From positions 1 through 64,000 of the IMG/VR virus record IMGVR_UViG_3300035698_031273: a DNA stretch of 64,000 nucleotides; one strand, 5' to 3'. Shown one piece after another: positions 1 through 64,000 of this stretch. This stretch comes from a virus. How positions within the stretch are numbered: position 1 is the stretch's first letter; each line of letters opens with the position of its first letter. The position numbers and the translations under genes are program-made. The notes below the pieces were generated by a model. That model saw only the letters and a program-made list of their open reading frames with translations, was not told where the DNA came from and did not search any database.

Positions 1-179
1 CTTGATTTAGGTGACATTCTTTATGGTGTGTAATCGGTCTAAAATAAATTATTAGTTACTAGAAAAAAAAATAAAAATTTTTTTTTTTTTTTTTTTCTTT
101 TTAAAAAATTATATTTTAAAATATATTTTTAATTTATAAATGTTTTTTTTTTTTTTTTTATAGAATAAAGAGTTAATTT

Positions 180-779
180 ATGGAAAAATATTATATTTCA
201 GTGAAGAAATTAGAAGAAGCAGGCTATTTAGCATCTTTAATTGGTATTTCTAAGAGTTTTAAGCAGAAATTAGATAAAATGCCAGAAGTGGCAGAGAAAT
301 TAGCATTTAAGGACGGAGGACACAATAAGTTTTTAGAATCAATAATAATTTGGTTAGAAGTAAAAGCACCAAGATATTGGTGGCAAGAAGCTGATACTTA
401 TAGAATGTCAACAAAACAATCAGAATCTACTATTCACTCTCTTATAAAAGATATAACAAAAATTCCAGAAAAAGTTATAACATCTAAGACAAATAAAATA
501 AATATAGTAACAGAGTATATAAATAACAATTTTGAATTAGGTAGTATTTGTTTTGATCAATTTGTAGATTTATATTATGCTTGTGTTGAGAAAGATAGGC
601 TTAGAGTTAAAAAATGTCTTCCAGAAGGGTATTTACAGACAAGAATATGGTGTATGAGTTATAAAACACTACGAAACATCATCTTACAAAGAAAAAATCA
701 TCCTCTTCCTCATTGGAATTCTTTTATTTCCAAAACATTAAATCTTGTGAATAATCCAGAATTATTGCCAATTATTTAA
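180..779 (+). CDS. ThyX/Thy1-like (FAD-dependent thymidylate synthase-like) phage protein
   Basis: GGHNKFL...APRYWWQEADTYR...SESTIH and LPEGYLQ...YKTLRNI..QR..H.L..W resemble the divergent phage ThyX-like family; the canonical RHR motif is not seen. Confidence 0.55.
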   Translation: MEKYYISVKKLEEAGYLASLIGISKSFKQKLDKMPEVAEKLAFKDGGHNKFLESIIIWLEVKAPRYWWQEADTYRMSTKQSESTIHSLIKDITKIPEKVITSKTNKINIVTEYINNNFELGSICFDQFVDLYYACVEKDRLRVKKCLPEGYLQTRIWCMSYKTLRNIILQRKNHPLPHWNSFISKTLNLVNNPELLPII

Positions 780-827
780 TAAAAGGAATATTTTTGATAT
801 AATTAGAAATATAAAAGTTATAATTTT

Positions 828-870
828 AAAAGGAAAGGTCTCGGGGGAGGGCACCTTTCCTTTTTTATTT
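828..870 (+). terminator. Rho-independent terminator-like hairpin
   Basis: AAAAGGAAAGGT (828-839) pairs with ACCTTTCCTTTT (853-864), followed by a T-rich tract, downstream of the thyX-like ORF. Confidence 0.6.
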
Positions 871-949
871 TCCAATTTTCTCTTCTCACACAGGAAATTT
901 AATATAATTTTAGTAATAATAGTAGGTTTTTTATTGAAAGGACTCCATA

Positions 950-1804
950 ATGAGAAAAATATCACCTCTTTTGTATGGTATAAAGCCAGGAAGTTCAATT
1001 GGACAAGATTTGAAAAGAGATCCAGTTGACAATAGAGATCATTTATTAAAAAGTTTACCTTTATTTAAAGAGGGAATTACTATTCCTTCTGTTATTGATC
1101 ACACTTCAGAAATGAGTCCAGTGAAGGACCAAGGGAACGTTGGGGCTTGTGTGAGCTTCGCAGTAGCAGCAATGAAAGAATGGCAAGAAAAGAAAGAACA
1201 CGAAAAAGAAGTTGAAGAAGGAAAACCAGATCATAGGAAAGGGAAGGTTTATGATTATTCAGAGGCATGGATTTATCGTATGTGCAAGGAAATTGATGAA
1301 TGGCCCGGGGAAGAAGGCACTAGTATCCGTTGTGGAATGAAAGTATTAAATAAAATTGGTGTACCTACGGAAAAAGCATGGACTTATGAAAAAATATTCT
1401 CAGGGGAACCTAAAAAATGGGCTCATTTAATTGCTAGATGGGCTATAGCAGGAGAATATTATAGAATTGAGAATACTCAACAACTAAAAACATCTCTTAT
1501 GAATGGACCAGTTGTAATGGGAATTCCTTGTTTTGTAGAAATTTTTTATGTAGGAGAAAATGGAATTGTTCCTTATCCGGCTGATATAAATAAAATATAT
1601 GGAGGTCATGCCATAACAGCAGTTGGTTTTTCGGATAATACCCAATTAATAAAATTTAAGAATTCATGGAGCGGCTCGTGGGGGGATAATGGTTATGGTT
1701 ATATTTCTTATAAATATTTTGATGATTTAGCTTGGGATACTTGGGGATGTAAAGATATAACGGTTACAAAGGAAATGCTTAAGGGATCTTCGGCAATTTT
1801 ATAA
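950..1804 (+). CDS. Papain-like C1 family cysteine peptidase
   Basis: VKDQGNVGACVSFA (Gln, catalytic Cys), GGHAITAVG (His), KNSWSGSWGDNGYG (Asn). Confidence 0.92.
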   Translation: MRKISPLLYGIKPGSSIGQDLKRDPVDNRDHLLKSLPLFKEGITIPSVIDHTSEMSPVKDQGNVGACVSFAVAAMKEWQEKKEHEKEVEEGKPDHRKGKVYDYSEAWIYRMCKEIDEWPGEEGTSIRCGMKVLNKIGVPTEKAWTYEKIFSGEPKKWAHLIARWAIAGEYYRIENTQQLKTSLMNGPVVMGIPCFVEIFYVGENGIVPYPADINKIYGGHAITAVGFSDNTQLIKFKNSWSGSWGDNGYGYISYKYFDDLAWDTWGCKDITVTKEMLKGSSAIL

Positions 1805-1816
1805 AGAGAGTAAAAA

Positions 1817-2065
1817 ATGACTTGGTATAAAAAATGTAAAAAAGTAAATAAAATACCTGGTGGCAAAGCAGATGGTATGGATTTAAATGGATTTGACCAA
1901 GTAGAGCTTGAGAAGGGAAAAAATGTGGAATTTGAGCATTCCAATGACCCCGAGATAGCTCAAGAAATTTCATCTGATCATTTAGAAGAGCACCCAGAGT
2001 ATTATATTGGTCTAAAACATATGGAAGATTTGCTAACAGAACTAGAGAAAAAAAGAAAAAAATGA
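1817..2065 (+). CDS. WY-leader cassette 1: DUF5661-like small protein
   Basis: Starts MTWYKK; G..VEFEH....IA..I..DHLEE.P.YY pattern. Confidence 0.65.
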   Translation: MTWYKKCKKVNKIPGGKADGMDLNGFDQVELEKGKNVEFEHSNDPEIAQEISSDHLEEHPEYYIGLKHMEDLLTELEKKRKK

Positions 2066-4479
2066 GTTGGTATAACTTTATTAAATTAGCTGATTATGAG
2101 CAATTTCGTTCTAAAGTAGAACAGGAATCTAGGCAAAATCCCTATCCCTTCAAAGATTGGTTCGACGAACAAGGTAGAGTTTATATTCCTTTTTCTTCTC
2201 TTTCTACAGAAGAAAATCAACAGAGTGATACAGATGTAGAGCAACTATTAACTGAAAATGGTTGTCAAATAACTGATTATAGGGGTGGTTATTGTCAATC
2301 TGGAAACAGAACTTATAAAATTGGAAAATTTTTAGAGCAAATAAGAAAAAGACAATTACAAGTGCTTAGGGAACAACACCAAAAAGGGGAAATTTACAAC
2401 TTAGAAAGAGCATTAGAAGAAACAAATAAATATTTTAATGATGTTATAAATACTTTTACAAATTCTTCCCTAAGGGCTCAAAAAGGTTCAGAGGGATTTT
2501 TTATTGTCATTTCCCAAAATCCTCATGATGTTGCTCAGATGTCAACTGACAGAGACTGGACATCTTGTATGGAATTGGGGAGTGGGTCATATCATAAAGA
2601 TATTTATTGTGAAGTTAGAGAAGGTGGTTTAGTTGCTTACCTTATTAATAAAAATGACTTAAATATAGAAAACCCATTGGCCAGAATACACATAAGAAGA
2701 TTTTCAAATAAAGATGGTCAATCTGTGGCTATTCCAGAAGAATCGGTTTACGGAAACGAAGTAACTGGTTTTTCTCAAGGTGTTAAAGAATGGTTAAATA
2801 ATAAACAGGGAAATGTTCAACCAGGAGTATATTCAAGACAGGGAGGGGGATATTCTGATACATTCTCTGATAGGACATTTTTTGGGCCTGAAGATCCAAA
2901 AGAAGTTATGAAATGGCTTAAAGGAGAAGTTGAAGGTTCTGTTTATTCTGAATGGGAAGTAGAGGATGCATTAAATTCTCAATATACAGAATTTGTTGAA
3001 GCTGCTTACATGGATGAAGATGGGAATATTCATACTGATACTGATGAAATCGGTGATTATGAAAAAATATTTAAAAACAAGGAAGAGGCAGAATTATATT
3101 TGGAGAAAATGAAACAAGAAGATAAAAAACACGGTATTTATGATAGAGAAATTTTTGATAATATGAAAAATGAAGAAGAGGGTTTTGAATATGATATCGA
3201 GTGGACCGAAAAAGATGAGGAAGGAAATTGGGCACTTCCAAGATTTAGTATTTCTGAAATAAACCATGATAATAGGAGTGCATTAAAAAAAGAAGCAGTA
3301 AAGATTATTTTAAATGCAGAAAAAGGAGTATATCCTGAAGAAATATTAGAAGAAGTAAAAAAATATATTTTCTTTAAATCTCCTCATCCTACAGTTAATT
3401 TTGATATCAAGAAACAATTTTATATTAAATATCCTAATTTAATGACAGAAGAAGATATTCAATCATTGAGTACTTCTCAAAATATAGAATTCGTAAAAAA
3501 TTTGCCAGAAGAAGAACAAGTACCATATAAAGAAGCGTGGTTAGATAAAATAAACGGTATTATTGATAATCCAGAAAATTTAATTGATGATGAAACTCAA
3601 AGAATGATACGAAAAAGAGATCTGAATACAGACATAGGAGAGAGAGCAGAAATAGATTCACATATATTGACTAGAATAGAACTTCGTGTTAATGATGAAA
3701 TTGCTTCACCTCTTGAGATATTTAAGCCTATTCCAGAACCTTTAATTAGAAAATTAGTAAATTTTGCAAATAATATTAATTCTTTTCTTGGAAAATTTAT
3801 TAATTTAAAGGAAGAAAATTTTTATGATGAAGTTGGTGGATTTGATAAGAGTCTTTATCATAAAAAGAAAGAAGTTGATAATATTAACTTTAAGAAAATT
3901 TCTTTTAATGAAAGAATACACGCTAAAGTAGTATTTTCTTTAAATATGTCTGGTAGCGATACTCCTACTGTACAAAGATATTATGCAAGTTTGCTACCTT
4001 TATGGAAAGAAGATTATACTGGTAGTAATTATAGCAATGTTAATATAAATACTTTAGGGTCTGCTATTGCAAATTTAGGAGAGAATGGAAGACAATTTAT
4101 TCCTTTTATTAAACAAAAAATACAAGAAACACAAGAATACAGAAAATTAAAAGAAGAATCTATAGAAAGTAAGGAAAATTATGTACAAAAACAAGAATTA
4201 CAAAGAATTGATAAGTTAATAGAAAGATATTTATACATATTAGATGCTGTAGAAAGTGGTACAGGCAGATCAAGTAAATATAGATTTTCTAAAAATAGAA
4301 AGTTTTATAAAATGGCAAATAACTGGTATGGCAGAACAAAAGATAAATTAGAAAATATGTTAGGTTTGGGAAAATATGAGCCTAAGCCTAAAAAGAAGAA
4401 GAAAAAGGAAGAAAAGGGAGATTGTGATTGTGCTCATTCTTTGGACATGCATTGTGATGGTGGAGATGACGGATGGTGA
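2062..4479 (+). CDS. WY-leader cassette 2: large hypothetical protein with MSTDRDWTSCM domain
   Basis: Starts MSWYNFIKLA; ATGA overlap with upstream stop; in-frame internal MANNWYG at 4312. Confidence 0.6.
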   Translation: MSWYNFIKLADYEQFRSKVEQESRQNPYPFKDWFDEQGRVYIPFSSLSTEENQQSDTDVEQLLTENGCQITDYRGGYCQSGNRTYKIGKFLEQIRKRQLQVLREQHQKGEIYNLERALEETNKYFNDVINTFTNSSLRAQKGSEGFFIVISQNPHDVAQMSTDRDWTSCMELGSGSYHKDIYCEVREGGLVAYLINKNDLNIENPLARIHIRRFSNKDGQSVAIPEESVYGNEVTGFSQGVKEWLNNKQGNVQPGVYSRQGGGYSDTFSDRTFFGPEDPKEVMKWLKGEVEGSVYSEWEVEDALNSQYTEFVEAAYMDEDGNIHTDTDEIGDYEKIFKNKEEAELYLEKMKQEDKKHGIYDREIFDNMKNEEEGFEYDIEWTEKDEEGNWALPRFSISEINHDNRSALKKEAVKIILNAEKGVYPEEILEEVKKYIFFKSPHPTVNFDIKKQFYIKYPNLMTEEDIQSLSTSQNIEFVKNLPEEEQVPYKEAWLDKINGIIDNPENLIDDETQRMIRKRDLNTDIGERAEIDSHILTRIELRVNDEIASPLEIFKPIPEPLIRKLVNFANNINSFLGKFINLKEENFYDEVGGFDKSLYHKKKEVDNINFKKISFNERIHAKVVFSLNMSGSDTPTVQRYYASLLPLWKEDYTGSNYSNVNINTLGSAIANLGENGRQFIPFIKQKIQETQEYRKLKEESIESKENYVQKQELQRIDKLIERYLYILDAVESGTGRSSKYRFSKNRKFYKMANNWYGRTKDKLENMLGLGKYEPKPKKKKKKEEKGDCDCAHSLDMHCDGGDDGW

Positions 4480-4928
4480 ATTGGTATAAGCAAACACAGC
4501 AACAATATTTATGGGAAGATGATACGGAACTTCCTTTTGCTAATGTTAAGTCTACTAAAGAATACTGGGACAAGAAATATCCTAAAGCTGGTAACAATGT
4601 TAGTGGATTAAATGTTGTAGGAAGTGTTGATAATACAGGCTCTATTAGTGCTGCAATGGAAAATTATTATATATATTATGATATTCGTGAAATTCCAATG
4701 TCTGATTTTGGAGAAGGTGGTTCTTACTCAGTTGATAATAATGAGAGAAATAGAAAATTAGCAGAAGAAATAAAAATGTCAGGTGAAATTTCTCCTCTAA
4801 TTGTAGTCATAGACGAGGAAGGTACTTATATTTTAGAAGGAGCACATAGATTTGATGCTTTATATTTATTGGGAGTACAATCTTTTCCTGCTTTATTGGT
4901 TTTAGATCAGGATGAAAGTGAAAAATGA
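4473..4928 (+). CDS. WY-leader cassette 3: ParB/Sulfiredoxin-like domain protein
   Basis: Starts MVNWYKQTQ; ISPLIVVIDEEGTYILEGAHRFDAL matches the ParB-N GxHR motif. Confidence 0.75.
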   Translation: MVNWYKQTQQQYLWEDDTELPFANVKSTKEYWDKKYPKAGNNVSGLNVVGSVDNTGSISAAMENYYIYYDIREIPMSDFGEGGSYSVDNNERNRKLAEEIKMSGEISPLIVVIDEEGTYILEGAHRFDALYLLGVQSFPALLVLDQDESEK

Positions 4929-6685
4929 ACTGGTATAAAATAGCACAACAAGGTTTACTTTTTAATCCTTATGACAAATATAGGGATGAGGAAGAGGGAG
5001 CAGAAAAAATATCTCCATCTTATGTAGACCCCAATACAGGAGAAAAATTTTACGAATGTACAAATTGCGGAAAATCTTTTCCTGAAGAAGAATTAGAGTG
5101 GGATGTTTCAAGAAGCGATAAAAATGAATATTCCTTTTCTCTCATAGAGAAACCTTTGAGAGAATTTTTTACAGAAGTATGGAATTATCTACAACCACTT
5201 TATATTAAATACCAAAAAGAAAAAGGCAATGAAAATTCTTCTTGTGAATCTTGGACATCTCCTACTGAAGAATTACCTAATATTGTTAAAAAACATGAAT
5301 TTCAATTTGATCAATTATTATCATATTCTAAGTATTCTTATGATTATAGTTTGTTAACTTTAATTAATATATTAAAAGAAACATCAATTATAAATGGTTG
5401 TGAACTAGAAGAGATTAATAAAATCTTTTCTAATATGGATCAATTAATAAATACAATATTTACAAATCCTACTAATATTTTTATTCCTATTCTTGAACCT
5501 TATTGTAAAGAATGTATAGAAGATTTTCCCAATTGTAACCTTTGTTGGAAAAAGATATTGCCAGAAGAAAGGAAGTGGCAAGATGTAGATAAAGGTTTTA
5601 TTTGTGCAAAATGTATAGAAAATGGAGAAGGTAGTGTATGTATTGAATGTGGTCAGGCAGATGATACAGATAATATGGTATATACTAATGACGGTACTCT
5701 TTGTAAAAATTGTTCTTCTTCACCATATCAAAATCAGATGTATTCAGAATGGGCTGAAGAAGCTATTTCTGATTTAGATATTCCCGTAGGAAAATACGAA
5801 CCTGTTGTTAAAAAAACCTTAACAAGTCTTAGACAATTTCTTTTAACATATTATAAAAGATATGGAGATGTTTCTTTAGAGCAAAATGAACTATCAAAAT
5901 TAATTCATTTTGCTGAAAAAGCTCGTTTATCCGATCAATCTATGGAATATTTAAAATCTTCTGTTGGAGGTCATATTTCTATTGGTTTTTTAATTGACCA
6001 TATAGATAATAATTTAGGAGCACAAGAATATATGGAAGATTTGTATCCTGGTATAAAAAAATATGAGGATATACCTTTTGATATTAATGTGGTTCCTAAT
6101 GATGTAAAAAAAGTCATGGGTTTTACTATTACAATTACTCCTTCTGACAAATTCTTTTCTTGGGCAAAAAATATACATCCTAATATTGAAGAAGTATGGA
6201 GTAGTATGAGATACACTCCTCATCATGAAGGAACCTTAGCCTATGCACGTTGTAGTTTTAATGGAGATATTTTAGTTGTAAATAATTTACAAAGAGATGC
6301 TGATTTTGATAATTTTCTTAATCAATCTATGTCTGATAATTCTAAAAATGTTGAAGTTGCTAAATGGATGGATAAGGTAACTAAAAATTGGGATATATTT
6401 TTATTACATATTGTAAAATCAATTTGTATAGCAAAAAGTATTGATGGCTATTTAACAACATTTGATCAACAATCTGAAAAGTGGGAAAGTTTACCAATTC
6501 ATAAAAGTCGTCGTTCTTATGAAGATGTTCCTCGAAAAATGGATTTTCCTTTAGAGGTACCTAGTCCAACTGCACTTGTAGAAGATGACATTAAAGGAGA
6601 TATGTATCGGGTTGCTCATGAAAACTGGTATAGAAGAGCACAAAGACATAAATTCGGAAATAATTTTGACTACAAGGTATTTTAA
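4925..6685 (+). CDS. WY-leader cassette 4: multi-Zn-ribbon protein
   Basis: Starts MNWYKIAQQ; six CxxC pairs (CTNC, CKEC, CNLC, CAKC, CIEC, CKNC); C-terminal HH..LAYAR...LVVNNLQRD region; internal NWYRRAQ at 6623. Confidence 0.65.
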   Translation: MNWYKIAQQGLLFNPYDKYRDEEEGAEKISPSYVDPNTGEKFYECTNCGKSFPEEELEWDVSRSDKNEYSFSLIEKPLREFFTEVWNYLQPLYIKYQKEKGNENSSCESWTSPTEELPNIVKKHEFQFDQLLSYSKYSYDYSLLTLINILKETSIINGCELEEINKIFSNMDQLINTIFTNPTNIFIPILEPYCKECIEDFPNCNLCWKKILPEERKWQDVDKGFICAKCIENGEGSVCIECGQADDTDNMVYTNDGTLCKNCSSSPYQNQMYSEWAEEAISDLDIPVGKYEPVVKKTLTSLRQFLLTYYKRYGDVSLEQNELSKLIHFAEKARLSDQSMEYLKSSVGGHISIGFLIDHIDNNLGAQEYMEDLYPGIKKYEDIPFDINVVPNDVKKVMGFTITITPSDKFFSWAKNIHPNIEEVWSSMRYTPHHEGTLAYARCSFNGDILVVNNLQRDADFDNFLNQSMSDNSKNVEVAKWMDKVTKNWDIFLLHIVKSICIAKSIDGYLTTFDQQSEKWESLPIHKSRRSYEDVPRKMDFPLEVPSPTALVEDDIKGDMYRVAHENWYRRAQRHKFGNNFDYKVF

Positions 6686-7176
6686 TGAGTTGGTATAAAA
6701 TAGCACAAAATTATATTCCTGAATGGGATTTTCCAGAGGCAGAGGATTCTCATGATTATAATCCATCATGGGATTATGAAATAGATGTTCTTCCAGATGA
6801 AAAAATTGTAGCAATTGCTGAAAAAGTAATGAATGAAATAAATACAAAAATGTTACCTGAAATTGGTATGGGGAAAGCTAAAATATCTTATATTAAAGAT
6901 GAAGAGAATGCATTGGCTAGATATATTTCTGGAACAGCCCCTTATCCTGTTTTTGTTATTGATATTAATAATATAAAAAAAGCAGTAGAGGAATGTATTA
7001 AAGATAATTTTTGTGATTTAGAACATGAGCTTTCAATTGGGATTAGTACAACACTTTTTCATGAGTTGGGACATGCGATTCAAGATTGGATGAATTTAGA
7101 GTCTAATGAGGATGAAGCAGAAGAATTTGCCAGACATTATAGTGATTTTGGAGAGATCTCAAATTTTTGGGAATAA
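6685..7176 (+). CDS. WY-leader cassette 5: zincin-like metallopeptidase
   Basis: Starts MSWYKIAQ; TLFHELGHA (HExxH) plus downstream E..AEEFA. Confidence 0.8.
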   Translation: MSWYKIAQNYIPEWDFPEAEDSHDYNPSWDYEIDVLPDEKIVAIAEKVMNEINTKMLPEIGMGKAKISYIKDEENALARYISGTAPYPVFVIDINNIKKAVEECIKDNFCDLEHELSIGISTTLFHELGHAIQDWMNLESNEDEAEEFARHYSDFGEISNFWE

Positions 7177-7178
7177 AA

Positions 7179-7661
7179 ATGAGTTGGTATAAAAAAATTA
7201 AAATATCAGCAACCAAACAAGAATTAGAGTCTATAGGAGTAGAAATTGTAAATGGAGATGCTATTCTTTATAGAGGGACAGATATTAAAGATCTTACTAT
7301 CAATAATTTAAGATACGGAGATTTTTTATCTTCTGTTCCATCTGGCACTGATTTAACAGGAAATGCTGGAGCAGATTCATATGGTAAATACATAGAGAAA
7401 TATATAGTCCCTATTGATCATATTGAGATTTCTAATGGAGAACTTCAATACAAAGGTCCTTCAAAAAGTTTATCAGGTGGAAGTAAATACCCAGAAGAAA
7501 TATATAGAGCTTATAATGATTATTATGGAAGTAATTATACTTCTCAGCAAATAGATCAAGAAGATTATAAAATAGTAAAGATGGTAGCATCAATGGCTCT
7601 TGGTGGTGGTCGTGACGAATTTGATATTTTATTAAGAAATCATAAAAATGAATTGGTATAA
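7179..7661 (+). CDS. WY-leader cassette 6: ADP-ribosyltransferase-like protein
   Basis: Start reassigned to ATG 7179 (MSWYKKIKISA); LYRG...LRYGDFLSS...A.SYG pattern of small phage ART-fold domains; ends NELV. Confidence 0.5.
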   Translation: MSWYKKIKISATKQELESIGVEIVNGDAILYRGTDIKDLTINNLRYGDFLSSVPSGTDLTGNAGADSYGKYIEKYIVPIDHIEISNGELQYKGPSKSLSGGSKYPEEIYRAYNDYYGSNYTSQQIDQEDYKIVKMVASMALGGGRDEFDILLRNHKNELV

Positions 7662-8517
7662 AATTAGTCAAATAGAAAATTGGTCTTCTCAAGATATTTT
7701 AAGGCATATTGAAAAACTTTATAAACAATGGGATCCTTTATACTCTAAAGTTGAATCTAACCAAGTAATGCTGCCAGAAGAGATAGAAAGAGAAGAAGAT
7801 TTAAGAAATCAACAAAGGTTATATGGACGTTTATATAATGAAGAAATAGAAAAAGAAAAAGAACAAACATCTGCTAAAATATTAGAAGGAAAACCCCATG
7901 AGGTTCCACAAGAGAATTTTTTAAATTATCATAAAACAGGTGATATTGTAGACTCGGCTTACAATGATTATAAAACAATAGAAGGTTTATCGTGGCTGGG
8001 AAAACCTTCTGATTATCCTATTTTATTAATGCAAAAAAAATATGGTGATGAAATTATTGAATTTAGAAAGAAAAAAGAAAAATTAAAATATGTAAGAACT
8101 AATAATGAAGAGATAGTTAGAGATGAGAAAGGTTTAGCAACATATCTTTCTGATGAGGAAATTAAAGAACGGGGATATCCTTTATATTCTACCGATATTA
8201 CAGTTTTTAATGAAAAAGGACAACCAATAGGTTCAGCTTCTGACGAATTTGGAACAGATGGAATTTGGGTAATAGAACAATATCAAGGAAAAGGTATAGG
8301 AACTGATTTACTTCATGAATTTAGAAAACAATTTTCTCATAAAAGAAAAATGGGACAAATGACTACTTCTGGTAGGAATACCACAAGAGCATATCATAGA
8401 AGATTAGTACAAGAAGCCATTAAAAATAATCAATTTGTTCCAAAAAATGTTCTAGAGACATATAAAGGAGAAGAGTGGGCAAATAAGGTTTTAGAGGATA
8501 AAAATGAATTGGTATAA
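7648..8517 (+). CDS. WY-leader cassette 7: GNAT acetyltransferase domain protein
   Basis: Starts MNWYKISQ; IWVIEQYQGKGIGTDLL is the acetyl-CoA-binding motif A (QGKGIG); ends NELV. Confidence 0.8.
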   Translation: MNWYKISQIENWSSQDILRHIEKLYKQWDPLYSKVESNQVMLPEEIEREEDLRNQQRLYGRLYNEEIEKEKEQTSAKILEGKPHEVPQENFLNYHKTGDIVDSAYNDYKTIEGLSWLGKPSDYPILLMQKKYGDEIIEFRKKKEKLKYVRTNNEEIVRDEKGLATYLSDEEIKERGYPLYSTDITVFNEKGQPIGSASDEFGTDGIWVIEQYQGKGIGTDLLHEFRKQFSHKRKMGQMTTSGRNTTRAYHRRLVQEAIKNNQFVPKNVLETYKGEEWANKVLEDKNELV

Positions 8518-9316
8518 AAAATCATATAATACTCAAGTTGGTATGTTAAACAGATATCTGAGAGAAGGATTTAATATTTATGATTATATTCCTTACTTGA
8601 TGGATTTTTTAGAAGAAAAGCATCCGGAAGTAATTGATAATTTATACAAAGCACAAGAAATGAATAAAAATAACTTATTCAACAAAAAAGATTTATATTA
8701 TGATGATGAAGATTATATAATGGAAAAATGGGTAGATTATGCCACTCCAGAACAAATAAAAGAATTTAAAGAATGGATAGAGAATAAAAAATTAGATTCT
8801 TCTAGACGGGATGCTCCTCCTTATGAGGCAATGGATTATAATAAATTTATTAAACCAACATGGTTAGTACATTTTACTGATAGTCCAGATGATATATCTG
8901 AAGAGGGTTTTGCTAAAGGATGGGAAGAAATGGAAGGCTTATCATATACTACTTTCTATAGAAATCCTAAGTCTCCAGGTTATAATTTTTCTTTTCATGC
9001 AGATAATTATAGAGATATTAGAGCAGCAGCTCGAGGTAAAAAATATGGTGAACATGCGGTTTTATTTTGGGGTAGTGGTGTAGAAGCCACTCATTATGGA
9101 GATGAAGAAGATCAAGTGATTGTCTGGGGTCCATCTATAAATACTAATTTAATAATTCCTATTATGAGACAAAGTGATACTGGTAATTGGGCTATAATGA
9201 ATAATAGATATAAATATGATGAACAACCAATGTATGAAAGTGAAAATATTACAGATGTTATTGATTGGGGAATAAATAATAGTGATTTAGTTAGAAGGGT
9301 AATGCATAAATTTTGA
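8504..9316 (+). CDS. WY-leader cassette 8: ADP-ribosyltransferase-like protein
   Basis: Starts MNWYKKSY; WLVHFTD...I.EEGF...GYNFSF...KYG...DEEDQV pattern consistent with an ART fold. Confidence 0.45.
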   Translation: MNWYKKSYNTQVGMLNRYLREGFNIYDYIPYLMDFLEEKHPEVIDNLYKAQEMNKNNLFNKKDLYYDDEDYIMEKWVDYATPEQIKEFKEWIENKKLDSSRRDAPPYEAMDYNKFIKPTWLVHFTDSPDDISEEGFAKGWEEMEGLSYTTFYRNPKSPGYNFSFHADNYRDIRAAARGKKYGEHAVLFWGSGVEATHYGDEEDQVIVWGPSINTNLIIPIMRQSDTGNWAIMNNRYKYDEQPMYESENITDVIDWGINNSDLVRRVMHKF

Positions 9317-9786
9317 ATTGGTATAAATTATCTAAAAAATTAGAACCTTGGGAAATGACAAGAAAAGAATATGATTCTATGCCATATCCTCCTTTAAAAC
9401 CCAATAAGATATTTTATGTTAATGTTTACGGAAGAAATGTTGAATTTATTCAAAATCCAACAAGTTCAGATATAAGACAAATGAGTAAAGAAGTTATATC
9501 TGACTATCCTATGTATCCTTTGGGTACCCCTAAATTAAGATCAACACAAGATGAGAATGGTAATAAATATTATTGGAAAGCTTCTGAATCTGTGCATGCT
9601 CATATAGAGCCTTTAATAAGTAAAATAATTAATACTGAATTAAATCAAAATGCAGCAAGACCTTATTATTATACAGTTATATATGATGCTTTAAAAGAAA
9701 AAAAACCAGTTCCCAACAATATATTTAACGAGTTTGCACAACAATATCCAGATGCAGCTAGGAAATTTAATTATGAATTGGTATAA
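9313..9786 (+). CDS. WY-leader cassette 9: hypothetical protein
   Basis: TTG start (TTGAATTGGTATAAA) overlapping upstream TGA; EPWEMT..EY and ALKEKKPVP motifs; ends YELV. Confidence 0.65.
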   Translation: MNWYKLSKKLEPWEMTRKEYDSMPYPPLKPNKIFYVNVYGRNVEFIQNPTSSDIRQMSKEVISDYPMYPLGTPKLRSTQDENGNKYYWKASESVHAHIEPLISKIINTELNQNAARPYYYTVIYDALKEKKPVPNNIFNEFAQQYPDAARKFNYELV

Positions 9787-10540
9787 AACAGCACAACAAA
9801 TATTAAATGTTAATCCATATCTTTCTAAAGAAGAAAAATCTTCTATAAGAGAGATAAATAAAAATATAAAAGAACAACAATTTGCTTTAGAACTTTATCA
9901 AAATAGCATTTTGGAAAAACAAAATAAAGCAAAACAAGAAAACAGACCTTTAAATGAAGATGAAGAAACATATATAAAAGGAGCAGAATTTTTTATAGAT
10001 AAAATAAATACTAGTATTCAAAGGTTGCAAGAAAATGTAGAATTTATAAAAGACAAGGTAAAAGAAGAACTTTCTCAGGAAGTTAGTGGGGGTAGGAAAA
10101 CAACAAGTTTAATAAATGAAGCTGTTAAAGAATTTAAAATAACTACAGACATAAATGAAGCTGGATATATTATGCCAAATGGAAAAATGTTAGATTTTTC
10201 CGGAAAAAGAGAAAAAGCATTAGGAGGAACTAGATCACTTGATCATAGATCAATTGCTAGAATAAAAGGAATAGAAGGATCTTATACTGATGGGATGAAT
10301 GAATTTATAAATAAAACAGGAGCAATTAGAGTAAATTCTAGTGTAGGATTAGGTATAGATGTAGCTAAACCAATCACTCCTCAACAAAAAGCAACAATAT
10401 TAAGAAATATTAGAGGAAAAGAATATTTTTTAATAGAGGTTAATGATAATGGAGGAATTGCTATCTGGCAAAAAGAAATACAAATGCCTTTGGTATTTAG
10501 TGCTGCTAAATTAATTGAGGAAGCAAATACTCAATTTTAA
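9773..10540 (+). CDS. WY-leader cassette 10: coiled coil plus GYIMPNGKMLDFSG...DHR domain
   Basis: Start reassigned to ATG 9773 (MNWYKTAQQ); motif of a kind I associate with phage polyvalent proteins. Confidence 0.6.
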   Translation: MNWYKTAQQILNVNPYLSKEEKSSIREINKNIKEQQFALELYQNSILEKQNKAKQENRPLNEDEETYIKGAEFFIDKINTSIQRLQENVEFIKDKVKEELSQEVSGGRKTTSLINEAVKEFKITTDINEAGYIMPNGKMLDFSGKREKALGGTRSLDHRSIARIKGIEGSYTDGMNEFINKTGAIRVNSSVGLGIDVAKPITPQQKATILRNIRGKEYFLIEVNDNGGIAIWQKEIQMPLVFSAAKLIEEANTQF

Positions 10541-10613
10541 ATAATATAGTTTTTAAAGAATAAAATCAATGGATACTAAAATGTATCAGCACCTTAACAA
10601 AGGAGAGTAAAAA

Positions 10614-10739
10614 ATGGGTTTAATAAGCGGATTAATAATTGGATTTGTTATTGGAGTTGTTTTTGCCCCAATAGCACTTAGATTGTTTAAAGTTCTTTGG
10701 AGTAAAATATCAAAGAATGTAGATAGTTTAGAAAAATGA
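10614..10739 (+). CDS. Small single-TM membrane protein (41 aa, not in ORF track)
   Basis: AAGGAGAG RBS; MGLISGLIIGFVIGVVFAPIALRLFKVLWSKISKNVDSLEK; its stop overlaps the next ATG (ATGA). Confidence 0.7.
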   Translation: MGLISGLIIGFVIGVVFAPIALRLFKVLWSKISKNVDSLEK

Positions 10740-11008
10740 ATTGGTATAAAAGACATATATATGCAGGTCGTCCTAAAAGATTACCGTCTGTTACTCTTCG
10801 AGATTTAATGAAAATATTAAATAAAGAAGAATGTCAGTTTGTGAGAAAAACGCCTAGAGGACATAATATTTGGAGATGTCCTAATAATAATAATCATAAT
10901 TTCCCTATCCCAAATCATCGAGGAGATATAACGGATGTTATAACACCTATTATTCAAAAAGGACTGGGAATGACTGTAGATGAGTTTGTAAATAAATATT
11001 ACAGGTAA
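10736..11008 (+). CDS. hicA: WY-leader cassette 11: HicA-like mRNA interferase
   Basis: Starts MNWYKRH; LPSVTLRDLMKIL...FVRKTPRGHNIWR...IPNHRGDI...IIQKGLGMTVDEF is the HicA pattern; no hicB nearby. Confidence 0.75.
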   Translation: MNWYKRHIYAGRPKRLPSVTLRDLMKILNKEECQFVRKTPRGHNIWRCPNNNNHNFPIPNHRGDITDVITPIIQKGLGMTVDEFVNKYYR

Positions 11009-11084
11009 AACTAATATATCTGGTGTCAACTCATAATGAATATTTTTGAATTTATAAATAAATTTAATAGATAAGGAGGTAAAT

Positions 11085-11318
11085 ATGAAAATTGGTTTTT
11101 TTGAGAATGAACCAGGAGAAAAAAGTATAACTAGATTAGTTTTTGCTTTTTTAATTTTGAATGCTACTCTCATGTCTTGGTTTTTATTAATATCAAATCC
11201 TGTACTATGGCAAGCGGCTGCTACTATGTTTGGTACTGTATCTGGTGTTGCTACCGGGCTTAAGTTGATTCAGAAATCACAAGAGGTTAACGAAAAAAAC
11301 GGCAAAAAAGTAACATGA
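11085..11318 (+). CDS. Small two-TM membrane protein (possibly holin-like)
   Basis: AAGGAGG RBS; two hydrophobic helices after KSITRL; basic C-terminal tail. Confidence 0.55.
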   Translation: MKIGFFENEPGEKSITRLVFAFLILNATLMSWFLLISNPVLWQAAATMFGTVSGVATGLKLIQKSQEVNEKNGKKVT

Positions 11319-12280
11319 CATGGTATGGAAATTTAAAACTCGCCTCCGTAGAATATATGTATCATGGGACAGGTATGCAAAATCTTTCTTCTATTCTTTC
11401 AGAAGGATTAGTGCCGGGTAGATCTCTTATTTACGATGAGCCATTAGACTATTCTTCTATTAGAAGTTATGGAGGAATTTATCTTACTAATAACATAATG
11501 ACAGCTTATTCTTCTGGCACAAAAAATATTGAGAAAACGAAATCAGAAGAAAACAAAAGAGTTATTATAGTTGTTAAAATAGAAACAAAAACACCTCATG
11601 TAATTATAGATGAAGATTTATTTATGTCTCCAGGTTATTCTATTCAGAAAAAATTACCAGTAAATCTAAATGTATCAAATAGTTATGATTATTTAGCTTA
11701 TTTTGTGACCACAGAAATGAATTCTAAAATTGATGAACTTGTTGATAGTTACATAGAGAGTTTAGAATTTGTAAATAAAATACAGGATAATAGAATTTTA
11801 ACTAATTTGAGACCTCTTATTGCTGAATTGATACAGGCATATTTATGGAGACAATTGGCATATCAAATGGACAATTATTTCTTAGATGCCCATGACTATC
11901 AAAAAGAAGAATTTTTTACTAAATATCCACAGTTAAGAAATATTAATGTAGAGGAATGGGAAGTAAAATATAGATCAATAGCAGATAATATTATGAGAAA
12001 AGTGCATAGATTAAAAGAAATTATAGAAGAAAGATATTCTTATAATTTGAGATCACTAGAACCAATTTCATTTAGAGGAAAAAATAAAATTGTTTTAATA
12101 TCTGTTTTGAAACAAAATGATATTGAAAATGAGTATTATTTTGAATCTGATATTTTATATATGGGTGATGAGCAGGCTGCTCAAAAAATGATAGATGACT
12201 TGACTGGTCGTTTAAGTACTTATGCAAAAATAACCTATAGAGATAATGTGTTATATGAAAACGAAAAAGAATTGGTATAA
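11315..12280 (+). CDS. WY-leader cassette 12: ADP-ribosyltransferase-like protein
   Basis: Starts MTWYGNLKLAS; MYHGT...ILSEGL...GIYLTNN...AYS; ends KELV. Confidence 0.65.
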   Translation: MTWYGNLKLASVEYMYHGTGMQNLSSILSEGLVPGRSLIYDEPLDYSSIRSYGGIYLTNNIMTAYSSGTKNIEKTKSEENKRVIIVVKIETKTPHVIIDEDLFMSPGYSIQKKLPVNLNVSNSYDYLAYFVTTEMNSKIDELVDSYIESLEFVNKIQDNRILTNLRPLIAELIQAYLWRQLAYQMDNYFLDAHDYQKEEFFTKYPQLRNINVEEWEVKYRSIADNIMRKVHRLKEIIEERYSYNLRSLEPISFRGKNKIVLISVLKQNDIENEYYFESDILYMGDEQAAQKMIDDLTGRLSTYAKITYRDNVLYENEKELV

Positions 12281-12638
12281 ATTAGCACAATCTGAAAATC
12301 AATATTTATATCATGGAACCTCTGAAGGTGCTTTTAGAAAAATACGAGAAGAAGGATTAGTTACTAATGGTGGTTTTATATATTTATCTGAAGATATTCA
12401 ATATGCTAAAACATATTCTGAAAGAAAAGGAAATAATATTGCTGGATCAAGAATTTTAAGAATTTTAAAAACCCCAGATATGTTACGAGATGAAAGGATA
12501 AGTATTCCAGGAGATTATATTACAAATAGAAATATTTCTCCTCAAGAAATAGAAGTTTTAGTAGAAAATAAATGGATTCCTATACAAGAATATAGTAACC
12601 CAGATATTAATATAATGCCATATTTTAATAAAAGTTAG
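12255..12638 (+). CDS. WY-leader cassette 13: ADP-ribosyltransferase-like protein
   Basis: MKTKKNWYKLAQ; LYHGTS...IREEGL...IYLSED..YA..Y...ISPQEIEV. Confidence 0.7.
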   Translation: MKTKKNWYKLAQSENQYLYHGTSEGAFRKIREEGLVTNGGFIYLSEDIQYAKTYSERKGNNIAGSRILRILKTPDMLRDERISIPGDYITNRNISPQEIEVLVENKWIPIQEYSNPDINIMPYFNKS

Positions 12639-12645
12639 ACAAATT

Positions 12646-12957
12646 ATGAATTGGTATAAATTATCTTCACAAATACAATTGTTCAGAGGAGAGATGGAGT
12701 CTGGACAAGGAAATAATTATTATTCTCCAGATAAGGAGTTTGCAAGACAATTCACTCAAAGTGGTCAAGATAAAGAAATTAAAACAATAATTATGGATAA
12801 ATCTGATATTTATAGAAAAAATCCTTTACCGAGATCTTACGGTTTTGACGATAAAGAACTTGATAATGCAATAGCAGAGGCCAAGGAGAATGGATTTAAA
12901 GCACTTTGGATTGATGAGGGAGAAGGACAGCCCAATTCAGTTTTTCTAATAAAATGA
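12646..12957 (+). CDS. WY-leader cassette 14: small ADP-ribosyltransferase-like protein
   Basis: Starts MNWYKLSSQ; LFRGE...YYSPDKEFARQF...GFKAL. Confidence 0.55.
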   Translation: MNWYKLSSQIQLFRGEMESGQGNNYYSPDKEFARQFTQSGQDKEIKTIIMDKSDIYRKNPLPRSYGFDDKELDNAIAEAKENGFKALWIDEGEGQPNSVFLIK

Positions 12958-13112
12958 ACTGGTATAAAATAGCACAACAAGGATATCTCTGGGATAATGA
13001 CCCATCTCTTCCCCATGCCAATACTTCATGGGAACCTTCTGGTGATATATTTGAGGATATTAAAGAATGCTCTACAATGGGGGAACTTAATAGGGTTTTT
13101 AGCAGTTATTGA
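12954..13112 (+). pseudogene. WY-leader cassette 15, 5' fragment (52 aa) truncated at the tnpB element
   Basis: MNWYKIAQQGYLWDNDPSLPHANTSWEPSGDIFEDIKECSTMGELNRVFSSY*; stop falls at the IS left boundary. Confidence 0.7.
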
Positions 13113-14413
13113 TAAACTTACAAAATTATACAAAAACTTCAATAAATTTATAAAAATAATTTAAATTTTTATTAAAGGAGTTTTAGGATATACCCAGTAA
13201 TTATAATATATGATTAAGACAGAAAGACATTTTACCACAGGAAACCAAGAAATTATAAATCTTTGTTCTTTAAGTAAAGATTTATATAATCGGTGTCTTT
13301 ATCTAATTAGGCAAGAATATTTTAAACATAAGAGACTACCTGATATAAATATTCTTGTAGATTCAACTAGATGTTTAGATTGTTTTAAAAATCTTCATAA
13401 TACGAAGACTGCCAAACAAACAATCAGAAAAGTATTGTCTGACTGGTCTAATTTTAGGAAAGCATTAAATGCTTTTTACAAAAATCCTAATAAATTTTTA
13501 TCAAAACCCAGACCTCCAAAATACAAAAAGAAATTATCTCAAGTTATATTTTATAGTGAAACTATTAGCAGAAAGGGCTTAAAACATGACATAATTCAAC
13601 CTACAAACAATTGTTTTTCAATTAAATCCAGTATTAAAAAATTTAGACAGGTAGTCATTACTCCAAAAACCTTTGGTTTTGTCATAGATGTACAGTATAA
13701 AGTAGAAGAAAAGAAAAATCCTAGTAGAAAAGGAATTTGTTTTATAGATTTAGGTGTTAATAATTTGGCTTCTATAACTTCAGATCAACTAACTCCCATA
13801 TTGATCAATGGTAGAATAGTTAAAAGTATTAACCAATATTATAACAAATATCCAACTAAAAAGAACTCAAGAAAAAGGTATTTTAGACTAGAAAATTATT
13901 TTCATCACGTAAGTAAATATATTATTGACTTATGTAAAAACAATAATATAGGAAGAATAATTATAGGAAAGAATGATTATTGGAAACAAAAGATAAAAAT
14001 GAAAAAGAAGAACAAACAGAATTTTCAGTATATTCCTTTTTATAAATTGATACAAAAAATTCAGTATAAAGCTAAATTAGAGGGAATTATAGTAGAGTTT
14101 ACTGAAGAAAGTTATACAAGTAAAAGTAGTTTTCTAGACAGAGATCCTTTAGATGGAAGTACTATTTCTGGTAAAAGAGTTCAAAGAGGATTATATAAAA
14201 GTAAAGATGGAAAAATTTTAAATGCAGATGTAAATGGAAGCTTAAACATAGGGAGAAAAGTAATCGGAGAGAAGATTTATGATCTTTTATCTGATAGGAG
14301 CGTTACCGCAACGCCAGTGGTCATTAACCCATTGAAATTATCATCTTCAAAGTTATTTTGTCAAAAGATGGTCGGTTAATGATACAAACTTGTAAGTTTT
14401 TGTAAATTTATAA
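13113..14413 (+). mobile_element. Non-autonomous IS200/IS605/IS607-superfamily element carrying tnpB only (ends approximate)
   Basis: tnpB without tnpA; imperfect inverted end repeats (TTACAAAATTATACAAAAACTTCAA vs reverse complement TTATAAATTTACAAAAACTTACAA); interrupts a coding frame. Confidence 0.7.
13210..14379 (+). CDS. tnpB: RNA-guided endonuclease TnpB
   Basis: SKDLYN N-terminus, P.PPKYKK, RuvC-I IDLGVNN, IIIGKN, EESYTSK, GKRVQRGLY, RuvC-III NADVNGSLNI. Confidence 0.93.
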   Translation: MIKTERHFTTGNQEIINLCSLSKDLYNRCLYLIRQEYFKHKRLPDINILVDSTRCLDCFKNLHNTKTAKQTIRKVLSDWSNFRKALNAFYKNPNKFLSKPRPPKYKKKLSQVIFYSETISRKGLKHDIIQPTNNCFSIKSSIKKFRQVVITPKTFGFVIDVQYKVEEKKNPSRKGICFIDLGVNNLASITSDQLTPILINGRIVKSINQYYNKYPTKKNSRKRYFRLENYFHHVSKYIIDLCKNNNIGRIIIGKNDYWKQKIKMKKKNKQNFQYIPFYKLIQKIQYKAKLEGIIVEFTEESYTSKSSFLDRDPLDGSTISGKRVQRGLYKSKDGKILNADVNGSLNIGRKVIGEKIYDLLSDRSVTATPVVINPLKLSSSKLFCQKMVG

Positions 14414-14702
14414 GAACGGTATAGAAAATCGTTATACTCCTGCTGGAATTTTTGTTAGTGAAAATATTGATTTAGCATCTACATATGGGGATATAATAGG
14501 AATAAATGTTGGAGAAATGAAGAATGATAATTATATGCCTGTAGTTTCAATAGAGGAGCCAGTTGAAGAATCTCAAATGAGAGAGGCAATAGCACATAAA
14601 TTGGGGGTGGATAATTTCATAAGTGAATATGAGGCAGGAATTGAAATAGATACGGTTATTTTTTATGGTAAAATTCCACCGAAATATTTAATATTTCAAT
14701 AA
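14406..14702 (+). pseudogene. 3' fragment of the ART-like cassette interrupted by tnpB
   Basis: The frame of ORF 14517 is open back to 14406: KNGIENRYTPAGIFVSENIDLASTYG...GKIPPKYL, a typical ART-like C-terminal half. Confidence 0.6.
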
Positions 14703-14791
14703 TTTTTCACAAAAAATATTTGAAAAGTGAAAAAAATTCGTTAGAATAGAAATTGTGTTAGGTTGTTTTTACTTTTTTTAAGGAGAGTTTT

Positions 14792-15673
14792 ATGAGAAAA
14801 CTAATGGCAAGTTTACTAGTATTGTGTTTACTATTTTTTGGAGGAGCGGCTTTTGCTGAAGAAGAGGGGTCTACTGTAGTCCCTGTTGCTCCTAGTGTTA
14901 CAGAGTTAGAACCGTTGATAGATGGTAATTTATTTGGAACAGATTTGAGTGAAGCAACTTGGAAAGAGGCAGATGTAACTATTGAAACTAGTTATGCAAG
15001 TAAATATAAATGGTATGGTAGAAGTCTTTTTGGTTCAACTCCGGTTTGGTCAGCTCGTTCAGTAATTGGTTTACCCAAAGGATTAACTCCATTTGGTGGT
15101 GGTCTTTATGCTGATATTACTGGTTATTTTCCTGCTGGATCAGGTGCTGAGAAAGAGACAGAGATGGATTATTCTTTGTTTTGGCATGCAACTGCAAATG
15201 AGGGCAAGAGAACTCAATTGGAAATTTTTGTAGATTATACCTATTATGATCTTATAAAATCTAATAGGCATTGTGACGGGCAAGAGATTGGAACTACTGT
15301 TTTCATGCCTAATGTAATTGACATTGCAGATGGTGTTATATTGATTGGTCCTAAATATAGAAGTGCTATTTTATGGGATCAAAATCGGGAAGAGATGGAA
15401 CGGTATAATGGGAACGTTCAGGTAGGTGGTCTTGTTTGTCAAATAAATGCAATAGATGGACTTCCTTTAATTGCTAATGCTGATGTTACTTATCTCGATG
15501 TTGGTGATGTAGAGGCTGGTTTTAGTCATAGCACATTTGGCTTAGAGACAAAAATTCAGATTACAAAAGATAGTTATATTAGTCCTTTTGTAAATTATCA
15601 GATGAGAATAGATGATACATTAGAAGATGAAGATGGATTTTGGGGTGGTGTAACCATGGCATATACTTTCTAA
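14792..15673 (+). CDS. Outer-membrane beta-barrel protein (TorF-like putative porin)
   Basis: AAGGAGAG RBS; Sec signal peptide ending AFA; YASKYKWYG; alternating strands; C-terminal MAYTF BAM-type signal. Confidence 0.7.
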   Translation: MRKLMASLLVLCLLFFGGAAFAEEEGSTVVPVAPSVTELEPLIDGNLFGTDLSEATWKEADVTIETSYASKYKWYGRSLFGSTPVWSARSVIGLPKGLTPFGGGLYADITGYFPAGSGAEKETEMDYSLFWHATANEGKRTQLEIFVDYTYYDLIKSNRHCDGQEIGTTVFMPNVIDIADGVILIGPKYRSAILWDQNREEMERYNGNVQVGGLVCQINAIDGLPLIANADVTYLDVGDVEAGFSHSTFGLETKIQITKDSYISPFVNYQMRIDDTLEDEDGFWGGVTMAYTF

Positions 15674-15702
15674 GGTATATAAAAACGTAATATTATCCTC
15701 CC

Positions 15703-15742
15703 AAACCCCTGTAAATGATTTATCGTTTACGGGGGTTTTTTT
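15703..15742 (+). terminator. Rho-independent terminator
   Basis: AAACCCCTGTAAATGAT-TT-ATCGTTTACGGGGGTTT stem followed by a T tract. Confidence 0.85.
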
Positions 15743-15827
15743 AATATTGGAGGATTTAACTACTAATTAACGAACTAAATAAGTGTATAAATATATTAAT
15801 TAAAATAAAGAGAAAAAGGAGAAAAAG

Positions 15828-16034
15828 ATGGCTAAAATTCGTATTCCGTTAGTTTCTGGAGGAAGAGGTAGAGGAATGGGTCCATGTGGTGGAGGACAGG
15901 GGCCAGGTGGAGGAAGAGGACAGGGGACAGGTGGAGGAAGAGGTTTAAATAGAAATACTGGTCCTTGTCAAAATGGTGGGCCTGGACGTGGTTTAGGACA
16001 AGGTCAGGGCAAAGGACTAGGGAGAGTTAAATAA
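15828..16034 (+). CDS. Gly/Arg-rich small basic protein (DUF5320-like)
   Basis: AAAGGAGA RBS; GRGRGMGPCGGG and G-R-G repeats. Confidence 0.6.
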   Translation: MAKIRIPLVSGGRGRGMGPCGGGQGPGGGRGQGTGGGRGLNRNTGPCQNGGPGRGLGQGQGKGLGRVK

Positions 16035-16131
16035 TTTAATTTTTAAATAATTTAATAATAATATGTTATTTATCATAATGATGATGTTATTTATAACAGT
16101 TATTTTATGATCTTTTTTATCGGTGATTTAA

Positions 16132-19083
16132 TTGTCAATTACACCTCCTAGAGAAGAGTATATAGCTACTAATGCTACTGTAGCCAAGACTCTAATTATA
16201 AGTGATATTCTTGCTTTACCCCCTCTTCGTCCAAAACAGAGTTTAAATCTTTTACAATTTGCTACTTTGGCTCAAGTAATAGCATCTGTACCACTAAATA
16301 ATTATGTTAAAAATGGACTAATAACAATAACTCCTTATACTCACACTCACGATGACAAGGCAGATGTAGGTCATTTACTTGCTTCTCATGGAGATACTAA
16401 TGTCACGGGGGCACAGCTTAATGTATTAGCTGGAGGAAGAACTTCTGATGCATCTGCCCTCCATATTCATACAGACACAACCACTTATATTAGTAATCAT
16501 ATAAGTAAAACAACTGATGTCCATGGTATTTCTAATACTTCTAATTTAGCATTTAAAAATCTTGATATAAGTCAATTTGATGGACTAAATTTTTCTACTC
16601 AACAATTGGATGTTGCTGTTTCTGCTTCTCATGATAAACTTCACATTATATCAAGTCATACAGATACTGAAGCTACTGGTTCTCAATTGGATAGATTGGT
16701 GGGAGGAGGAAATGTAGATCATTTACATACCCATGATTATTCTGTTGTTAGTCATAATGCTTTGCAAAATATTCAAGGTGGCACCACTGATGAATATTAT
16801 CATTTGACTAGTGATGACTATACAGAACTTTCACAATGGATAGATAGTGTTGTTTTATCTCCAGATGGAAGTCTTAATTTAGTAAATGGACGTTTATATT
16901 TTACCGCAGATAGATGTGCTACTATTTATTTTGACAATAATGAATTAGTATTTGATTTACCTTGTATTTCAATTGATGCTATTTTTGGTTTTTATGAAGA
17001 TGTAAGAATTAACACAGATAAAAGATTATATTTTGGTTCTAATAAAGAAACATTTTTCTATTTTGATGGAGATAATTTACTTTTTGATGTAAACAATCCT
17101 AGTGAAGTAGGCACTTTAATATTTAATATATTTCCTCAAACTCCTCAATCTGCTCCTTCATATGATTATGAAGTAGCTAATAAAAAATATGTAGATGACT
17201 CCACTTCTGGTGTAACAGTTAATCATAATGACACTTTAAATAAACAAGGAGGTCAGGTTGGAGAATACTATCATTTTAATGCAGCAGATTATACAGAATT
17301 AACAAATTGGTTAAACACAGTTACCTTATCTGTAGACGGAAGTCTTAACTTAGCAAATGGGAGTTTGTATTTTACTCCAGACAGATGTGCTTCTATTTAT
17401 TGGCAAAATGATGAATTAGTATTTGATCTACCTTGTGTTACAACAGAATCTCTTTTTAATTTTTATGGAGACATAAAACTAAATACGGATGATAGATTAT
17501 ATTTTGGTTCTAATAAAGAAACATTTTTCTATTATGATGGAGATAACTTAATTTTTGACGTAAGCAATCCTAGTGAATCAGGAACGTTAATATTTGATGT
17601 TTTTCCCCAGACTCCTCAGTCTGATCCTTCTTATGATTATGATGTTGCTAATAAACAATACGTAGATAGTGAAATAGTAGATATTAACCATAATGATACT
17701 TTAAATAAACAAGGTGGAGCAGCTAATGAATATTATCATTTAGATGCAGCAGATTATACTGAATTAACAAATTGGTTGCCTGATGTTATTCTATCCGCTG
17801 GAGGGGATGTAAATTTAAATACTGGGGATTTAACAGCGACAGATGTTACTATTATTAATGATTTAGAAGTATATTTAATGGCATCTCCTACTTATTCATT
17901 AATCAATATAAATACAAATTCTAGTGATACGGCTGTTATCTCAGGTTTCTTTGATAATTCTACTTATGTTGGAGCTACAGAAACAGCTTATCACCGTGCA
18001 ACTTTTAATCAGGTAGAAAACATTGCTACTGCAACTACAATTACTCAGTATTTGAGAGATGATGATATTGGTGTTTCTGGGAATATAGGAACTTTATTAG
18101 GAATTGCTCAGTTAGAATTATATGGTCATAATATAGATATTGATATAGACGTAAATCATATTGTTGCTAGGAATAGCGTTTATATTTGTAAAGGTGTTAA
18201 TATATCTATAGATTCTGGTGGGACAAAGTCAGGCCTGGCTGTCCCATTCTCTTATAGATGGGTTAAAGGAAATGAAGTAACGATAAATTCTTCTACTACT
18301 GTTGGGGTAGATCTCCCGGAATTTAACCATGGTTTTTCTTCTACTCTTTCAGGAAATTTAGGAACAACCTCTACAACAAAAAAAATAGGATATTACACTA
18401 CTATTTCTGGTACTGCTGACGAAAGTCATGGTATTTATATAGATGATGTTACTGGAGCCACAGCTAACTATGCAATAACTATTGATTCTGATACTATTGG
18501 CATATGGTTTGGAGATGATCAGGATTTTTCAATTTATTGTGATGGAACAGACCTTTTATTTGATAATCCAACAACAACAGGGGATTTTAAATTTAGCCGT
18601 TCAATTTATTTAACTGGTAGTTCTGTACTCTATTATAACGATACTAATACAGGTATATGGGAGGATGGGTCAAGTAACCTGACATTTAAGGATACGGTGG
18701 CAGGTACTTTAACTTTGGACGACATGGGTAAACAAAAAATAATTTATATTTCAAAAAAAGTGTTATATGGTGATCCTTCTATTCAAATAGAAAGTATTGA
18801 AGATGGTACTTGGGCAGTTGACGAAGCCATTATTAAATCAGTATCTATTGATACCGATTCAACAGATTGGAGTCTTACAATATATTGTGATACAGATGGG
18901 AGTAGCGGTATCTTTAGCAATATAATACTAGCAAGTCATTTAAGTGGGTCTCAGGCATTGGTATTAGACTTGCCTTATATAGACAATGAATCTTCACAAC
19001 AAATCCACTTGGTTTATGATGATAATACTGGAGATGCTTTAATAGCACATGTTTCTATTACTGGTGTTGCAGCCAGAGTCTAG
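16132..19083 (+). CDS. Tail-fibre-like virion structural protein with internal duplication
   Basis: HxH motifs; three HN.L..QGG...EYYH repeats; VANK.YVD fibre motifs. Confidence 0.65.
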   Translation: MSITPPREEYIATNATVAKTLIISDILALPPLRPKQSLNLLQFATLAQVIASVPLNNYVKNGLITITPYTHTHDDKADVGHLLASHGDTNVTGAQLNVLAGGRTSDASALHIHTDTTTYISNHISKTTDVHGISNTSNLAFKNLDISQFDGLNFSTQQLDVAVSASHDKLHIISSHTDTEATGSQLDRLVGGGNVDHLHTHDYSVVSHNALQNIQGGTTDEYYHLTSDDYTELSQWIDSVVLSPDGSLNLVNGRLYFTADRCATIYFDNNELVFDLPCISIDAIFGFYEDVRINTDKRLYFGSNKETFFYFDGDNLLFDVNNPSEVGTLIFNIFPQTPQSAPSYDYEVANKKYVDDSTSGVTVNHNDTLNKQGGQVGEYYHFNAADYTELTNWLNTVTLSVDGSLNLANGSLYFTPDRCASIYWQNDELVFDLPCVTTESLFNFYGDIKLNTDDRLYFGSNKETFFYYDGDNLIFDVSNPSESGTLIFDVFPQTPQSDPSYDYDVANKQYVDSEIVDINHNDTLNKQGGAANEYYHLDAADYTELTNWLPDVILSAGGDVNLNTGDLTATDVTIINDLEVYLMASPTYSLININTNSSDTAVISGFFDNSTYVGATETAYHRATFNQVENIATATTITQYLRDDDIGVSGNIGTLLGIAQLELYGHNIDIDIDVNHIVARNSVYICKGVNISIDSGGTKSGLAVPFSYRWVKGNEVTINSSTTVGVDLPEFNHGFSSTLSGNLGTTSTTKKIGYYTTISGTADESHGIYIDDVTGATANYAITIDSDTIGIWFGDDQDFSIYCDGTDLLFDNPTTTGDFKFSRSIYLTGSSVLYYNDTNTGIWEDGSSNLTFKDTVAGTLTLDDMGKQKIIYISKKVLYGDPSIQIESIEDGTWAVDEAIIKSVSIDTDSTDWSLTIYCDTDGSSGIFSNIILASHLSGSQALVLDLPYIDNESSQQIHLVYDDNTGDALIAHVSITGVAARV
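16750..17790 (+). repeat. Tandem ~155-aa module repeat inside the fibre gene (units start 16750, 17221, 17686)
   Basis: Near-identical peptides such as RLYFGSNKETFFY.DGDNL.FDV.NPSE.GTLIF..FPQTPQS.PSYDY. Confidence 0.85.
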
Positions 19084-19091
19084 GAGTTTTT

Positions 19092-19340
19092 ATGGCTAAT
19101 TTAACTATAACTGTACCAGATCAATATGTATCAGAATTACTGGAAGCTTTTAAGACAGTTTATCCAAAGATAGACACTAGTGATCCAAACAATATTATTA
19201 CTGTTGATTGTACTGATGTTGAGTGGACGAGATTAAAAATAATTGATTATATTAAAAAAGTATATTCAAAATATAAGAGGCAACAGGCTATCTCAACAGC
19301 TTTATCTGAAGTTTCTATACCGGAAGATTTAGCTGAGTAA
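19092..19340 (+). CDS. Hypothetical protein (possible fibre-associated chaperone)
   Basis: AGGAG RBS, directly after the fibre gene. Confidence 0.55.
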   Translation: MANLTITVPDQYVSELLEAFKTVYPKIDTSDPNNIITVDCTDVEWTRLKIIDYIKKVYSKYKRQQAISTALSEVSIPEDLAE

Positions 19341-19376
19341 AGGATTTTTAAGGTTATTTTATAATTTAAAGATAAT

Positions 19377-20435
19377 ATGAGTTGGTATAAAAAATCACAA
19401 TTTACAGAGGAAAATACGAGTGGAGTACAAGTTCCTACGATAACTGTCCAACCATATGAGCCTATTGTACAACAAGTAGTAGAAGAAATTAAGGAACAAA
19501 ATCCTTCTTTTTTCGTAGGGATAAATCAAATAGTTGTTGATCCTGGTTATTCCCAATTTGGATCTGTATCTAGTTCTAATCCTGCGGATATAAATATTAA
19601 TTTTAATAAAATAAAAGATGATTTTAGATATCAAATGGGTGTATCTTTCAATCCTTATAATGCTTATCATTTACAATTATTTAAAGATAGTATCAGGCGT
19701 ATCATAGTTCATGAAAAAGCACATGTATCGGACGCTCAACAGGCACAAGAAGGTTCTGAAATTCCTTTATCAGGAGAAGAATTATTTCCTGGAGGAGAAA
19801 GCGTGGCACAACAAGCAGAACAAAAATATTTCAACATGAGTAAGAAAATAGAAAAAAAATCTGTATCAAAGAAAAAATCCACACTAAAGAAAAAAATTAC
19901 ATTGAAGAAAAAACCCACACTTGATTATAAAAATCAAGATGTTCAAAATTTAAGTTTTGGAGACATACAGAGGTATACATTTGACTCATATAATATTAAA
20001 ATAACTTTAAGTAAAACTAAAAAACGTTATGCTGTAGCTTTAGTTGTTACCCATGCATATCTTGGGACTTTCGTTCTGAATATTTTTTGGTCATTTGGTT
20101 TGAACGAACAAGATAAAGCTAACAGTTTATTTAAGAAAGCTACAAAGATAATAAAAGAAGTAGTAAAGTATTTTATTGACAATGAGATGGTAACTTCTAC
20201 ATTCGTATCTTTTTTAAATAATAGATTAACTCCACTAAAGACACGAGAAATGATAAAAACTAATGTGCCTTTTATAAATTATTCTTATGATTTGGAGGTG
20301 GAACAGGATTGGAGAAGTAGTATTTATGGTAATAGGTATCAACAGGTTGTTGAACCAGAAGAAAGTTTTTCACAAGCAAAGGAAAAAAGTCCATATGATC
20401 CCAAGAATTATAATAAAGGAAGGTTTGATATATAA
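19377..20435 (+). CDS. Dispersed WY-leader protein: zincin-like domain, Lys-rich linker and second domain
   Basis: Starts MSWYKKSQ; IIVHEKAH (HExxH) and downstream GESVA. Confidence 0.65.
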   Translation: MSWYKKSQFTEENTSGVQVPTITVQPYEPIVQQVVEEIKEQNPSFFVGINQIVVDPGYSQFGSVSSSNPADININFNKIKDDFRYQMGVSFNPYNAYHLQLFKDSIRRIIVHEKAHVSDAQQAQEGSEIPLSGEELFPGGESVAQQAEQKYFNMSKKIEKKSVSKKKSTLKKKITLKKKPTLDYKNQDVQNLSFGDIQRYTFDSYNIKITLSKTKKRYAVALVVTHAYLGTFVLNIFWSFGLNEQDKANSLFKKATKIIKEVVKYFIDNEMVTSTFVSFLNNRLTPLKTREMIKTNVPFINYSYDLEVEQDWRSSIYGNRYQQVVEPEESFSQAKEKSPYDPKNYNKGRFDI

Positions 20436-20446
20436 GGGTTATATTT

Positions 20447-20878
20447 ATGAAAATTTATAGTACAAAAAAATTTGTAAAAAATGCTCAATTTAATAATTTG
20501 CCAGGAGATCCAAGTTATCCTCCTGGGATGCGTTCTAGGGATGTAGATCCTGGTTTTGAAAGTCCAGGCACCCCAATTAATATACAAGAAACTATTGATT
20601 TAAAAATATCAAGAGATTGGGATGATTATAAACAATGGTATACCATTGATAATGAGACTGGATTATTAGCGGGAAAGGCAGGAGTTAGTAATATTGATGT
20701 CAATTTAACATTTAAGGCGGAGGGACATAGAGAGAGTTCTGATAATTTCAATATAAACTTTAAAGTTAATAAAATTACATCTGATGCAGGGGACGATATT
20801 ACTAAATATGAGATACATGAGGGAGAGGAAGAAATTATTAGGAATAAACTAGAAGAGGTAATTAAATCTCTTTTATGA
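20447..20878 (+). CDS. Hypothetical protein with leader variant KFVKNAQ
   Basis: Intact 143-aa ORF. Confidence 0.55.
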   Translation: MKIYSTKKFVKNAQFNNLPGDPSYPPGMRSRDVDPGFESPGTPINIQETIDLKISRDWDDYKQWYTIDNETGLLAGKAGVSNIDVNLTFKAEGHRESSDNFNINFKVNKITSDAGDDITKYEIHEGEEEIIRNKLEEVIKSLL

Positions 20879-21130
20879 TACTAGTTGATTAATTCTCCAT
20901 ATTGCTGATATTATAGCTTGCCTTATGTTTGGCTCGTCGTAAACTAAAACAGAACCATTGGGATTTAGGATAGACCATCCTTTATCTTTTTCTTTTTTTA
21001 TTTTGTATCCTGGTGGGACACTTTTCAGAAAGATAGTTGGTTCTATTCCTTTTAACCCTTTTTCCAATAATTGATGTGTTGGAATTTCGTCTACAACTTG
21101 TGATATTAATAATTTAGCATACCATCCCAT
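20873..21130 (-). CDS. Dispersed WY-leader protein on the minus strand
   Basis: Starts MGWYAKLLISQ; preceded by the AAGG-N18-GAA motif. Confidence 0.55.
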   Translation of the reverse strand: MGWYAKLLISQVVDEIPTHQLLEKGLKGIEPTIFLKSVPPGYKIKKEKDKGWSILNPNGSVLVYDEPNIRQAIISAIWRINQLVS

Positions 21131-21145
21131 TTATATATTTTCAAT

Positions 21146-21184
21146 AAAAAAAGAGTCATTCCTTGTTGGGATAGGCTCTTTTTT
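21146..21184 (+). terminator. Terminator-like hairpin (A and T tracts on either side)
   Basis: AAAAAAAGAGTC...GGCTCTTTTTT. Confidence 0.55.
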
Positions 21185-21283
21185 AAAAATAAGGTTTTAA
21201 TGTGAAAAAATAACTGTCAAAATAACAATATATAGTTATGAATTGTCAAAATTGTCGATACAAAAAATAAATGGAGGTTAATT

Positions 21284-21628
21284 ATGATAGAAAAATCAGA
21301 TGGTATTGTTGGCAGAAAATTTTCTGAACAAGAAATAGCTAAATTGAAACAATCTATTCATGGCAAAATAGTTCCTTTTTACTTTGTTCCTTCTACAAAG
21401 TTATTAGAGATGTGTGCTTTAAATGAACATCCGAATATACAGGCTTTAGGAAAGAGTAGAGATCTGTTTCTAAAAGGAGAAACTTATCTCTTGCATCAGG
21501 ATATGATAATTAAATATTTAGAAGGTACGTTGGACGAGAGGAACACATGGTTGTTATCTATGGGGGAAATAAGAGTATACGGAGTTACAGATCCAATTGT
21601 TAAAAAGGACAATAATAATGCCAATTGA
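21284..21628 (+). CDS. Hypothetical protein
   Basis: GGAGG RBS; intact ORF. Confidence 0.6.
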   Translation: MIEKSDGIVGRKFSEQEIAKLKQSIHGKIVPFYFVPSTKLLEMCALNEHPNIQALGKSRDLFLKGETYLLHQDMIIKYLEGTLDERNTWLLSMGEIRVYGVTDPIVKKDNNNAN

Positions 21629-21941
21629 AAAAAAAACAAAGAAAATTAAAAGTAAAGTAGAAGATAATAAAGTAGAAGATAATAAAGTAGAAGATAATAA
21701 AGTAGAAGATAATAAAGTAGAAGATAATAAAGTAGAAGATAATAAAGTAGTATTATACAATGACATAGAAGGGAAATTTATACATATAAAAGTAGGAGAT
21801 GCAGCAAGCCCGGCTAATGGAGATGTTGTAGACGATATAGAGTATAAGATAAATAAATTATTTAATGATAATAATGTTGATTGTATTGCTTTTGTAACCC
21901 ATCACGCTGTAGAAATAAATTTAATTGAAAGATCTATTTAA
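21618..21941 (+). CDS. Hypothetical protein with (KVEDN)6 repeat
   Basis: Probable ATG start at 21618; intact ORF. Confidence 0.6.
   Translation: MPIEKKTKKIKSKVEDNKVEDNKVEDNKVEDNKVEDNKVEDNKVVLYNDIEGKFIHIKVGDAASPANGDVVDDIEYKINKLFNDNNVDCIAFVTHHAVEINLIERSI
21654..21750 (+). repeat. Perfect 15-bp tandem repeat AAAGTAGAAGATAAT x6 plus 7 bp
   Basis: Read directly from the sequence; in-frame. Confidence 0.95.
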
Positions 21942-21958
21942 AGATCGGCAGGTGAATA

Positions 21959-22357
21959 ATGAGTATTCTATTTAATAGTTTTACAGATTATTGGTATTTT
22001 GCAAAACATTTTAACGAGCAGCAAAGAACAGTATTTTTTAACAGTCTTCCTGTTAATCAACAAACGAAAATTAGAGACTCATATAGAACTGGTTCATGGG
22101 AAGATGTCTTTAAACGTAATCTTATACATAACTATTTAGAAGAAATGAAATCTAAGTATGGTTATGATTTACTATCAATAAAGCTCAAGGTATTACATGG
22201 GAAAAGTGTTTATCTACCCAAAGATTTTTGGGAAGAAGTTACTGACGAGTTAAGAAAATATGACTATAAGCATATTCAGTTTGTTTTAGGAGGTATAAAA
22301 AGTTATCCATGTCCAGCTAATAATAATATTGTTTTAATAGATAAGACACATGTTTAA
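21959..22357 (+). CDS. Hypothetical protein
   Basis: Intact 132-aa ORF in operon. Confidence 0.55.
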   Translation: MSILFNSFTDYWYFAKHFNEQQRTVFFNSLPVNQQTKIRDSYRTGSWEDVFKRNLIHNYLEEMKSKYGYDLLSIKLKVLHGKSVYLPKDFWEEVTDELRKYDYKHIQFVLGGIKSYPCPANNNIVLIDKTHV

Positions 22358-22386
22358 TTATAGTTTTTTTGGAGAACAATTTATAT

Positions 22387-23148
22387 ATGTCCAGAAAAAA
22401 AAGAAGTGCTGCCAGTTCAAATGGTAGTACAGATAGCGTGAATGGAGATACAAATTCTAATAAACATGAAAAAAATTCTACTAACAGATTAAAAAATAAA
22501 GTTATAATAAAAGCTAAAGATGAAACACAACGTTGTGCGATCAAGTCTATAGGTGAAAATCAAATAACTGTTTTGACTGGTATTGCCGGATCTGGCAAAA
22601 CATATATAGCAGTTTCTTGTGGTTTAAAGGAGTTTTTAAAGGGGAAATATGAAAGAATGATATTTACCAGACCATGTGTAGAAGCTAATGGGGAAAAATT
22701 AGGTTATTTACCGGGAGATTTTAACGAGAAAATTTCTCCCTATATGTTGCCTATTTTTAATATTTTAATGAAGTTTTTGTATAAAAAACACATTGATAAT
22801 TTAATTGCCGATGGAAAAATACTTACTCTTCCTTTGGCTTTTCAGAGGGGAATTAGTCTAGAGAATAGTTTTTGTGTATTAGACGAATCTCAGAATACAG
22901 TCACCTCTCAAATGAGAATGTTTCTTACTAGAATAAGTCAAGATAGTAAAATTGTAATTACTGGAGACTTAAGACAATCGGATATAAGGGGCAAAAATGG
23001 GTTACAGGACCTTTGTGATAGGATGGTTGGAGTAAATGGACTAGATATAATTGAATTAACAGAGCCAGTTAGACATCCTTTAATTGTAGAAATAGAAAAT
23101 AGGTATCAACAGAACGGCAAAGGATTTTTACTGGAAAAAATGAAATAA
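22387..23148 (+). CDS. phoH: PhoH-like ATPase
   Basis: GIAGSGKT Walker A, TRPCVEANGEKLGYLPG, LAFQRG, LDESQN, MFLTRI, ITGDLRQSD, VRHPL; start 22387 (ATG) or 22369. Confidence 0.95.
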   Translation: MSRKKRSAASSNGSTDSVNGDTNSNKHEKNSTNRLKNKVIIKAKDETQRCAIKSIGENQITVLTGIAGSGKTYIAVSCGLKEFLKGKYERMIFTRPCVEANGEKLGYLPGDFNEKISPYMLPIFNILMKFLYKKHIDNLIADGKILTLPLAFQRGISLENSFCVLDESQNTVTSQMRMFLTRISQDSKIVITGDLRQSDIRGKNGLQDLCDRMVGVNGLDIIELTEPVRHPLIVEIENRYQQNGKGFLLEKMK

Positions 23149-23193
23149 CTAAGTATGTATATAGTTTAGTTATTATGTAAGGAACATTTTACA

Positions 23194-25872
23194 ATGGGAA
23201 TTATAATTTCGTACCCAAAATCATTTAATTATTTGAAATATGTCAATTATTTGAAATATGTCAAAAAAGTTGCTATGGATTTTCCTCAAGAAACTGATGT
23301 TATGCCTCAAATGGAGGGTGGAATGGGTGGAATGGGTACTGGTGGCACTGGTATTGCTGAATTACCTCCTCAAGAGACTGATATAGAAAATCAAATGAAG
23401 GATTATATTATTAAGAATTTAGGTAATGAAAATCCTGATATTGTTGACCAATCTTGGTTAGAAGAAAAAAATAAAAAAATATTTATGATGATTGCTGATA
23501 ATATTGGTGTGGAGAAGAATAGAAAAAAAGAAGCAGCCGATTTAGTAAATAGAGTTATGTTTGCTCAAGAACCAGAGAAAGAATATTTACCAACAAATAT
23601 AGAGAAGTCTTTGAATTCATCAAGAGCAGAATTTAATATCTTTACCACAGATAAGCCTATTAAAAAAGTACTGAAGACAATATTAAGGAGAATAACTAAC
23701 TACTCACATAAAGATGAGGCAACAGTAGAAGATGCAATGTGGAACTCATCTCTTAGAGTGTTTTTAAATAAAGAAGATTATGATTATTTTAGAGGGATAG
23801 AATCTGGAAAAAAGACAAGAATAAAAGATGAAAGAATTGATTTTTTTACTTTTGATAAAAAAAATAGTGAAAAAGAAACTGTGTTTCGTAATCGTAGTTT
23901 ATTATCAGAAGAAATTAATAATAAATTTAAAAATAGAGAGGGTGAAATAATTGATATTAACACGGTATCAGAAGGTGATTTGTATGAATTATTGGCAAAT
24001 CAAGAGGTTGCTCCATTAGTGATAGAACACTTTAATAATCTTTTCAATAATAGAGACCCTTTTTTTATGGAAGCTCTTTTTCTTAATATAAACAATAAAA
24101 CTTGGACTTACCTTAATCATGGAGTGGGTGCAGATATCCAAGAAGATGAAGTACAAAAATCTCTAAATTTTAGAACAGAAGAAGGAAGTAGTGTAGCAGA
24201 GATGACTCCTGAAGAAGCGGGGCAAAGTAGAATGGAGCAAAGTAATTTAACGGAAGAAGGAAAAGAAGTAGCCCAGGAGAGAATTAATGAGGCGGTAAGA
24301 GACGTATATTTAGATGGAGAAAATGCAATCGTTCCTCGTGTAGCAGGTGTATCCAAAGTGGTGTATGATTTTATGTCAAAATCAGCATTAGATCTGTTAG
24401 ATAAAATAGATGAATTTTTGAGGGTGACAAATGATATGGGTAGAAAATCATCACTTGAATCTACTAAAAAAAGATTAGATAAGATGAAAGGAGATTATAT
24501 TTATAATAAGGATGATGTTAATCATTTGCAGCCTATAGATAAAAAAGCATCATTAGAAGCAATAGAAGGAATAGAAAAATTAGATAAAAGAAATTTGGAA
24601 TTAATACCTAATGACAAGAGTTACATGGGGTTGGGACCTTATGCTCTAAAAAACAGAGCATTAAAGATGTTAAGAAAGGCAGAACGACTTGATTTGTATA
24701 CTTCTTTATTTGCGACAAATATAAACGAGGTATTACAACCGGGAAATGCTACAACGAATGATAAAGGAGTTCTGCAATATAGAGCTAAAAATTTACCTAG
24801 ATATATAGGCTCAAAAGAACAAAAACAAGGACAAGGGGGCTCTTCTTTTAATATTCCTGATACATTAATATCTCAAAGAGAAATTGCTGTAGATTCTGAG
24901 ACGGGGGATCCATTGCCGACATATGAAGGTAATAAAGGTCCAAGCAAAACTTTTATGGATTGGGATCCTAATTTTAGTTCTATGGTTCCTCCTCTTCAAT
25001 TGGCAGCATATTTTAAAAGAATGGGTGAAGTAAAACAAGAAATAAAGAAAGCTATTCAATTATCAATTGGTAGTTCTGAACACAATATAGGACTGGAAGA
25101 TATAGTGCAAAGTGTTTTAAAACACACAGGAAACACTGTTTATAGTTTTTTAAAAGAAATAAAACCAAATGTTTCTCAAGATGATATTGAAAAATTTATC
25201 AAGACCACTTTTTATCAAAATAATGACTATATAAACTACATACAAGGTGAACCGTTTATAGATAGTGAAGGCAAGAAAAAAAGGGGGATAGCCTTTAAGA
25301 GCATTAAGCCCCAATGGTATATGGAACCAGAATATCAAGATTATGCTCTTAGTTTACTGGATCCTACTGGGTCTGGGGTTATAACAGAGCAGGACGCTCA
25401 AATTTTAAAAGTATTTTCTAATTTTATGAACATAAGAGGGGAATATACTGGCAAAGGAAAAAAGTCAGAGGTTGGAGAAAGAGGAGCTAATGTTTCTTTA
25501 ACTGGCTTGCCTCGTGCTTTCAATTATTACAGATCACGTAAAGAGTATATCCCAATGGAAATAGTTAGGCAGGTTACTAAATATTTAAAGCCAGACGAAA
25601 AAACATCTATTCTTGAAAAGGCTCACGCTTATAATCTTGCTTTATACAATCATACACAAGAAGAAAAGAAAAAAACAAAAAGCCATTCTTTAGAACAAAT
25701 TGTATATGCCTATGAATTAGCAGTAGATAATATATATAAGTTATCTAATTTAAGACAAGATATGAAAATGTTTAAACTATCTTCAGTAGTACACGAAACT
25801 ATTAACATTAAAATTAAGCAGATCAAGAGAGATTTTAGTAAATTAGTAAGTTTATATAATATCTATGAATAA
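23194..25872 (+). CDS. Large hypothetical protein (possible virion internal protein)
   Basis: 892-aa ORF; N-terminal 18-bp duplication giving NYLKYVNYLKYVKKVA. Confidence 0.55.
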   Translation: MGIIISYPKSFNYLKYVNYLKYVKKVAMDFPQETDVMPQMEGGMGGMGTGGTGIAELPPQETDIENQMKDYIIKNLGNENPDIVDQSWLEEKNKKIFMMIADNIGVEKNRKKEAADLVNRVMFAQEPEKEYLPTNIEKSLNSSRAEFNIFTTDKPIKKVLKTILRRITNYSHKDEATVEDAMWNSSLRVFLNKEDYDYFRGIESGKKTRIKDERIDFFTFDKKNSEKETVFRNRSLLSEEINNKFKNREGEIIDINTVSEGDLYELLANQEVAPLVIEHFNNLFNNRDPFFMEALFLNINNKTWTYLNHGVGADIQEDEVQKSLNFRTEEGSSVAEMTPEEAGQSRMEQSNLTEEGKEVAQERINEAVRDVYLDGENAIVPRVAGVSKVVYDFMSKSALDLLDKIDEFLRVTNDMGRKSSLESTKKRLDKMKGDYIYNKDDVNHLQPIDKKASLEAIEGIEKLDKRNLELIPNDKSYMGLGPYALKNRALKMLRKAERLDLYTSLFATNINEVLQPGNATTNDKGVLQYRAKNLPRYIGSKEQKQGQGGSSFNIPDTLISQREIAVDSETGDPLPTYEGNKGPSKTFMDWDPNFSSMVPPLQLAAYFKRMGEVKQEIKKAIQLSIGSSEHNIGLEDIVQSVLKHTGNTVYSFLKEIKPNVSQDDIEKFIKTTFYQNNDYINYIQGEPFIDSEGKKKRGIAFKSIKPQWYMEPEYQDYALSLLDPTGSGVITEQDAQILKVFSNFMNIRGEYTGKGKKSEVGERGANVSLTGLPRAFNYYRSRKEYIPMEIVRQVTKYLKPDEKTSILEKAHAYNLALYNHTQEEKKKTKSHSLEQIVYAYELAVDNIYKLSNLRQDMKMFKLSSVVHETINIKIKQIKRDFSKLVSLYNIYE
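23227..23262 (+). repeat. 18-bp tandem duplication AATTATTTGAAATATGTC x2
   Basis: Read directly from the sequence. Confidence 0.9.
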
Positions 25873-26998
25873 TCTATATTTTCGTCTTGTAAATAATAAT
25901 GCTTTAGATGCACTAAAGAAACTACCAGATAATTCTGTGCATTGTTGTGTAACCTCTCCTCCTTATTGGTCTTTTCGGGATTATGGAGAAGTCAATCAAA
26001 TCGGGAAAGAACCAACTATAAAAGAATATATTATTAGTCTTTTAGATGTGTTCTGGGAATTAAAAAGAGTACTTAGAGATGATGGGAATCTTTGGTTGAA
26101 TGTAGGAGATGGATATTGTGGAGCAGGTCATTTAAATGATAGTACAGATCCTAATTTTCCTTTAGGTAAAAATGGTCAATATCTTGCTCTTAATAATAAA
26201 ATAGAAGGTTACAAAAATAAGGATTTATTAGGTATTCCATGGCAATTGTCTCAAGCACTGCAGAAACCAAAAATTAAATGTAATTGTTGTGGACTAAATG
26301 ATTATTGGGAAAAATGGGGTCATTTGGTTGATGGGAAAATATGTCCTTTTTGTAAAAAAATAGTTGATTATAAAATATCAGAAAAAGGATGGTATTTTCG
26401 TTCTGATGTAATATGGTATAAACTCAATAGTTATCCAGAAAAAGTGAAAGATAGACCAGTTAAAAGTCACGAATATCTTTTTTTACTATCAAAGAAAAAG
26501 ACTTATTACTTTGATTTTTATGCTATTAGACAGAAGGTAAAAGAACATTTGAAAGACAATAGTGCTAGAAAATTTGTGAAAAAGAATACGGTTTGGGAAT
26601 CTGGTATTTCAACATTTCGTGGAGCACATTTTGCTACTTTTCCCCCTAAATTAGTTGAACCTTGCATTTTAGCAAGTACAAGTGCCAAGGGTTGTTGTTC
26701 TTCTTGTGGTTCCCCATGGAAGAGGATTATTGAAATTAAAAAAGTAAGTTTTAAAAATCGGAGTAAAAAGGTTACTGATTATCGTTCTATAGGATGGGAA
26801 CCAACGTGTTCTTGTAAAAATAATGAGCCAATTCCTTCTACGGTTTTAGATTGTTTTAATGGGGCAGCTTCCACAGGAGTAGCAGCTTTAACAAATTCAA
26901 GAAATTATGTTGGAATTGAAATAAATTCCGATTATATAGATATCAGCAGGAATAGGTTAAGAGAAATAGACCCGTTGGGGATAGAGGAATTATTATGA
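25865..26998 (+). CDS. Beta-class N4-C/N6-A DNA methyltransferase with Cys-rich insertions
   Basis: VTSPPY catalytic motif IV, HFATFP, VLDCFNGAASTG SAM-binding motif, GIEIN. Confidence 0.9.
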   Translation: MNNLYFRLVNNNALDALKKLPDNSVHCCVTSPPYWSFRDYGEVNQIGKEPTIKEYIISLLDVFWELKRVLRDDGNLWLNVGDGYCGAGHLNDSTDPNFPLGKNGQYLALNNKIEGYKNKDLLGIPWQLSQALQKPKIKCNCCGLNDYWEKWGHLVDGKICPFCKKIVDYKISEKGWYFRSDVIWYKLNSYPEKVKDRPVKSHEYLFLLSKKKTYYFDFYAIRQKVKEHLKDNSARKFVKKNTVWESGISTFRGAHFATFPPKLVEPCILASTSAKGCCSSCGSPWKRIIEIKKVSFKNRSKKVTDYRSIGWEPTCSCKNNEPIPSTVLDCFNGAASTGVAALTNSRNYVGIEINSDYIDISRNRLREIDPLGIEELL

Positions 26999-27168
26999 AA
27001 ATTACAGTCGTATGCTCTCATTGTGGAGAACACGATAAAGATCCTAATCTTGAGATTAATTTTCGTGATGGAAAAATTTATTATATATGTTCAGAATGCC
27101 GAAAAGAAAGTATTATTAGTTTAAAGGCAGAAAATAAACCTTTTCCCAGAGCCAGATTGACTCATTAA
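26995..27168 (+). CDS. Small Zn-ribbon protein (57 aa, not in ORF track)
   Basis: MKITVVCSHCG...YICSECRK...; ATGA overlap with the MTase stop. Confidence 0.7.
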   Translation: MKITVVCSHCGEHDKDPNLEINFRDGKIYYICSECRKESIISLKAENKPFPRARLTH

Positions 27169-27777
27169 ATGTATTTTATTGTTAATAATAAAAAAAATGA
27201 GATAGTTATTTCCGATTTAAAGCTTTGTCTAGGACCAAGACAAGCTATGGATTTAGATAAAATATTTAAACGAGATCAAATAGAATATTCAAAAGATTTA
27301 AAATTAAGTATAAAAAAAGGCATTGTAACAATACGTCAAAAATCTCCGTCAGGTAGAGAACACCAAAGTACGATTATTAATACAAATAGTGGTGTTGGTG
27401 CCGAAGAAATAGAAAAAATAAAAGATGACTTAACTAAAGAAATACGTGATGGAATAGGTTCTATTAGAAATGATTTAGAACATCAAGATAGTAATAAAGA
27501 AACACCTCCCGTTAAACCAAATTCAGAAATGTCTGAATTAAAAGAAATATTATCTCAACTGACTGTTGCTGTTGGAGGTTTGTCTAAAGATGCTAAAACA
27601 GACGATAAAAATAATGAGTTAGAGACAGATGATATAGATGGTTCTGCTTTAACGGAAATACATAAACGTGCTGTTAATAAAATGACAAAAGATGTTTCCG
27701 GTTCAGTTAATAATATGGAATTACAAGAATTAGATTCTGTCGAAGATAATGTTTCTGAATTAGAAAATTTATTATAA
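27169..27777 (+). CDS. Hypothetical protein; N-terminus resembles that of the fibre at 16132
   Basis: Intact ORF with coiled-coil C-terminal half. Confidence 0.55.
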   Translation: MYFIVNNKKNEIVISDLKLCLGPRQAMDLDKIFKRDQIEYSKDLKLSIKKGIVTIRQKSPSGREHQSTIINTNSGVGAEEIEKIKDDLTKEIRDGIGSIRNDLEHQDSNKETPPVKPNSEMSELKEILSQLTVAVGGLSKDAKTDDKNNELETDDIDGSALTEIHKRAVNKMTKDVSGSVNNMELQELDSVEDNVSELENLL

Positions 27778-27787
27778 GGAATAAATT

Positions 27788-28825
27788 ATGAGTAAAGCTA
27801 TAGCTTCCGATATCGGAACAATGTTTTTCCAAGTAGCAGAATTAAATGAAAATAAAAAAACTATAATAAAAACAATAAGAAATTCTTTTGTAGAACTAGA
27901 AGACTCTGAAGATGTAGAACAAGTTCTTCAACAAAACAAGTGGAAATATGTCAAAGACGAAGATAAATACTATGTTATTGGAGAAGATAGTCTCGTTGTA
28001 GCCAAAATGTTTCCTGGAAGAGTTGAATTAAGAAGACCTATGCAAGACGGTGTTCTTAATAAAGGGGAACAGAAAAAGATGTTGGTAATGGCAGAAATAA
28101 TTGAAAAAGCTATAGGGCAGGCTCCTGATGATAATTCTTTAGTTTGTATATGTGTATCGAGTCCCTCTGCTGATGGTTCTGCTGATAGTACTTTTCATCG
28201 TGCTCGTTTAGAAGGAATGTTTTCCAGATTGGGATGGAATGTAAAAGTAATAGATGAAGCATTGGCGGTTATATTGGCAGAAAAACCAGTTATTGTTGAA
28301 GAAGATGGAACAGAGTCTCCATTTAGTGGGATCGGAATAAGTCTAGGAGCGGGTCGGGCCAACTGTGTTTTAGCTTATAAAGGATTGCAAATTATAGGGT
28401 TCTCAGTTGCTAGATGTGGAGATTTTATTGATAAAAAAGTGGCTGATCAAACGGATACTCCTATTTCTCAAGTTATTTCTAGAAAAGAGAAAAAATTAGA
28501 TTTTGACAATATAGATTATGATGATGATATTTTATTTGCTTTAGATGCTTATTATGGAAGTGTAATAGAACATGTCTTTAAAATATTTTCTAATAAATTT
28601 AGTGAAGTAAAAAGTCAATTCGAAACACCATTAGATATTGTAATTGCTGGTGGTACCAGTATGCCTAATGGGTTTGAGAAAAAAGTTGAAAAAGTTATAA
28701 ATAAATTAAACCTTCCTTTTAAGATAAAAGAAGTGAGAAAATCTAAAGATCCAAGAAATGCAGTTGTTAAAGGACTTTTGACTCAAGCTATTATTAGCCA
28801 AAAAAGATTGGAAAAGAAAAAATAG
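27788..28825 (+). CDS. Actin-like ATPase (ParM/MreB/FtsA superfamily)
   Basis: Phosphate-1 SDIGT, connect IDEALA, phosphate-2 ISLGAG, adenosine IAGGTS, C-terminal AVVKG. Confidence 0.8.
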   Translation: MSKAIASDIGTMFFQVAELNENKKTIIKTIRNSFVELEDSEDVEQVLQQNKWKYVKDEDKYYVIGEDSLVVAKMFPGRVELRRPMQDGVLNKGEQKKMLVMAEIIEKAIGQAPDDNSLVCICVSSPSADGSADSTFHRARLEGMFSRLGWNVKVIDEALAVILAEKPVIVEEDGTESPFSGIGISLGAGRANCVLAYKGLQIIGFSVARCGDFIDKKVADQTDTPISQVISRKEKKLDFDNIDYDDDILFALDAYYGSVIEHVFKIFSNKFSEVKSQFETPLDIVIAGGTSMPNGFEKKVEKVINKLNLPFKIKEVRKSKDPRNAVVKGLLTQAIISQKRLEKKK

Positions 28826-28864
28826 TCAAAAATAAACCTTAAAAAGGTTTTGGGAGTAATTTTT

Positions 28865-28897
28865 AAGAAACTAAATTAAGTTTAGTTTCTTTTTTTA
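28865..28897 (+). terminator. Terminator-like hairpin
   Basis: AAGAAACTAAA-TTAAG-TTTAGTTTCTT followed by a T tract. Confidence 0.55.
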
Positions 28898-28909
28898 TGG
28901 AAAGATAAA

Positions 28910-29629
28910 ATGGGATATTCTTCTATTACTGATGTTCAGAATGTAATGGCACAGGCATTAACAAGTGCTACCACTGCTACTCTCTCGGGGACATCTAATC
29001 TTTTAAATGTCGGGAGAGTTTTAGACACAAATTTAGTAACAACTTCATTGATAGATAGTTATATTACATATGCAGATAATGAAATAGATAGTTATATTAG
29101 TAGTATATATAAAACTCCTCTTTGTGAATTGGCAGATTTTGAATCAGAAGTATATTCTGCTATTAGTGATTATAATTCATATCTTGTTATAGAAAGGGCT
29201 TGTCCTCTTTCTGTAGGAGATACAGTTATTTTAATTGAAGGGGAGTATGAAGAAAGGCATGTTATTGATGAGGTTATTGGAGATGGGGTTTATAGCACTA
29301 CAGATCCTATTCAATATGAATTTTCTACAGATGCCCGTTTAATAAGGGTGAAATTTCCAGATCCTATTACTTTAATATCTGCTCGAATAGCTGCTGCTAA
29401 TATTTTTGACAAGTATTTTGCTTCTCAAAACTCTCCAAATATTTCTGAATATGGAAAACATATAAGAGAATTGGCTAGGTCTGATATTAATAATATTTTA
29501 AACGGAAGAGCAACATTGCATGGTCAACTTAGAATTGGAAGAAGATTTTTTAATGCAAATTTGACTGATCAATATGATTTGCCCAGAGGAACTGAAAGTT
29601 CTAAAGATATTAGTGAATTAAGTAAGTAA
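28910..29629 (+). CDS. Head-tail connector (Mu gp36/DUF1320-like) with inserted beta domain
   Basis: YSSITDV...ADNEIDSYISSIYKTPL...ISARIAA...ILNG; first gene of the morphogenesis block. Confidence 0.65.
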   Translation: MGYSSITDVQNVMAQALTSATTATLSGTSNLLNVGRVLDTNLVTTSLIDSYITYADNEIDSYISSIYKTPLCELADFESEVYSAISDYNSYLVIERACPLSVGDTVILIEGEYEERHVIDEVIGDGVYSTTDPIQYEFSTDARLIRVKFPDPITLISARIAAANIFDKYFASQNSPNISEYGKHIRELARSDINNILNGRATLHGQLRIGRRFFNANLTDQYDLPRGTESSKDISELSK

Positions 29630-29632
29630 CAT

Positions 29633-29944
29633 ATGGCTGATAATGAAAAATTTGTAAACGACATGGAACATACTTCTAATGAAATGAGGAAGATATCCAG
29701 TAGTGGTAATGTTGATTTTGTTTTAGGCTCTGATTTTGTTGACAATAAATTAAAAAATAAAAAGGTTAATACTAAACTTAGTAAGACAGATAAAGATGCT
29801 AGGGATGAAGCTAGATTTAGGAAAACGTTGTTTAAAGAACCTTTTGATGAATCTGGTACTCCTCCAGAAGAGATGGATGATGCAGAATTTTCTATTATAA
29901 ATAAATATATGGAACGATTTTTAGACAACTTATTTAATATTTGA
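29633..29944 (+). CDS. Hypothetical neck-region protein
   Basis: Position in operon. Confidence 0.45.
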   Translation: MADNEKFVNDMEHTSNEMRKISSSGNVDFVLGSDFVDNKLKNKKVNTKLSKTDKDARDEARFRKTLFKEPFDESGTPPEEMDDAEFSIINKYMERFLDNLFNI

Positions 29945-29951
29945 AATTTTT

Positions 29952-30845
29952 ATGGAATATATTTTAGATAGTGTTAGAAGAATGGTAAAAAGATGGGTGT
30001 CTACTGCAACTCCTATTACGGTGAATACGTCTCCAGGGGACACAATGGTTACTGTTAGAAGTTCTATTCGGTTTAGAGCAGGAGAAGAAGTTATGCTAAG
30101 AGATCCTCTTAGATATGAAACAGGATTAGTAATAGATGAAATAATTGATAATAACACTATAAGTCTAACTACTCCAGTTTTAAATAAATGGACAGTGGCT
30201 CAAAATACCGTTTTAGAGAAAACTATAAATCAGATGTTTGTACAGGGTATTTATATTGGAGATCCAGAAGTTATTCCTATGTATCCAGCGATAACAGTAA
30301 ATGGGATGGATAGGAACTCAGAATGGCTTACTTTAGACAGTACAAAAGAGCGTTATAATGTTCAAATAAATATATATGTTATGGATAGTACTCAAGAAGA
30401 TGGATATAGATTTCTTTTGAAAATGACTGATATTATTCAAAAAGGTTTAAAAAAGAACATACTTCCTTTAGTTGGAAGTTATGATGTTATATCTCCTACT
30501 GCTGACATTGCTTTTGGAGATGAATATATAAAAGTTGATAGTACTTCTGATTTACCAGAAAGAGGAAGACTTATTATTGAAGATCAATATCAATCTCAAG
30601 AAACATGGCTACAAGAGATTGTAGATGATACTACTATAATAATAAATCAGGGAGCGTGCTATACTTTTGATAAAGATGATACCAGTATAATTGTTCCTAA
30701 TAGATTTATTTTTAATTCATGGCCTGCTACGATTGATTATGGAAAAATACATAAAGGTGACTTATTGAAAGCATCAACGATTAGTTGGTTCGCAGAAGAG
30801 GAAGAAATGCAGTTAATGAGAAAACAAGATACTCATTTAACTTAA
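29952..30845 (+). CDS. Putative tail completion/terminator protein
   Basis: IYIGDPEVIPMYPAITV...YNVQINIY; located upstream of the tube gene. Confidence 0.5.
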   Translation: MEYILDSVRRMVKRWVSTATPITVNTSPGDTMVTVRSSIRFRAGEEVMLRDPLRYETGLVIDEIIDNNTISLTTPVLNKWTVAQNTVLEKTINQMFVQGIYIGDPEVIPMYPAITVNGMDRNSEWLTLDSTKERYNVQINIYVMDSTQEDGYRFLLKMTDIIQKGLKKNILPLVGSYDVISPTADIAFGDEYIKVDSTSDLPERGRLIIEDQYQSQETWLQEIVDDTTIIINQGACYTFDKDDTSIIVPNRFIFNSWPATIDYGKIHKGDLLKASTISWFAEEEEMQLMRKQDTHLT

Positions 30846-30975
30846 TTTAAAAAAAAGGGTAAATATATAAAAAGTTGAAAAATAATAAATAGATGATTTG
30901 TAAAAAAGGTATTTGTTAATAGTTTTGGTATTTAAAATAGGTTTTTTAGAGTTATTAGAATAGGAGAGTTGAGTA

Positions 30976-31392
30976 ATGGCAGTTATAGCACAGTCAACAT
31001 ATTTAAGCATAGCTAATGATTATGATGCTGCTAGAGAATATATGTTAAGAGGTAAAGCTAGATTATTAGATGCGGTACAGACAATAGTCAATTTAACAGG
31101 AAATGCAGCACTCGCACCTGAAGTTGATTTGTTAAATATTTTTTGGGATAGTTATCAGGTTAATAACGAGTTCTTTTCTGGGACAAGCACCTTAATACCG
31201 GCAGTTAGAGCTATAAATAATCATGTGTTAAATGAAGGTAGCTATGCTAACTTAGATGCTTATTATGAAGATACCACAGGTGATTTGGGAGGCTTTACAG
31301 TTCCATGTTTTTGGGCACAAATGAGTATATCTGCAGGATTTAGTATTAGTGGTGGCAACATAGATCCATGTCCAACGGATTTTGATTATTAA
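30976..31392 (+). CDS. Hypothetical virion protein
   Basis: AGGAGAG RBS; morphogenesis context. Confidence 0.5.
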   Translation: MAVIAQSTYLSIANDYDAAREYMLRGKARLLDAVQTIVNLTGNAALAPEVDLLNIFWDSYQVNNEFFSGTSTLIPAVRAINNHVLNEGSYANLDAYYEDTTGDLGGFTVPCFWAQMSISAGFSISGGNIDPCPTDFDY

Positions 31393-31457
31393 TTTAAGAC
31401 AAGATAATTCTTGTTTTAATATATTTTGTTTAAAGATTAAGAATAGGAGATAGACAT

Positions 31458-32483
31458 ATGGCTTTTGGCATACCTGCTGCTGCTATGGGATTTGTTGGGT
31501 TTGCGAGATTTAACATTCCCAATAATACTACCGTTGTAAGAGCAACAAGTGCTGATCTTAAGTTGAGTCAAGAAATTACGAAGCCCGATGTGATTGATAG
31601 TCGATTTGATCGTACTTTGTATCAATTGGGTCCAAAAATTGTAGAAGGATCTATTGAGTTTCCGGCTATCTTTGACAGTGGTACAACTCAGAATATTAGT
31701 GATGTAGCAAAGGCTTTGTACGAAAGAACGGTATATAGAGATACTTATGGAAAATTACAGTATATGGATGTTGAGGTGAAGTATAGTTATGAAAATGCTT
31801 CTTTTCTGTATCCTAATTGCATTATAAATAGTTGGAATTTTTCAGTTGATCAGCAAGATGTTATTAAAATAACTGTAAATGTAATAGGTGGAGTTAATGC
31901 CAACGAAGCGAGAATAAGTAAGGTTTTTGCGGAACCAACCGAAGCAAATATGGCTCTTACTCGTATTTGTACCTGGAACGATGCTGTTTTTAGAGTATTT
32001 AACTCTGATTTTGATCTAGATATTGGAGGTGAATGGATTAGGCATTTTGATGTAGAAATTAATAATGATGCTGAGCGTTTTTATACTCTTAATGGACTTC
32101 TTCTTCCTCAAGATGTTTCTCCTAAGAAAAGAGAAGTTACTGGTTCTATGATTATTATGGGTCGTCATCCTAATTTATCTAGTCAGGCTCTTACTAATCA
32201 AGAGCGTTGTACTGAAAGTACATGGGTTAAATTTGGATATCAGATATCAAATAGTCAGTGTGGAGCAGGTTTTTATTCTTGTTTACCAAATTCAGTTTTT
32301 CAAATTGAAGAAATAGCATTAACAAACGATCTTTTTGAAACAACAGTAAATTTCCATAATTTTCCTGTGGCTCGACAAAGATTAAGTACAGAGTCTTATG
32401 ATTTTAATCAGACTACTGGCTCAACAACTGATCCTGATCCTATGCTAAGATATATAAATGAGGATCCAGATTCATTTACATAA
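31458..32483 (+). CDS. Major tail tube protein
   Basis: AGGAGA RBS; GPKIVEGSIEF, FDVEINND, KREVTGSM tube-like strands; followed by terminator, chaperones and tape measure. Confidence 0.7.
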   Translation: MAFGIPAAAMGFVGFARFNIPNNTTVVRATSADLKLSQEITKPDVIDSRFDRTLYQLGPKIVEGSIEFPAIFDSGTTQNISDVAKALYERTVYRDTYGKLQYMDVEVKYSYENASFLYPNCIINSWNFSVDQQDVIKITVNVIGGVNANEARISKVFAEPTEANMALTRICTWNDAVFRVFNSDFDLDIGGEWIRHFDVEINNDAERFYTLNGLLLPQDVSPKKREVTGSMIIMGRHPNLSSQALTNQERCTESTWVKFGYQISNSQCGAGFYSCLPNSVFQIEEIALTNDLFETTVNFHNFPVARQRLSTESYDFNQTTGSTTDPDPMLRYINEDPDSFT

Positions 32484-32510
32484 TTTATTATAATTTTTCT
32501 CATTTTCTTT

Positions 32511-32538
32511 AAAAATCCCGTATTTCACGGGGTTTTTT
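32511..32538 (+). terminator. Rho-independent terminator after the tube gene
   Basis: AAAAATCCCGT-ATTTC-ACGGGGTTTTTT. Confidence 0.8.
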
Positions 32539-32678
32539 ATCATGTTTGGTAGAAAATACCTATTTCTGTGTTTCTATGCATGGAAATATAAGTAATTAAA
32601 TATCTTTTAAAATTTCTATTCTTTTGTGTTTTATTTTTTTTGTCGATAGATACTTAGTGTGTTTTAAGGAGAATCAAG

Positions 32679-33125
32679 ATGCTTTTGAATGATAGTTCCA
32701 ATAATTTTATTATAGTTAAAGTTTACTATATGTATCGGGAAGATGAATTTGGTAAACGTGTAGTTGTGGTTTCTGATAAAAAAGCTGAAGAAATGCTTTC
32801 AAATATTGATGAGGCTAATAAGAAACAGGTGCAGATATTATCTACTCAGTGGAGACAACTTTCTTGGAAGGACCAGAAAGTCATTGTTAAGCAATCTGCT
32901 AGTATTTCTGATCCTGTTACAGGTAGTGTAAATTTTGATTTATATGGTTTTAGAGACGCTAGGATTAAGGCCTGTCTTAAAAAGTGGAATTTGACTGATG
33001 ATGAACAAAATCCTATTCCAGTTACACCTGAAAATATTGATTTTTTACCAGCAGATATTGTTTTTGCTTTACAGGCTAAATTTGATGCTGCAGTGGAGGT
33101 CAGCGAAGAGGAAATGGGAAAATAG
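32679..33125 (+). CDS. Tail assembly chaperone (lambda gpG-like)
   Basis: CLKKWNLTDDEQNPIPVTPENIDFLP; between tube and tape measure; ends in slippery G GGA AAA. Confidence 0.75.
   Translation: MLLNDSSNNFIIVKVYYMYREDEFGKRVVVVSDKKAEEMLSNIDEANKKQVQILSTQWRQLSWKDQKVIVKQSASISDPVTGSVNFDLYGFRDARIKACLKKWNLTDDEQNPIPVTPENIDFLPADIVFALQAKFDAAVEVSEEEMGK
33116..33122 (+). promoter_or_regulatory. -1 programmed ribosomal frameshift site GGGAAAA
   Basis: X XXY YYZ heptamer immediately before TAG; the -1 frame is open into ORF 33134. Confidence 0.75.
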
Positions 33126-33325
33126 CAGAGGCCATGAGTGCTTTAGCTGGTGGCCGTAGTGTTCCATGTTCAAATCCTTGTATTTCAGAATTTTTGTTGG
33201 CAAAAGAATTTCACTGGACTCTAAAAGAGATAGATGAAACACCTTATGAGAAGATAAAGCTTTTTCTTGATATGTTATCCATTTATAATAGAGTCCAAAA
33301 TAGTGCTAATAAGAGTAAAAAATGA
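33116..33325 (+). CDS. Tail assembly chaperone gpT-like segment (gpGT fusion via -1 frameshift)
   Basis: GKIAEAMSALAG...EFLLAKEFHWTLKEIDETPY..I..F..ML. Confidence 0.7.
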   Translation, partial: GKIAEAMSALAGGRSVPCSNPCISEFLLAKEFHWTLKEIDETPYEKIKLFLDMLSIYNRVQNSANKSKK

Positions 33326-33444
33326 ATGATTTATTAATATTTTTGTTTATAAGGGAATTTTATTTAACATTGGAAGAAATAAAAAAAATACCAAGTAATA
33401 TGGTGAGAGAAATGATTTTGTTATTAAGAAAGGAAAATTTATGA
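33322..33444 (+). CDS. Small gpT-like paralogue (40 aa, not in ORF track)
   Basis: MNDLLIFLFIREFYLTLEEIKKIPSNMVREMILLLRKENL; ATGA overlaps at both ends. Confidence 0.55.
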   Translation: MNDLLIFLFIREFYLTLEEIKKIPSNMVREMILLLRKENL

Positions 33445-33863
33445 TTAGTGTATTGGTAAAAGAAAACGAAGAAATAACAGTAAAGATTGTTATTGGTGCT
33501 AATAAAGATGGAAATATTTATTGTGAGCCATTTAGAGACAAAGAAGAACTAGTGAAGTTTCTTGGTGAGGACATTAAAGGAGAAATAGAAGAACATATGG
33601 TTATTTTTAGGAGACCAAGTTCTAAAGACATGAAGGAAATATCTGCTGATGTATTTAGTTTTGGAGGAGAAGGTGATATAGGTTTTAATCCTTTGGCTGC
33701 TCGGTTTGCTAAAATGAAAAAACTTATAAAATCATGGTCTTTTTTTGATGAACAGGGAAATAAAATTGCTGCTACTGCTGATAATATCTCTTCTTTAAAT
33801 CCTGCTATTGGCAATGTTTTAGGAGCAGAATTAGATTCAGCAACAGGTGGATTAATTAGATAG
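33441..33863 (+). CDS. Second gpG-like chaperone paralogue
   Basis: LIKSWSFFDEQGNKIAATADNISSLNP aligns with the 32679 protein. Confidence 0.6.
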   Translation: MISVLVKENEEITVKIVIGANKDGNIYCEPFRDKEELVKFLGEDIKGEIEEHMVIFRRPSSKDMKEISADVFSFGGEGDIGFNPLAARFAKMKKLIKSWSFFDEQGNKIAATADNISSLNPAIGNVLGAELDSATGGLIR

Positions 33864-33864
33864 T

Positions 33865-34263
33865 TCACCTGCCTGTTATTTTTCCAAGAAAGCCAGATAT
33901 GACAGTTCCCGCATAGAAGATAAGTAGAAGTATTAAATATCCTACCAATTGTATTTCTTTGGCGGAACAAGGCCACTCCCATATCCATACACAAATAACT
34001 GTTAATATCCATATGAGAAATGTGGGAATCCATGATCGTGTTACAAATATTAATAGAAAACTAAAAACAATAACTAAACAGAGACGGTCAAAGTGAAAAT
34101 CTTCTATTTCTTCATCTTCTTGTAGTGTCCATCCTTGTTTGATATCATGTCCGAGTTCCACCATCTCAGGATCATTTTTGCATTCTCCATAAGCCCACCA
34201 CATGACAACAATGAACAGAACTACTGCTCCTATTTTTGTAATTATTCCTAGTTTTGTTTCCAT
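33865..34263 (-). CDS. Multi-TM membrane protein, paralogue A
   Basis: METKL start, GAGG RBS, WT.QEDE..ED.H..RL motif shared with paralogue B. Confidence 0.75.
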   Translation of the reverse strand: METKLGIITKIGAVVLFIVVMWWAYGECKNDPEMVELGHDIKQGWTLQEDEEIEDFHFDRLCLVIVFSFLLIFVTRSWIPTFLIWILTVICVWIWEWPCSAKEIQLVGYLILLLIFYAGTVISGFLGKITGR

Positions 34264-34320
34264 TTTTACCTCTGGTTTTATTGCCTTTTATTTCATTTCT
34301 CTATTTTAATAGGTTTTCTT

Positions 34321-34940
34321 ATATAATGCTGGAAAATTTTAAATTATTTATTAAAAATGCCTTTTATAGCAGCTCCAAATACAAGAACAAGTCCTATTGC
34401 AAGAAATGCAGCAATTTCTAATTCTTTAAAAGTTAAAGGCCATTTCCATATTGCTACAGAAAGAATAATTAATGCCCATAAAGAAACTACAAAGCCAGGA
34501 GATATAAACAATAAAATAAAACTAATTCCCATTAACAAGAATAAACGTCCTAGATGAACATCTTCTGTTGTTTCATCTTCTTGTTGAGTCCATTCTTCTG
34601 TAGCAATATTTGCAATAGGAGCCAAGTCAGGCCACACTGCTTTATATCCCCACCATATGGCAATTATGAATAAAATTGGCACTCCTATTATAAGACAGTA
34701 GTTTTTGATTACTTCTAATTTAGTTTCCATTTTTTTACCCTTTATTTAGGTTTTTTATTTTAGCATCTTTCTCTACATATATCAATTGAATCATATAATG
34801 CTGGAAAATTATAGAATTTTGCCCAAAAATAATGAAAAAACTGCATTTTTACTCAAAAATAAGGCATTTTTCATATAATGCTGGAAAATTTCACATTTTA
34901 ACATAAATAAATGGGGTTTTTTATATAATGCTGGAAAATT
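34321..34940. repeat. 18-bp motif ATATAATGCTGGAAAATT x4 (34321, 34793, 34873, 34923)
   Basis: Four exact copies, all intergenic. Confidence 0.9.
34344..34730 (-). CDS. Multi-TM membrane protein, paralogue B
   Basis: METKL start; WTQQEDETTEDVHLGRL, IWKWP...KELEI shared with paralogue A. Confidence 0.75.
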   Translation of the reverse strand: METKLEVIKNYCLIIGVPILFIIAIWWGYKAVWPDLAPIANIATEEWTQQEDETTEDVHLGRLFLLMGISFILLFISPGFVVSLWALIILSVAIWKWPLTFKELEIAAFLAIGLVLVFGAAIKGIFNK

Positions 34941-35033
34941 CCTAATTTTACTCAAAAAGAGGGATTTTTCAGAAAAAATTAAAATAAAAGGGTAGGAAAT
35001 TTCTTTAAAAAATTCTTTGAGGATTAATTTATT

Positions 35034-38000
35034 ATGCCAGAAGATGTAAGTAAAAATATAAATTATAATATAGAAGCTAATCTTAAATCTGTAGGTTTTG
35101 GTAAGGCTACTGGTGATGTTAACAAAGTTTTAGAGGAGATGAAAAAACTAAATATCGTTAATAAAGCAGCACAAAAAATTTATGGAGATACAGGAAAATC
35201 TATTGTTAAGATGGCCAGAGACAATGTAAGAAGTTCTAAAAATACTTCTAAGGCTACGAAGGAATTAACCGAACATACAAAAGGCTATAGGAGAGAAATA
35301 AATGTCTTAACAAGATCAGTAAAAAATGCTATTGGCTCTATTACTAAAATAGGGGTTGCATTAGTAACAGCTGGTGAAATAAATATTAGAGGTTTCAAGA
35401 CTTTACAGGAATTAAACAAGTCATATATTAAAGTATCTGGCTCTGCTTTAAAATATGGAATTGGCTTGGGTGAAGTTGAGGCCATGTCGAAGCGAGCTAT
35501 TAATACAATGGGATTAACTCGTAAAGAAGCACTTGAATTGTTTGATGTTTTTCAGAAAGGATTTGTTGGAGTAAGTACTATAGGAGTTAAGGGTTTTGAA
35601 AAGATATCTTCAAATATTAGAAATGTTGTAGGTCCAGATTTACAAGCCATTACAGCAGCATTCGGAGAAATAAATGCAATAACTCAAAGATTGCCTAGTA
35701 CACTTTCTTTGTTTGAAAATGTTAAAGACCCAGCCATTAATAAAAATTTGAGAGAATCTATTACTTTATGGCAATTAAGTGGAACCATGACTAGAGAATC
35801 AGCAAATATGATGCGTGATTATATTACACAGGGTCAGCAATTAACGGAATTTGAAAAAGCAGAACGAGAAGAACTGAAAAAAAGTCAAGCGGTGTTTCAA
35901 AAGTTTAAGGAAATTGCTATAATCGTTGGATCAGGAGTAGCCAAGGCATTAATGCCTATCTTTGAGGAAATATCTTCTTGGATGAAAAAGTTTAGAGAAG
36001 GACCTACTTTAGGAGACATGTTTGAGAAGTTTAAAGAAAAAGTAGAAGAGACAGTGCCTCATTTAAAGAAATTTGCTCAGGCTATTGCTTACTTAGGGTT
36101 AGTTGCATGGTTAGCAAAAGTTGCTGTTGGAGCAATGCTGGTAGCAAAGGCTATTGCTGCAATTGGATTTACACCGCTTCTTATAGGTATTACCGCTGCT
36201 GTTGCGGGCTTTTTTGCACTTAAAGCAGCATGGGATCATTTTTTCGGCAGCAAAGGTATGGATAAAATGTTAGAAGGGCAAAAAAAACAAGCTGAGCAAA
36301 CCAAAAAACAAAAAGAGATTGAAGAAGAGAGGCAAAAAGAAGCATTAAAAGCTGCTCAAGCTATAGGACAAGCAGAGTCAGATAGAGCCGCTGCTATTGT
36401 AGCAAGAACTCAGCTTAGTCAGAAATCAATAGATGCTCAAAAAAGTGAGTTGTCTAGTCTGGTGAAATATATGCAGATGACTAATAGAATTTCTACCGAA
36501 GAACTTATGATAAAACGAGATAAAATATTAAAAGAAATTACATATCAGATAGGTCGTCAAGAAATAATTATACAAAATGCTAAAAAAATTCTAGCTAGTG
36601 AAACAGCTACTGCTGATCAAAAAAAAGAGGCAGGAACATCAGAATCTAATGCAATTGCAAAAATAAATACATTAAGGGTAGAAGAGTTAACCACAGCAGA
36701 AAGCATTATGCCAGTTTACCAAACAAGATTAGATATTGTTAGTAAAGAAGCTAATTTGATGGGATCAATGGTACAATTGGTAGACAATTATGCTATTGGT
36801 GTTGGAGCTTCAGCAAAAATGAGAATGCAAGCAGTTTCTGCCTTAGACAAACAAATGAAAGTTCTTAAAGACGAAATGAAAATAGCTGAAGATTTGTATG
36901 AAAAGAATGGGGATTTATATGCCCTTCAGAGTAGAATGCTTGATTTACAGAACCAACAATTGCAAGTCCAGATGAAACAAGCTTCAATGGTAAAAACTTT
37001 ACGTGATGGATGGATCGAAGCTATTGGAGCTATGAATACTGGAGCCGGAAGATATTCTAAGATAATTATGGATGCCAATCAAAATACTGCTCAATTAATA
37101 AAATTTGGGGGTATTATTTCTTCTCGTTCTGGTTCTTATGATCCTGAAGCTGGCTATAGAACTGCTGCTAGATATTCTGCTAATCAACAGGGAGGTTTTA
37201 CTGCTCCTCAATATGGAGTTGGAGGTCAAGGAGGTTTTGCTTATCGTACTCCTACTACTCCACTTGAAGCACTTATGTTGGAGCAAACAAAACGTATGGA
37301 AGCCGCTGGTCTTGCTGCTTCTTATGGTGAAGCCATTTCTGCAGGAAAAGGTAATCAAGAAGGACAGGCTCTTTCTCAACATCCTTATAAAGAAGCTTAT
37401 ATGAATTCTGGTGGAGGTCAAATGGGTGGTGGAGCATCGAAAAAAGTAGAGGACAGCAGAAAAATATATAATGATAGAATGGCGGCTAATTTAGGAATAC
37501 CGACATCTAAAAAAACAAAATCTGAAGATGAAATAGAGGGTAGTAAAACAGATATAGAAAAAATTGTAGCAGAATTAGTTAAAATATCAACTGATAAAGT
37601 AGAAATTAATGGAAAAAATATAAGTTTTTCACCAACAGGAGGAGTTTCACCAACGGGAACAGTTTCACAAGTTCCGCCTCCTACTCCTACTGAATTAGAA
37701 GCAGCATCTCAAATAACAGGAACATTACCAGTAACAAAAGCTAAGCCTATCGGACCAGAGATGACAGGTGAAGTTGAATATAGTAGTTCTGGTGCAATTA
37801 GTAGTGCTGGTATTCCTCGGGGTTTGACGGTAGGAGGTGTGGAATATAGCCAAAAACAAGCAGAACAATATAGACAGATAAAGGCACATAAACTTTCTCC
37901 TGAAATAGAGGAAAAAATACGTACTACTGAAGGAGAACCACGTTTACAGGAAATTAAAGAGAAACTTGCTGCCGAACGAGATGTGTGGTTTACACAACTT

Positions 38001-38600
38001 GAGAATCTTGTATCTTCAGGAAATGCAGGAGGACGAACAGAACAAGAGGTTCAGGTAGAAATGAAAAGGCTAAAAAATAGCGGTTGGGGTGGGTTATATA
38101 ATACTTTATTGACCGACGACGCACTGAGAAATAAAGCTAGTAAAAGATTAGAACAAAGAACTCAAAAAGAGGAATCTATGTCTCCTTCAATGAGAACAAG
38201 AGAAGCAGGACAGTTTGATCCGGATATAAATAGAAGCGTTATGGCTGCTGATGCCGCTATTGCCTCAGATGAAGAAGATAAATATAACAAAGATATTGCA
38301 CGGGAACAAAAATATCTTAAATCACAAGATGTTGTGCAGCAGATGAGACAAGCAGCAAATGTAAGAGTAGATGAACATCGGCAACAATGGGAAGGACAAA
38401 ATTCATCTTTTACTCCTTTTGATACAAATAATAATGTTGTTCATGTTAAATCAGATCCGGTTTCTGTTAATTTGAAATTAACCGATCTTTTTAAATTTCT
38501 TAAAACTTTTGACAATCGTGTTGCATCTACTATTGAGAGTGCGTCTACTGTGGCGGTAGAAAATCATATTGCTAAAAATGCTGATGGTTTAGTTTCATAA
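35034..38600 (+). CDS. Tail tape measure protein
   Basis: 1188 aa, helical and Ala/Lys/Gln-rich, central hydrophobic segment; follows the chaperones. Confidence 0.8.
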   Translation: MPEDVSKNINYNIEANLKSVGFGKATGDVNKVLEEMKKLNIVNKAAQKIYGDTGKSIVKMARDNVRSSKNTSKATKELTEHTKGYRREINVLTRSVKNAIGSITKIGVALVTAGEINIRGFKTLQELNKSYIKVSGSALKYGIGLGEVEAMSKRAINTMGLTRKEALELFDVFQKGFVGVSTIGVKGFEKISSNIRNVVGPDLQAITAAFGEINAITQRLPSTLSLFENVKDPAINKNLRESITLWQLSGTMTRESANMMRDYITQGQQLTEFEKAEREELKKSQAVFQKFKEIAIIVGSGVAKALMPIFEEISSWMKKFREGPTLGDMFEKFKEKVEETVPHLKKFAQAIAYLGLVAWLAKVAVGAMLVAKAIAAIGFTPLLIGITAAVAGFFALKAAWDHFFGSKGMDKMLEGQKKQAEQTKKQKEIEEERQKEALKAAQAIGQAESDRAAAIVARTQLSQKSIDAQKSELSSLVKYMQMTNRISTEELMIKRDKILKEITYQIGRQEIIIQNAKKILASETATADQKKEAGTSESNAIAKINTLRVEELTTAESIMPVYQTRLDIVSKEANLMGSMVQLVDNYAIGVGASAKMRMQAVSALDKQMKVLKDEMKIAEDLYEKNGDLYALQSRMLDLQNQQLQVQMKQASMVKTLRDGWIEAIGAMNTGAGRYSKIIMDANQNTAQLIKFGGIISSRSGSYDPEAGYRTAARYSANQQGGFTAPQYGVGGQGGFAYRTPTTPLEALMLEQTKRMEAAGLAASYGEAISAGKGNQEGQALSQHPYKEAYMNSGGGQMGGGASKKVEDSRKIYNDRMAANLGIPTSKKTKSEDEIEGSKTDIEKIVAELVKISTDKVEINGKNISFSPTGGVSPTGTVSQVPPPTPTELEAASQITGTLPVTKAKPIGPEMTGEVEYSSSGAISSAGIPRGLTVGGVEYSQKQAEQYRQIKAHKLSPEIEEKIRTTEGEPRLQEIKEKLAAERDVWFTQLENLVSSGNAGGRTEQEVQVEMKRLKNSGWGGLYNTLLTDDALRNKASKRLEQRTQKEESMSPSMRTREAGQFDPDINRSVMAADAAIASDEEDKYNKDIAREQKYLKSQDVVQQMRQAANVRVDEHRQQWEGQNSSFTPFDTNNNVVHVKSDPVSVNLKLTDLFKFLKTFDNRVASTIESASTVAVENHIAKNADGLVS

Positions 38601-38623
38601 CATTTCTTTTTTAGGTAGTTCAT

Positions 38624-41600
38624 ATGGCTATTGTTTGTAAGGCAGAAGGATTTTTGGCTTATAATTCATCTGATTTAATTCCAGATGGATATATATGGCC
38701 CATTTTAAATAAAGAACACCCTGTTGGTGGTGTCAGGCAAAATGATTTAGATAATCCAGATGAAGGTGTCTCTTTTACTTACGAAAGAGATGCTGATGGT
38801 AATGTAACAGGAATAATTGAAAAAAGAAAACAATTGCCATGTTCATCTATAAATATTGAATGTATTTTTGGAAAACAGATGACAAATCAAGGGGGAACCC
38901 TTGTAGAACCAGGTACTTTTTTTGGGACTCCTGCTGGTAGTATAATAGCGGGATCTCTTCTTACAGGAGTTATGACAGGAGCACCATCACAAGGAACATC
39001 TAATTTTATTTTTCATATATGTGCAACAGAAACCAGATTTAATGTTCCTGTTAAAATAACTGAAGAAATTTTACAAACAGGTATATTTGAATTACCCTAT
39101 TATCCAATGTCAGTATTTGCTGTTGTTAAAGAATTTGTCGACCCCAATGACGAAACAGATACTGTTCCACATGGTTTGAAGTTCACAGATGCACAATTAT
39201 CTCAACTAGGATTATCTGAGACACGTAGACAGTATTTTAAAATAAAAGGGGTTACAGATTATAAGGGACGTTTTGGTGGAGTATATGGTAGTGCTGCTGG
39301 ACAACCACCACAATATGGCACTCCTGAAGCAGTAGATAGTATTTCTCCAGATTTATTTTTAGAAATTATAAGAGATAATAGAAAACTTAAATTTAGAGGA
39401 GATAATCCAGATGGAGGAGTTATATCTGGTTTACCTGTTGCCTCTACAACACAGAATGACATTACTGATAAAAAAATAAAAATAAATACTGATGGTCTAA
39501 CTGAAGAAGATTTAGGAAAAAAACTTTATATTACTATGTGCTTAGGGAGAGATAGATATGTTAGACATGTTGTTTCTCATCGTGGTAATGCTATTAACGC
39601 TGGTTCTGTTGGTGGTTCTGGAACAGCAGGCATTTTTTCTATAGGATTTGTAGTAGATGCATGGAATTATCAATTGTGTCAATGGATGGTTCCCAAGGGA
39701 GATCCTTCATTTAATGATAGTGATTCAGAATTTAAAGTTCCTTACTCATCTTTTCCTGCTCCAGTAACTGGAGAAACACTTGCTTCTCGTGTGGGAGAAT
39801 CAGATAGTTATGACGTAATAGAAGGATGGAGATTATCTGAAGGTATAACATATAAAACTTCAAAAATGTGGGCAGCAGATAAAAGGGGTATTATATTAAT
39901 TACCATAGAACATGGTCAAGTTAAACAAGCAACAGATACTATTATATTTCCCAGAGACCAAATAAGAGACCAAAATTGGTTTGATAATTATTTAAAGGAA
40001 AATAATTTAGAACAAGAAAATATTTCTTTATTTTCTGTTCAAGATGTTACTGGAATATTATATGATATTAGTGATATCAATAATACTCTTTTATATGATC
40101 AAGAAAAAATACCATATTATAGACCATTTGCGTTAGCACTTCAAAATGTAAGTAAATATTCTACAGACGATAGTCAGAGTGGTGTAGGAATAGTAAATCT
40201 TGATATTGTTAATAATAACTTACAAGTAGATGGTTCTTTTTATGATTTATCTAATTCATTATTTAAATCTACTCCTATGAGTTCTTATTTGGCTTCTGAC
40301 TCTACAGCAGGAGAAATGGGATATTCTGGGTTTGGTTGTACATTTATAGATGACAAAGGTAGTTATTTTGCAGGAAGCAATCCGTCTAATCAAACTACTT
40401 TTAGTCTGTATGTTCCAACAGGATTTATTATTGAGTCAGACTGGAGATTATTTAGTCCAGAATTTTATGGAAAATTTAGCAATAAAACAAGAATATATGT
40501 TGAAGATTTTTCTGGAGATGTTACTAGTCAACTTAGTAATTTATTTGTAAAGACAACTCCTATTATTGAGGGAGCTATATCTGTAGATCATAATTATTTT
40601 AGAGACGCAATATTAGTATTTGAAGATAATAAACTTAACGAGTGTATTTCTTTTCAATATTTTCCAAGAAGAAGTTATAAAAAAATAAGAAACAGATTAA
40701 CTTATAATAAAAATTTAAGTCATAATGTTCTTCCTTTTAATCATCATGATTTTTTAGGGGTTGGTTACGATAGATTAATAGGAACTATTCCTAGTTATAG
40801 CGTTGGGCGTCCTGCTTCTGTTGATTATTTTTATGCTTGCAATCCCCATCTTTCGGGAACATCTTATGATGAAATATATACTAAGAAAGTATTAGTTGAT
40901 GAAGGTCAAGTTAATTATATTGCTCCTGATAAAATAAGTATTGATATTGATGAAATTGATTTATTTCGTTCTCTTCAAATAACCTATTATTGTCATAATG
41001 TAGTAAATCTTTCAGAGGATCAAAAAAATATTTCTTTGCAATTTACCAGTACTAATACTGTAATTAATAATGTATACATGCCATTTTCTATGTCTACTTC
41101 TTCTTTTCCTAATCTTTTAATTATAGATTGTCGTTTTTATCGAGGAGGCCCTATTATATTAGAAGGGGAAATATTAAGATATGTAACTATACAAAAGATA
41201 GAAGCCATTACCATGGAACAGAATACTTTTTTTAAGTATAAGGTAGATGGTAAACAGCCTTCTATGATATATAGTGGGGATAATAAAATTGCAGTACTTT
41301 ATTCAGACAAGATGAATAATCTTTCTATAACTATTAGTTATGATAATGGGCTTAGCTGGTTTAATTATCAGGGTATCATTAGATTAGCAAAGGGAGAAAC
41401 TGCTAGTTTGCCATACATTGTTCATGATGATGTTATGAGTTTTATCCATTTGTTTTATGTTTTGAATAATAAATTTTTAATGTATCGGCAAGTAAATTTA
41501 AATGATCTTGTCTGTGAAGATTCTTTTTTAACATACAATCCTCCTGATTTAATAGGTCCAAATATTTCAGATGATGAAATTCAAGGAATAAATTTAGATG

Positions 41601-42490
41601 GGTCTTTGCAGGACTATACCGATAGGGGAAAACGACTTAGAACACAAACGAGCTATTTTGTTTGTGGAGATGCAGAGGATACATTTTTTTTACAAGAGAT
41701 AGGTATATCTCAAGAAAGACAAGATGCTGGTCTATCACAGAGATTTGTATATATGGGTAATGAATCACAAATGGATAAACCTTTTGAGGAAAGTAGATAT
41801 GCTGCTTATAAAGATAAGCACGGAAGAGTAAAATTATATTTTACTACAGAAGGAAAATTAAATATAAAAATAAGTTCTAATTTTCTTACTTGGTCTTATG
41901 CTGGTAAAGATATAGTTTTTCACAGGAATTTCTTTCCTAGTGATGGTAGTATAACTCAGGTTGATTTAAGTGATACTGAAATAAATAATATTCAGACAAT
42001 TTATAATGAATACTCAGATGTAGTTTCAATAGTTTATTTCCATGATAATATGATGTTTTTAAGAAGTTTTCCTAATCATTTAATAGTAGCAAATTATGTG
42101 AATGATCAGTTAGATGCTGAGATTATTACTAATTTTATTAATATCAATAGGGATAATTTTGATGATATTCCGATATTTCTTACGGGTAGATTATCTGATG
42201 AAATTCAATCATCATATACTATTGTTAGAGGAAAAATTGATTCTGGAGCAGTAGTTAAAGAAGCATATTTAGATAGTAATTCATCTATTATGGTACCTTA
42301 TCCAATTGATGAACTATCCGGTTTTTCCGGATTGTTGGATGTAGATACAGAGGTACAGCCATTTGGATTTATAAATGAAACAGGTGCTATAAGATTATTT
42401 TATATGGATTCTGAGGGGAACGTTCAAGGAATGTTAATTATGGCTGGTAAATATCCAACATTGGATGTTAAAATGGAAAATGCTTTATGA
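38624..42490 (+). CDS. Large tail-tip/baseplate protein with Asp-box
   Basis: Follows tape measure; SYDNGLSW BNR/Asp-box. Confidence 0.5.
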   Translation: MAIVCKAEGFLAYNSSDLIPDGYIWPILNKEHPVGGVRQNDLDNPDEGVSFTYERDADGNVTGIIEKRKQLPCSSINIECIFGKQMTNQGGTLVEPGTFFGTPAGSIIAGSLLTGVMTGAPSQGTSNFIFHICATETRFNVPVKITEEILQTGIFELPYYPMSVFAVVKEFVDPNDETDTVPHGLKFTDAQLSQLGLSETRRQYFKIKGVTDYKGRFGGVYGSAAGQPPQYGTPEAVDSISPDLFLEIIRDNRKLKFRGDNPDGGVISGLPVASTTQNDITDKKIKINTDGLTEEDLGKKLYITMCLGRDRYVRHVVSHRGNAINAGSVGGSGTAGIFSIGFVVDAWNYQLCQWMVPKGDPSFNDSDSEFKVPYSSFPAPVTGETLASRVGESDSYDVIEGWRLSEGITYKTSKMWAADKRGIILITIEHGQVKQATDTIIFPRDQIRDQNWFDNYLKENNLEQENISLFSVQDVTGILYDISDINNTLLYDQEKIPYYRPFALALQNVSKYSTDDSQSGVGIVNLDIVNNNLQVDGSFYDLSNSLFKSTPMSSYLASDSTAGEMGYSGFGCTFIDDKGSYFAGSNPSNQTTFSLYVPTGFIIESDWRLFSPEFYGKFSNKTRIYVEDFSGDVTSQLSNLFVKTTPIIEGAISVDHNYFRDAILVFEDNKLNECISFQYFPRRSYKKIRNRLTYNKNLSHNVLPFNHHDFLGVGYDRLIGTIPSYSVGRPASVDYFYACNPHLSGTSYDEIYTKKVLVDEGQVNYIAPDKISIDIDEIDLFRSLQITYYCHNVVNLSEDQKNISLQFTSTNTVINNVYMPFSMSTSSFPNLLIIDCRFYRGGPIILEGEILRYVTIQKIEAITMEQNTFFKYKVDGKQPSMIYSGDNKIAVLYSDKMNNLSITISYDNGLSWFNYQGIIRLAKGETASLPYIVHDDVMSFIHLFYVLNNKFLMYRQVNLNDLVCEDSFLTYNPPDLIGPNISDDEIQGINLDGSLQDYTDRGKRLRTQTSYFVCGDAEDTFFLQEIGISQERQDAGLSQRFVYMGNESQMDKPFEESRYAAYKDKHGRVKLYFTTEGKLNIKISSNFLTWSYAGKDIVFHRNFFPSDGSITQVDLSDTEINNIQTIYNEYSDVVSIVYFHDNMMFLRSFPNHLIVANYVNDQLDAEIITNFININRDNFDDIPIFLTGRLSDEIQSSYTIVRGKIDSGAVVKEAYLDSNSSIMVPYPIDELSGFSGLLDVDTEVQPFGFINETGAIRLFYMDSEGNVQGMLIMAGKYPTLDVKMENAL

Positions 42491-45400
42491 AAATAGCTAC
42501 TGATGGAAATATAAGAAATATACCTAAAATAAAATATCCTGGTCCAGGAGATTTTAAAGATGTAGAAAATCCTGTTTCTGCTATAAATACAGGTATAGTT
42601 GCTTTAAAATGTATTATTAATGGAATTAGTCCTTTTGAAAGAAGTTCTCGTGAAGATGATGCTTTAGTTTTTAATAATAATACTTTTAGTGAAGAAAGAT
42701 TACAATATTATCCAGATATTCCCCCTAATTCTGTTCAAACAATACAGGGTCTGGAGGGAATTACATTAATGCCTAAATATGTATTTAGGCATAATTATTT
42801 ACAATGTACTCCAAGTAAATTTGCTGTAGTAGCAAATGCTAAATGGGAGGAATTAAAAGGAAGTGATAAGGCATATCAAGTAAAATATATGGAGGAACAA
42901 ACATGGCTTATAAGACCAGGTTTGTTTGATAGTGATTTTATTCGTATTGATAAGTATGGCAATACTATCTCATTAGATTGTGTTTCTGAACAAATATGGC
43001 AATATGTGGCAGCTCAATTACCAGATAATTCTGATGATATTGATAAAAATAATGATGGGTCTGCTAATTCTCGTGTAAGTTTGGACCAATGGACAGAACA
43101 ATATAGTACTAGGATTATGCAACCAGCTAGTAGTAATAGTTTAGATGAGCAAACAGTAGAAATTCAATATCCCGTACAAATATCTTCTTCTAATTGTCAG
43201 GGAGTTGGAGTTCATTGGGGGCTAAAGAAAAAGACACCTTTATTTAAGGGAGAAGATTTTTTTATTCAATTTAGAAAAGTATCACTTGCTGAAGATATTC
43301 CTTCTTTAACCAAAGATGACTCAGAAAGAAGATTTTCTTATTATAATAGTGATTATAAAATTTTAGACGTAAATAGAGTAAGTGATTTATCTTGGTTGCC
43401 AGAATTAGAAACTTATATTTATGATAATCAGGGAGTTTTGGGAGTTTCTTATAGATACGATGAATATGGTGTTCAAAATGTTGAAATTACTGATAAAAAA
43501 ACTTTAAATTTTTCTAATCAAGCTTATTATATTGTGGAAATAGGTGATTTTCAATCTGATCCTGAGAATCATTATTTCATTGTTATTTGTCAAAATTCTG
43601 TTCCACTATGTTTAACAGTAGAAGACAAAGAAGTTTTAGATGTTTTTGGACAAGAAGGTATACTTAGGTTTTCTAGAGTTTTGAGTACATGTAATGGAAG
43701 TATGATACGTCTTGGGGAGGAAAGTTCTGGTACTAAAATAAGGGGTGCAGATTTAATTAATACAGAAGTTTTAATGATGACTGTTAGAAATTATTTAGGA
43801 AAGTTGATGATAACCTTTAATGGAAAGGGTTTTGAAACAACACCTTGGGTAATTGATCGTACTGATTTAGGAGTAGATGGTAGTAGTAAAGTTAAAATAG
43901 TTAATGTTCCTCATTCTACAATTTCTGTTTTTGGAGGAAATATTAATTCAGGTGTTTTATTTGGTCCTTTACAATATCAAAAAAAAGTAAGTTTTCGTCA
44001 TCCTTCTCAATTAATGAGATATAAAAATACTGTTGGAATAAATAACGAGTCATTTTCTTTACCTTCTCAGTCTAATTTTCATAATCTTTATTTAAGAATA
44101 AATGATATTGGAGAACCTGTTCCCAGTCTTATTAATACTGGAGAAGTTATTTTTGGTAACAACGATCCGTATAAACCATATTTTACACAAGATGCTCAAG
44201 TTTTTAGAGAACACTTAAAAGATGAAAATAATATATGGAATTGGGGAAATTTTTTCGGAGAAGAATCATTAAGGGAAATGTTACCTCCTATTTCTTATTA
44301 TGTTAAATTATTTGATAATGCTATGACAGGTGAGTTTAGAAAGGCTTTTCAGGCTTGGTATTATTCTCTTAATTATTCTGAAATTAAAGTTGATAAATAT
44401 AATATTTCTATAGACGCAAGTAATCGGCGTCAGTATTTTTTTACAGAAATAAAATTATTAGCAGGAGATCATTTATTTGGTAGTCAAGATGTTTTGCCTT
44501 CTGGTGTTGTTCGTAAAAACGAGAATAATAATCTTCCTTATGTTAATATGTGGGCTTTACAATCTTGTAAACCACCCATCCTAACGATGATTAGGTTGGT
44601 TGCTGATTCTAACCCAACTCCCAGATGGCAGACAGAGATAGTAGATGCCAGTAATCATGTTCTTAGTTTTAATGAAACATGGAGCACCACAGACTTTACT
44701 TCGTTGGAACATAAAGGATCAATTAAATTTTTAGTAAACGAAGGTATGTATATGGATGAATGGGATCAAGGTTATGTCACAGAGAGATTATTATCTCTTA
44801 GAGACAAAACTTTTTATGTTGAAATATGGGGTGGTTACGAAGCACAAGTTGGTGATTCATCTAATGATCTTGATAGATGTAATTATCCACAAATGCCAGG
44901 TTTATATAAATTATTTACAGGTATTTGTAGTGGGGGAACTATTACTAGGTCTTATGGGCAGAGGGTAATGGACTGTGTTTTGGAGGACTATTCAAAAGTT
45001 CTTAAAGATCAAAGATTTTTTAATAGTCCTTTTTTTGATGGAGTTAGGGATGTTAATGCTGTAAATCAAATTTTAGATATGGCAGGTTTTCGTTCAGATA
45101 TGATTCCGTGGAATATTGTTCTTTCCGATGGAACTCCATTAACTTTGCAGAATTATGGTCCCAGAATAATATTAGATAATTTAGCTTCTACTCCAGCTAA
45201 TTACCAAATGAATCTTATTTTTCCTGATAATAGAATAGCTTATTCTTTACCATATGCTTTGCCAAGTTCTTACGCCCGTTTAACACAACCATTTTACAAA
45301 TTTAAAGCTGGTAGTGATACTTTTCATGATGGTATTGCGAAGATATCTAAAACAGGGGGAAAAATATTTTTCTTTGACCAGTTTGGTATTGCTCACTTTG

Positions 45401-45969
45401 AAAATTATTTTGATCATTATCAGGATATAGTTTTAACCGGAGGGACAGTTGATTTAAGTGAGATTGCTTTTTTGTATTCAACTAATCCAGATACTTATGC
45501 TGGACAATTAATATTTAAAGGAATGACAGTAAACCACGATGTGTCTTCTGCATATAATCATATTAAATTATTAACAAATACTCCTAATTTCACTCCTGTT
45601 TGGATGGATAATGTTAATTGGGATTCATTTGATAATCCTGAGTCAGAAGGATTTCTTGGTTATTTAAAGTTATTTTATCAGGCAGAAGGTGTAATTGGGG
45701 ATGAAGCTGCTGCAGCACGTTTGTTGGAATTTTATAGTATACAAATGTTTAAACCTCCTGTTGTAGTTAATTTTGAAAGTTATGGTCAGCCCGTTAGAGC
45801 TTTAGATATTATTGGATTAAATTATGTTCCATTAAGGGTAATGAAGGTAGAATCTACTATGGAGCCTCAAAAAAATATATGGTGGCAGACATTAGAGTGT
45901 GAGTGGACTAGTGTTGCTGACTATTATAATCTTTTAACAGCTAGAAATCCACTTATCACGGAGGTTTAA
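42487..45969 (+). CDS. Baseplate hub/tail-tip-like protein
   Basis: C-terminal LFTGI...LEDYSKVL...IFFFDQFG...YNHIKL...LDIIGL layout typical of hub proteins. Confidence 0.5.
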   Translation: MKIATDGNIRNIPKIKYPGPGDFKDVENPVSAINTGIVALKCIINGISPFERSSREDDALVFNNNTFSEERLQYYPDIPPNSVQTIQGLEGITLMPKYVFRHNYLQCTPSKFAVVANAKWEELKGSDKAYQVKYMEEQTWLIRPGLFDSDFIRIDKYGNTISLDCVSEQIWQYVAAQLPDNSDDIDKNNDGSANSRVSLDQWTEQYSTRIMQPASSNSLDEQTVEIQYPVQISSSNCQGVGVHWGLKKKTPLFKGEDFFIQFRKVSLAEDIPSLTKDDSERRFSYYNSDYKILDVNRVSDLSWLPELETYIYDNQGVLGVSYRYDEYGVQNVEITDKKTLNFSNQAYYIVEIGDFQSDPENHYFIVICQNSVPLCLTVEDKEVLDVFGQEGILRFSRVLSTCNGSMIRLGEESSGTKIRGADLINTEVLMMTVRNYLGKLMITFNGKGFETTPWVIDRTDLGVDGSSKVKIVNVPHSTISVFGGNINSGVLFGPLQYQKKVSFRHPSQLMRYKNTVGINNESFSLPSQSNFHNLYLRINDIGEPVPSLINTGEVIFGNNDPYKPYFTQDAQVFREHLKDENNIWNWGNFFGEESLREMLPPISYYVKLFDNAMTGEFRKAFQAWYYSLNYSEIKVDKYNISIDASNRRQYFFTEIKLLAGDHLFGSQDVLPSGVVRKNENNNLPYVNMWALQSCKPPILTMIRLVADSNPTPRWQTEIVDASNHVLSFNETWSTTDFTSLEHKGSIKFLVNEGMYMDEWDQGYVTERLLSLRDKTFYVEIWGGYEAQVGDSSNDLDRCNYPQMPGLYKLFTGICSGGTITRSYGQRVMDCVLEDYSKVLKDQRFFNSPFFDGVRDVNAVNQILDMAGFRSDMIPWNIVLSDGTPLTLQNYGPRIILDNLASTPANYQMNLIFPDNRIAYSLPYALPSSYARLTQPFYKFKAGSDTFHDGIAKISKTGGKIFFFDQFGIAHFENYFDHYQDIVLTGGTVDLSEIAFLYSTNPDTYAGQLIFKGMTVNHDVSSAYNHIKLLTNTPNFTPVWMDNVNWDSFDNPESEGFLGYLKLFYQAEGVIGDEAAAARLLEFYSIQMFKPPVVVNFESYGQPVRALDIIGLNYVPLRVMKVESTMEPQKNIWWQTLECEWTSVADYYNLLTARNPLITEV

Positions 45970-45970
45970 T

Positions 45971-46201
45971 TTGAATACATCAAAAAATAATGTTCGTTTG
46001 TCAGAATTAGAAAAAGGCATACAGAAAATGATTGATTATAGAATGAGAACCAATCAAAGCAATTATGATTTTGTCAGGGATCGTAATGGAATATTTAATT
46101 CTGGAGCCTTTCAATTAAATAATTTTGGAGGGACATCGAATTATGCGTCGTTTGGTGGAGGACGTAAACGTGTAGGGGAAAAATATATTGTTGGAAAATA
46201 A
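45971..46201 (+). CDS. Hypothetical protein
   Basis: GGAGG RBS, TTG start. Confidence 0.5.
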   Translation: MNTSKNNVRLSELEKGIQKMIDYRMRTNQSNYDFVRDRNGIFNSGAFQLNNFGGTSNYASFGGGRKRVGEKYIVGK

Positions 46202-46236
46202 ATTTATAAATCGTAATTTTAGGAGTAATAAATAAA

Positions 46237-49200
46237 ATGGGTACTACCCAATTCTATGCGATGGCCTACTTCGATTTTGGTGATGATCTATCAACTCCTT
46301 TAAATGTACAAAAGGAAATTGATCGTTTTGTTCTTATAGATAAACAAATATATGCTTTATATAATGTTTTTGGAAATGGAGTTATTAGTGGATGGGAAGT
46401 CTCAGACGGGGGATATTCTAATGAAACAGGTATTGCTGTTATTATCTCTCCTGGTATTGGTATAATAAAATATTTAGCTGCTGAAACTACTTTTACTAAT
46501 AATGTTGACGGGTTGCCTCCTAATAGTATTTTCCATTTATATGCAGTTCTACAAGGAAAAACAGTTCAGAATAGGCTTATTAATTTTGCTATTTCATCAA
46601 GTAATATTGACAATGATTCATCTTTGAAGTTGGCTACCATTACAACAGGAGATAATGCTGTAGCCACTATAGACAATACGGTTAGAGATTTAATTAGCTT
46701 TGATGAAGTAATTAGAGAACAAATAGATGCTCATAAACATAGGGGCAGTCCTACTAAAATAGATTTGCAAAATGAAGTTAAGAATCAGTTGCCTGGGGCT
46801 AGAATAGAAGGTATAGATGCTTCTAAAATTGTTAGTGGAACATTTGACCTTGAAAGACTTCCTTCTATTGATCATAATGATCTTGAAAACAATGGTATAT
46901 TAACACATGCTGCACTTGATACTTTATCTAGGTCTTTAACTCAAAGCAATAAAGAGTTATTAGGGGAAATAGCCAGTATAAATCTTTTTAAACAACTTAT
47001 TTTTTTGAAATATAAATTTGATGTACATAATACAGCTTATGTTATTGATGAACATTTTGTCAATGAATTTGTTATTATTCCTGGAATCACTCCCGATGCT
47101 TATATTGATTTTTCTGCCAGTACTGCTCAGATAAATTTACAAGAACATTGTATTAGTGGTAAACCGGCAAAGATAGGTACATTTACATCTATTTATTGGG
47201 ATTCTCAACAATCTTTTGAAGGAGCGGAAAGTTATAGTGATGTTATTATTTCAGGTGGTCAGGTTTCGTTATCTAGAGACTATACAGTAGTAGATATAAT
47301 AGAAAATTTTGAAGAAGCCACTAGACCAGGTCAACCTATCCCTGGTTTTACTAAATCAGTTGTTATTTTAAATGATGATTCAGAGATTGTTGCTGAAGGA
47401 TCTGATGTGAATAAGATAGAAGGTTTTTATAGTGGTAGTTTTACATCTTCAGCCACTATTAGGAGTAACTTTACAAAGATATTTTCTACCCCTCGTAATT
47501 GGACTAATTATAATGAATTAGTTTTTGATATTAAATGTTCTATTACTTCCCATCAACCAGTTTATGGGTATTTTGTTTATGTAGATGGAAATGGAACAGA
47601 ACATAATAGAGAATTTACTATTTTATCAACTAATCAAACGACGTTTAATGAAGATCCTGCTAAAAATAATTTTGAAACGGTTGTGGTGGACATATCATTT
47701 TGGGACAGATCTAATATTACTAAAGTAGTAATATATACTGATGAAAATGATGAAAATTTTGTTTTTTATCTAGACAATATGTTTGTTCGTCGTGAAAATT
47801 TAGTGGTTTCAGAAGGTTTTATAAGATTAAGACATGAAGCACAAACTTCTGTTACTTTTTATTCTGTGATTTATAATGCTACTGTTCCTGACAATACAGG
47901 GATACAGGTTAGGGTTAGAGTAGCTAATTCTGTTGATTTATTAGATAGAGTAGGTTATTCTTTATCTCTTAATGATGGGGATATATTTGCAATAGTAGGG
48001 ACTGCAGCAGAAATCGAAATAAGATTAACTAGTAGTGATGGACAATCTACTCCTATTTTGGATTCTGTTGAATTAAGGATGTTGGTAGAAGCTACTTTTC
48101 ATGGTTTTGATATAAATACTGCTACTGAATGGAATAGGGGAGATAAACAAAATATTACTGTTTCAGAATCAGTTACTTCTTCATTAGATTCTGATCTAAG
48201 TATAAGTCCATATATTAATGTGGACGGATTATCTTTTTCCGTTAAAGATATAATTAGTGAAATAACTGATGAGGGTGTAGCAATTTATGGTATATCTGGT
48301 AAAAATATGCCTATTTCTCCTTTGCAAGCGGCTCATTGGGCTGATTATCCCGCGTATAAGTTTGATGATATACTTTCGGTTGTAAGAAAATATAATAAAC
48401 ATTTTTTAGTGGCAGATTCAAAAAATAATCGAGTTATTGAAGTAGATAAGGATGGTAATTTTATTCGTGGTTTTGCATCTACATATGTTAGTAGTGGCAA
48501 CTTCTACCCTTCTAACTCTTGCTATAAGTCTTCTAATGGTGTTTTAACAATTGTTTGTACTTCATCTTCTATAGTATCAGATATAACTAAAATAGTTCTA
48601 TATTTGAGTGGAGCACCTACAAAGTTAACATCCAATGAGATCGTTTTATCTACGAATAAAGGGCAAGGAAAAGTTATTGAGATACAACTTGGTAGTGTTT
48701 TGATGGCACAGTTGGCTGGGGTAAGTTCAGGACTTACTATAGATTTTGAAGTAGGAGCATTTAGTAGTGGAATTGAAAAAGATTTTAATGCAACTAAATT
48801 ATATGGATTATATGGCATAGAGTGTTTTATTGGTGATTATACTTATATGGATGGTATTAAAACTCCAGTTTTTGTTAATATTTTATCTTCAGATAATTGG
48901 GTTGTGTGTAATGCCGGTATACGTTATACAGAGGATGGAGAAGATATATCTTTTGAAAATCTTGGTGTAGAAGTTCCGTCAATTATTGAGTTTAAACCAT
49001 CTACATTGGAGACTGTTTTTACTACTGATAGAATTGGTTTTTCAGAATTTACATTGGGAAGTTTAGTGGAGATTAGTAGTACTCGGTGGGTGGTAGCAGC
49101 TTTGGGAAGTTTTGCTGGTGCTTTAGGTGCAGTTGTTCCCGATAGTAATATTTCTCATTTTAGATCTGCTGCTTTAGAGGCTCTAAAAGATTTTAGATCA

Positions 49201-49458
49201 GGAATATTTATTATTGATAAACCATCTGATGTTCCTAAACTTCAATATACAGCCCCAGATGGTCTTTATATTTCTGATATTTCTAGGGCATCAGACGGAA
49301 CGTTTTTGGCTGGTGAATCAGCTTTTGTTAATGCTAGTGGAAGACTTATTAAATTAGATTCTTTTTGGAATATAACCTGGATGTATGGAAATGGAACATT
49401 AAATGCTGTTAATGACGCTAAGATAATGTCTAATGGAAATGTGATTGTAAGTGTTTAG
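46237..49458 (+). CDS. Tail/baseplate structural protein with carbohydrate-binding-like and beta-propeller regions
   Basis: GNGVISGW, HKHRG, DASKIVSGTFDLERLP fibre motif, LVADSKNNRVIEVD NHL-like repeat. Confidence 0.55.
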   Translation: MGTTQFYAMAYFDFGDDLSTPLNVQKEIDRFVLIDKQIYALYNVFGNGVISGWEVSDGGYSNETGIAVIISPGIGIIKYLAAETTFTNNVDGLPPNSIFHLYAVLQGKTVQNRLINFAISSSNIDNDSSLKLATITTGDNAVATIDNTVRDLISFDEVIREQIDAHKHRGSPTKIDLQNEVKNQLPGARIEGIDASKIVSGTFDLERLPSIDHNDLENNGILTHAALDTLSRSLTQSNKELLGEIASINLFKQLIFLKYKFDVHNTAYVIDEHFVNEFVIIPGITPDAYIDFSASTAQINLQEHCISGKPAKIGTFTSIYWDSQQSFEGAESYSDVIISGGQVSLSRDYTVVDIIENFEEATRPGQPIPGFTKSVVILNDDSEIVAEGSDVNKIEGFYSGSFTSSATIRSNFTKIFSTPRNWTNYNELVFDIKCSITSHQPVYGYFVYVDGNGTEHNREFTILSTNQTTFNEDPAKNNFETVVVDISFWDRSNITKVVIYTDENDENFVFYLDNMFVRRENLVVSEGFIRLRHEAQTSVTFYSVIYNATVPDNTGIQVRVRVANSVDLLDRVGYSLSLNDGDIFAIVGTAAEIEIRLTSSDGQSTPILDSVELRMLVEATFHGFDINTATEWNRGDKQNITVSESVTSSLDSDLSISPYINVDGLSFSVKDIISEITDEGVAIYGISGKNMPISPLQAAHWADYPAYKFDDILSVVRKYNKHFLVADSKNNRVIEVDKDGNFIRGFASTYVSSGNFYPSNSCYKSSNGVLTIVCTSSSIVSDITKIVLYLSGAPTKLTSNEIVLSTNKGQGKVIEIQLGSVLMAQLAGVSSGLTIDFEVGAFSSGIEKDFNATKLYGLYGIECFIGDYTYMDGIKTPVFVNILSSDNWVVCNAGIRYTEDGEDISFENLGVEVPSIIEFKPSTLETVFTTDRIGFSEFTLGSLVEISSTRWVVAALGSFAGALGAVVPDSNISHFRSAALEALKDFRSGIFIIDKPSDVPKLQYTAPDGLYISDISRASDGTFLAGESAFVNASGRLIKLDSFWNITWMYGNGTLNAVNDAKIMSNGNVIVSV

Positions 49459-49479
49459 GTTTTATGACGAAACAAATTT

Positions 49480-50580
49480 ATGATAAAAACCAAGATACGC
49501 TACGCATGTTTTTTAAATCATACGGGATATAGTCAAGCAGCACAGGATTATATCTTAGCTTTATATAATAGTGGCAAATATGATATTAAAATAAATTTAT
49601 ATGGAAAGCACCCTTCTAAATTAGCTATATCTGAGAAAACAAATAAATTATTTAAAAATATGATAGATAAAGATGATAATGGTCGTAAAATACTTATATA
49701 TCATTGTATTCCACCTATGCAAAAAAGAGCTGCTTCTTCTAAAATAAATATTGGTTTTGGTACTTTTGAGACTTTTTCACCTCCAGATGATTGGGTGTCA
49801 ATTCTTAAAAGAAATACGGCAGTAATTTTTCCTTCTAGTTTTAATAAAAAAATATTTAGTAATTTTTTGTTTAAAAAACCATGTTTTCATATTCCTCATT
49901 GTGTGAATACTGAATTATATAATGATGCAGTTGAGCCTAAAATTAATTATGACAAATTCACATTTTTATTTATTGGTAGTTGGAGGCTACGAAAGGGTTA
50001 TTCTGCATTACTTGAGGCATATTTTTCTGAATTTGATGTTTCTGATAATGTGCAATTACTTATAAAGACCGATAAGTCAGACCAATCTGAAAAATATATT
50101 TGTGAGTTAAAACGTCAATACAAATTAAAAAGTAAAGGATTACCATCTATTATTTTTGAAAAAGATATATTGGATGAAACAAAAATGCCGGGATTTTTAA
50201 AATCTGCAAATTGTTTAATAATGCCGACAATGGGAGAAGGCTTCGGTTTACCAGGTTTGCAGTGCATGTCTCTTGGAGTACCTATAGTTATAACAAATTT
50301 TTCAGGGTGCCAAGACTATGCTAATAACGACAGGGCAACAATGTTGGAAATAGAGGGATATAGACAATTTTCTAATTTAGATAGGATACCTCAATTTTCC
50401 AATAAAAAATGGGCATTTGTTTCTGTGAGACAAATAAAAGAAAAGATGAGATTTGTGGTAAATAATTATGAACAGGTAGAAAATAAAGCTAAAAATGCCA
50501 TACCGTTTGTTCATAAAGAATTTAATTATAATATCACAGAAGAAAAATTTTCTAGTATGTTGGGAATGTTTTATGATTAA
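49480..50580 (+). CDS. GT-B (GT4-like) glycosyltransferase
   Basis: TGYSQA, FLFIGSWRLRKG, PTMGEGFGLPGLQCMSLGVPIVITN. Confidence 0.88.
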   Translation: MIKTKIRYACFLNHTGYSQAAQDYILALYNSGKYDIKINLYGKHPSKLAISEKTNKLFKNMIDKDDNGRKILIYHCIPPMQKRAASSKINIGFGTFETFSPPDDWVSILKRNTAVIFPSSFNKKIFSNFLFKKPCFHIPHCVNTELYNDAVEPKINYDKFTFLFIGSWRLRKGYSALLEAYFSEFDVSDNVQLLIKTDKSDQSEKYICELKRQYKLKSKGLPSIIFEKDILDETKMPGFLKSANCLIMPTMGEGFGLPGLQCMSLGVPIVITNFSGCQDYANNDRATMLEIEGYRQFSNLDRIPQFSNKKWAFVSVRQIKEKMRFVVNNYEQVENKAKNAIPFVHKEFNYNITEEKFSSMLGMFYD

Positions 50581-53500
50581 AGCTATAATTGATCCTCAGT
50601 TTGGAACTATAGAGCAGGCTAAACATTTAAGGTTGAGTTTATTTAATCTTCCTAATGATACAGGAATGCGTATCAAAATAGAAGATGCTACCAATTTATG
50701 TGCAGTAAAATTTAATGGGGAAGATAATTTTGATATAAATCCTAATATAAAGAATGTTAATGGAACTATTAATATTACTATTCCTGAAGAATGTGCATAT
50801 AATGTTATTAGTTTGTTCGTGTTTTTATTCAAGAAGGAATCAGATGCTTATAAATTGTTTAGGATAATACCTTTTGTTTATCATGTAAAAAAAGAATTAT
50901 TTAAATCAGAATTTGATGGAAAAATAAATTTATTTCCTTCATTTGTCGAGAAAAGTCAATCTTTTATGATATCTGTGCAGGCTGATCCTAATACTGAATA
51001 TTTTGTATTAATAAATGACAAAGATTTTTTTATTAAGACTAATGAAATTGGTGCTGGTACTACTCATGCCAAAGCAACTGATTTTTTAATTAATAAAGAA
51101 GTTGTTGTTCTTCAGAATTTTCCAATAGGAATATCTAAAAGTAAGAATGAAATTCCGTGTTTTAGTGGGTGTGAACTTTGTGTTTTGCCAAATAATGTAA
51201 AAACACATGTAGATCCTCGTTGTGAAATCTCAGGTTATATATTTACTTTACCTGAAGAATGTAAAGATTCTGAAATACCAGAGGATGTGGTACCTACTCC
51301 TCCTGATCCTAGAGTGGAACCAATAGATATAGAAACGAAACGTACCGACTGTAAGAATAAGATGGTAGATCATACGGGATTAGAATTTTGTAGAATAAAT
51401 AATCATGATGCTACTATTTTAGCAAGTGGACAGTCATTACATGCTGTAATAAGTGTTGATTCTGAAATTGTGGAATCAAGTAATGAAGCATATAATTATC
51501 CGAGAATATTTATATTAGATGACGAGTCTTCATTAGATGTGCAGGTATTATTTAGTGCTAAAGTATCTGTTCCTCCAAAAGCTACTACTGATGACTTGGT
51601 AATATATGTTGACAAAAATACTTATGATATGTGTTCTAGAATCTTTAGTGAAACGGTGTATATTGTTGTGTTTAATGAACAACTTGGTTATCGTTCATTT
51701 GAATTAATTGGCAGAGAAATTCCAGATAATTATGTTCCTTTTTATAGAGTAATTGCTTCTAAGGGAGAATCAACCGTTTCGGTTGATGAATGGATTCTTT
51801 GTGAATATGCTGTGTTTTTCATAAAGGGTGAGTCTTATCCTAATATTGAAGCTTCTTATGTGGAAACACTACCAATTATAAAAGATTCTTCTGCTAATAT
51901 TGTTCCTTCTCTCAGTGTAACAATAGCAAGCAATCGATATCATGTTGGATCTTCATACGAATCTTATGTTTATGTTATTGCTGAGGCTGTTATTTCTAAT
52001 GAAAGTCAACTTTTTTATTATTCTTTTACTGTTGGAGAAACTGGATATTTAAGTAAAAGTTTTGGATGGAAACAAATTACTTATGATGGAAATAATTATA
52101 ATCCTAAGGCAATTGTTGATTCTCGTGGAAGTGTACATGTAACATGGGAAAGCGATAGAACAGGGAATATTCAAGTATATTATGGAGTTCTTGGTCCAGC
52201 TTCTCGCATGTTGGGAAATACAATTTTATCTTCGATATGTGATAAATATGCAGAATTATATAGAAAAGAGGATAAGCCTTTTACATATGTTACCGAGAAT
52301 GTAATTATTGATGCTGGACAAGAATATGGAATATCACCTCAAATTGTTTTCGATAGTTATCCTGTCTTAGATACATTGGAAAGTGGAGTGGTTACAATTA
52401 AGGGTGAAGATTCTTTTTCTGTTTCTGGTAATCCTATTTCAGACACAGCTATGTTTTTCTATGCTTTAGATGATGATTCTGGATTAGATTTAAATAATAA
52501 TATGTTACAAATTAACTATCAAGTTGATTTTAATTTTTCAATGTCTATATCAAGAACTTCTCCAATTGATGAAGATGTAACGTTGTCTGGTTCTATAAAT
52601 CCTTTACAAATAGACGATTTATTTTCTCAATGGAAACAACAATTTACTTTTTCAAGCAATACAGATATTTATAATTTTCCTGTTTATTCTATAGGAAATA
52701 ATACGTTTATAATAGGTAGACAAGATTCTCTTTATGATCGTATTTTTCCAATAGTTGGGGCTTATCGTAATTCAGATATAGATCATGTTGCTGCTGAAAC
52801 TGATATAGCATTATCTTTTGTGCCAATATTAAATGGTGATGATAGCAATGTTAGACACTGGATTATTGGAGTTATGCCAGAAAAAGTTAGATTTGAAGCT
52901 AATAATTTAATTAGAACACAATTGGATTGGTGTAGTGAGAAAGGTGTTATATGTACTCCAGATTGTGGATACGTAGACAACATGAGTGAAATTGTATATA
53001 CAGGAAAAGCAAAATTTGTTTTTGTGTATAATGGAGATGATTCTTTTTATGGTACTCCTGATTATAGGAAAGCAGGAATTGTAAGAGAAATTAATGGGTC
53101 TTTTGATTTAGCAGAAATAAATAATATTCAAATAATTGTTGGGTATGAGAAACTTTATGCAGAAAATTTTTCTGACTTATTTGAAGAAAAAGATTATTCG
53201 TTTGAACAAGAAACTTCTTTTTATATTTGTACTGTTACATTATTTTTTAATAATAATGCTATTTTTTCTGAATCTTTTCCCACTAGTCTTGCCAGCATAG
53301 ATCGGTTTGATTTAGGATTTGGATTGCCCACAGGAGGATATTTAATAACCGATGATTTTTATCCATATGAGTCAAATATTTTTGATGATTTAGAAGAAAC
53401 AAGTTTTAATGTTGAGTTTGACAATATTGTTTTATCTTCTCCTACTTTTTATGTAAATGAGGAGATTGCTATAGTTCCCTTGTCTATTAGAAACATTTTA

Positions 53501-54289
53501 GACCCTGTTGTATCATCAAGTGTTTCGTCTACTCAACTCCAAGAGTTTTTTGAAAGCGAAAATAATTATATTACTATGGGATTTCCGGGAACAATTGATG
53601 AAGATCCAGTTTCTGGTTTAAGCGATTTTGCTATCGGAGCTAGAGATAATTTATTTCTTCAATTGCCAATTACATTAGAAGGTATAAATATGGCATCTTC
53701 TATTGCTGTTGGAGTTGGTGACGAGCCTCATTTATCGTGGCAATCTAATAGAAATAAGAATTGGAATATATATTATAGTAATGCTCTTGATATTAACATT
53801 CCTTTTCGTTTTGATACTAGGATAACTAGTTCAACCAGTAATAGTTTATCCCCATCTGTTTCTGTAAGTAGAAATGGTAAAAGAATGATATGTTGGCATG
53901 ATAACAGAAACGGTGATTATGATATTTATTCAGCATATTCTTCTGACACTTCGAATGCTGGACAAAATAATTGTTCTCTTTATCATGCAATGGATGTAAT
54001 GCAAACACATACTGATTCTTTATGTTCCATTACGTTTTCTTATACGTCCACGAGTACAGCAACTTATAATTTTATTATTTATTTTTATAATGATAGTTAT
54101 CAGACTGATTTGTATAGCACCATTAGCTCTATAAATTTAGTTAATGGCTGGCAAAAAGATGGTATTCCTTTTGACCCCGATGGAACTGAAATTACAAATG
54201 GACAGACTGTAACCATTACTTATGCTCCACAAGTTGATGATGGAATATTTGATCGTATTTTATATTATAAACATGCAGTAGATAGTTAA
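50573..54289 (+). CDS. Large virion protein with beta-propeller-like repeats
   Basis: Probable start ATG 50573; HVTWESDRTG, HLSWQSNRN, ICWHDNRNG repeats. Confidence 0.55.
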   Translation: MIKAIIDPQFGTIEQAKHLRLSLFNLPNDTGMRIKIEDATNLCAVKFNGEDNFDINPNIKNVNGTINITIPEECAYNVISLFVFLFKKESDAYKLFRIIPFVYHVKKELFKSEFDGKINLFPSFVEKSQSFMISVQADPNTEYFVLINDKDFFIKTNEIGAGTTHAKATDFLINKEVVVLQNFPIGISKSKNEIPCFSGCELCVLPNNVKTHVDPRCEISGYIFTLPEECKDSEIPEDVVPTPPDPRVEPIDIETKRTDCKNKMVDHTGLEFCRINNHDATILASGQSLHAVISVDSEIVESSNEAYNYPRIFILDDESSLDVQVLFSAKVSVPPKATTDDLVIYVDKNTYDMCSRIFSETVYIVVFNEQLGYRSFELIGREIPDNYVPFYRVIASKGESTVSVDEWILCEYAVFFIKGESYPNIEASYVETLPIIKDSSANIVPSLSVTIASNRYHVGSSYESYVYVIAEAVISNESQLFYYSFTVGETGYLSKSFGWKQITYDGNNYNPKAIVDSRGSVHVTWESDRTGNIQVYYGVLGPASRMLGNTILSSICDKYAELYRKEDKPFTYVTENVIIDAGQEYGISPQIVFDSYPVLDTLESGVVTIKGEDSFSVSGNPISDTAMFFYALDDDSGLDLNNNMLQINYQVDFNFSMSISRTSPIDEDVTLSGSINPLQIDDLFSQWKQQFTFSSNTDIYNFPVYSIGNNTFIIGRQDSLYDRIFPIVGAYRNSDIDHVAAETDIALSFVPILNGDDSNVRHWIIGVMPEKVRFEANNLIRTQLDWCSEKGVICTPDCGYVDNMSEIVYTGKAKFVFVYNGDDSFYGTPDYRKAGIVREINGSFDLAEINNIQIIVGYEKLYAENFSDLFEEKDYSFEQETSFYICTVTLFFNNNAIFSESFPTSLASIDRFDLGFGLPTGGYLITDDFYPYESNIFDDLEETSFNVEFDNIVLSSPTFYVNEEIAIVPLSIRNILDPVVSSSVSSTQLQEFFESENNYITMGFPGTIDEDPVSGLSDFAIGARDNLFLQLPITLEGINMASSIAVGVGDEPHLSWQSNRNKNWNIYYSNALDINIPFRFDTRITSSTSNSLSPSVSVSRNGKRMICWHDNRNGDYDIYSAYSSDTSNAGQNNCSLYHAMDVMQTHTDSLCSITFSYTSTSTATYNFIIYFYNDSYQTDLYSTISSINLVNGWQKDGIPFDPDGTEITNGQTVTITYAPQVDDGIFDRILYYKHAVDS

Positions 54290-54301
54290 TAGGGAGAGAT
54301 A

Positions 54302-57300
54302 ATGCCACTTTTACGAGTATCAAATAAATATAATCATTTACCAAACGAATGTTATATTACAGTAAGTACCAATAATTCTGAGTCTTTTTACACAACTGAT
54401 TGTACTAAGTCTTTTACTCTTGAGGAAAGACCTTTTACTCTACCATTAAATGTTACTATTAAATTTGAAAAAATAGAAGGTGCCGAATTTGAGGAAGTGT
54501 ATGTTGATCGTTCTAGTGCTCAATATGGACTAACAGATTCTACAGTATATAGGGATGGAGAATGGAGACCAGCATATAAGGTAGAAATAATAATGCCAGA
54601 TAATAGTTATAGTTCTTATGATGTAGAAATACGTTATAAAAATAGTTATTATTTAACGGTCAAAAAAGAAGGAACAATATCTGGGCAAATTTATGGAGGA
54701 GAAGAAGAACAAAGACAAAGAATATATTATGATACCCCTATACTTCTTAGTTCATCTAATGATTATTATATCTTGTTGGCCACTAGTAATGATCCTAGAG
54801 ATGAGGTAAAAAGGTGGATTAATACCGAGGAATCAAGTGCAGAAGCTGAGAATCATGTAAATATGGAAGGAGGAGATAAGACTGTATTTGTAGAGTTTAT
54901 TAGACCAGGAACACAAAGTTATACATTAACAACATCTGTCCTACCAGATAATGATATTGGAGGTACTTTATTAACTAATCCACAAGGACCAGATCATATA
55001 GAGGGAACAACAGTATTATTAAATGCATCTCCGGCTCCAGGGGGACCAGGGGAGCCAGGTTGGTTTGTTGAGGAATGGATTGGTACAAATGATGATGATT
55101 TGACCACTTCTAATAATGAAATTACGATGCCCAGTCAGGACACTACTGTAACTGTGAAATTTGGACATGCTCCATTTCATATAGAAGTAGAAGTTTATAC
55201 TGGTGGAATTCTTAATAATACTGGTGGAACTGTTGATATTATATCAGATGAATATACTGCTGGTTCTGTTGTTAATATAACAGCTACTCTTGCTACTGGA
55301 TATAAAGTTCAAAAGTGGGTGGGAACTCAGATTGAAGCAACCTCATCTAATTCTAATTCTATTTTTGTGGATGCAAAGAAGACTGTCCAAGTTTATTTTA
55401 TAGAGACAACAATTATAAATTATACTTTAGAAACTTCTGTTGTAGACAATAATTATGGTTATATTCAACCATCCTCAGGAGACCATGAAAGCGGCATAAC
55501 AGTTACTTTAACTGCTGGTGCAGATGTTGGATATCGTGTTAAAAAATGGACAGGAACAGATAAAGATAACATAGTGGATAAAATAAATTATGTTACTATG
55601 ACTTCTGCTAAAACTGTCGAAGTACAATTTGAAGTAGATCCTGATTATGTTGCTCCTCCAGACACTGACTTGGACCCTGCAGTTCCAGATGAACATGGAT
55701 GGATAATATCTCCTTATACATATGATAACATATTTTTATGTCCTTCTGATGAAATTTTGGGAAATGTAATTAGATTTACTTATTATAATGACACTGGTTC
55801 GGAACAAAATTTAAATTTTCATATAAGATTTTATGCTGATATGGGAAGGGAAATTTTATTATATACCGCTTTTACTGTTTCAAATACAAAAAGATGGTTT
55901 ATAGAAAATGCTCCTCCTATTGTATTTCCTAATGGGGGAATTACTGTGTCTGATGAAGGTACGACTGACATTATGTTTGTCCCAGAAGTTTTACCACATG
56001 AAAAAATAGAAGAACAGAGAAGATATTTAGCAAATACTACTAGTGGAAATACTTATGAATTGCCATTATTATGTGGTGTTAAATATTATGCTGATATAAG
56101 TTATAAGTTTCAGAACAGTAATTATATTTATCCTTTAAAAACAATAGTCTTTAGAACAACTGGCGAAGTTATACAAGGTAATTTTGGTAGGAGAAATGTT
56201 GACGAAAGCACATGGGTCTGTTCTGGGCAAGGTGTTGATGACATGAGAGTTACTAGTTCAATGGGGCAGGCTATATCTCCATCATTAGAATCTAATTTAT
56301 TTGGACATTTTATGGTTGTTTGGGAAGACACGAGGAATGGGCTTCCTAAAATATATGGGGCAACCTATGATTCTGATAGTGAAGTGTTATACTCTAGTGG
56401 TCAAGGATATTTTGATTCAGTAAAACTTGATCAAGGACAACATCCTAAAATTTTAGTTGATCAAGCACAAAATTTTTATATATCTTCTATTGATCGGGAT
56501 CAGATATATGTAAATAAGTGTTCTTTGCCGGTTAGAGGTATTCAGGAACCTCCTGTTATTTATGATTCTGAACAATTGTGTTTTCCTGGATCTGGTACTT
56601 TTTTAGATATAGGAGATGACATTAGAATAAGAATTTATCAGGAAGATAATAAGGGCAGTCTTGTCATTAGTGAATCGGAAGTCTTAACTGTGGTAACGAG
56701 TACTTATGTTCGTTTTGATGTAACTGGAGTAGCTGGTTCATATGCTGTTAGATTAAGATCATCTTCAGATAAAAATTGGAGTGATTGGATCAATATAGGA
56801 GTTGGTATTTATACTGGAGTGAATGAACAGGGACAACCTAAACCCAAGACAGAAGCTGACTTTTCTTATGATGCTTATTTTATTGGAAATAATAGATTTG
56901 TAGTTCCATGGGACATAAGTCGTGCAAATGGAATACGTAGAGTTTGTGGGCAAATTCTTACTGTATATGGAATTACTAAAACATTTTGTATTGAATTCCT
57001 TTCTAATTTTGATGAGTTAGATTATTCAGTTGAATTTTATAAAGATAGCGATTTTAGTAATAAGTTTTCTTTTTATAATGGAATGTTTGTGCTTAGTGCT
57101 GTTACTAGTAATATTGTATATGTAAAAATAAAATTTAACACGAATGAAGACATGGGAAGTTTAACATTTAATATAGTACAGCAAGGAATTAATGATAGAT
57201 TTGGAGAGCATAACGGGCTTATATTGACCAAATCTCTTACGGAAGAAGGAGTATATACCGGAAGTTTTGAAATAGAAAAAAGTGATGGAGTTTTTAATAA

Positions 57301-57607
57301 AGATGGAAAAGGTATTCTGACAGTTAATATTCCTGGTTTTCCTACCAACTTAGAAGCTACATATTGTAAAGATGACATTTTTTCTTCTGACGGAAATTAT
57401 TTAGATTATTATAATGTAAATGGCACTTTTGTCAACCATGAAACATTAAGAAAAGCTAATGATGTTAGTGCTGAGGAAGTTTTTTCAGCATATCGTACAG
57501 CCCAATTTAATCGTGTTATTGATACAAATAGTCTAAAGAGATTATATGACAGTGATGATCCTCAGTATTTATTTGGTGATACTTCTTTTTACAAAGATAG
57601 AGAATAG
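54302..57607 (+). CDS. Virion adhesin-like protein with three InlB-B/bacterial repeat domains
   Basis: YTL.TSV...GT.V.L.A...GY.V.KW.GT...V.V.F repeated three times; VWEDTRNG. Confidence 0.6.
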   Translation: MPLLRVSNKYNHLPNECYITVSTNNSESFYTTDCTKSFTLEERPFTLPLNVTIKFEKIEGAEFEEVYVDRSSAQYGLTDSTVYRDGEWRPAYKVEIIMPDNSYSSYDVEIRYKNSYYLTVKKEGTISGQIYGGEEEQRQRIYYDTPILLSSSNDYYILLATSNDPRDEVKRWINTEESSAEAENHVNMEGGDKTVFVEFIRPGTQSYTLTTSVLPDNDIGGTLLTNPQGPDHIEGTTVLLNASPAPGGPGEPGWFVEEWIGTNDDDLTTSNNEITMPSQDTTVTVKFGHAPFHIEVEVYTGGILNNTGGTVDIISDEYTAGSVVNITATLATGYKVQKWVGTQIEATSSNSNSIFVDAKKTVQVYFIETTIINYTLETSVVDNNYGYIQPSSGDHESGITVTLTAGADVGYRVKKWTGTDKDNIVDKINYVTMTSAKTVEVQFEVDPDYVAPPDTDLDPAVPDEHGWIISPYTYDNIFLCPSDEILGNVIRFTYYNDTGSEQNLNFHIRFYADMGREILLYTAFTVSNTKRWFIENAPPIVFPNGGITVSDEGTTDIMFVPEVLPHEKIEEQRRYLANTTSGNTYELPLLCGVKYYADISYKFQNSNYIYPLKTIVFRTTGEVIQGNFGRRNVDESTWVCSGQGVDDMRVTSSMGQAISPSLESNLFGHFMVVWEDTRNGLPKIYGATYDSDSEVLYSSGQGYFDSVKLDQGQHPKILVDQAQNFYISSIDRDQIYVNKCSLPVRGIQEPPVIYDSEQLCFPGSGTFLDIGDDIRIRIYQEDNKGSLVISESEVLTVVTSTYVRFDVTGVAGSYAVRLRSSSDKNWSDWINIGVGIYTGVNEQGQPKPKTEADFSYDAYFIGNNRFVVPWDISRANGIRRVCGQILTVYGITKTFCIEFLSNFDELDYSVEFYKDSDFSNKFSFYNGMFVLSAVTSNIVYVKIKFNTNEDMGSLTFNIVQQGINDRFGEHNGLILTKSLTEEGVYTGSFEIEKSDGVFNKDGKGILTVNIPGFPTNLEATYCKDDIFSSDGNYLDYYNVNGTFVNHETLRKANDVSAEEVFSAYRTAQFNRVIDTNSLKRLYDSDDPQYLFGDTSFYKDRE

Positions 57608-57612
57608 TTAAA

Positions 57613-59073
57613 ATGGCAGTTCTTGATAGTCCAACTTTAATATATCCTAACGGGGGAGAAGATATATGGTTTAGGGAAATAACCATTACATGGGAAGAGC
57701 CAGATTACGATACTTCTAATTATAATTGGTATGAAATATTCTTTACGGATAATTATACTGTTAGTGGCAGTCCAGATTGGATGCAAATAGCATCTCTTCC
57801 TGTTTCTGTAACGTCTTTTCAATGGTATATGCCGGTATTTGTTAAGGGAATACAATGTAGGTTTGCAATAAGATTAAGAAATGAAAAAGGAGAAAGAAGT
57901 GAAAGAATTATTTCTGCAGGCAATATTACAATTAAAAGTAGTCCTTTAGAAAGTCCTTCTGTTTTTAGTCCTGCTCCTCAAGGCAATTATTTTGCATATG
58001 TTCCTATTATTTTTAATCAAGAAAATGTGATAGGTAAAATTTCTCAACGTGCATTTTATCGAGGATACTATAGTTCAGAAACCCACGATATTGATTGGAC
58101 AGTTATTCCAAAAATATTTTATGTTGGTTCTCCCACATATTATTGGAGTGTAGAAAATCTTTCGTCTTCTAATGATTATTCTTTTAAGTTTGAGTTGGTT
58201 GAAGGAGATAGTATTTCCAAACCTGTTTTTATAAACAATGTAAATATAAATGTTTTGAATTATTTTACAATAGATACCATTCCTCCAAAAGGAACAGTTA
58301 CAATAACAAATAATCAACAATATACCAATAATAGAGATGTTATACTTGATGTTAAATCTTTCGACGAAACCACTTCTGTGAAAAGTGTAACTATACAGCA
58401 GGCGGTAATATCTTCTGATGGATTTCAAATTGAATCTGTCGGTATAGCACAGAATTTAGGTAATGTAATTACTTGGCAAATTTCAGGAGAAGAAGATGGG
58501 GTCAAATATTTACAGGCTAAATTGAAGGACTATGGAGATAATGTGGAAATCAATTCCTATAGTGATGAAAAGAAATATTTTCGAGTATATAATAGTATTG
58601 CTGATAGTACAGTATCTTCAATAATGGTAAATGGAAGTGATATTTGGTCAGCTTTTGCAGGTGATGGTTATCAAGTTTATAAGAACAGGGAGTTTGTTGT
58701 TGCTCCGTCGTATGAAGTAACATCTATGCATTTTTATAGTAATGTTCCTTATTTTTGTTTGAAAACATCTTCAAATACTGGTATTTTTCAGCGTTATATA
58801 AACGAGACATTATATACTTTGATGACATTTACAGATATAGATAGTATTATAAATTCTTCAACTGTGTTTAATAGTCTTCTTATTTTAGGAATGGAAAATG
58901 GAAATCTTTATTCTTTCAACGGAACGACGTTAAGTTTGCTTACATCCTACAACAATAGTATTACTGGTGTTTTTACAGATAATAACCTTTTATATATTAC
59001 TCTTGATAAAAGTTCTATTATGGGAGTTTATGATGGTTACAGTTTTTCAACCGTTTCTTCTCTTTGGAGCTGA
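57613..59073 (+). CDS. Fn3/Ig-like domain virion protein
   Basis: LIYPNGGE...ITW; IDTIPPKGTVTI; C-terminal propeller-like region. Confidence 0.55.
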   Translation: MAVLDSPTLIYPNGGEDIWFREITITWEEPDYDTSNYNWYEIFFTDNYTVSGSPDWMQIASLPVSVTSFQWYMPVFVKGIQCRFAIRLRNEKGERSERIISAGNITIKSSPLESPSVFSPAPQGNYFAYVPIIFNQENVIGKISQRAFYRGYYSSETHDIDWTVIPKIFYVGSPTYYWSVENLSSSNDYSFKFELVEGDSISKPVFINNVNINVLNYFTIDTIPPKGTVTITNNQQYTNNRDVILDVKSFDETTSVKSVTIQQAVISSDGFQIESVGIAQNLGNVITWQISGEEDGVKYLQAKLKDYGDNVEINSYSDEKKYFRVYNSIADSTVSSIMVNGSDIWSAFAGDGYQVYKNREFVVAPSYEVTSMHFYSNVPYFCLKTSSNTGIFQRYINETLYTLMTFTDIDSIINSSTVFNSLLILGMENGNLYSFNGTTLSLLTSYNNSITGVFTDNNLLYITLDKSSIMGVYDGYSFSTVSSLWS

Positions 59074-59075
59074 TC

Positions 59076-60053
59076 ATGGGGAATAATGCGGAAATTAAAT
59101 ATTATCTAACTAGCTTGCAAAATAGCATTGCTCAGAATAATTTATCGCAATCTATTGGAGGGTATATAAGTACATCTCTTTTATACCCAGAAACAACAAT
59201 AACTTCTACTGTTAGTTTTTTTGATACAACATTGGAGATATCTGATTTTACTCAGGTTCCGAATCAGGTATATTTATTTTCAGGATATGAGCTTATTGAG
59301 GTAGATGCAATTACTTCAAATACTGTTGTAATTCAAGAAAGAAGTGTAAATGGTATTAGAGATACACATATTTCTGGAGATATAGTAAAAGGAGTTTCAT
59401 CAAGACTGTTGTTTGATAATTTTTTTAATGAAGAAAATAAGCAATATCGTTGTTTTGCCATAAAAAACGATAGTGCAACAGTTACTTTTTTTGATGTTTC
59501 AGTTAAGTTGTCTTTAAATAGTCAGAATAATTATAGTTCATATAATGTAGCTGTTGAAATTCCTAGCAATGATTATGTAAGTTCTGCATCTACGTCCGAG
59601 GGGACAGACTCTACATTAATTGACAACACTCTTATTTCTTATAGCTTAAATCAATTTAATGATGCTGTTATCAATATCCTTTCAGGTAGTAATCTAGGTC
59701 AAACAAGAATTATTTCTTCTTTTGATAATATTACGGGAACGATTACTGTAAGTAGTTCTTTTCCTCATGATAATGTAACGGGAATAAATTATGAAATTGA
59801 ACCTGGTCCGGCTCAAAGAACTAAATCAGGTGAGATATCTCCAGATATCTCTTTGTCTACATTTTCTGGCTTTAAGAGTGTTAATGTAGGAATTCCAATT
59901 GATGTAAATGGTTTGAGAGACAATGGTAGTAATCTAGAACCTAATGATGTAATTTATGTTTGGGTAGAACGTAGTATGTTGATTAATGGTTTGGCTTATG
60001 ATAATAATACTTTTGTTCTGGATGTTGATTATTCAGATATTGGAGGGTCATAA
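59076..60053 (+). CDS. Hypothetical virion protein
   Basis: SIGGYIS, YRCFAIKN, IYVWVER; GSNLGQTRII. Confidence 0.5.
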   Translation: MGNNAEIKYYLTSLQNSIAQNNLSQSIGGYISTSLLYPETTITSTVSFFDTTLEISDFTQVPNQVYLFSGYELIEVDAITSNTVVIQERSVNGIRDTHISGDIVKGVSSRLLFDNFFNEENKQYRCFAIKNDSATVTFFDVSVKLSLNSQNNYSSYNVAVEIPSNDYVSSASTSEGTDSTLIDNTLISYSLNQFNDAVINILSGSNLGQTRIISSFDNITGTITVSSSFPHDNVTGINYEIEPGPAQRTKSGEISPDISLSTFSGFKSVNVGIPIDVNGLRDNGSNLEPNDVIYVWVERSMLINGLAYDNNTFVLDVDYSDIGGS

Positions 60054-60055
60054 TT

Positions 60056-61063
60056 TTGGATTTAAGATCTTCTGTTAAAATGTTCTTACAATTTGAAACT
60101 TCAGATGTTTTAATAGATTCGGTATCTAGTAATCATTTAGATGTGGTTGGGACTTCAGGTGTGAGTACGATTTCTGGTGATCTTGGTTATGTCATGCAAC
60201 AAGATCAGTATCTTTTTATGAATAATTCTAGATTTTCGGTTGACCAAGAAATGATGATAGGGTTTTGGCTTTATCCTGTTAATCCTGGGATGGTAGTTGA
60301 AACCCCACCTACCATTGAACCCTTAAGAATTTCTCTTATGGATTACGGGAATGATAATCCTTCTTTAAATCCTACTATTCTTGGGGATAAGTTATTTGTA
60401 CTTTATGAAGAGACTAATACTAACGGTACGAATGTTTTGAATTTACATATGAACAATAGCGGATATACCGCAAAAACAGAATCATATACAGCAGGAGTTT
60501 GGCATCATTTTCTTATTGCTTATGATGGCAAAGAATCATCAATAAGAATAATTGTAGATGGCAGAAACAGTAATATAACTGATGGAGGCAATGTTCCTAT
60601 TCACTTATATTCTACTGTTGCTGATTTTTATCTTAATAGAAAAATAATTGAAGGAAGTTATGATGTTGCTAATAATCAGGGGTATATAGGTGATATTTTT
60701 GTTATGAACGAAGTATTATCATCTACTAATGATTTGGAAATATTTGTTAGAAAAATAGTAAACAAATCAACCGAATGGACTTTAGATGAGGAAAATTGGT
60801 TTACAGAATATTTTAATCAGGGGTTTTATATCCCTCAGGACCCAACTACAATAAGTGCCACATCATTTATTAATGATATGAAAGATTTGTACATTTCTAA
60901 TACTAAGGGGCAGATTAATAGAGGGTCTCCTTTGTTTTGGGAAGTAAGAAGATCTTTTTCTCAATCTTCTGAAATAAATTTGCTTAATAAAAATGTTCGG
61001 GGTAGTCAGGTGAGTTCTAGTAACGGGTATCTAGAAATAGGTGGGTCAGTTGTTCGTTTTTAG
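60056..61063 (+). CDS. LamG/concanavalin A-like domain protein
   Basis: IGFWLYP, GVWHHFLIAYDG, IIVDG, GYIGDIFV. Confidence 0.7.
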   Translation: MDLRSSVKMFLQFETSDVLIDSVSSNHLDVVGTSGVSTISGDLGYVMQQDQYLFMNNSRFSVDQEMMIGFWLYPVNPGMVVETPPTIEPLRISLMDYGNDNPSLNPTILGDKLFVLYEETNTNGTNVLNLHMNNSGYTAKTESYTAGVWHHFLIAYDGKESSIRIIVDGRNSNITDGGNVPIHLYSTVADFYLNRKIIEGSYDVANNQGYIGDIFVMNEVLSSTNDLEIFVRKIVNKSTEWTLDEENWFTEYFNQGFYIPQDPTTISATSFINDMKDLYISNTKGQINRGSPLFWEVRRSFSQSSEINLLNKNVRGSQVSSSNGYLEIGGSVVRF

Positions 61064-61072
61064 GAAATACAA

Positions 61073-63163
61073 ATGGACTTAACAGTAAAAATAAATAATA
61101 TAAGTACTTCTAATCAAGTTGTTATTACTGATGATAAACCTACAATTACTTGGGATTTTGAAGAACTAATAGATGTCAATATAAGTGGAGATGCTGGAAT
61201 AATATCTTCAACAGAACCAATAGAACAATTAGATTTTACAATTTTGATTGCTGATAATAATGTTGGCTGGGGAGAAAGTTTTTTTGTAGGGAATATTACT
61301 CAATCTGATATTATTACTACTAAAAGAAAATCTTGGAAATATCTTGGACCATTGCTTGAAAGAGGACTAACTTATTATGGTCAAATTAGAGTTCGTGATG
61401 AACTTAATCAAAGTAGTGGCTGGGTAGAGTTTTCTTTTCGTTATAATTCTTTACCTTATATTCAGACTGCTAGTTTATCTCCTTCTTCTCCAACTATAGA
61501 TGATGACATAATCTTATCTTATACTTATTATGATGCTGATGGAGACATAGAATCAGGCACTTTTATTCGTTGGTATCAGAACGGAGAGTATCGTTCTCAA
61601 TTTGATGACAATTTAATAATTCGTTCAGATTTCACCAAAGATGGAGATATATGGTCTGTTAACATTATTCCTAGTGACGGATATGAATATGGTCAAAAAT
61701 ATGTTCCATCTTCAGTTGTGGTTAATTATAATTATCCAGAGATTTCTTCGGCTACAATATCTCCTTCCACTCCTAATGAAAATGACATTTTAAAAGCAGA
61801 ATTTGTAACAGATTTTAAGGATTTTACTGGTTCTGAACAAATTAGATGGTTTGTAAACAATGTCTTACAATCAACACTAGAAAATAATATTTATGCCAGA
61901 CCAGATGTTGGTCCGGGAGATATTGTTTTTTATCAAATAAAATATCCGGAGGATACATCATATTCTACCTCTCAGAGTGTTACGATTGTAGACTCAAATT
62001 TTGTTGTAAGAGATATAAAGGTAGATGGATCAGTGGAGCCTCTTTCTGTTATTACTACTAGACCAATTGTGACATGGGCTGTGCATAGTCCATCTAACAG
62101 AAAAAACACTTATCTTTCTATTAGGGTAGGAACATACTATGGTGCTGCCAATATTTATAGTTCTGTTATAAATACGGATGATACGGCTTGGCGTTTGCCA
62201 GATAATATAATAGAAAAAGGAAATGATTATTTTATAGGTATATCTGTTAGTGACTCAACAACATTTCCAGAACATATATATACAAAGTTTCGTGTTACTG
62301 GATCTAGATGGACAGAAAGTGTGAGCAATACAACAGGATGGACGGTTGAAACAAGTTTTCTACTTAGTTCAGAAGATGATTTTAGTGAACAAATTTATCA
62401 GTTTGTTAGGATACAAGATGGTAGTTATTTTGCGGAAATAAGAATACATAATGAAAAATTAGCGTTTGTATCAAGTGATACCACTTATTCTGCAGCAATA
62501 ACTACTCAGGGAGCACATGTATTAACCATTGTAGGACAAAATAATAATATAAGAGTATATTTAGATCGTATTTTATTGATAAATGCTGATGGATTGTTTA
62601 CTCAGCCTACATCTGCTAAACTTCTAGAAATCGGGAATAATAAGGATTCTAATTTTGTTATCTTTTATAAATATGTATACTATACTACATTAAGTGATTA
62701 TTATCCTGAAAGTTCTTCTCAATATTATAATATTAGTTTTGGAGAGTATTTAAACTTTCCGAATAATTCAATAGTATCTTTAAGAGAGTATATAGAGAAC
62801 CTAACAGAATATAAAATATTTTCTACTAATCCTCATAATGAAGAAGAGGGGGCAACTATTTATAAACTAATTCCAGGCGAGCCGATTAGTTTACATACAG
62901 TGAATAGAACATTTTCACCTATAAATAAAATAAGAGTTTCTCCAAATAGGAATTATACTGTTTTTTGTCATTCTAAAGGAGCTTCTATATTTCGAGGATA
63001 TCATATAGAAGATTATACTTCTTCTTATATATGGGATATTAGTTCAGCGGTTTTACCAGATAATGATGGATGGGAATTATATCAAAGTTTGGGTAGGAAT
63101 TCAGTTCAATTAGTAAGTGAAGGTTTGGTTATAAATACTTTGTATCAAGGACAAGAAAATTGA
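61073..63163 (+). CDS. Ig-like repeat virion protein
   Basis: YTYYDADGDIESGTFIRWYQNG Ig-like repeat; PTITW/PIVTW Fn3-like starts. Confidence 0.55.
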   Translation: MDLTVKINNISTSNQVVITDDKPTITWDFEELIDVNISGDAGIISSTEPIEQLDFTILIADNNVGWGESFFVGNITQSDIITTKRKSWKYLGPLLERGLTYYGQIRVRDELNQSSGWVEFSFRYNSLPYIQTASLSPSSPTIDDDIILSYTYYDADGDIESGTFIRWYQNGEYRSQFDDNLIIRSDFTKDGDIWSVNIIPSDGYEYGQKYVPSSVVVNYNYPEISSATISPSTPNENDILKAEFVTDFKDFTGSEQIRWFVNNVLQSTLENNIYARPDVGPGDIVFYQIKYPEDTSYSTSQSVTIVDSNFVVRDIKVDGSVEPLSVITTRPIVTWAVHSPSNRKNTYLSIRVGTYYGAANIYSSVINTDDTAWRLPDNIIEKGNDYFIGISVSDSTTFPEHIYTKFRVTGSRWTESVSNTTGWTVETSFLLSSEDDFSEQIYQFVRIQDGSYFAEIRIHNEKLAFVSSDTTYSAAITTQGAHVLTIVGQNNNIRVYLDRILLINADGLFTQPTSAKLLEIGNNKDSNFVIFYKYVYYTTLSDYYPESSSQYYNISFGEYLNFPNNSIVSLREYIENLTEYKIFSTNPHNEEEGATIYKLIPGEPISLHTVNRTFSPINKIRVSPNRNYTVFCHSKGASIFRGYHIEDYTSSYIWDISSAVLPDNDGWELYQSLGRNSVQLVSEGLVINTLYQGQEN

Positions 63164-64000
63164 GTACATACAAAAATCTTATTTTATCTAATAATCCAAT
63201 TATGTATTGGAAACTAGATACTTCTGGACTCAGTAGTAGACCCCCTTATACGGAATTTTATGATGAAATGTCGTATAGAAATGGGGCTTCCGTAAGTCTT
63301 TATGGTTATGATTTTAGTTTGTATTCAGATGACAGTCTTGTTCTTAGTGATAGCTCTGGCAAATCAATATATCAACCATTTGATGTAGCGGGAACACCTC
63401 ATTATATTACTGATATTAGTACTGAGTTTACTAATGTAGGAGGCACATCTGTATTGCAAGTTGGTGGGAGTATATTATATCCATTTACACTTGAAGCTTG
63501 GATTAAACCAATATCTCTTCCAACTGATGCTTCACAAGCATTAATAATGGGACACTATGATAGAACAGGTGTATCTTATACGGGATGTTCAGTGACTATT
63601 GATAGATGGGGAGTAATCCGGGCTGGGGCTTGTCTTCCTTGTGGAGCAGCAGGAACAATTGCTTCCTATGCTATTGCGGTAATAAATCATGTATATCATA
63701 TAGTTTTTGTTAAGAAATCTAATCTTACAACTGAACTTTGGATAAATGGGGTGTTAGAAGGTACAGGTTCTCATCTTTCTCCCTCGGGAACAATTAATTC
63801 AGGTTTTCGTATTTTTTATGGTCCCTGGTATTCTACTTTTAGTGGTTATATAGATGAGGTTGTTGCTTATAATCATGTTTTAGATGAAACTGATATTCAA
63901 GAACATTATGAATTGGGAACTACCTCCGGGATATTGCCAGATATTATTGACACAACTGGTGAAAGTGTTTATACAGAATATGGAAGAATTACAGGAGGAA
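63160..64000 (+). CDS. LamG-domain protein, truncated by the window end (not in ORF track)
   Basis: TTG start overlapping upstream TGA; LILSNNPIMYWKLD, FTLEAWIKP, YHIVF, LWING, GYIDEVVAYNHVL. Confidence 0.75.
   Translation, partial: MSTYKNLILSNNPIMYWKLDTSGLSSRPPYTEFYDEMSYRNGASVSLYGYDFSLYSDDSLVLSDSSGKSIYQPFDVAGTPHYITDISTEFTNVGGTSVLQVGGSILYPFTLEAWIKPISLPTDASQALIMGHYDRTGVSYTGCSVTIDRWGVIRAGACLPCGAAGTIASYAIAVINHVYHIVFVKKSNLTTELWINGVLEGTGSHLSPSGTINSGFRIFYGPWYSTFSGYIDEVVAYNHVLDETDIQEHYELGTTSGILPDIIDTTGESVYTEYGRITGG

Follow-up and report, generated by a model that had tools for sequence, protein, structure and literature searches.

Sixteen otherwise unrelated genes in the window (the whole stretch of viral DNA analysed, 64,000 nucleotides) shared an eight-residue start, M-N-W-Y-K-x-A-Q. 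Judging from sequence comparisons, this WY leader is most likely a short portable N-terminal address tag in a clade of huge phages that are relatives of Bacillus phage G, putatively used for procapsid entry, and would most likely serve to load host-attacking enzymes into the phage head. The contig containing the window is a ~22%-complete fragment of such a phage and has further genes in common with phage G. A start of the form M-[NST]-W-Y-[KNG] was found in the 15 ORFs listed in the original prediction, all of them present where it had placed them and with the N-termini it gave, and in a sixteenth ORF at 19377. When plus-strand ORFs were called from their first start codon, W-Y occupied residues 3-4 in 12 of 111, against 0.12 expected (binomial P = 1.4e-20). 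A scan of the whole 107,069-bp contig found the motif at no N-terminus other than these 16. Conservation of the leader ended abruptly past residue 8, and residue 6 was hydrophobic in only about one third of the leaders.

All leader ORFs were encoded on the plus strand, and a papain-family C1 peptidase gene (positions 950-1804) abutted their array. ORF 1 (1817..2065, 82 aa, MTWYKK) had a DUF5661 body (Pfam E 3e-9), and its homologues in L009 and L027 bore MNWYK leaders. ORF 2 (2062..4479, 805 aa, MSWYNFIKLA) was homologous over residues 30-266 to an ORF starting MKIREI in L060, a T4-like huge phage. Within ORF 2, a second leader (MANNWYGR), followed by a Cys-rich tail, was located at 4312..4479 on the same strand; it arose by fusion in frame or else marks an internal start. 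Residues 754-805 showed 47% identity to a free-standing 68-aa MNWYKQSK protein of L009. ORF 3 (4473..4928, 151 aa) read MVNWYK from its ATG, and would begin with the canonical MNWYK if translation started at the GTG at 4476; the ORF, starting M(V)NWYKQ, had a ParB-N-like body (Pfam ParB_N E 0.002) and its homologue in L042 began MNWYKQIK. The Cys-rich ORF 4 (4925..6685, 586 aa, MNWYKIAQ) carried a second motif, ENWYRRAQ, close to its C-terminus and matched no family in the Pfam scan. ORF 5 (6685..7176, 163 aa, MSWYKIAQ) displayed a zincin-like HExxH body, with the motif HELGH and weak metallopeptidase matches (E 0.03-0.05), and ORF 6 (7179..7661, 160 aa, MSWYKKIKISA) was 60% identical to an L011 protein with the leader MKIYKISS. 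ORF 7 (7648..8517, 289 aa, MNWYKISQ) had a GNAT body (Pfam Acetyltransf_7 E 9e-6; 26.4 bits as compared to a cut-off of 27), and homologues with MNWYK leaders occurred in L018 and L029.

ORF 8 (8504..9316, 270 aa, MNWYKKS) belonged to a family in which the alignment revealed an invariant HYGDEEDQ motif; none of its 439 homologues was named. The body is possibly an ART fold, as the top Foldseek matches were all ADP-ribosyltransferases, but with E > 0.1. ORF 9 (9313..9786, 157 aa, MNWYKLS), which starts with TTG, and ORF 14 (12646..12957, 103 aa, MNWYKLSSQ) gave no family in Pfam scans. A homologue of ORF 10 (9773..10540, 255 aa, MNWYKTAQ) in L040 began MNWYKKAQ. ORF 11 (10736..11008, 90 aa, MNWYKRH) was HicA-like (Pfam HicA_toxin E 8e-4), and G004 had a homologue starting MNWYKKYLYAG, ~5 kb downstream of its capsid gene. 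ORF 12 (11315..12280, 321 aa, MTWYGNLKLAS) had a PARP-like ADP-ribosyltransferase body, its own PARP match reaching E 0.045. ORF 13 (12255..12638, 127 aa, MKTKKNWYKLAQ), where the motif was displaced to residues 6-9 (MKTKKNWYK), had an ART-like body (LYHGT) with sub-threshold ART-PolyVal, PARP and Tpt1 matches (E 0.025-0.07). ORF 15 (12954..13112, 52 aa, MNWYKIAQ), adjoining a TnpB gene, was an N-terminal fragment paralogous to ORF 3 (58% identity across 24 residues). ORF 16 (19377..20435, 352 aa, MSWYKKSQ) was situated outside the array and had no Pfam or PHROG family. Regarding the body types that had been predicted from the letters, DUF5661 was thus above the Pfam cut-off and GNAT marginally below it, whereas ParB_N and HicA fell below; the ART-like and zincin-like bodies obtained only sub-threshold matches, although in the same direction, and the HExxH of ORF 5 is visible in the sequence.

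The cargo corresponds largely to the domains that make up phage polyvalent proteins, present here as separate genes. L059 contained a polyvalent ORF at least 4824 aa long; ORF 8 was homologous to its residues 1303-1491, and residues 16-101 of ORF 12 matched its residues 4709-4792, where Pfam PARP gave a score; the same L059 ORF scored three times for ART-PolyVal, and for GNAT, PARP and Tpt1. Homology of two array genes to two separate domains of a single ORF bears out the earlier description of the array as a polyvalent protein in pieces. The array shares the ART-PolyVal/PARP-like, GNAT, ParB-like, zincin-like and Tpt1-like repertoire of polyvalent proteins (Iyer et al. 2017, PMC5512222), which are predicted to be packaged or delivered with DNA; it differs in that each domain has its own gene and its own leader rather than forming part of one polypeptide. 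The term "N-terminal motif" did not occur in that paper, and no MuF anchor domain was detected in Pfam scans of WY leader ORFs.

The expectation that the leader would head variable cargo in related large phages held: exact MNWYKxAQ matches occurred in 36 IMG/VR stretches, and in these stretches the leader headed at least 94 ORFs whose bodies were unrelated. Whole-record scans gave 1-11 exact matches in nine of 10 IMG/VR records and none with the reversed pattern, and 596 Gb of bacterial genomes yielded 11 matches, about the chance expectation by our own estimate. Tagged genes of complete relatives formed several scattered mini-arrays, and many lay far from the head genes, which counts against a prohead tag. 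So does the nature of some tagged proteins in relatives, namely G6PD, P-loop kinases, a poly(A) polymerase/CCA-type nucleotidyltransferase, a GHKL ATPase and an HTH protein. The claim that structural and housekeeping genes lack the motif was valid inside the window but not in relatives, where G6PD, the kinases and the nucleotidyltransferase carry it, and the label "effector library" proved too narrow because such ordinary enzymes bear the tag.

Leader codons were constant at positions 1 and 2 and variable at the third (Asn, AAC 52 and AAT 44; Lys, AAA 78 and AAG 18; Ala, GCA, GCT, GCG or GCC; Gln, CAA or CAG), and this synonymous variation indicated selection on the peptide. The motif was in frame and conserved at the protein level, and not as DNA irrespective of reading frame, the outcome that the original prediction had named as contrary to it. 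Synonymous use was nevertheless non-random (Tyr TAT 101:8, P 9e-5; Ser2 only AGY, P 3e-5; Asn2 AAC 54% in leaders vs. 21% in gene bodies), so part of the conservation operates at the nucleotide level, a further point against a prohead tag. ATGA and TATAA put stop codons in both alternative frames, which were closed within 15 nt in 95 of 109 leaders, and the upstream gene ended within the leader in 43 of 109 (30 ATGA overlaps and 13 ...ELV stops). These off-frame stops make the leader a compact stop/start junction, which may facilitate translational coupling and the swapping of cassettes. It could be proposed that the leader works chiefly at the DNA or mRNA level, as a gene-junction and expression cassette, the peptide being a by-product: a start codon, stops in each alternative frame and an A-rich start region poor in structure would provide translational coupling in a host with little or no Shine-Dalgarno pairing, and short homology for cassette swaps. 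Besides the frame closure, the overlaps and the Tyr TAT, Ser AGY and Asn AAC biases exceeding those of gene bodies, this proposal is in line with A-rich upstream regions lacking a clear Shine-Dalgarno sequence, the in-frame fusion at the internal leader of ORF 2, and leader DNA identical across 27 nt in ORFs 4 and 15. We regard it as unlikely. Free third positions beside fixed first and second ones are the signature of peptide selection and not of DNA homology; Trp-Tyr and Ala-Gln are required neither by the stop codons nor by an A-rich start; the leader is missing from highly expressed genes, such as those for the capsid and decoration proteins; and other lineages put quite different peptides, mostly ending in a protease-type site, on the same cargo. 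A cassette layer can coexist with prohead targeting as a second layer.

The 27-nt identity, the tandem arrays and the paralogues within them (ORF 15 resembling ORF 3, and several ART-like genes) would also be expected if the shared start had no function, having spread by duplication of, or recombination into, leader-bearing genes and then persisted. This seems still less probable, since the peptide was kept on unrelated cargos despite synonymous turnover and capsid identities of only ~70%, its conservation ends sharply after residue 8, and other lineages have distinct but analogous leaders.

Exchange of leaders on homologous cargo was evident: the same cargo family bore different leaders according to phage lineage, as the predicted portability implied. 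Homologues of two cargo families in T4-like huge phages carried other short leaders, which ended in hydrophobic-x-Glu or resembled the T4 capsid-targeting sequence. Those of ORF 8 in other huge phages started MKIREI, MKYFYKGHIYE or MKFMYKGRIFE, or carried PNFSEFLNE, and among the 63 homologues with a locatable start of the conserved body, the leader had a median of 13 aa and [ILVMF]-x-E stood directly before the body in 58. The prohead proteases of T4, phiKZ and SPN3US have Glu at P1 (PMC5694885). In the AF2 model of ORF 8, residues 1-21 had a pLDDT of ~42 and are predicted not to pack against the domain. The lineages with swapped leaders possess gp21-type protease and gp23-type capsid genes, and in G030 two proteins adjoining the gp21-like protease start with MRSKLPTFNEFI-x-E, resembling the T4 sequence MKTYQEFIAE. 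Leader type thus went with head-gene type; however, both track phylogeny, so that any lineage-specific partner would give the same correlation, and this weakens the case for a prohead tag.

The WY phages form one clade. They have a phage-G-type capsid protein and protease, and neither gp21-type protease nor gp23-type capsid genes were found in them. Their major capsid protein (~290 aa, 70-93% identity among themselves, 54.7% to gp27, the major head protein of phage G) was found in 17 of 29 WY contigs and in all five near-complete ones, and leader genes were located directly after the capsid gene or within a few kb of it in G003, G005, G004, G007, L004 and L040. No WY leader was found in phage G, where ~13 ORFs bore a sister leader, MKRL-x-[KR]-K-[AS]; intermediate leaders such as MKIYKIAQ also exist. 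The MKRL leader was present on the PARP-like gp53, the ParB-like gp284, gp13 (encoded beside the portal gene) and gp17 (encoded between portal and protease), and also on the NUDIX protein gp334, which counts against a prohead tag. It was likewise carried by the ferritin-like gp346, reported in particle proteomics (PMC12484599), although one detected leader protein means little against a background of 104/668. Between portal and capsid genes, WY phages encode a protein of 1834-1998 aa whose N-terminus matched a head-maturation protease (phrog_18299, E 1e-9) with 35-48% identity to phage G gp19. This head-protease polyprotein started MAIYKTAT, MAMYKRAT, MGFTKRAS, MSFMKKAK or MIYKFAL, and a regular expression for the pattern gave no unrelated matches among 940 ORFs. 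The protease N-terminus is a leader look-alike; that this likeness comes from one orthologous family weakens it as an argument for prohead targeting.

The leader might instead be a protein tag for a non-capsid partner that sets the lifetime or location of accessory proteins, either as an N-terminal degron or stability signal recognised by an AAA+ protease of the host (clipping would also expose Trp as an N-degron) or as a peptide that docks onto a phage chaperone or hub. ClpX N-motif 1 consists of a polar, two hydrophobic, a basic and a hydrophobic residue, which N-W-Y-K-I fits, and phage G encodes ClpP and ClpX; W-Y-K/R would suit a papain-type site having an aromatic P2 and a basic P1, and the C1 peptidase gene abuts leader arrays in three contigs (the window, L009 and L007). 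A short free tag on functionally mixed proteins, ordinary enzymes included, would also be in keeping with such a role. We nevertheless consider it improbable, as ClpP was lacking in the near-complete WY phages G001, G002, G004 and G007, the C1 peptidase occurred in only three of six near-complete WY records (far from the arrays in G004), and the scarcity of hydrophobic residues at position 6 does not suit the ClpX pattern. A tag of this kind would also leave unexplained why T4-like lineages have T4-resembling, Glu-ending leaders on the same cargo and why the head protease starts like a leader.

On comparative grounds we lean, with modest confidence, towards the WY leader being a tag for prohead targeting, an analogue of the T4 sequence and not a member of that family. 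These grounds include the agreement of leader type with head-gene type, the T4-resembling or Glu-ending leaders of T4-like huge phages, and the leader-like start of the WY head protease. As in T4 IPI-III and Alt, unrelated, fast-evolving host-acting proteins, an ADP-ribosyltransferase among them, have only a short N-terminal peptide in common; both peptides are portable to any cargo, and the T4-resembling leaders of T4-like huge phages sit on homologues of window cargo. In contrast with T4, the WY leader is unrelated in sequence, and inspection showed neither a conserved Glu nor another evident protease site in it, which tells against the prohead reading; gp21-type protease and gp23-type capsid protein are missing; and tagged genes number 16 in 107 kb vs. 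about six in T4 and form tandem arrays. N-terminal regions of ejection proteins of phiKZ, 201phi2-1 and SPN3US are likewise thought to direct them to the prohead, and their paralogues gp53 and gp54 have identical first residues, but these propeptides comprise 80-160 residues cut at A/S-x-E, whereas the WY leader has ~8 and no such site. Encapsulin cargo-loading peptides, usually C-terminal, offer a resemblance only: there too, a short terminal peptide brings diverse enzymes, including ferritin-like ones (compare gp346), into an HK97-fold shell, although that shell is cellular and not a virion and the peptide sequences are unrelated.

We infer prohead binding, packaging and injection; the tag may or may not be cleaved off. 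The free N-terminal peptide, with a hydrophobic-Tyr-Lys-x-Ala core, would bind a component of the prohead interior, candidates being the capsid protein, the portal and the protease/scaffold polyprotein, which itself has a look-alike N-terminus. Through such binding, any tagged protein would be enclosed and later delivered along with the DNA. Packaging of this kind has a precedent in T4, with its internal proteins and Alt, an ADP-ribosyltransferase (PMC3012670). If the leader is a head-loading signal, the proteins injected by these phages might be predictable from sequence alone.

The 15 ORFs of the window (named here by their start coordinate) for which the original prediction had described a common N-terminal leader of the type M-N-W-Y-K-x-A/S-Q (WY leader) were all found with the N-termini reported, and a sixteenth one, starting with MSWYKKSQ, was located at 19377-20435; no further N-terminal copies of the motif were present in the entire contig of 107,069 bp. 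ORF 9313 starts at a TTG codon, ORF 4473 displays a canonical MNWYK if the GTG at 4476 is the start, and the motif of ORF 12255 is placed at residues 6-9. When plus-strand ORFs were taken from their first start codon, W-Y occupied residues 3-4 in 12 out of 111 (0.12 expected; P = 1.4e-20). Sixteen ORFs of the window thus carry a short N-terminal peptide common to unrelated proteins, which in the T4 type of capsid targeting comprises 10-20 aa. In addition, two large leader proteins contained an internal copy of the leader near their C-terminus (MANNWYGR in ORF 2062 and ENWYRRAQ in ORF 4925). The part of ORF 2062 beyond this copy showed 47% identity to a free-standing protein of 68 aa from another phage, starting with MNWYKQSK, so that this part either is fused in frame or has an internal start of its own.

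The completeness estimated by CheckV for the contig was 22%, corresponding to a fragment of a phage of about 480 kb; its GC content was 31% and nearly all genes were on the same strand. A ThyX-like gene, a papain-family C1 peptidase gene (950-1804) and a TnpB gene (13210-14379) were found beside the array, and around it genes for PhoH, a DNA methyltransferase and a minor tail protein, together with very large, probably structural ORFs. The TnpB, of the IS605 type and 36% identical to an ORF of Bacillus phage G, lies just downstream of a leader ORF of 52 aa (12954-14379 for both). ORF 12954 is a paralogue of the ParB-like ORF 4473 reduced to an N-terminal fragment, so that truncation of a leader gene by the TnpB element is conceivable. 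Both GC content and GC skew were locally raised at 14792-16034, where an ORF of 293 aa resembling outer-membrane beta-barrels, whose product has a signal peptide and ends in ...AYTF, was followed by a Gly/Arg-rich ORF of 68 aa with GGRGxG repeats.

The identities predicted for the cargo (the protein beyond the leader) held to different extents: DUF5661 scored over the Pfam cut-off and GNAT just under it, whereas ParB_N and HicA were clearly below; ART and zincin matches in the ORFs of the window were weak. In the AF2 model of ORF 8504, residues 1-21 had a pLDDT of about 42, as expected for a free peptide. The best Foldseek matches of this model were all ADP-ribosyltransferases, none of them significant. 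ORF 8504 (8504-9316) and its 439 unnamed homologues share invariant TWLVHF, GYNFAF, and HYGDEEDQ motifs.

ORFs 8504 and 11315 aligned to two separate domains of one single ORF in a contig of 64% GC (L059:6095-20566; at least 4824 aa, continuing past the end of the locus). This ORF matched ART-PolyVal three times, as well as GNAT, PARP, and Tpt1, and judging from its domain matches is a textbook polyvalent protein. The window ORFs have the domain repertoire characteristic of polyvalent proteins (ART-PolyVal, GNAT, ParB-like, and metallopeptidase, among others) but not their architecture: polyvalent proteins contain 2-15 conflict-related domains per polypeptide, and the window ORFs mostly presented one recognisable domain each, with a fused small module in ORF 2062. 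Travel in the capsid has been predicted for polyvalent proteins, with T4 Alt as the experimental precedent (PMC5512222), and the internal proteins of T-even phages have been described as diverse defence proteins sharing only the targeting sequence (PMC3012670). A description of the cargo purely as effectors was too narrow, as the leader is also found in relatives on glucose-6-phosphate dehydrogenase (G6PD), on P-loop kinases and a poly(A) polymerase/CCA-type enzyme, and on an HTH protein and a GHKL ATPase. In the full-length G6PD at L002:11652-12971, the leader MNWYKWAQ stands directly before the GASGDLA motif; a G6PD match in Synechococcus phage Sf-CH11, which at first appeared to begin at residue 1, was discarded, as it was internal and not a leader.

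Conservation was analyzed in a pooled set of 109 canonical leaders from the window and related loci. The consensus was M-N-W-Y-K-[KQIR]-[AIS]-[QK], and conservation ended past residue 8. Codon positions 1 and 2 were fixed and position 3 was variable (AAC 52 and AAT 44 for Asn, AAA 78 and AAG 18 for Lys), Ala was encoded by four codons and Gln by CAA or CAG. This indicated selection on the peptide. A motif conserved only as DNA irrespective of reading frame, which the original prediction had named as contrary to its proposal, was thus not what was found, as synonymous codons varied within the leader; a merely neutral spread of a shared gene start appears very unlikely. Codon choice was nevertheless biased with respect to gene bodies for Tyr (TAT 101:8 vs. 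79% TAT in bodies; P 9e-5) and Asn (AAC 54% vs. 21%), and Ser at residue 2 was always AGY (9/9; P 3e-5). The combination of ATGA and TATAA provides stops in both other frames in 95 out of the 109 leaders, and the upstream gene terminated within the leader in 43. The junction of stops and start is a real property of the leader, and probably a second layer beside the function of the peptide; that the leader serves as an expression cassette only, with such junctions on one side and selection on the peptide on the other, is unlikely.

A degron, or a tag for some partner other than the capsid, seems similarly improbable. ClpX N-motif 1 consists of polar, hydrophobic, hydrophobic, basic, and hydrophobic residues, a pattern to which N-W-Y-K conforms; residue 6 was hydrophobic in about one third of the leaders. 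A phage-encoded ClpP was discarded as partner, since ClpP was absent from the phages of the clade carrying the leader (WY phages). The C1 peptidase, itself devoid of leader, adjoins leader arrays in three contigs (950-1804 in the window, L009:2110-4188, and L007:1498-2343), the second copy being split by an intein that contains an HNH endonuclease. It was rejected as an obligate leader protease and is a weak candidate as partner: no more than 6 of the 28 WY contigs and half of the near-complete WY records (3 of 6) possess it, and it was absent from the leader-bearing record G002. Among six other huge phages checked for this peptidase, only XacN1 gave a match, weak and sub-threshold.

An exact scan of IMG/VR for M-N-W-Y-K-x-A-Q yielded 36 stretches with at least 94 leader ORFs, which had unrelated bodies and were often arrayed (about 20 within 8 kb in the stretch L020). 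When IMG/VR records were scanned whole, 1-11 exact MNWYK starts were obtained in nine out of ten, vs. none with the reversed-pattern control, and in complete genomes of 461-548 kb these starts formed several scattered mini-arrays. Bacterial and archaeal genomes (596 Gb) gave only 11 matches, about chance level (some 17, a rough estimate that assumes uniform base composition), several of them evidently phage contigs binned into MAGs. The WY leader was not present in phage G, SCTP-2, Atu_ph07, Tunturi_5, XacN1, or the 635-kb LR745206. With ORFs 8504 and 7648 as queries, tblastn retrieved nothing useful from 50,697 phage records, a locus-relative search with ORF 2062 gave no relatives, and a text search of 8.4 million papers for the literal motif strings gave no relevant match.

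Locus clustering revealed a protein of about 290 aa, without leader, adjoining the arrays, and the capsid gene of the WY clade was identified through this clustering and BLAST. The protein presented 54.7% identity to the major head protein (gp27) of phage G, and appeared in 17 of 29 WY contigs and in five out of five near-complete ones, with 70-93% identity among them. The clade has the phage G type of capsid protein, portal, and head protease. Its head module runs from the portal (gp14-like) through a protein of about 140 aa and another of 1834-1998 aa to the decoration protein and the capsid protein. The first 200 residues or so of the 1834-1998-aa protein correspond to a protease of head maturation, similar to gp19 of phage G (phrog_18299 in PHROGs). 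This polyprotein had no match in Pfam or in a PDB sequence search, and its remaining 1600 or more residues had no family match in the head loci of L107, L109, L111, and L113. Head genes were absent from the contig of the window (22% complete), which has TnpB, PhoH and several other genes in common with phage G (25-51% identity). The HK97-type families PF05065, PF04586, and PF17289 had no match in this contig; in five WY records PF04586 had none either, and PF05065 gave only a weak sub-threshold match in one of them (G005). Leader genes were located directly after the capsid gene or within a few kb of it in G003, G005, G004, G007, L004, and L040.

The protease polyprotein itself starts with MAIYKTAT, MAMYKRAT, MGFTKRAS, MSFMKKAK, or MIYKFAL, with M1, K5, and A7 invariant. 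A regular expression of this start matched 9 out of 940 ORFs (WY leaders excluded): the five proteases, four obvious leader variants and no unrelated protein. Intermediate leaders were found in contigs of the WY clade (MKIYKIAQ and MKIMKAAQ), and ORF 7179 displayed 60% identity to a protein starting with MKIYKISS. In phage G, about 13 ORFs bear a sister leader, MKRL-x-[KR]-K-[AS], among them gp53 (PARP-like), gp251 (no Pfam match, with an LYHGT motif like that of the ART-like ORFs of the window), gp284 (annotated as ParB-like nuclease), gp334 (NUDIX), gp13, whose gene immediately precedes that of the portal, gp17, encoded between portal and protease, and the ferritin-like gp346 (L106:11161-11880). 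WY, MKRL, and intermediate leaders have the core hydrophobic-K-x-A/S in common. In gp346 the leader begins an N-terminal extension of about 100 aa before the ferritin-like domain, which recalls the ferritin-like cargo of encapsulins; gp346 is among the proteins reported from particles, in which 104 out of 668 ORFs were detected overall (PMC12484599).

Homologues of ORF 8504 without WY leader occurred in other huge phages, where unrelated neighbour ORFs share other leaders. In L061, L062, and L063 the leader was MK-x-x-Y-[KR]-G-x-x-Y-E, the form MK-[ILV]-x-Y-[KR]-G-x-x-Y-E being present on eight unrelated ORFs within 20 kb; we take it to resemble the start of cyanobacterial DUF4278 proteins. 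The T4-like phage of L060 (record G028, 543 kb) showed M-[RK]-I-x-E-I, with 20 starts genome-wide vs. none in the reversed control; M-[RK]-[IL]-x-E-I stood there on eight ORFs in 20 kb, and the similar-sized G029 has three such starts. The leader of L064 was M-x-x-K-S-F-Q-E-Y, and a homologue of ORF 2062 starts with MKIREI. A profile search retrieved the 439 homologues of ORF 8504, none of them named; among the best 120 of these, ten had MNWYKK-type starts (MNWYKK, MTWYKK, and close variants), six MWYGIYKEA, and most others M-R-x-x-I-x-[IL]-[IV]-E. The conserved body could be located in 63 homologues from other lineages; in 58 of these, the leader (median 13 aa) ended with [ILVMF]-x-E immediately ahead of the body.

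The prohead proteases of T4, phiKZ, 201phi2-1, and SPN3US cut after Glu (PMC5694885), whereas Glu at the P1 site (hydrophobic-x-Glu) was not conserved in WY leaders. None of six WY records matched PF03420 (gp21-type S77 protease) or PF07068 (gp23-type capsid protein). Both families were matched in three of five non-WY huge-phage records (G028, G029, and G030; the other two are fragments, 10 and 36% complete), and the lineages with Glu-ending leaders that were checked (G028 and G030, with G029 in the same search) thus possess the gp21-type protease and the gp23-type capsid protein. In G030, two proteins adjoining the gp21-like protease start with MRSKLPTFNEFI-x-E, similar to the cargo leaders of that lineage and to the capsid-targeting sequence of T4 (MKTYQEFIAE). 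Two features that define the T4 family, namely the Glu site and the machinery of gp21 and gp23, are not shared by the WY leader. Of the readings considered, the most likely one, at slightly better than even odds, is that the WY leader is a prohead-targeting tag of the phage-G-like clade, which would play the role that the T4 sequence plays in its own system. To our knowledge, phage G is the only megaphage in culture, and since it is cultured and carries the sister leader this hypothesis is directly testable.

A wider proposal can be put forward tentatively: huge phages of several unrelated head types may each use a short N-terminal code of their own to load a large set of rapidly exchanged single-domain enzymes, polyvalent proteins in pieces, into the capsid. 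In the WY leader, capsid targeting would then have a new system, operating with a protease polyprotein of non-T4 type that has the same N-terminus, and the injected proteome of uncultured megaphages might be read from gene starts. The code would be hydrophobic-K-x-A (WY or MKRL) in phage-G-like heads and R-x-x-I-x-L-V-E, MRIxEI, and, more doubtfully, YKGxxYE in T4-like ones, the last found so far only on small fragments. If true, capsid targeting by short leaders would be recurrent rather than specific to T4, with differing codes for each head machinery, and polyvalent proteins and leader-tagged arrays would be two ways to package the same arsenal. An 8-residue tag would also be worth trying as a means of bringing foreign proteins into capsids of very large size. 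If the leader is a packaging signal, the gene start alone would predict the proteins injected by a megaphage along with its DNA, and hundreds of tagged, mostly unnamed families, such as that with the HYGDEEDQ motif, would become prime candidates for anti-defence and host takeover.

Follow-up and report, generated by a model that had tools for sequence, protein, structure and literature searches.

A 64,000-nucleotide stretch of viral DNA (positions 1 to 64,000 of IMG/VR record IMGVR_UViG_3300035698_031273; hereafter the window) contains a run of genes that begin with nearly the same short string, and in many cases this string also carries the stop codon of the preceding gene. Is the string kept as DNA, as a junction between genes, or is it kept for the peptide that it encodes? 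The full record is a fragment of 107 kb, estimated to be ∼22% complete. Salt-lake metagenome sequencing runs contain this stretch, and no RNA run is among those listed as containing it. The earlier observation of an array of MNWYK-tagged genes with dual-coding junctions was confirmed by our analysis.

The tag M-[N/S/T]-W-Y-K was found at the N terminus of 16 genes, located between 1817 and 13112 and at 19377. Copies of ATGAATTGGTATAA with up to two mismatches numbered 18 in the window, compared with 2.6 ± 1.6 in shuffled sequences. On the plus strand fifteen of these copies lie within 1817–12967 and one more lies at 19377; the variant start ATGACATGGTATGG at 11315 was picked up at the peptide level. 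The consensus tag consists of eight residues, M-N-W-[Y/F]-K-K-[A/S]-[Q/K], which are N-terminal in each cassette gene. The GC content of the genome is 30%, and the tag peptide is nearly always spelled ATGAAYTGGTATAAA. The array itself (1817..13112, plus strand, as are all features described below) comprises 15 tagged cassette genes, c1 to c15, and two untagged genes for small membrane proteins, with a tag string of 15–24 nt at each gene boundary. The tag motif of c16 is located beyond the array (19377..19390). Most cassette bodies have no detectable similarity to one another, and the families represented include DUF5661, ParB-like, GNAT, and HicA-like proteins. A few pairs are related, namely c3 with c15 and c12 with c13. 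A TnpB gene after the array is the only mobile-element gene seen. No relevant paper on MNWYK turned up in a full-text search of the literature.

At 12 of the 14 junctions in the array, neighboring genes share 14, 4, or 1 nt; overlaps elsewhere in the record number roughly 20 of 71 junctions (∼28%). The four gene ends originally noted to read E-L-V-stop inside the following tag are real. Specifically, c6 ends NELV within the c7 tag (7648..7661) through the frame +2 reading of the motif, c7 ends NELV within the c8 tag (8504..8517), c9 ends YELV within the c10 tag (9773..9786), and c12 ends KELV within the c13 tag (12267..12280), the stops falling at 7661, 8517, 9786, and 12280, respectively. Among the 275 open frames of at least 60 codons in the 107-kb record, ELV ends were found in only four, all of them at these junctions. 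The c13 tag had been taken as a gene start at 12267, but the codon there is AAG, not ATG; in-frame ATG codons are present at 12246 and 12255.

Seven further junctions are 4-nt overlaps of the type xTGA. An ATGA overlap stops c1 at the c2 tag (2062..2075, TGA at 2063–2065), c3 at the c4 tag (4925..4938), and c14 at the tag of c15 (12954..12967), a 52-residue truncated paralogue of c3. The same overlap stops the two untagged membrane-protein genes, one of 41 residues (10614–10739) at the tag of the HicA-like c11 (10736..10749) and one of 77 residues (11085–11318) at the variant MTWYG tag of c12 (11315..11328). The c9 tag has a TTG start and stops c8 by a TTGA overlap (9313..9326), and the c3 tag has a GTG start and stops c2 by a GTGA overlap (4476..4489), a junction additional to those listed previously. 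A TAATG overlap (TAA 6683–6685) stops c4 at the c5 tag (6685..6698). The two remaining junctions are spacers: the stop of c5 lies 2 nt upstream of the c6 tag (7179..7192), and that of c13 lies 7 nt upstream of the c14 tag (12646..12659). At the head of the array, the DUF5661 gene c1 starts with MTWYK (1817..1830), 12 nt downstream of the stop of a papain-like protease gene. Non-ATG tag starts are GTG, TTG, and AAG in the window and ATA at 7799 of the related locus L076.

The same spacings recur in a survey of 97 canonical tag starts drawn from the window and 116 related loci, with −14 in 14 cases (one spurious), −4 in 22, and −1 in 20. The arrangement follows from reading frame. An upstream gene abutting the tag in frame +1 meets TGA and overlaps by 4 nt, and one in frame +2 overlaps by 14 nt and acquires the forced tail [N/H/Y/D]-E-L-V, the fourth-last residue being set by the base at −1. 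The tails observed in the 97-start set (NELV, HELV, YELV, DELV, and GELV) match the prediction from the −1 base exactly. An upstream gene in frame 0 encounters no stop and reads through into a fusion. Frame-0 fusions of cassettes do exist, and two relics were identified in the window. A relic cassette with the degenerate tag M-A-N-N-W-Y-G is fused in frame to the end of c2 (4312..4479) and is homologous to a free-standing small Cys/His gene in locus L070 (L070:2954-3166). A truncated relic tag (E-N-W-Y-R-R-A-Q…) is in frame at the end of c4 (6620..6685), a fusion found intact in locus L077. The proposal that the motif contains stops in both alternative frames holds for the motif itself, whose usual spelling necessarily includes a frame +1 TGA and a frame +2 TAA and in which upstream genes end, but not for the variant at 11315, which lacks the frame +2 stop. 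As a stop for any neighbor whatsoever the motif fails, since in-frame upstream genes receive none and appear as fusions.

The prediction that breakpoints between relatives would map to the motif was borne out, with the ends of gains, losses, and replacements lying within ∼26 nt of the tag ATG. Comparison of the window with locus L068 (82–85% identity) revealed two extra cassettes between c1 and c2, with the indel breakpoint at the c2 tag; homology stops 16 nt past the ATG and restarts 6 nt before it, giving a 23-nt overlap. Loci L074 and L075 differ from L076 by one 722-nt cassette with a 24-nt direct repeat of tag DNA at its bounds, and within the 5.8 kb of alignment the flanks of L075 and L076 match at 100% identity. 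This is the only comparison that shows a repeat-bounded event cleanly. A cassette replacement between L070 and L073 has its ends at +26 and 0. Overall, 196 of 728 distinct internal HSP ends fell at −10 to +30 of a tag start, compared with 22.6 ± 4.7 for random placement, although these ends are not independent because many belong to c1, the gene with which the loci were retrieved. Gene boundaries end homology blocks naturally, even without motif-mediated recombination, and here every boundary is a motif. Relatives carry the same cassettes in different orders and with different neighbors. Locus searches with the single proteins c4 and c7 found no relatives among viral contigs.

Short-homology recombination would be a plausible route for this exchange, and exchange at the tag string keeps the start and the tag of each gene in register. 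No match to RecA, RecT, or Erf was found in the record, a fragment that is ∼22% complete. Within-locus homogenization of the tags by gene conversion was not found (permutation p ∼0.3). The tags of unrelated cassettes are no more alike within a locus than between loci, which gives no hint that exchange inside the motif often homogenizes them.

In our assessment the junction is probably the 5′ end of a cassette gene, at which the AT-rich codons of a conserved peptide provide the stops and mark the sites of cassette exchange. The alternative that survives best, although we judge it unlikely, is that the 14-nt DNA itself is selected as a plug-and-play junction, supplying a stop for any neighbor, coupling, and the tag. 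The excess of overlaps in the array over the rest of the record is in keeping with such selection, as are the coincidence of breakpoints with the motif, the rarity of short in-frame spacers (4 of 78), the small number of strong Shine-Dalgarno sites (below), and the non-ATG tag starts, which would suit reinitiation after termination. However, TAATG-type overlaps account for 20 of the 97 junctions and are independent of the tag codons, and in-frame neighbors become fusions.

The pattern of conservation also points to the peptide. Information content rises abruptly at +1 and extends through +24 (codons 1–8), with only a weak purine and A/T bias upstream; conservation stops at the ATG, which speaks against a selected junction. 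Synonymous variation in the tags equals or exceeds background. The second codon is AAT 58 times and AAC 27 times among the tags, and the variants TAC, AAG, TTT (Phe), and AGA (Arg) are seen. Substitutions are conservative at the protein level (Y/F, K/R, N/S/T, and A/S). The frame +2 TAA requires TAT rather than TAC, but no excess of TAT was found either in the window (13 of 13 tags versus 0.88 in gene bodies, p = 0.18) or in tags outside it (65 of 71 versus 0.86, p = 0.12). In a set of 115 tags, the frame +1 stop is present in 90%, the frame +2 stop in 85%, and both in 79%, as codon usage predicts. With no TAT enrichment and free synonymous sites, therefore, we saw no evidence that the stops as such are selected, and there is no sign of the purpose-built nucleotide-level device that had been proposed. 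The stops in the alternative frames follow from the tag peptide together with AT-rich codon bias, and the interpretation that best fits these sequence patterns is that dual coding arises incidentally when MNWYK is spelled in AT-rich codons. The tag is kept in homologues at 58–62% identity. The tight packing of the array, with 12 of 14 junctions overlapping, would nevertheless be compatible with some selection for overlap or coupling.

A strong anti-Shine-Dalgarno match was present in one of 15 tag genes; the corresponding frequencies were 28% for genes without a tag and 8% for random ATGs. The claim that most cassettes lack a Shine-Dalgarno site was thus correct in direction, but the deficit did not reach significance (p = 0.17), which also weakens the case for a selected junction. 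There is less structure around the tag starts than around random ATGs (−2.2 versus −3.9 kcal/mol, p = 0.002). The tight overlaps would permit coupling by termination and reinitiation; alternatively, initiation could be Shine-Dalgarno-independent on the unstructured, AU-rich start. No terminator-like site was found inside the array (1817..13112), and a σ70 promoter scan gave promoter-like sites at the level of shuffled sequence.

Could the start region instead be a cis-acting RNA or DNA operator, such as a RegA-like repressor site or an enhancer of the downstream-box type, with the peptide incidental? The motif does cover the region in which translation of these genes starts, and it is AU-rich and unstructured. 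The genes share one orientation and are probably transcribed together, and most have no strong Shine-Dalgarno site. However, the conservative amino acid substitutions, the free synonymous sites, and the lack of conservation upstream of the AUG make an operator very unlikely. Least probable of all is that the shared starts are remnants of tandem duplication and the overlaps ordinary phage packing with no cassette behavior, for although a few pairs are related (c3/c15 and c12/c13) and 4-nt and 1-nt overlaps are common in phages generally (8 of the 71 non-tag junctions of this record are −4), most bodies lack detectable similarity and belong to different families, DUF5661 domains in other phage lineages have no tag, and cassette order and neighbors differ between relatives.

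If the peptide is what is conserved, as we favor, its job would most plausibly be to act as an address for sorting or for loading into the capsid, as in the internal proteins of T4. The internal proteins of the T-even phages form a highly diverse set in which the capsid-targeting sequence (CTS) alone is conserved (PMC3012670). The array resembles the T4 CTS and internal-protein loci in having a short conserved N-terminal peptide on unrelated, diverse, probably counter-defense proteins encoded side by side. The T4 proteins are packaged into the head and their CTS is removed by the head protease, steps that would be putative for the tagged proteins. The array is also larger, at 15–16 genes, and provision of the neighbor's stop codon by tag DNA is a feature of the array not described for T4. 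To our knowledge, the tag consensus M-N-W-Y-K-K-A/S-Q has no position in common with the T4 CTS beyond the Met. No protein of the fragment, which represents ∼22% of the genome, was found to be enriched in K-x-A/S-Q, the best uncorrected p value among 90 ORFs being 0.007.

Overlapping stop/start junctions (ATGA and TAATG) with translational coupling are known from bacterial and phage operons. As in those operons, a terminating ribosome in the array would find itself at or beside the next start codon (7 of 14 junctions xTGA and one TAATG). The recurrent 14-nt overlap with its fixed ELV tail is specific to the tag, and coupling in the array is putative. Polymorphic toxin and MuF-type effectors likewise combine a constant N-terminal part with payload domains swapped by recombination (PMC3482391). 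There, one large protein is accompanied by spare cassettes and immunity genes, whereas in the array the constant part is just eight residues long and is carried on separate, complete genes in tandem.

The tag repeat also resembles the PeSL, in that a repeat at the gene boundaries of a variable region coincides with the ends of indels and replacements between close relatives. However, the PeSL is an intergenic promoter-terminator stem-loop, whereas the tag repeat is made up of codons 1–8 and has no promoter or stem-loop signature. Recombination inside the tag repeat, unlike that at a PeSL, would preserve the reading frame and the tag. Integron attC sites are imperfect palindromes served by a site-specific integrase, and the 14-nt tag motif is not palindromic as judged by eye. 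We offer tentatively, as possible rather than probable, the wider idea that tag DNA is a coding counterpart of attC or the PeSL, kept at once for protein addressing (for example to the capsid, for injection), translation coupling, and in-register swaps of effector genes between phages, and thereby forming an exchangeable library of injected effectors.

The dual-coding junctions are real and are in part ordinary. In practical terms, forced ELV tails, 14-nt overlaps, and non-ATG tag starts are annotation traps, and gene callers are expected to mis-start c6, c10, and c13 and to overlook fused cassettes. More broadly, a protein address tag can also act as a recombination landmark for reshuffling probable host-takeover and counter-defense enzymes with their starts and frames intact. 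This connects two ideas from T4 that have so far been separate, the CTS of internal proteins and the motif-mediated shuffling of hyperplastic regions. Should the tag prove to be a loading signal, it would provide a handle with which to find or engineer the cargo of uncultivated huge phages.

The 14-mer ATGAATTGGTATAA, allowing up to two mismatches, occurred 18 times in the window as against 2.6 ± 1.6 times in shuffled sequences. Fifteen plus-strand copies of this AT-rich motif lay within 1817-12967, with one more at 19377, and a six-frame scan of the 107,069-base record placed the starts of 16 genes at those 16 sites, each with a product that opens with M-[N/S/T]-W-Y-[K/N/G]; the other 87 kb contained no additional tagged gene. 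A variant start, ATGACATGGTATGG at 11315, was detected by peptide scan. Across the window and related loci the consensus of the N-terminal tag over codons 1-8 was M-N-W-[Y/F]-K-K-[A/S]-[Q/K]. Non-ATG tag starts were GTG, TTG and AAG in the window and ATA in the related locus L076, where it is the first tag codon of a homologue of cassette gene c12 (L076:7799). At the motif of c13, AAG replaces ATG at 12267 and in-frame ATGs are present at 12246 and 12255; this gene would start four or seven codons upstream, which would place the tag off the exact N terminus. A full-text literature search found no paper mentioning an MNWYK tag.

Four upstream ORFs end inside the motif of the following gene, at 7661, 8517, 9786 and 12280, with the tails NELV, NELV, YELV and KELV, respectively, confirming the original prediction on this point. 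These are the only ELV endings among the 275 open frames of at least 60 codons in the whole record. Read as plus-strand junctions, these four 14-nt overlaps stand beside seven xTGA overlaps (at 2062, 4476 (GTGA), 4925, 9313 (TTGA), 10736, 11315 and 12954), one TAATG overlap (6685) and two short spacers (2 nt at 7179 and 7 nt at 12646). The observation behind the prediction is true with three corrections: the ATGA, TTGA and TAATG overlaps that it listed are present, but it had missed the GTGA at 4476 and the first tag codon at 12267 is AAG, not ATG; and stops in both alternative frames are carried by the canonical string but not by the variant at 11315, which has none in frame +2.

The stop provided to the neighbor follows automatically from spelling the tag peptide with AT-rich codons, the genome having a GC content of 30%. 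In M-N-W-Y-K, Met and Trp each have a single codon, and for Asn, Tyr and Lys the codons AAT, TAT and AAA are chosen in more than 80% of cases. A tag written this way necessarily contains TGA in frame +1, and in frame +2 it gives E-L-V-stop (GAA-TTG-GTA-TAA). The codon ahead of the Glu is x-A-T, x being the base at -1, and so encodes Asn, His, Tyr or Asp; a GTG start yields Gly, and the AAG at 12267 yields Lys. When 97 canonical, non-redundant tag starts were pooled from the window and the 116 loci fetched, the observed tails were exactly NELV, HELV, YELV, DELV and GELV. Spacers of -14 numbered 14 (including one spurious frame), those of -4 numbered 22 and those of -1 numbered 20.

Four tests bear on whether these stops are selected. 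Information content was close to zero upstream of the tag start, except for a weak purine enrichment at -12 to -7 and A/T at -5 to -1, rose sharply at +1 and stayed high through +24, corresponding to codons 1-8. Synonymous and conservative changes were frequent, with both AAT (58 tags) and AAC (27 tags) used at codon 2, and with TAC, AAG, TTT (Phe) and AGA (Arg) as other variants. TAT, which is needed for the TAA, was enriched neither in the window tags (13/13 against 0.88 in gene bodies, p = 0.18) nor in tags elsewhere (65/71 against 0.86, p = 0.12). A frame +1 stop was present in 90% of 115 unique tags, a frame +2 stop in 85% and both in 79%, matching the prediction from codon usage. Together these results indicate a by-product of peptide-level constraint and argue against the proposal of a purpose-built stop-supplying junction.

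It had also been proposed that the motif gives any neighbor a stop. An in-frame neighbor receives none, and such neighbors are seen as fusions. A small Cys/His-rich cassette is free-standing at L070:2954-3166, whereas in L077 (7415-7648) it is fused in frame behind a homologue of c4, with the ATG tag inside a 663-aa ORF. In the window, the C-terminal 55 residues of c2 (4312-4479) consist of this cassette, its tag being degenerate, and a truncated relic of it ends c4 (6620-6685). The cassette ends ...HCDGGDDGW and has a second internal WY motif in L070 and L077. In-frame junctions numbered 0 of 14 within the window array and 4 of 78 short junctions overall, a scarcity that follows from the prevalence of overlaps, which cannot be in frame.

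Overlapping junctions made up 12 of the 14 in the array compared with about 20 of 71 in the rest of the record, and no terminator-like sites were found inside the array. The claim that most cassettes lack a Shine-Dalgarno site is borne out as a count, a strong anti-Shine-Dalgarno match being present at just one of the 15 tag starts (the share is 28% among the first starts of non-tag genes and 8% among random ATGs), but the difference was not significant (p = 0.17). The majority of genes across the record likewise have no strong site. Tag start regions had less structure (-2.2 kcal/mol) than the surroundings of random ATGs (-3.9 kcal/mol; p = 0.002). Packing, Shine-Dalgarno content, structure and the non-ATG starts are compatible with either putative termination-reinitiation or putative Shine-Dalgarno-independent initiation at an AU-rich, open start. 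The array is interrupted at 10614-10739 and 11085-11318 by two small membrane-protein genes that lack the tag and have strong Shine-Dalgarno sites, and each joins the next tagged gene by an ATGA overlap.

Single-protein queries with c4 and c7 found no close relatives among viral contigs; 103 loci were obtained with a profile of c1 homologues and 13 more by an exact-motif scan. Many hold arrays of 3-10 tagged genes, and the order of cassettes varies among them. In the nearest relatives of the window, L068 and L069 (82-85% nucleotide identity), the protease gene is followed by c1, and two additional cassettes, of 143 and 594 aa, separate c1 from c2. Homology to the window stops 16 nt past the tag ATG and restarts 6 nt ahead of the ATG, and the 23-nt overlap of the homology blocks is the motif itself. 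Over an aligned 5.8 kb (5,645 + 200 nt) L075 matches L076 at 100% identity, and L074 has 2,887 + 200 nt in common with L076 at 100%. The sole difference is a 722-nt cassette present in L076, bounded by a direct repeat of 24 nt, AATGAACTGGTATAAAAAAATA; one copy of this repeat is retained in L074 and L075. Between L070 and L073 two cassettes stand in place of one, the boundaries of the replacement lying at +26 and 0, and L005 and L073 have one common cassette (82% identity) with tags bounding both ends.

Overall, 196 of 728 distinct internal ends of high-scoring segment pairs fell within -10 to +30 of a tag start, as against 22.6 ± 4.7 for random placement, many of the counted ends deriving from the c1 seed gene. 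Block starts clustered at -9 to +1 and block ends at 0 to +27. The expectation that gain and loss breakpoints map to the motif therefore holds in these relatives, with the caveat of the c1 seed and with most of the signal equally attributable to conservation of gene units, since every gene boundary in the arrays is a motif. Only one event, seen when L074 and L075 are set against L076, gives direct evidence of repeat-bounded exchange. Tags of unrelated cassettes were no more alike within than between loci, showing that the tag travels with its own cassette and is not homogenized. A GIY-YIG-like endonuclease gene lies between tagged cassettes in L076 (9252-10004).

The tag is an addition that can be separated from the protein it heads. 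MNWYK or MNWFK is retained by c1 (DUF5661) homologues at 58-62% identity, whereas DUF5661 proteins of other phage lineages have no tag and start straight at the domain's own first residues. The window cassette bodies are mutually unrelated, save for weak c12/c13 and c3/c15 matches, and the families matched are DUF5661, ParB-like, GNAT and HicA-like. On the minus strand of L010, a 173-kb contig, two adjoining small genes (3200-3638), one DUF5661-like, both start MKIIKTAK, perhaps another kind of N-terminal tag shared by genes of a different large phage.

A TnpB/IS605 OrfB-type gene (13210-14379) lies directly behind c15, a 52-aa truncated paralogue of c3, and a 56%-identical TnpB adjoins a tagged gene in L010; the array may have been severed by a TnpB insertion. 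On its upstream side the array directly follows a papain-family (Peptidase_C1) gene (950-1804), as it does in L068, L069 and L084; one could speculate that this gene is tied to tag processing. Farther downstream are a signal-peptide protein with an aromatic last residue, outer-membrane-barrel-like (14792-15673), and a 68-aa Gly/Arg-rich ORF (15828-16034), both with no family match. The sequence is present in salt-lake metagenomes. A five-gene MNWYK array occupies 3072-6650 of CAZYRX010000043.1, a 19-kb contig binned as uncultured Halanaerobium, which is a weak hint of a possible host or prophage and is consistent with the salt-lake runs.

The closest known systems are the T4 capsid-targeting sequence (CTS), which heads diverse internal proteins (PMC3012670), and the modular shuffling mediated by PeSL in T4-type hyperplastic regions (PMC2839356, PMC4122927). 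Features of the two are joined here, in that the repeated boundary element is the coding sequence of a protein tag. In those defining features that are open to testing, the array departs from both the CTS and the PeSL family. The tag has no sequence likeness to the T4 CTS, and, unlike PeSL, the element does not consist of a promoter and terminator between genes. CheckV completeness of the 107-kb IMG/VR viral contig is about 22%, so that the record covers only part of a phage genome that is much larger, and the proteins of this fragment gave no support for a head protease-scaffold protein repeating the second half of the tag. The cassette behavior at the motif is real, and it is this that makes the array of interest.
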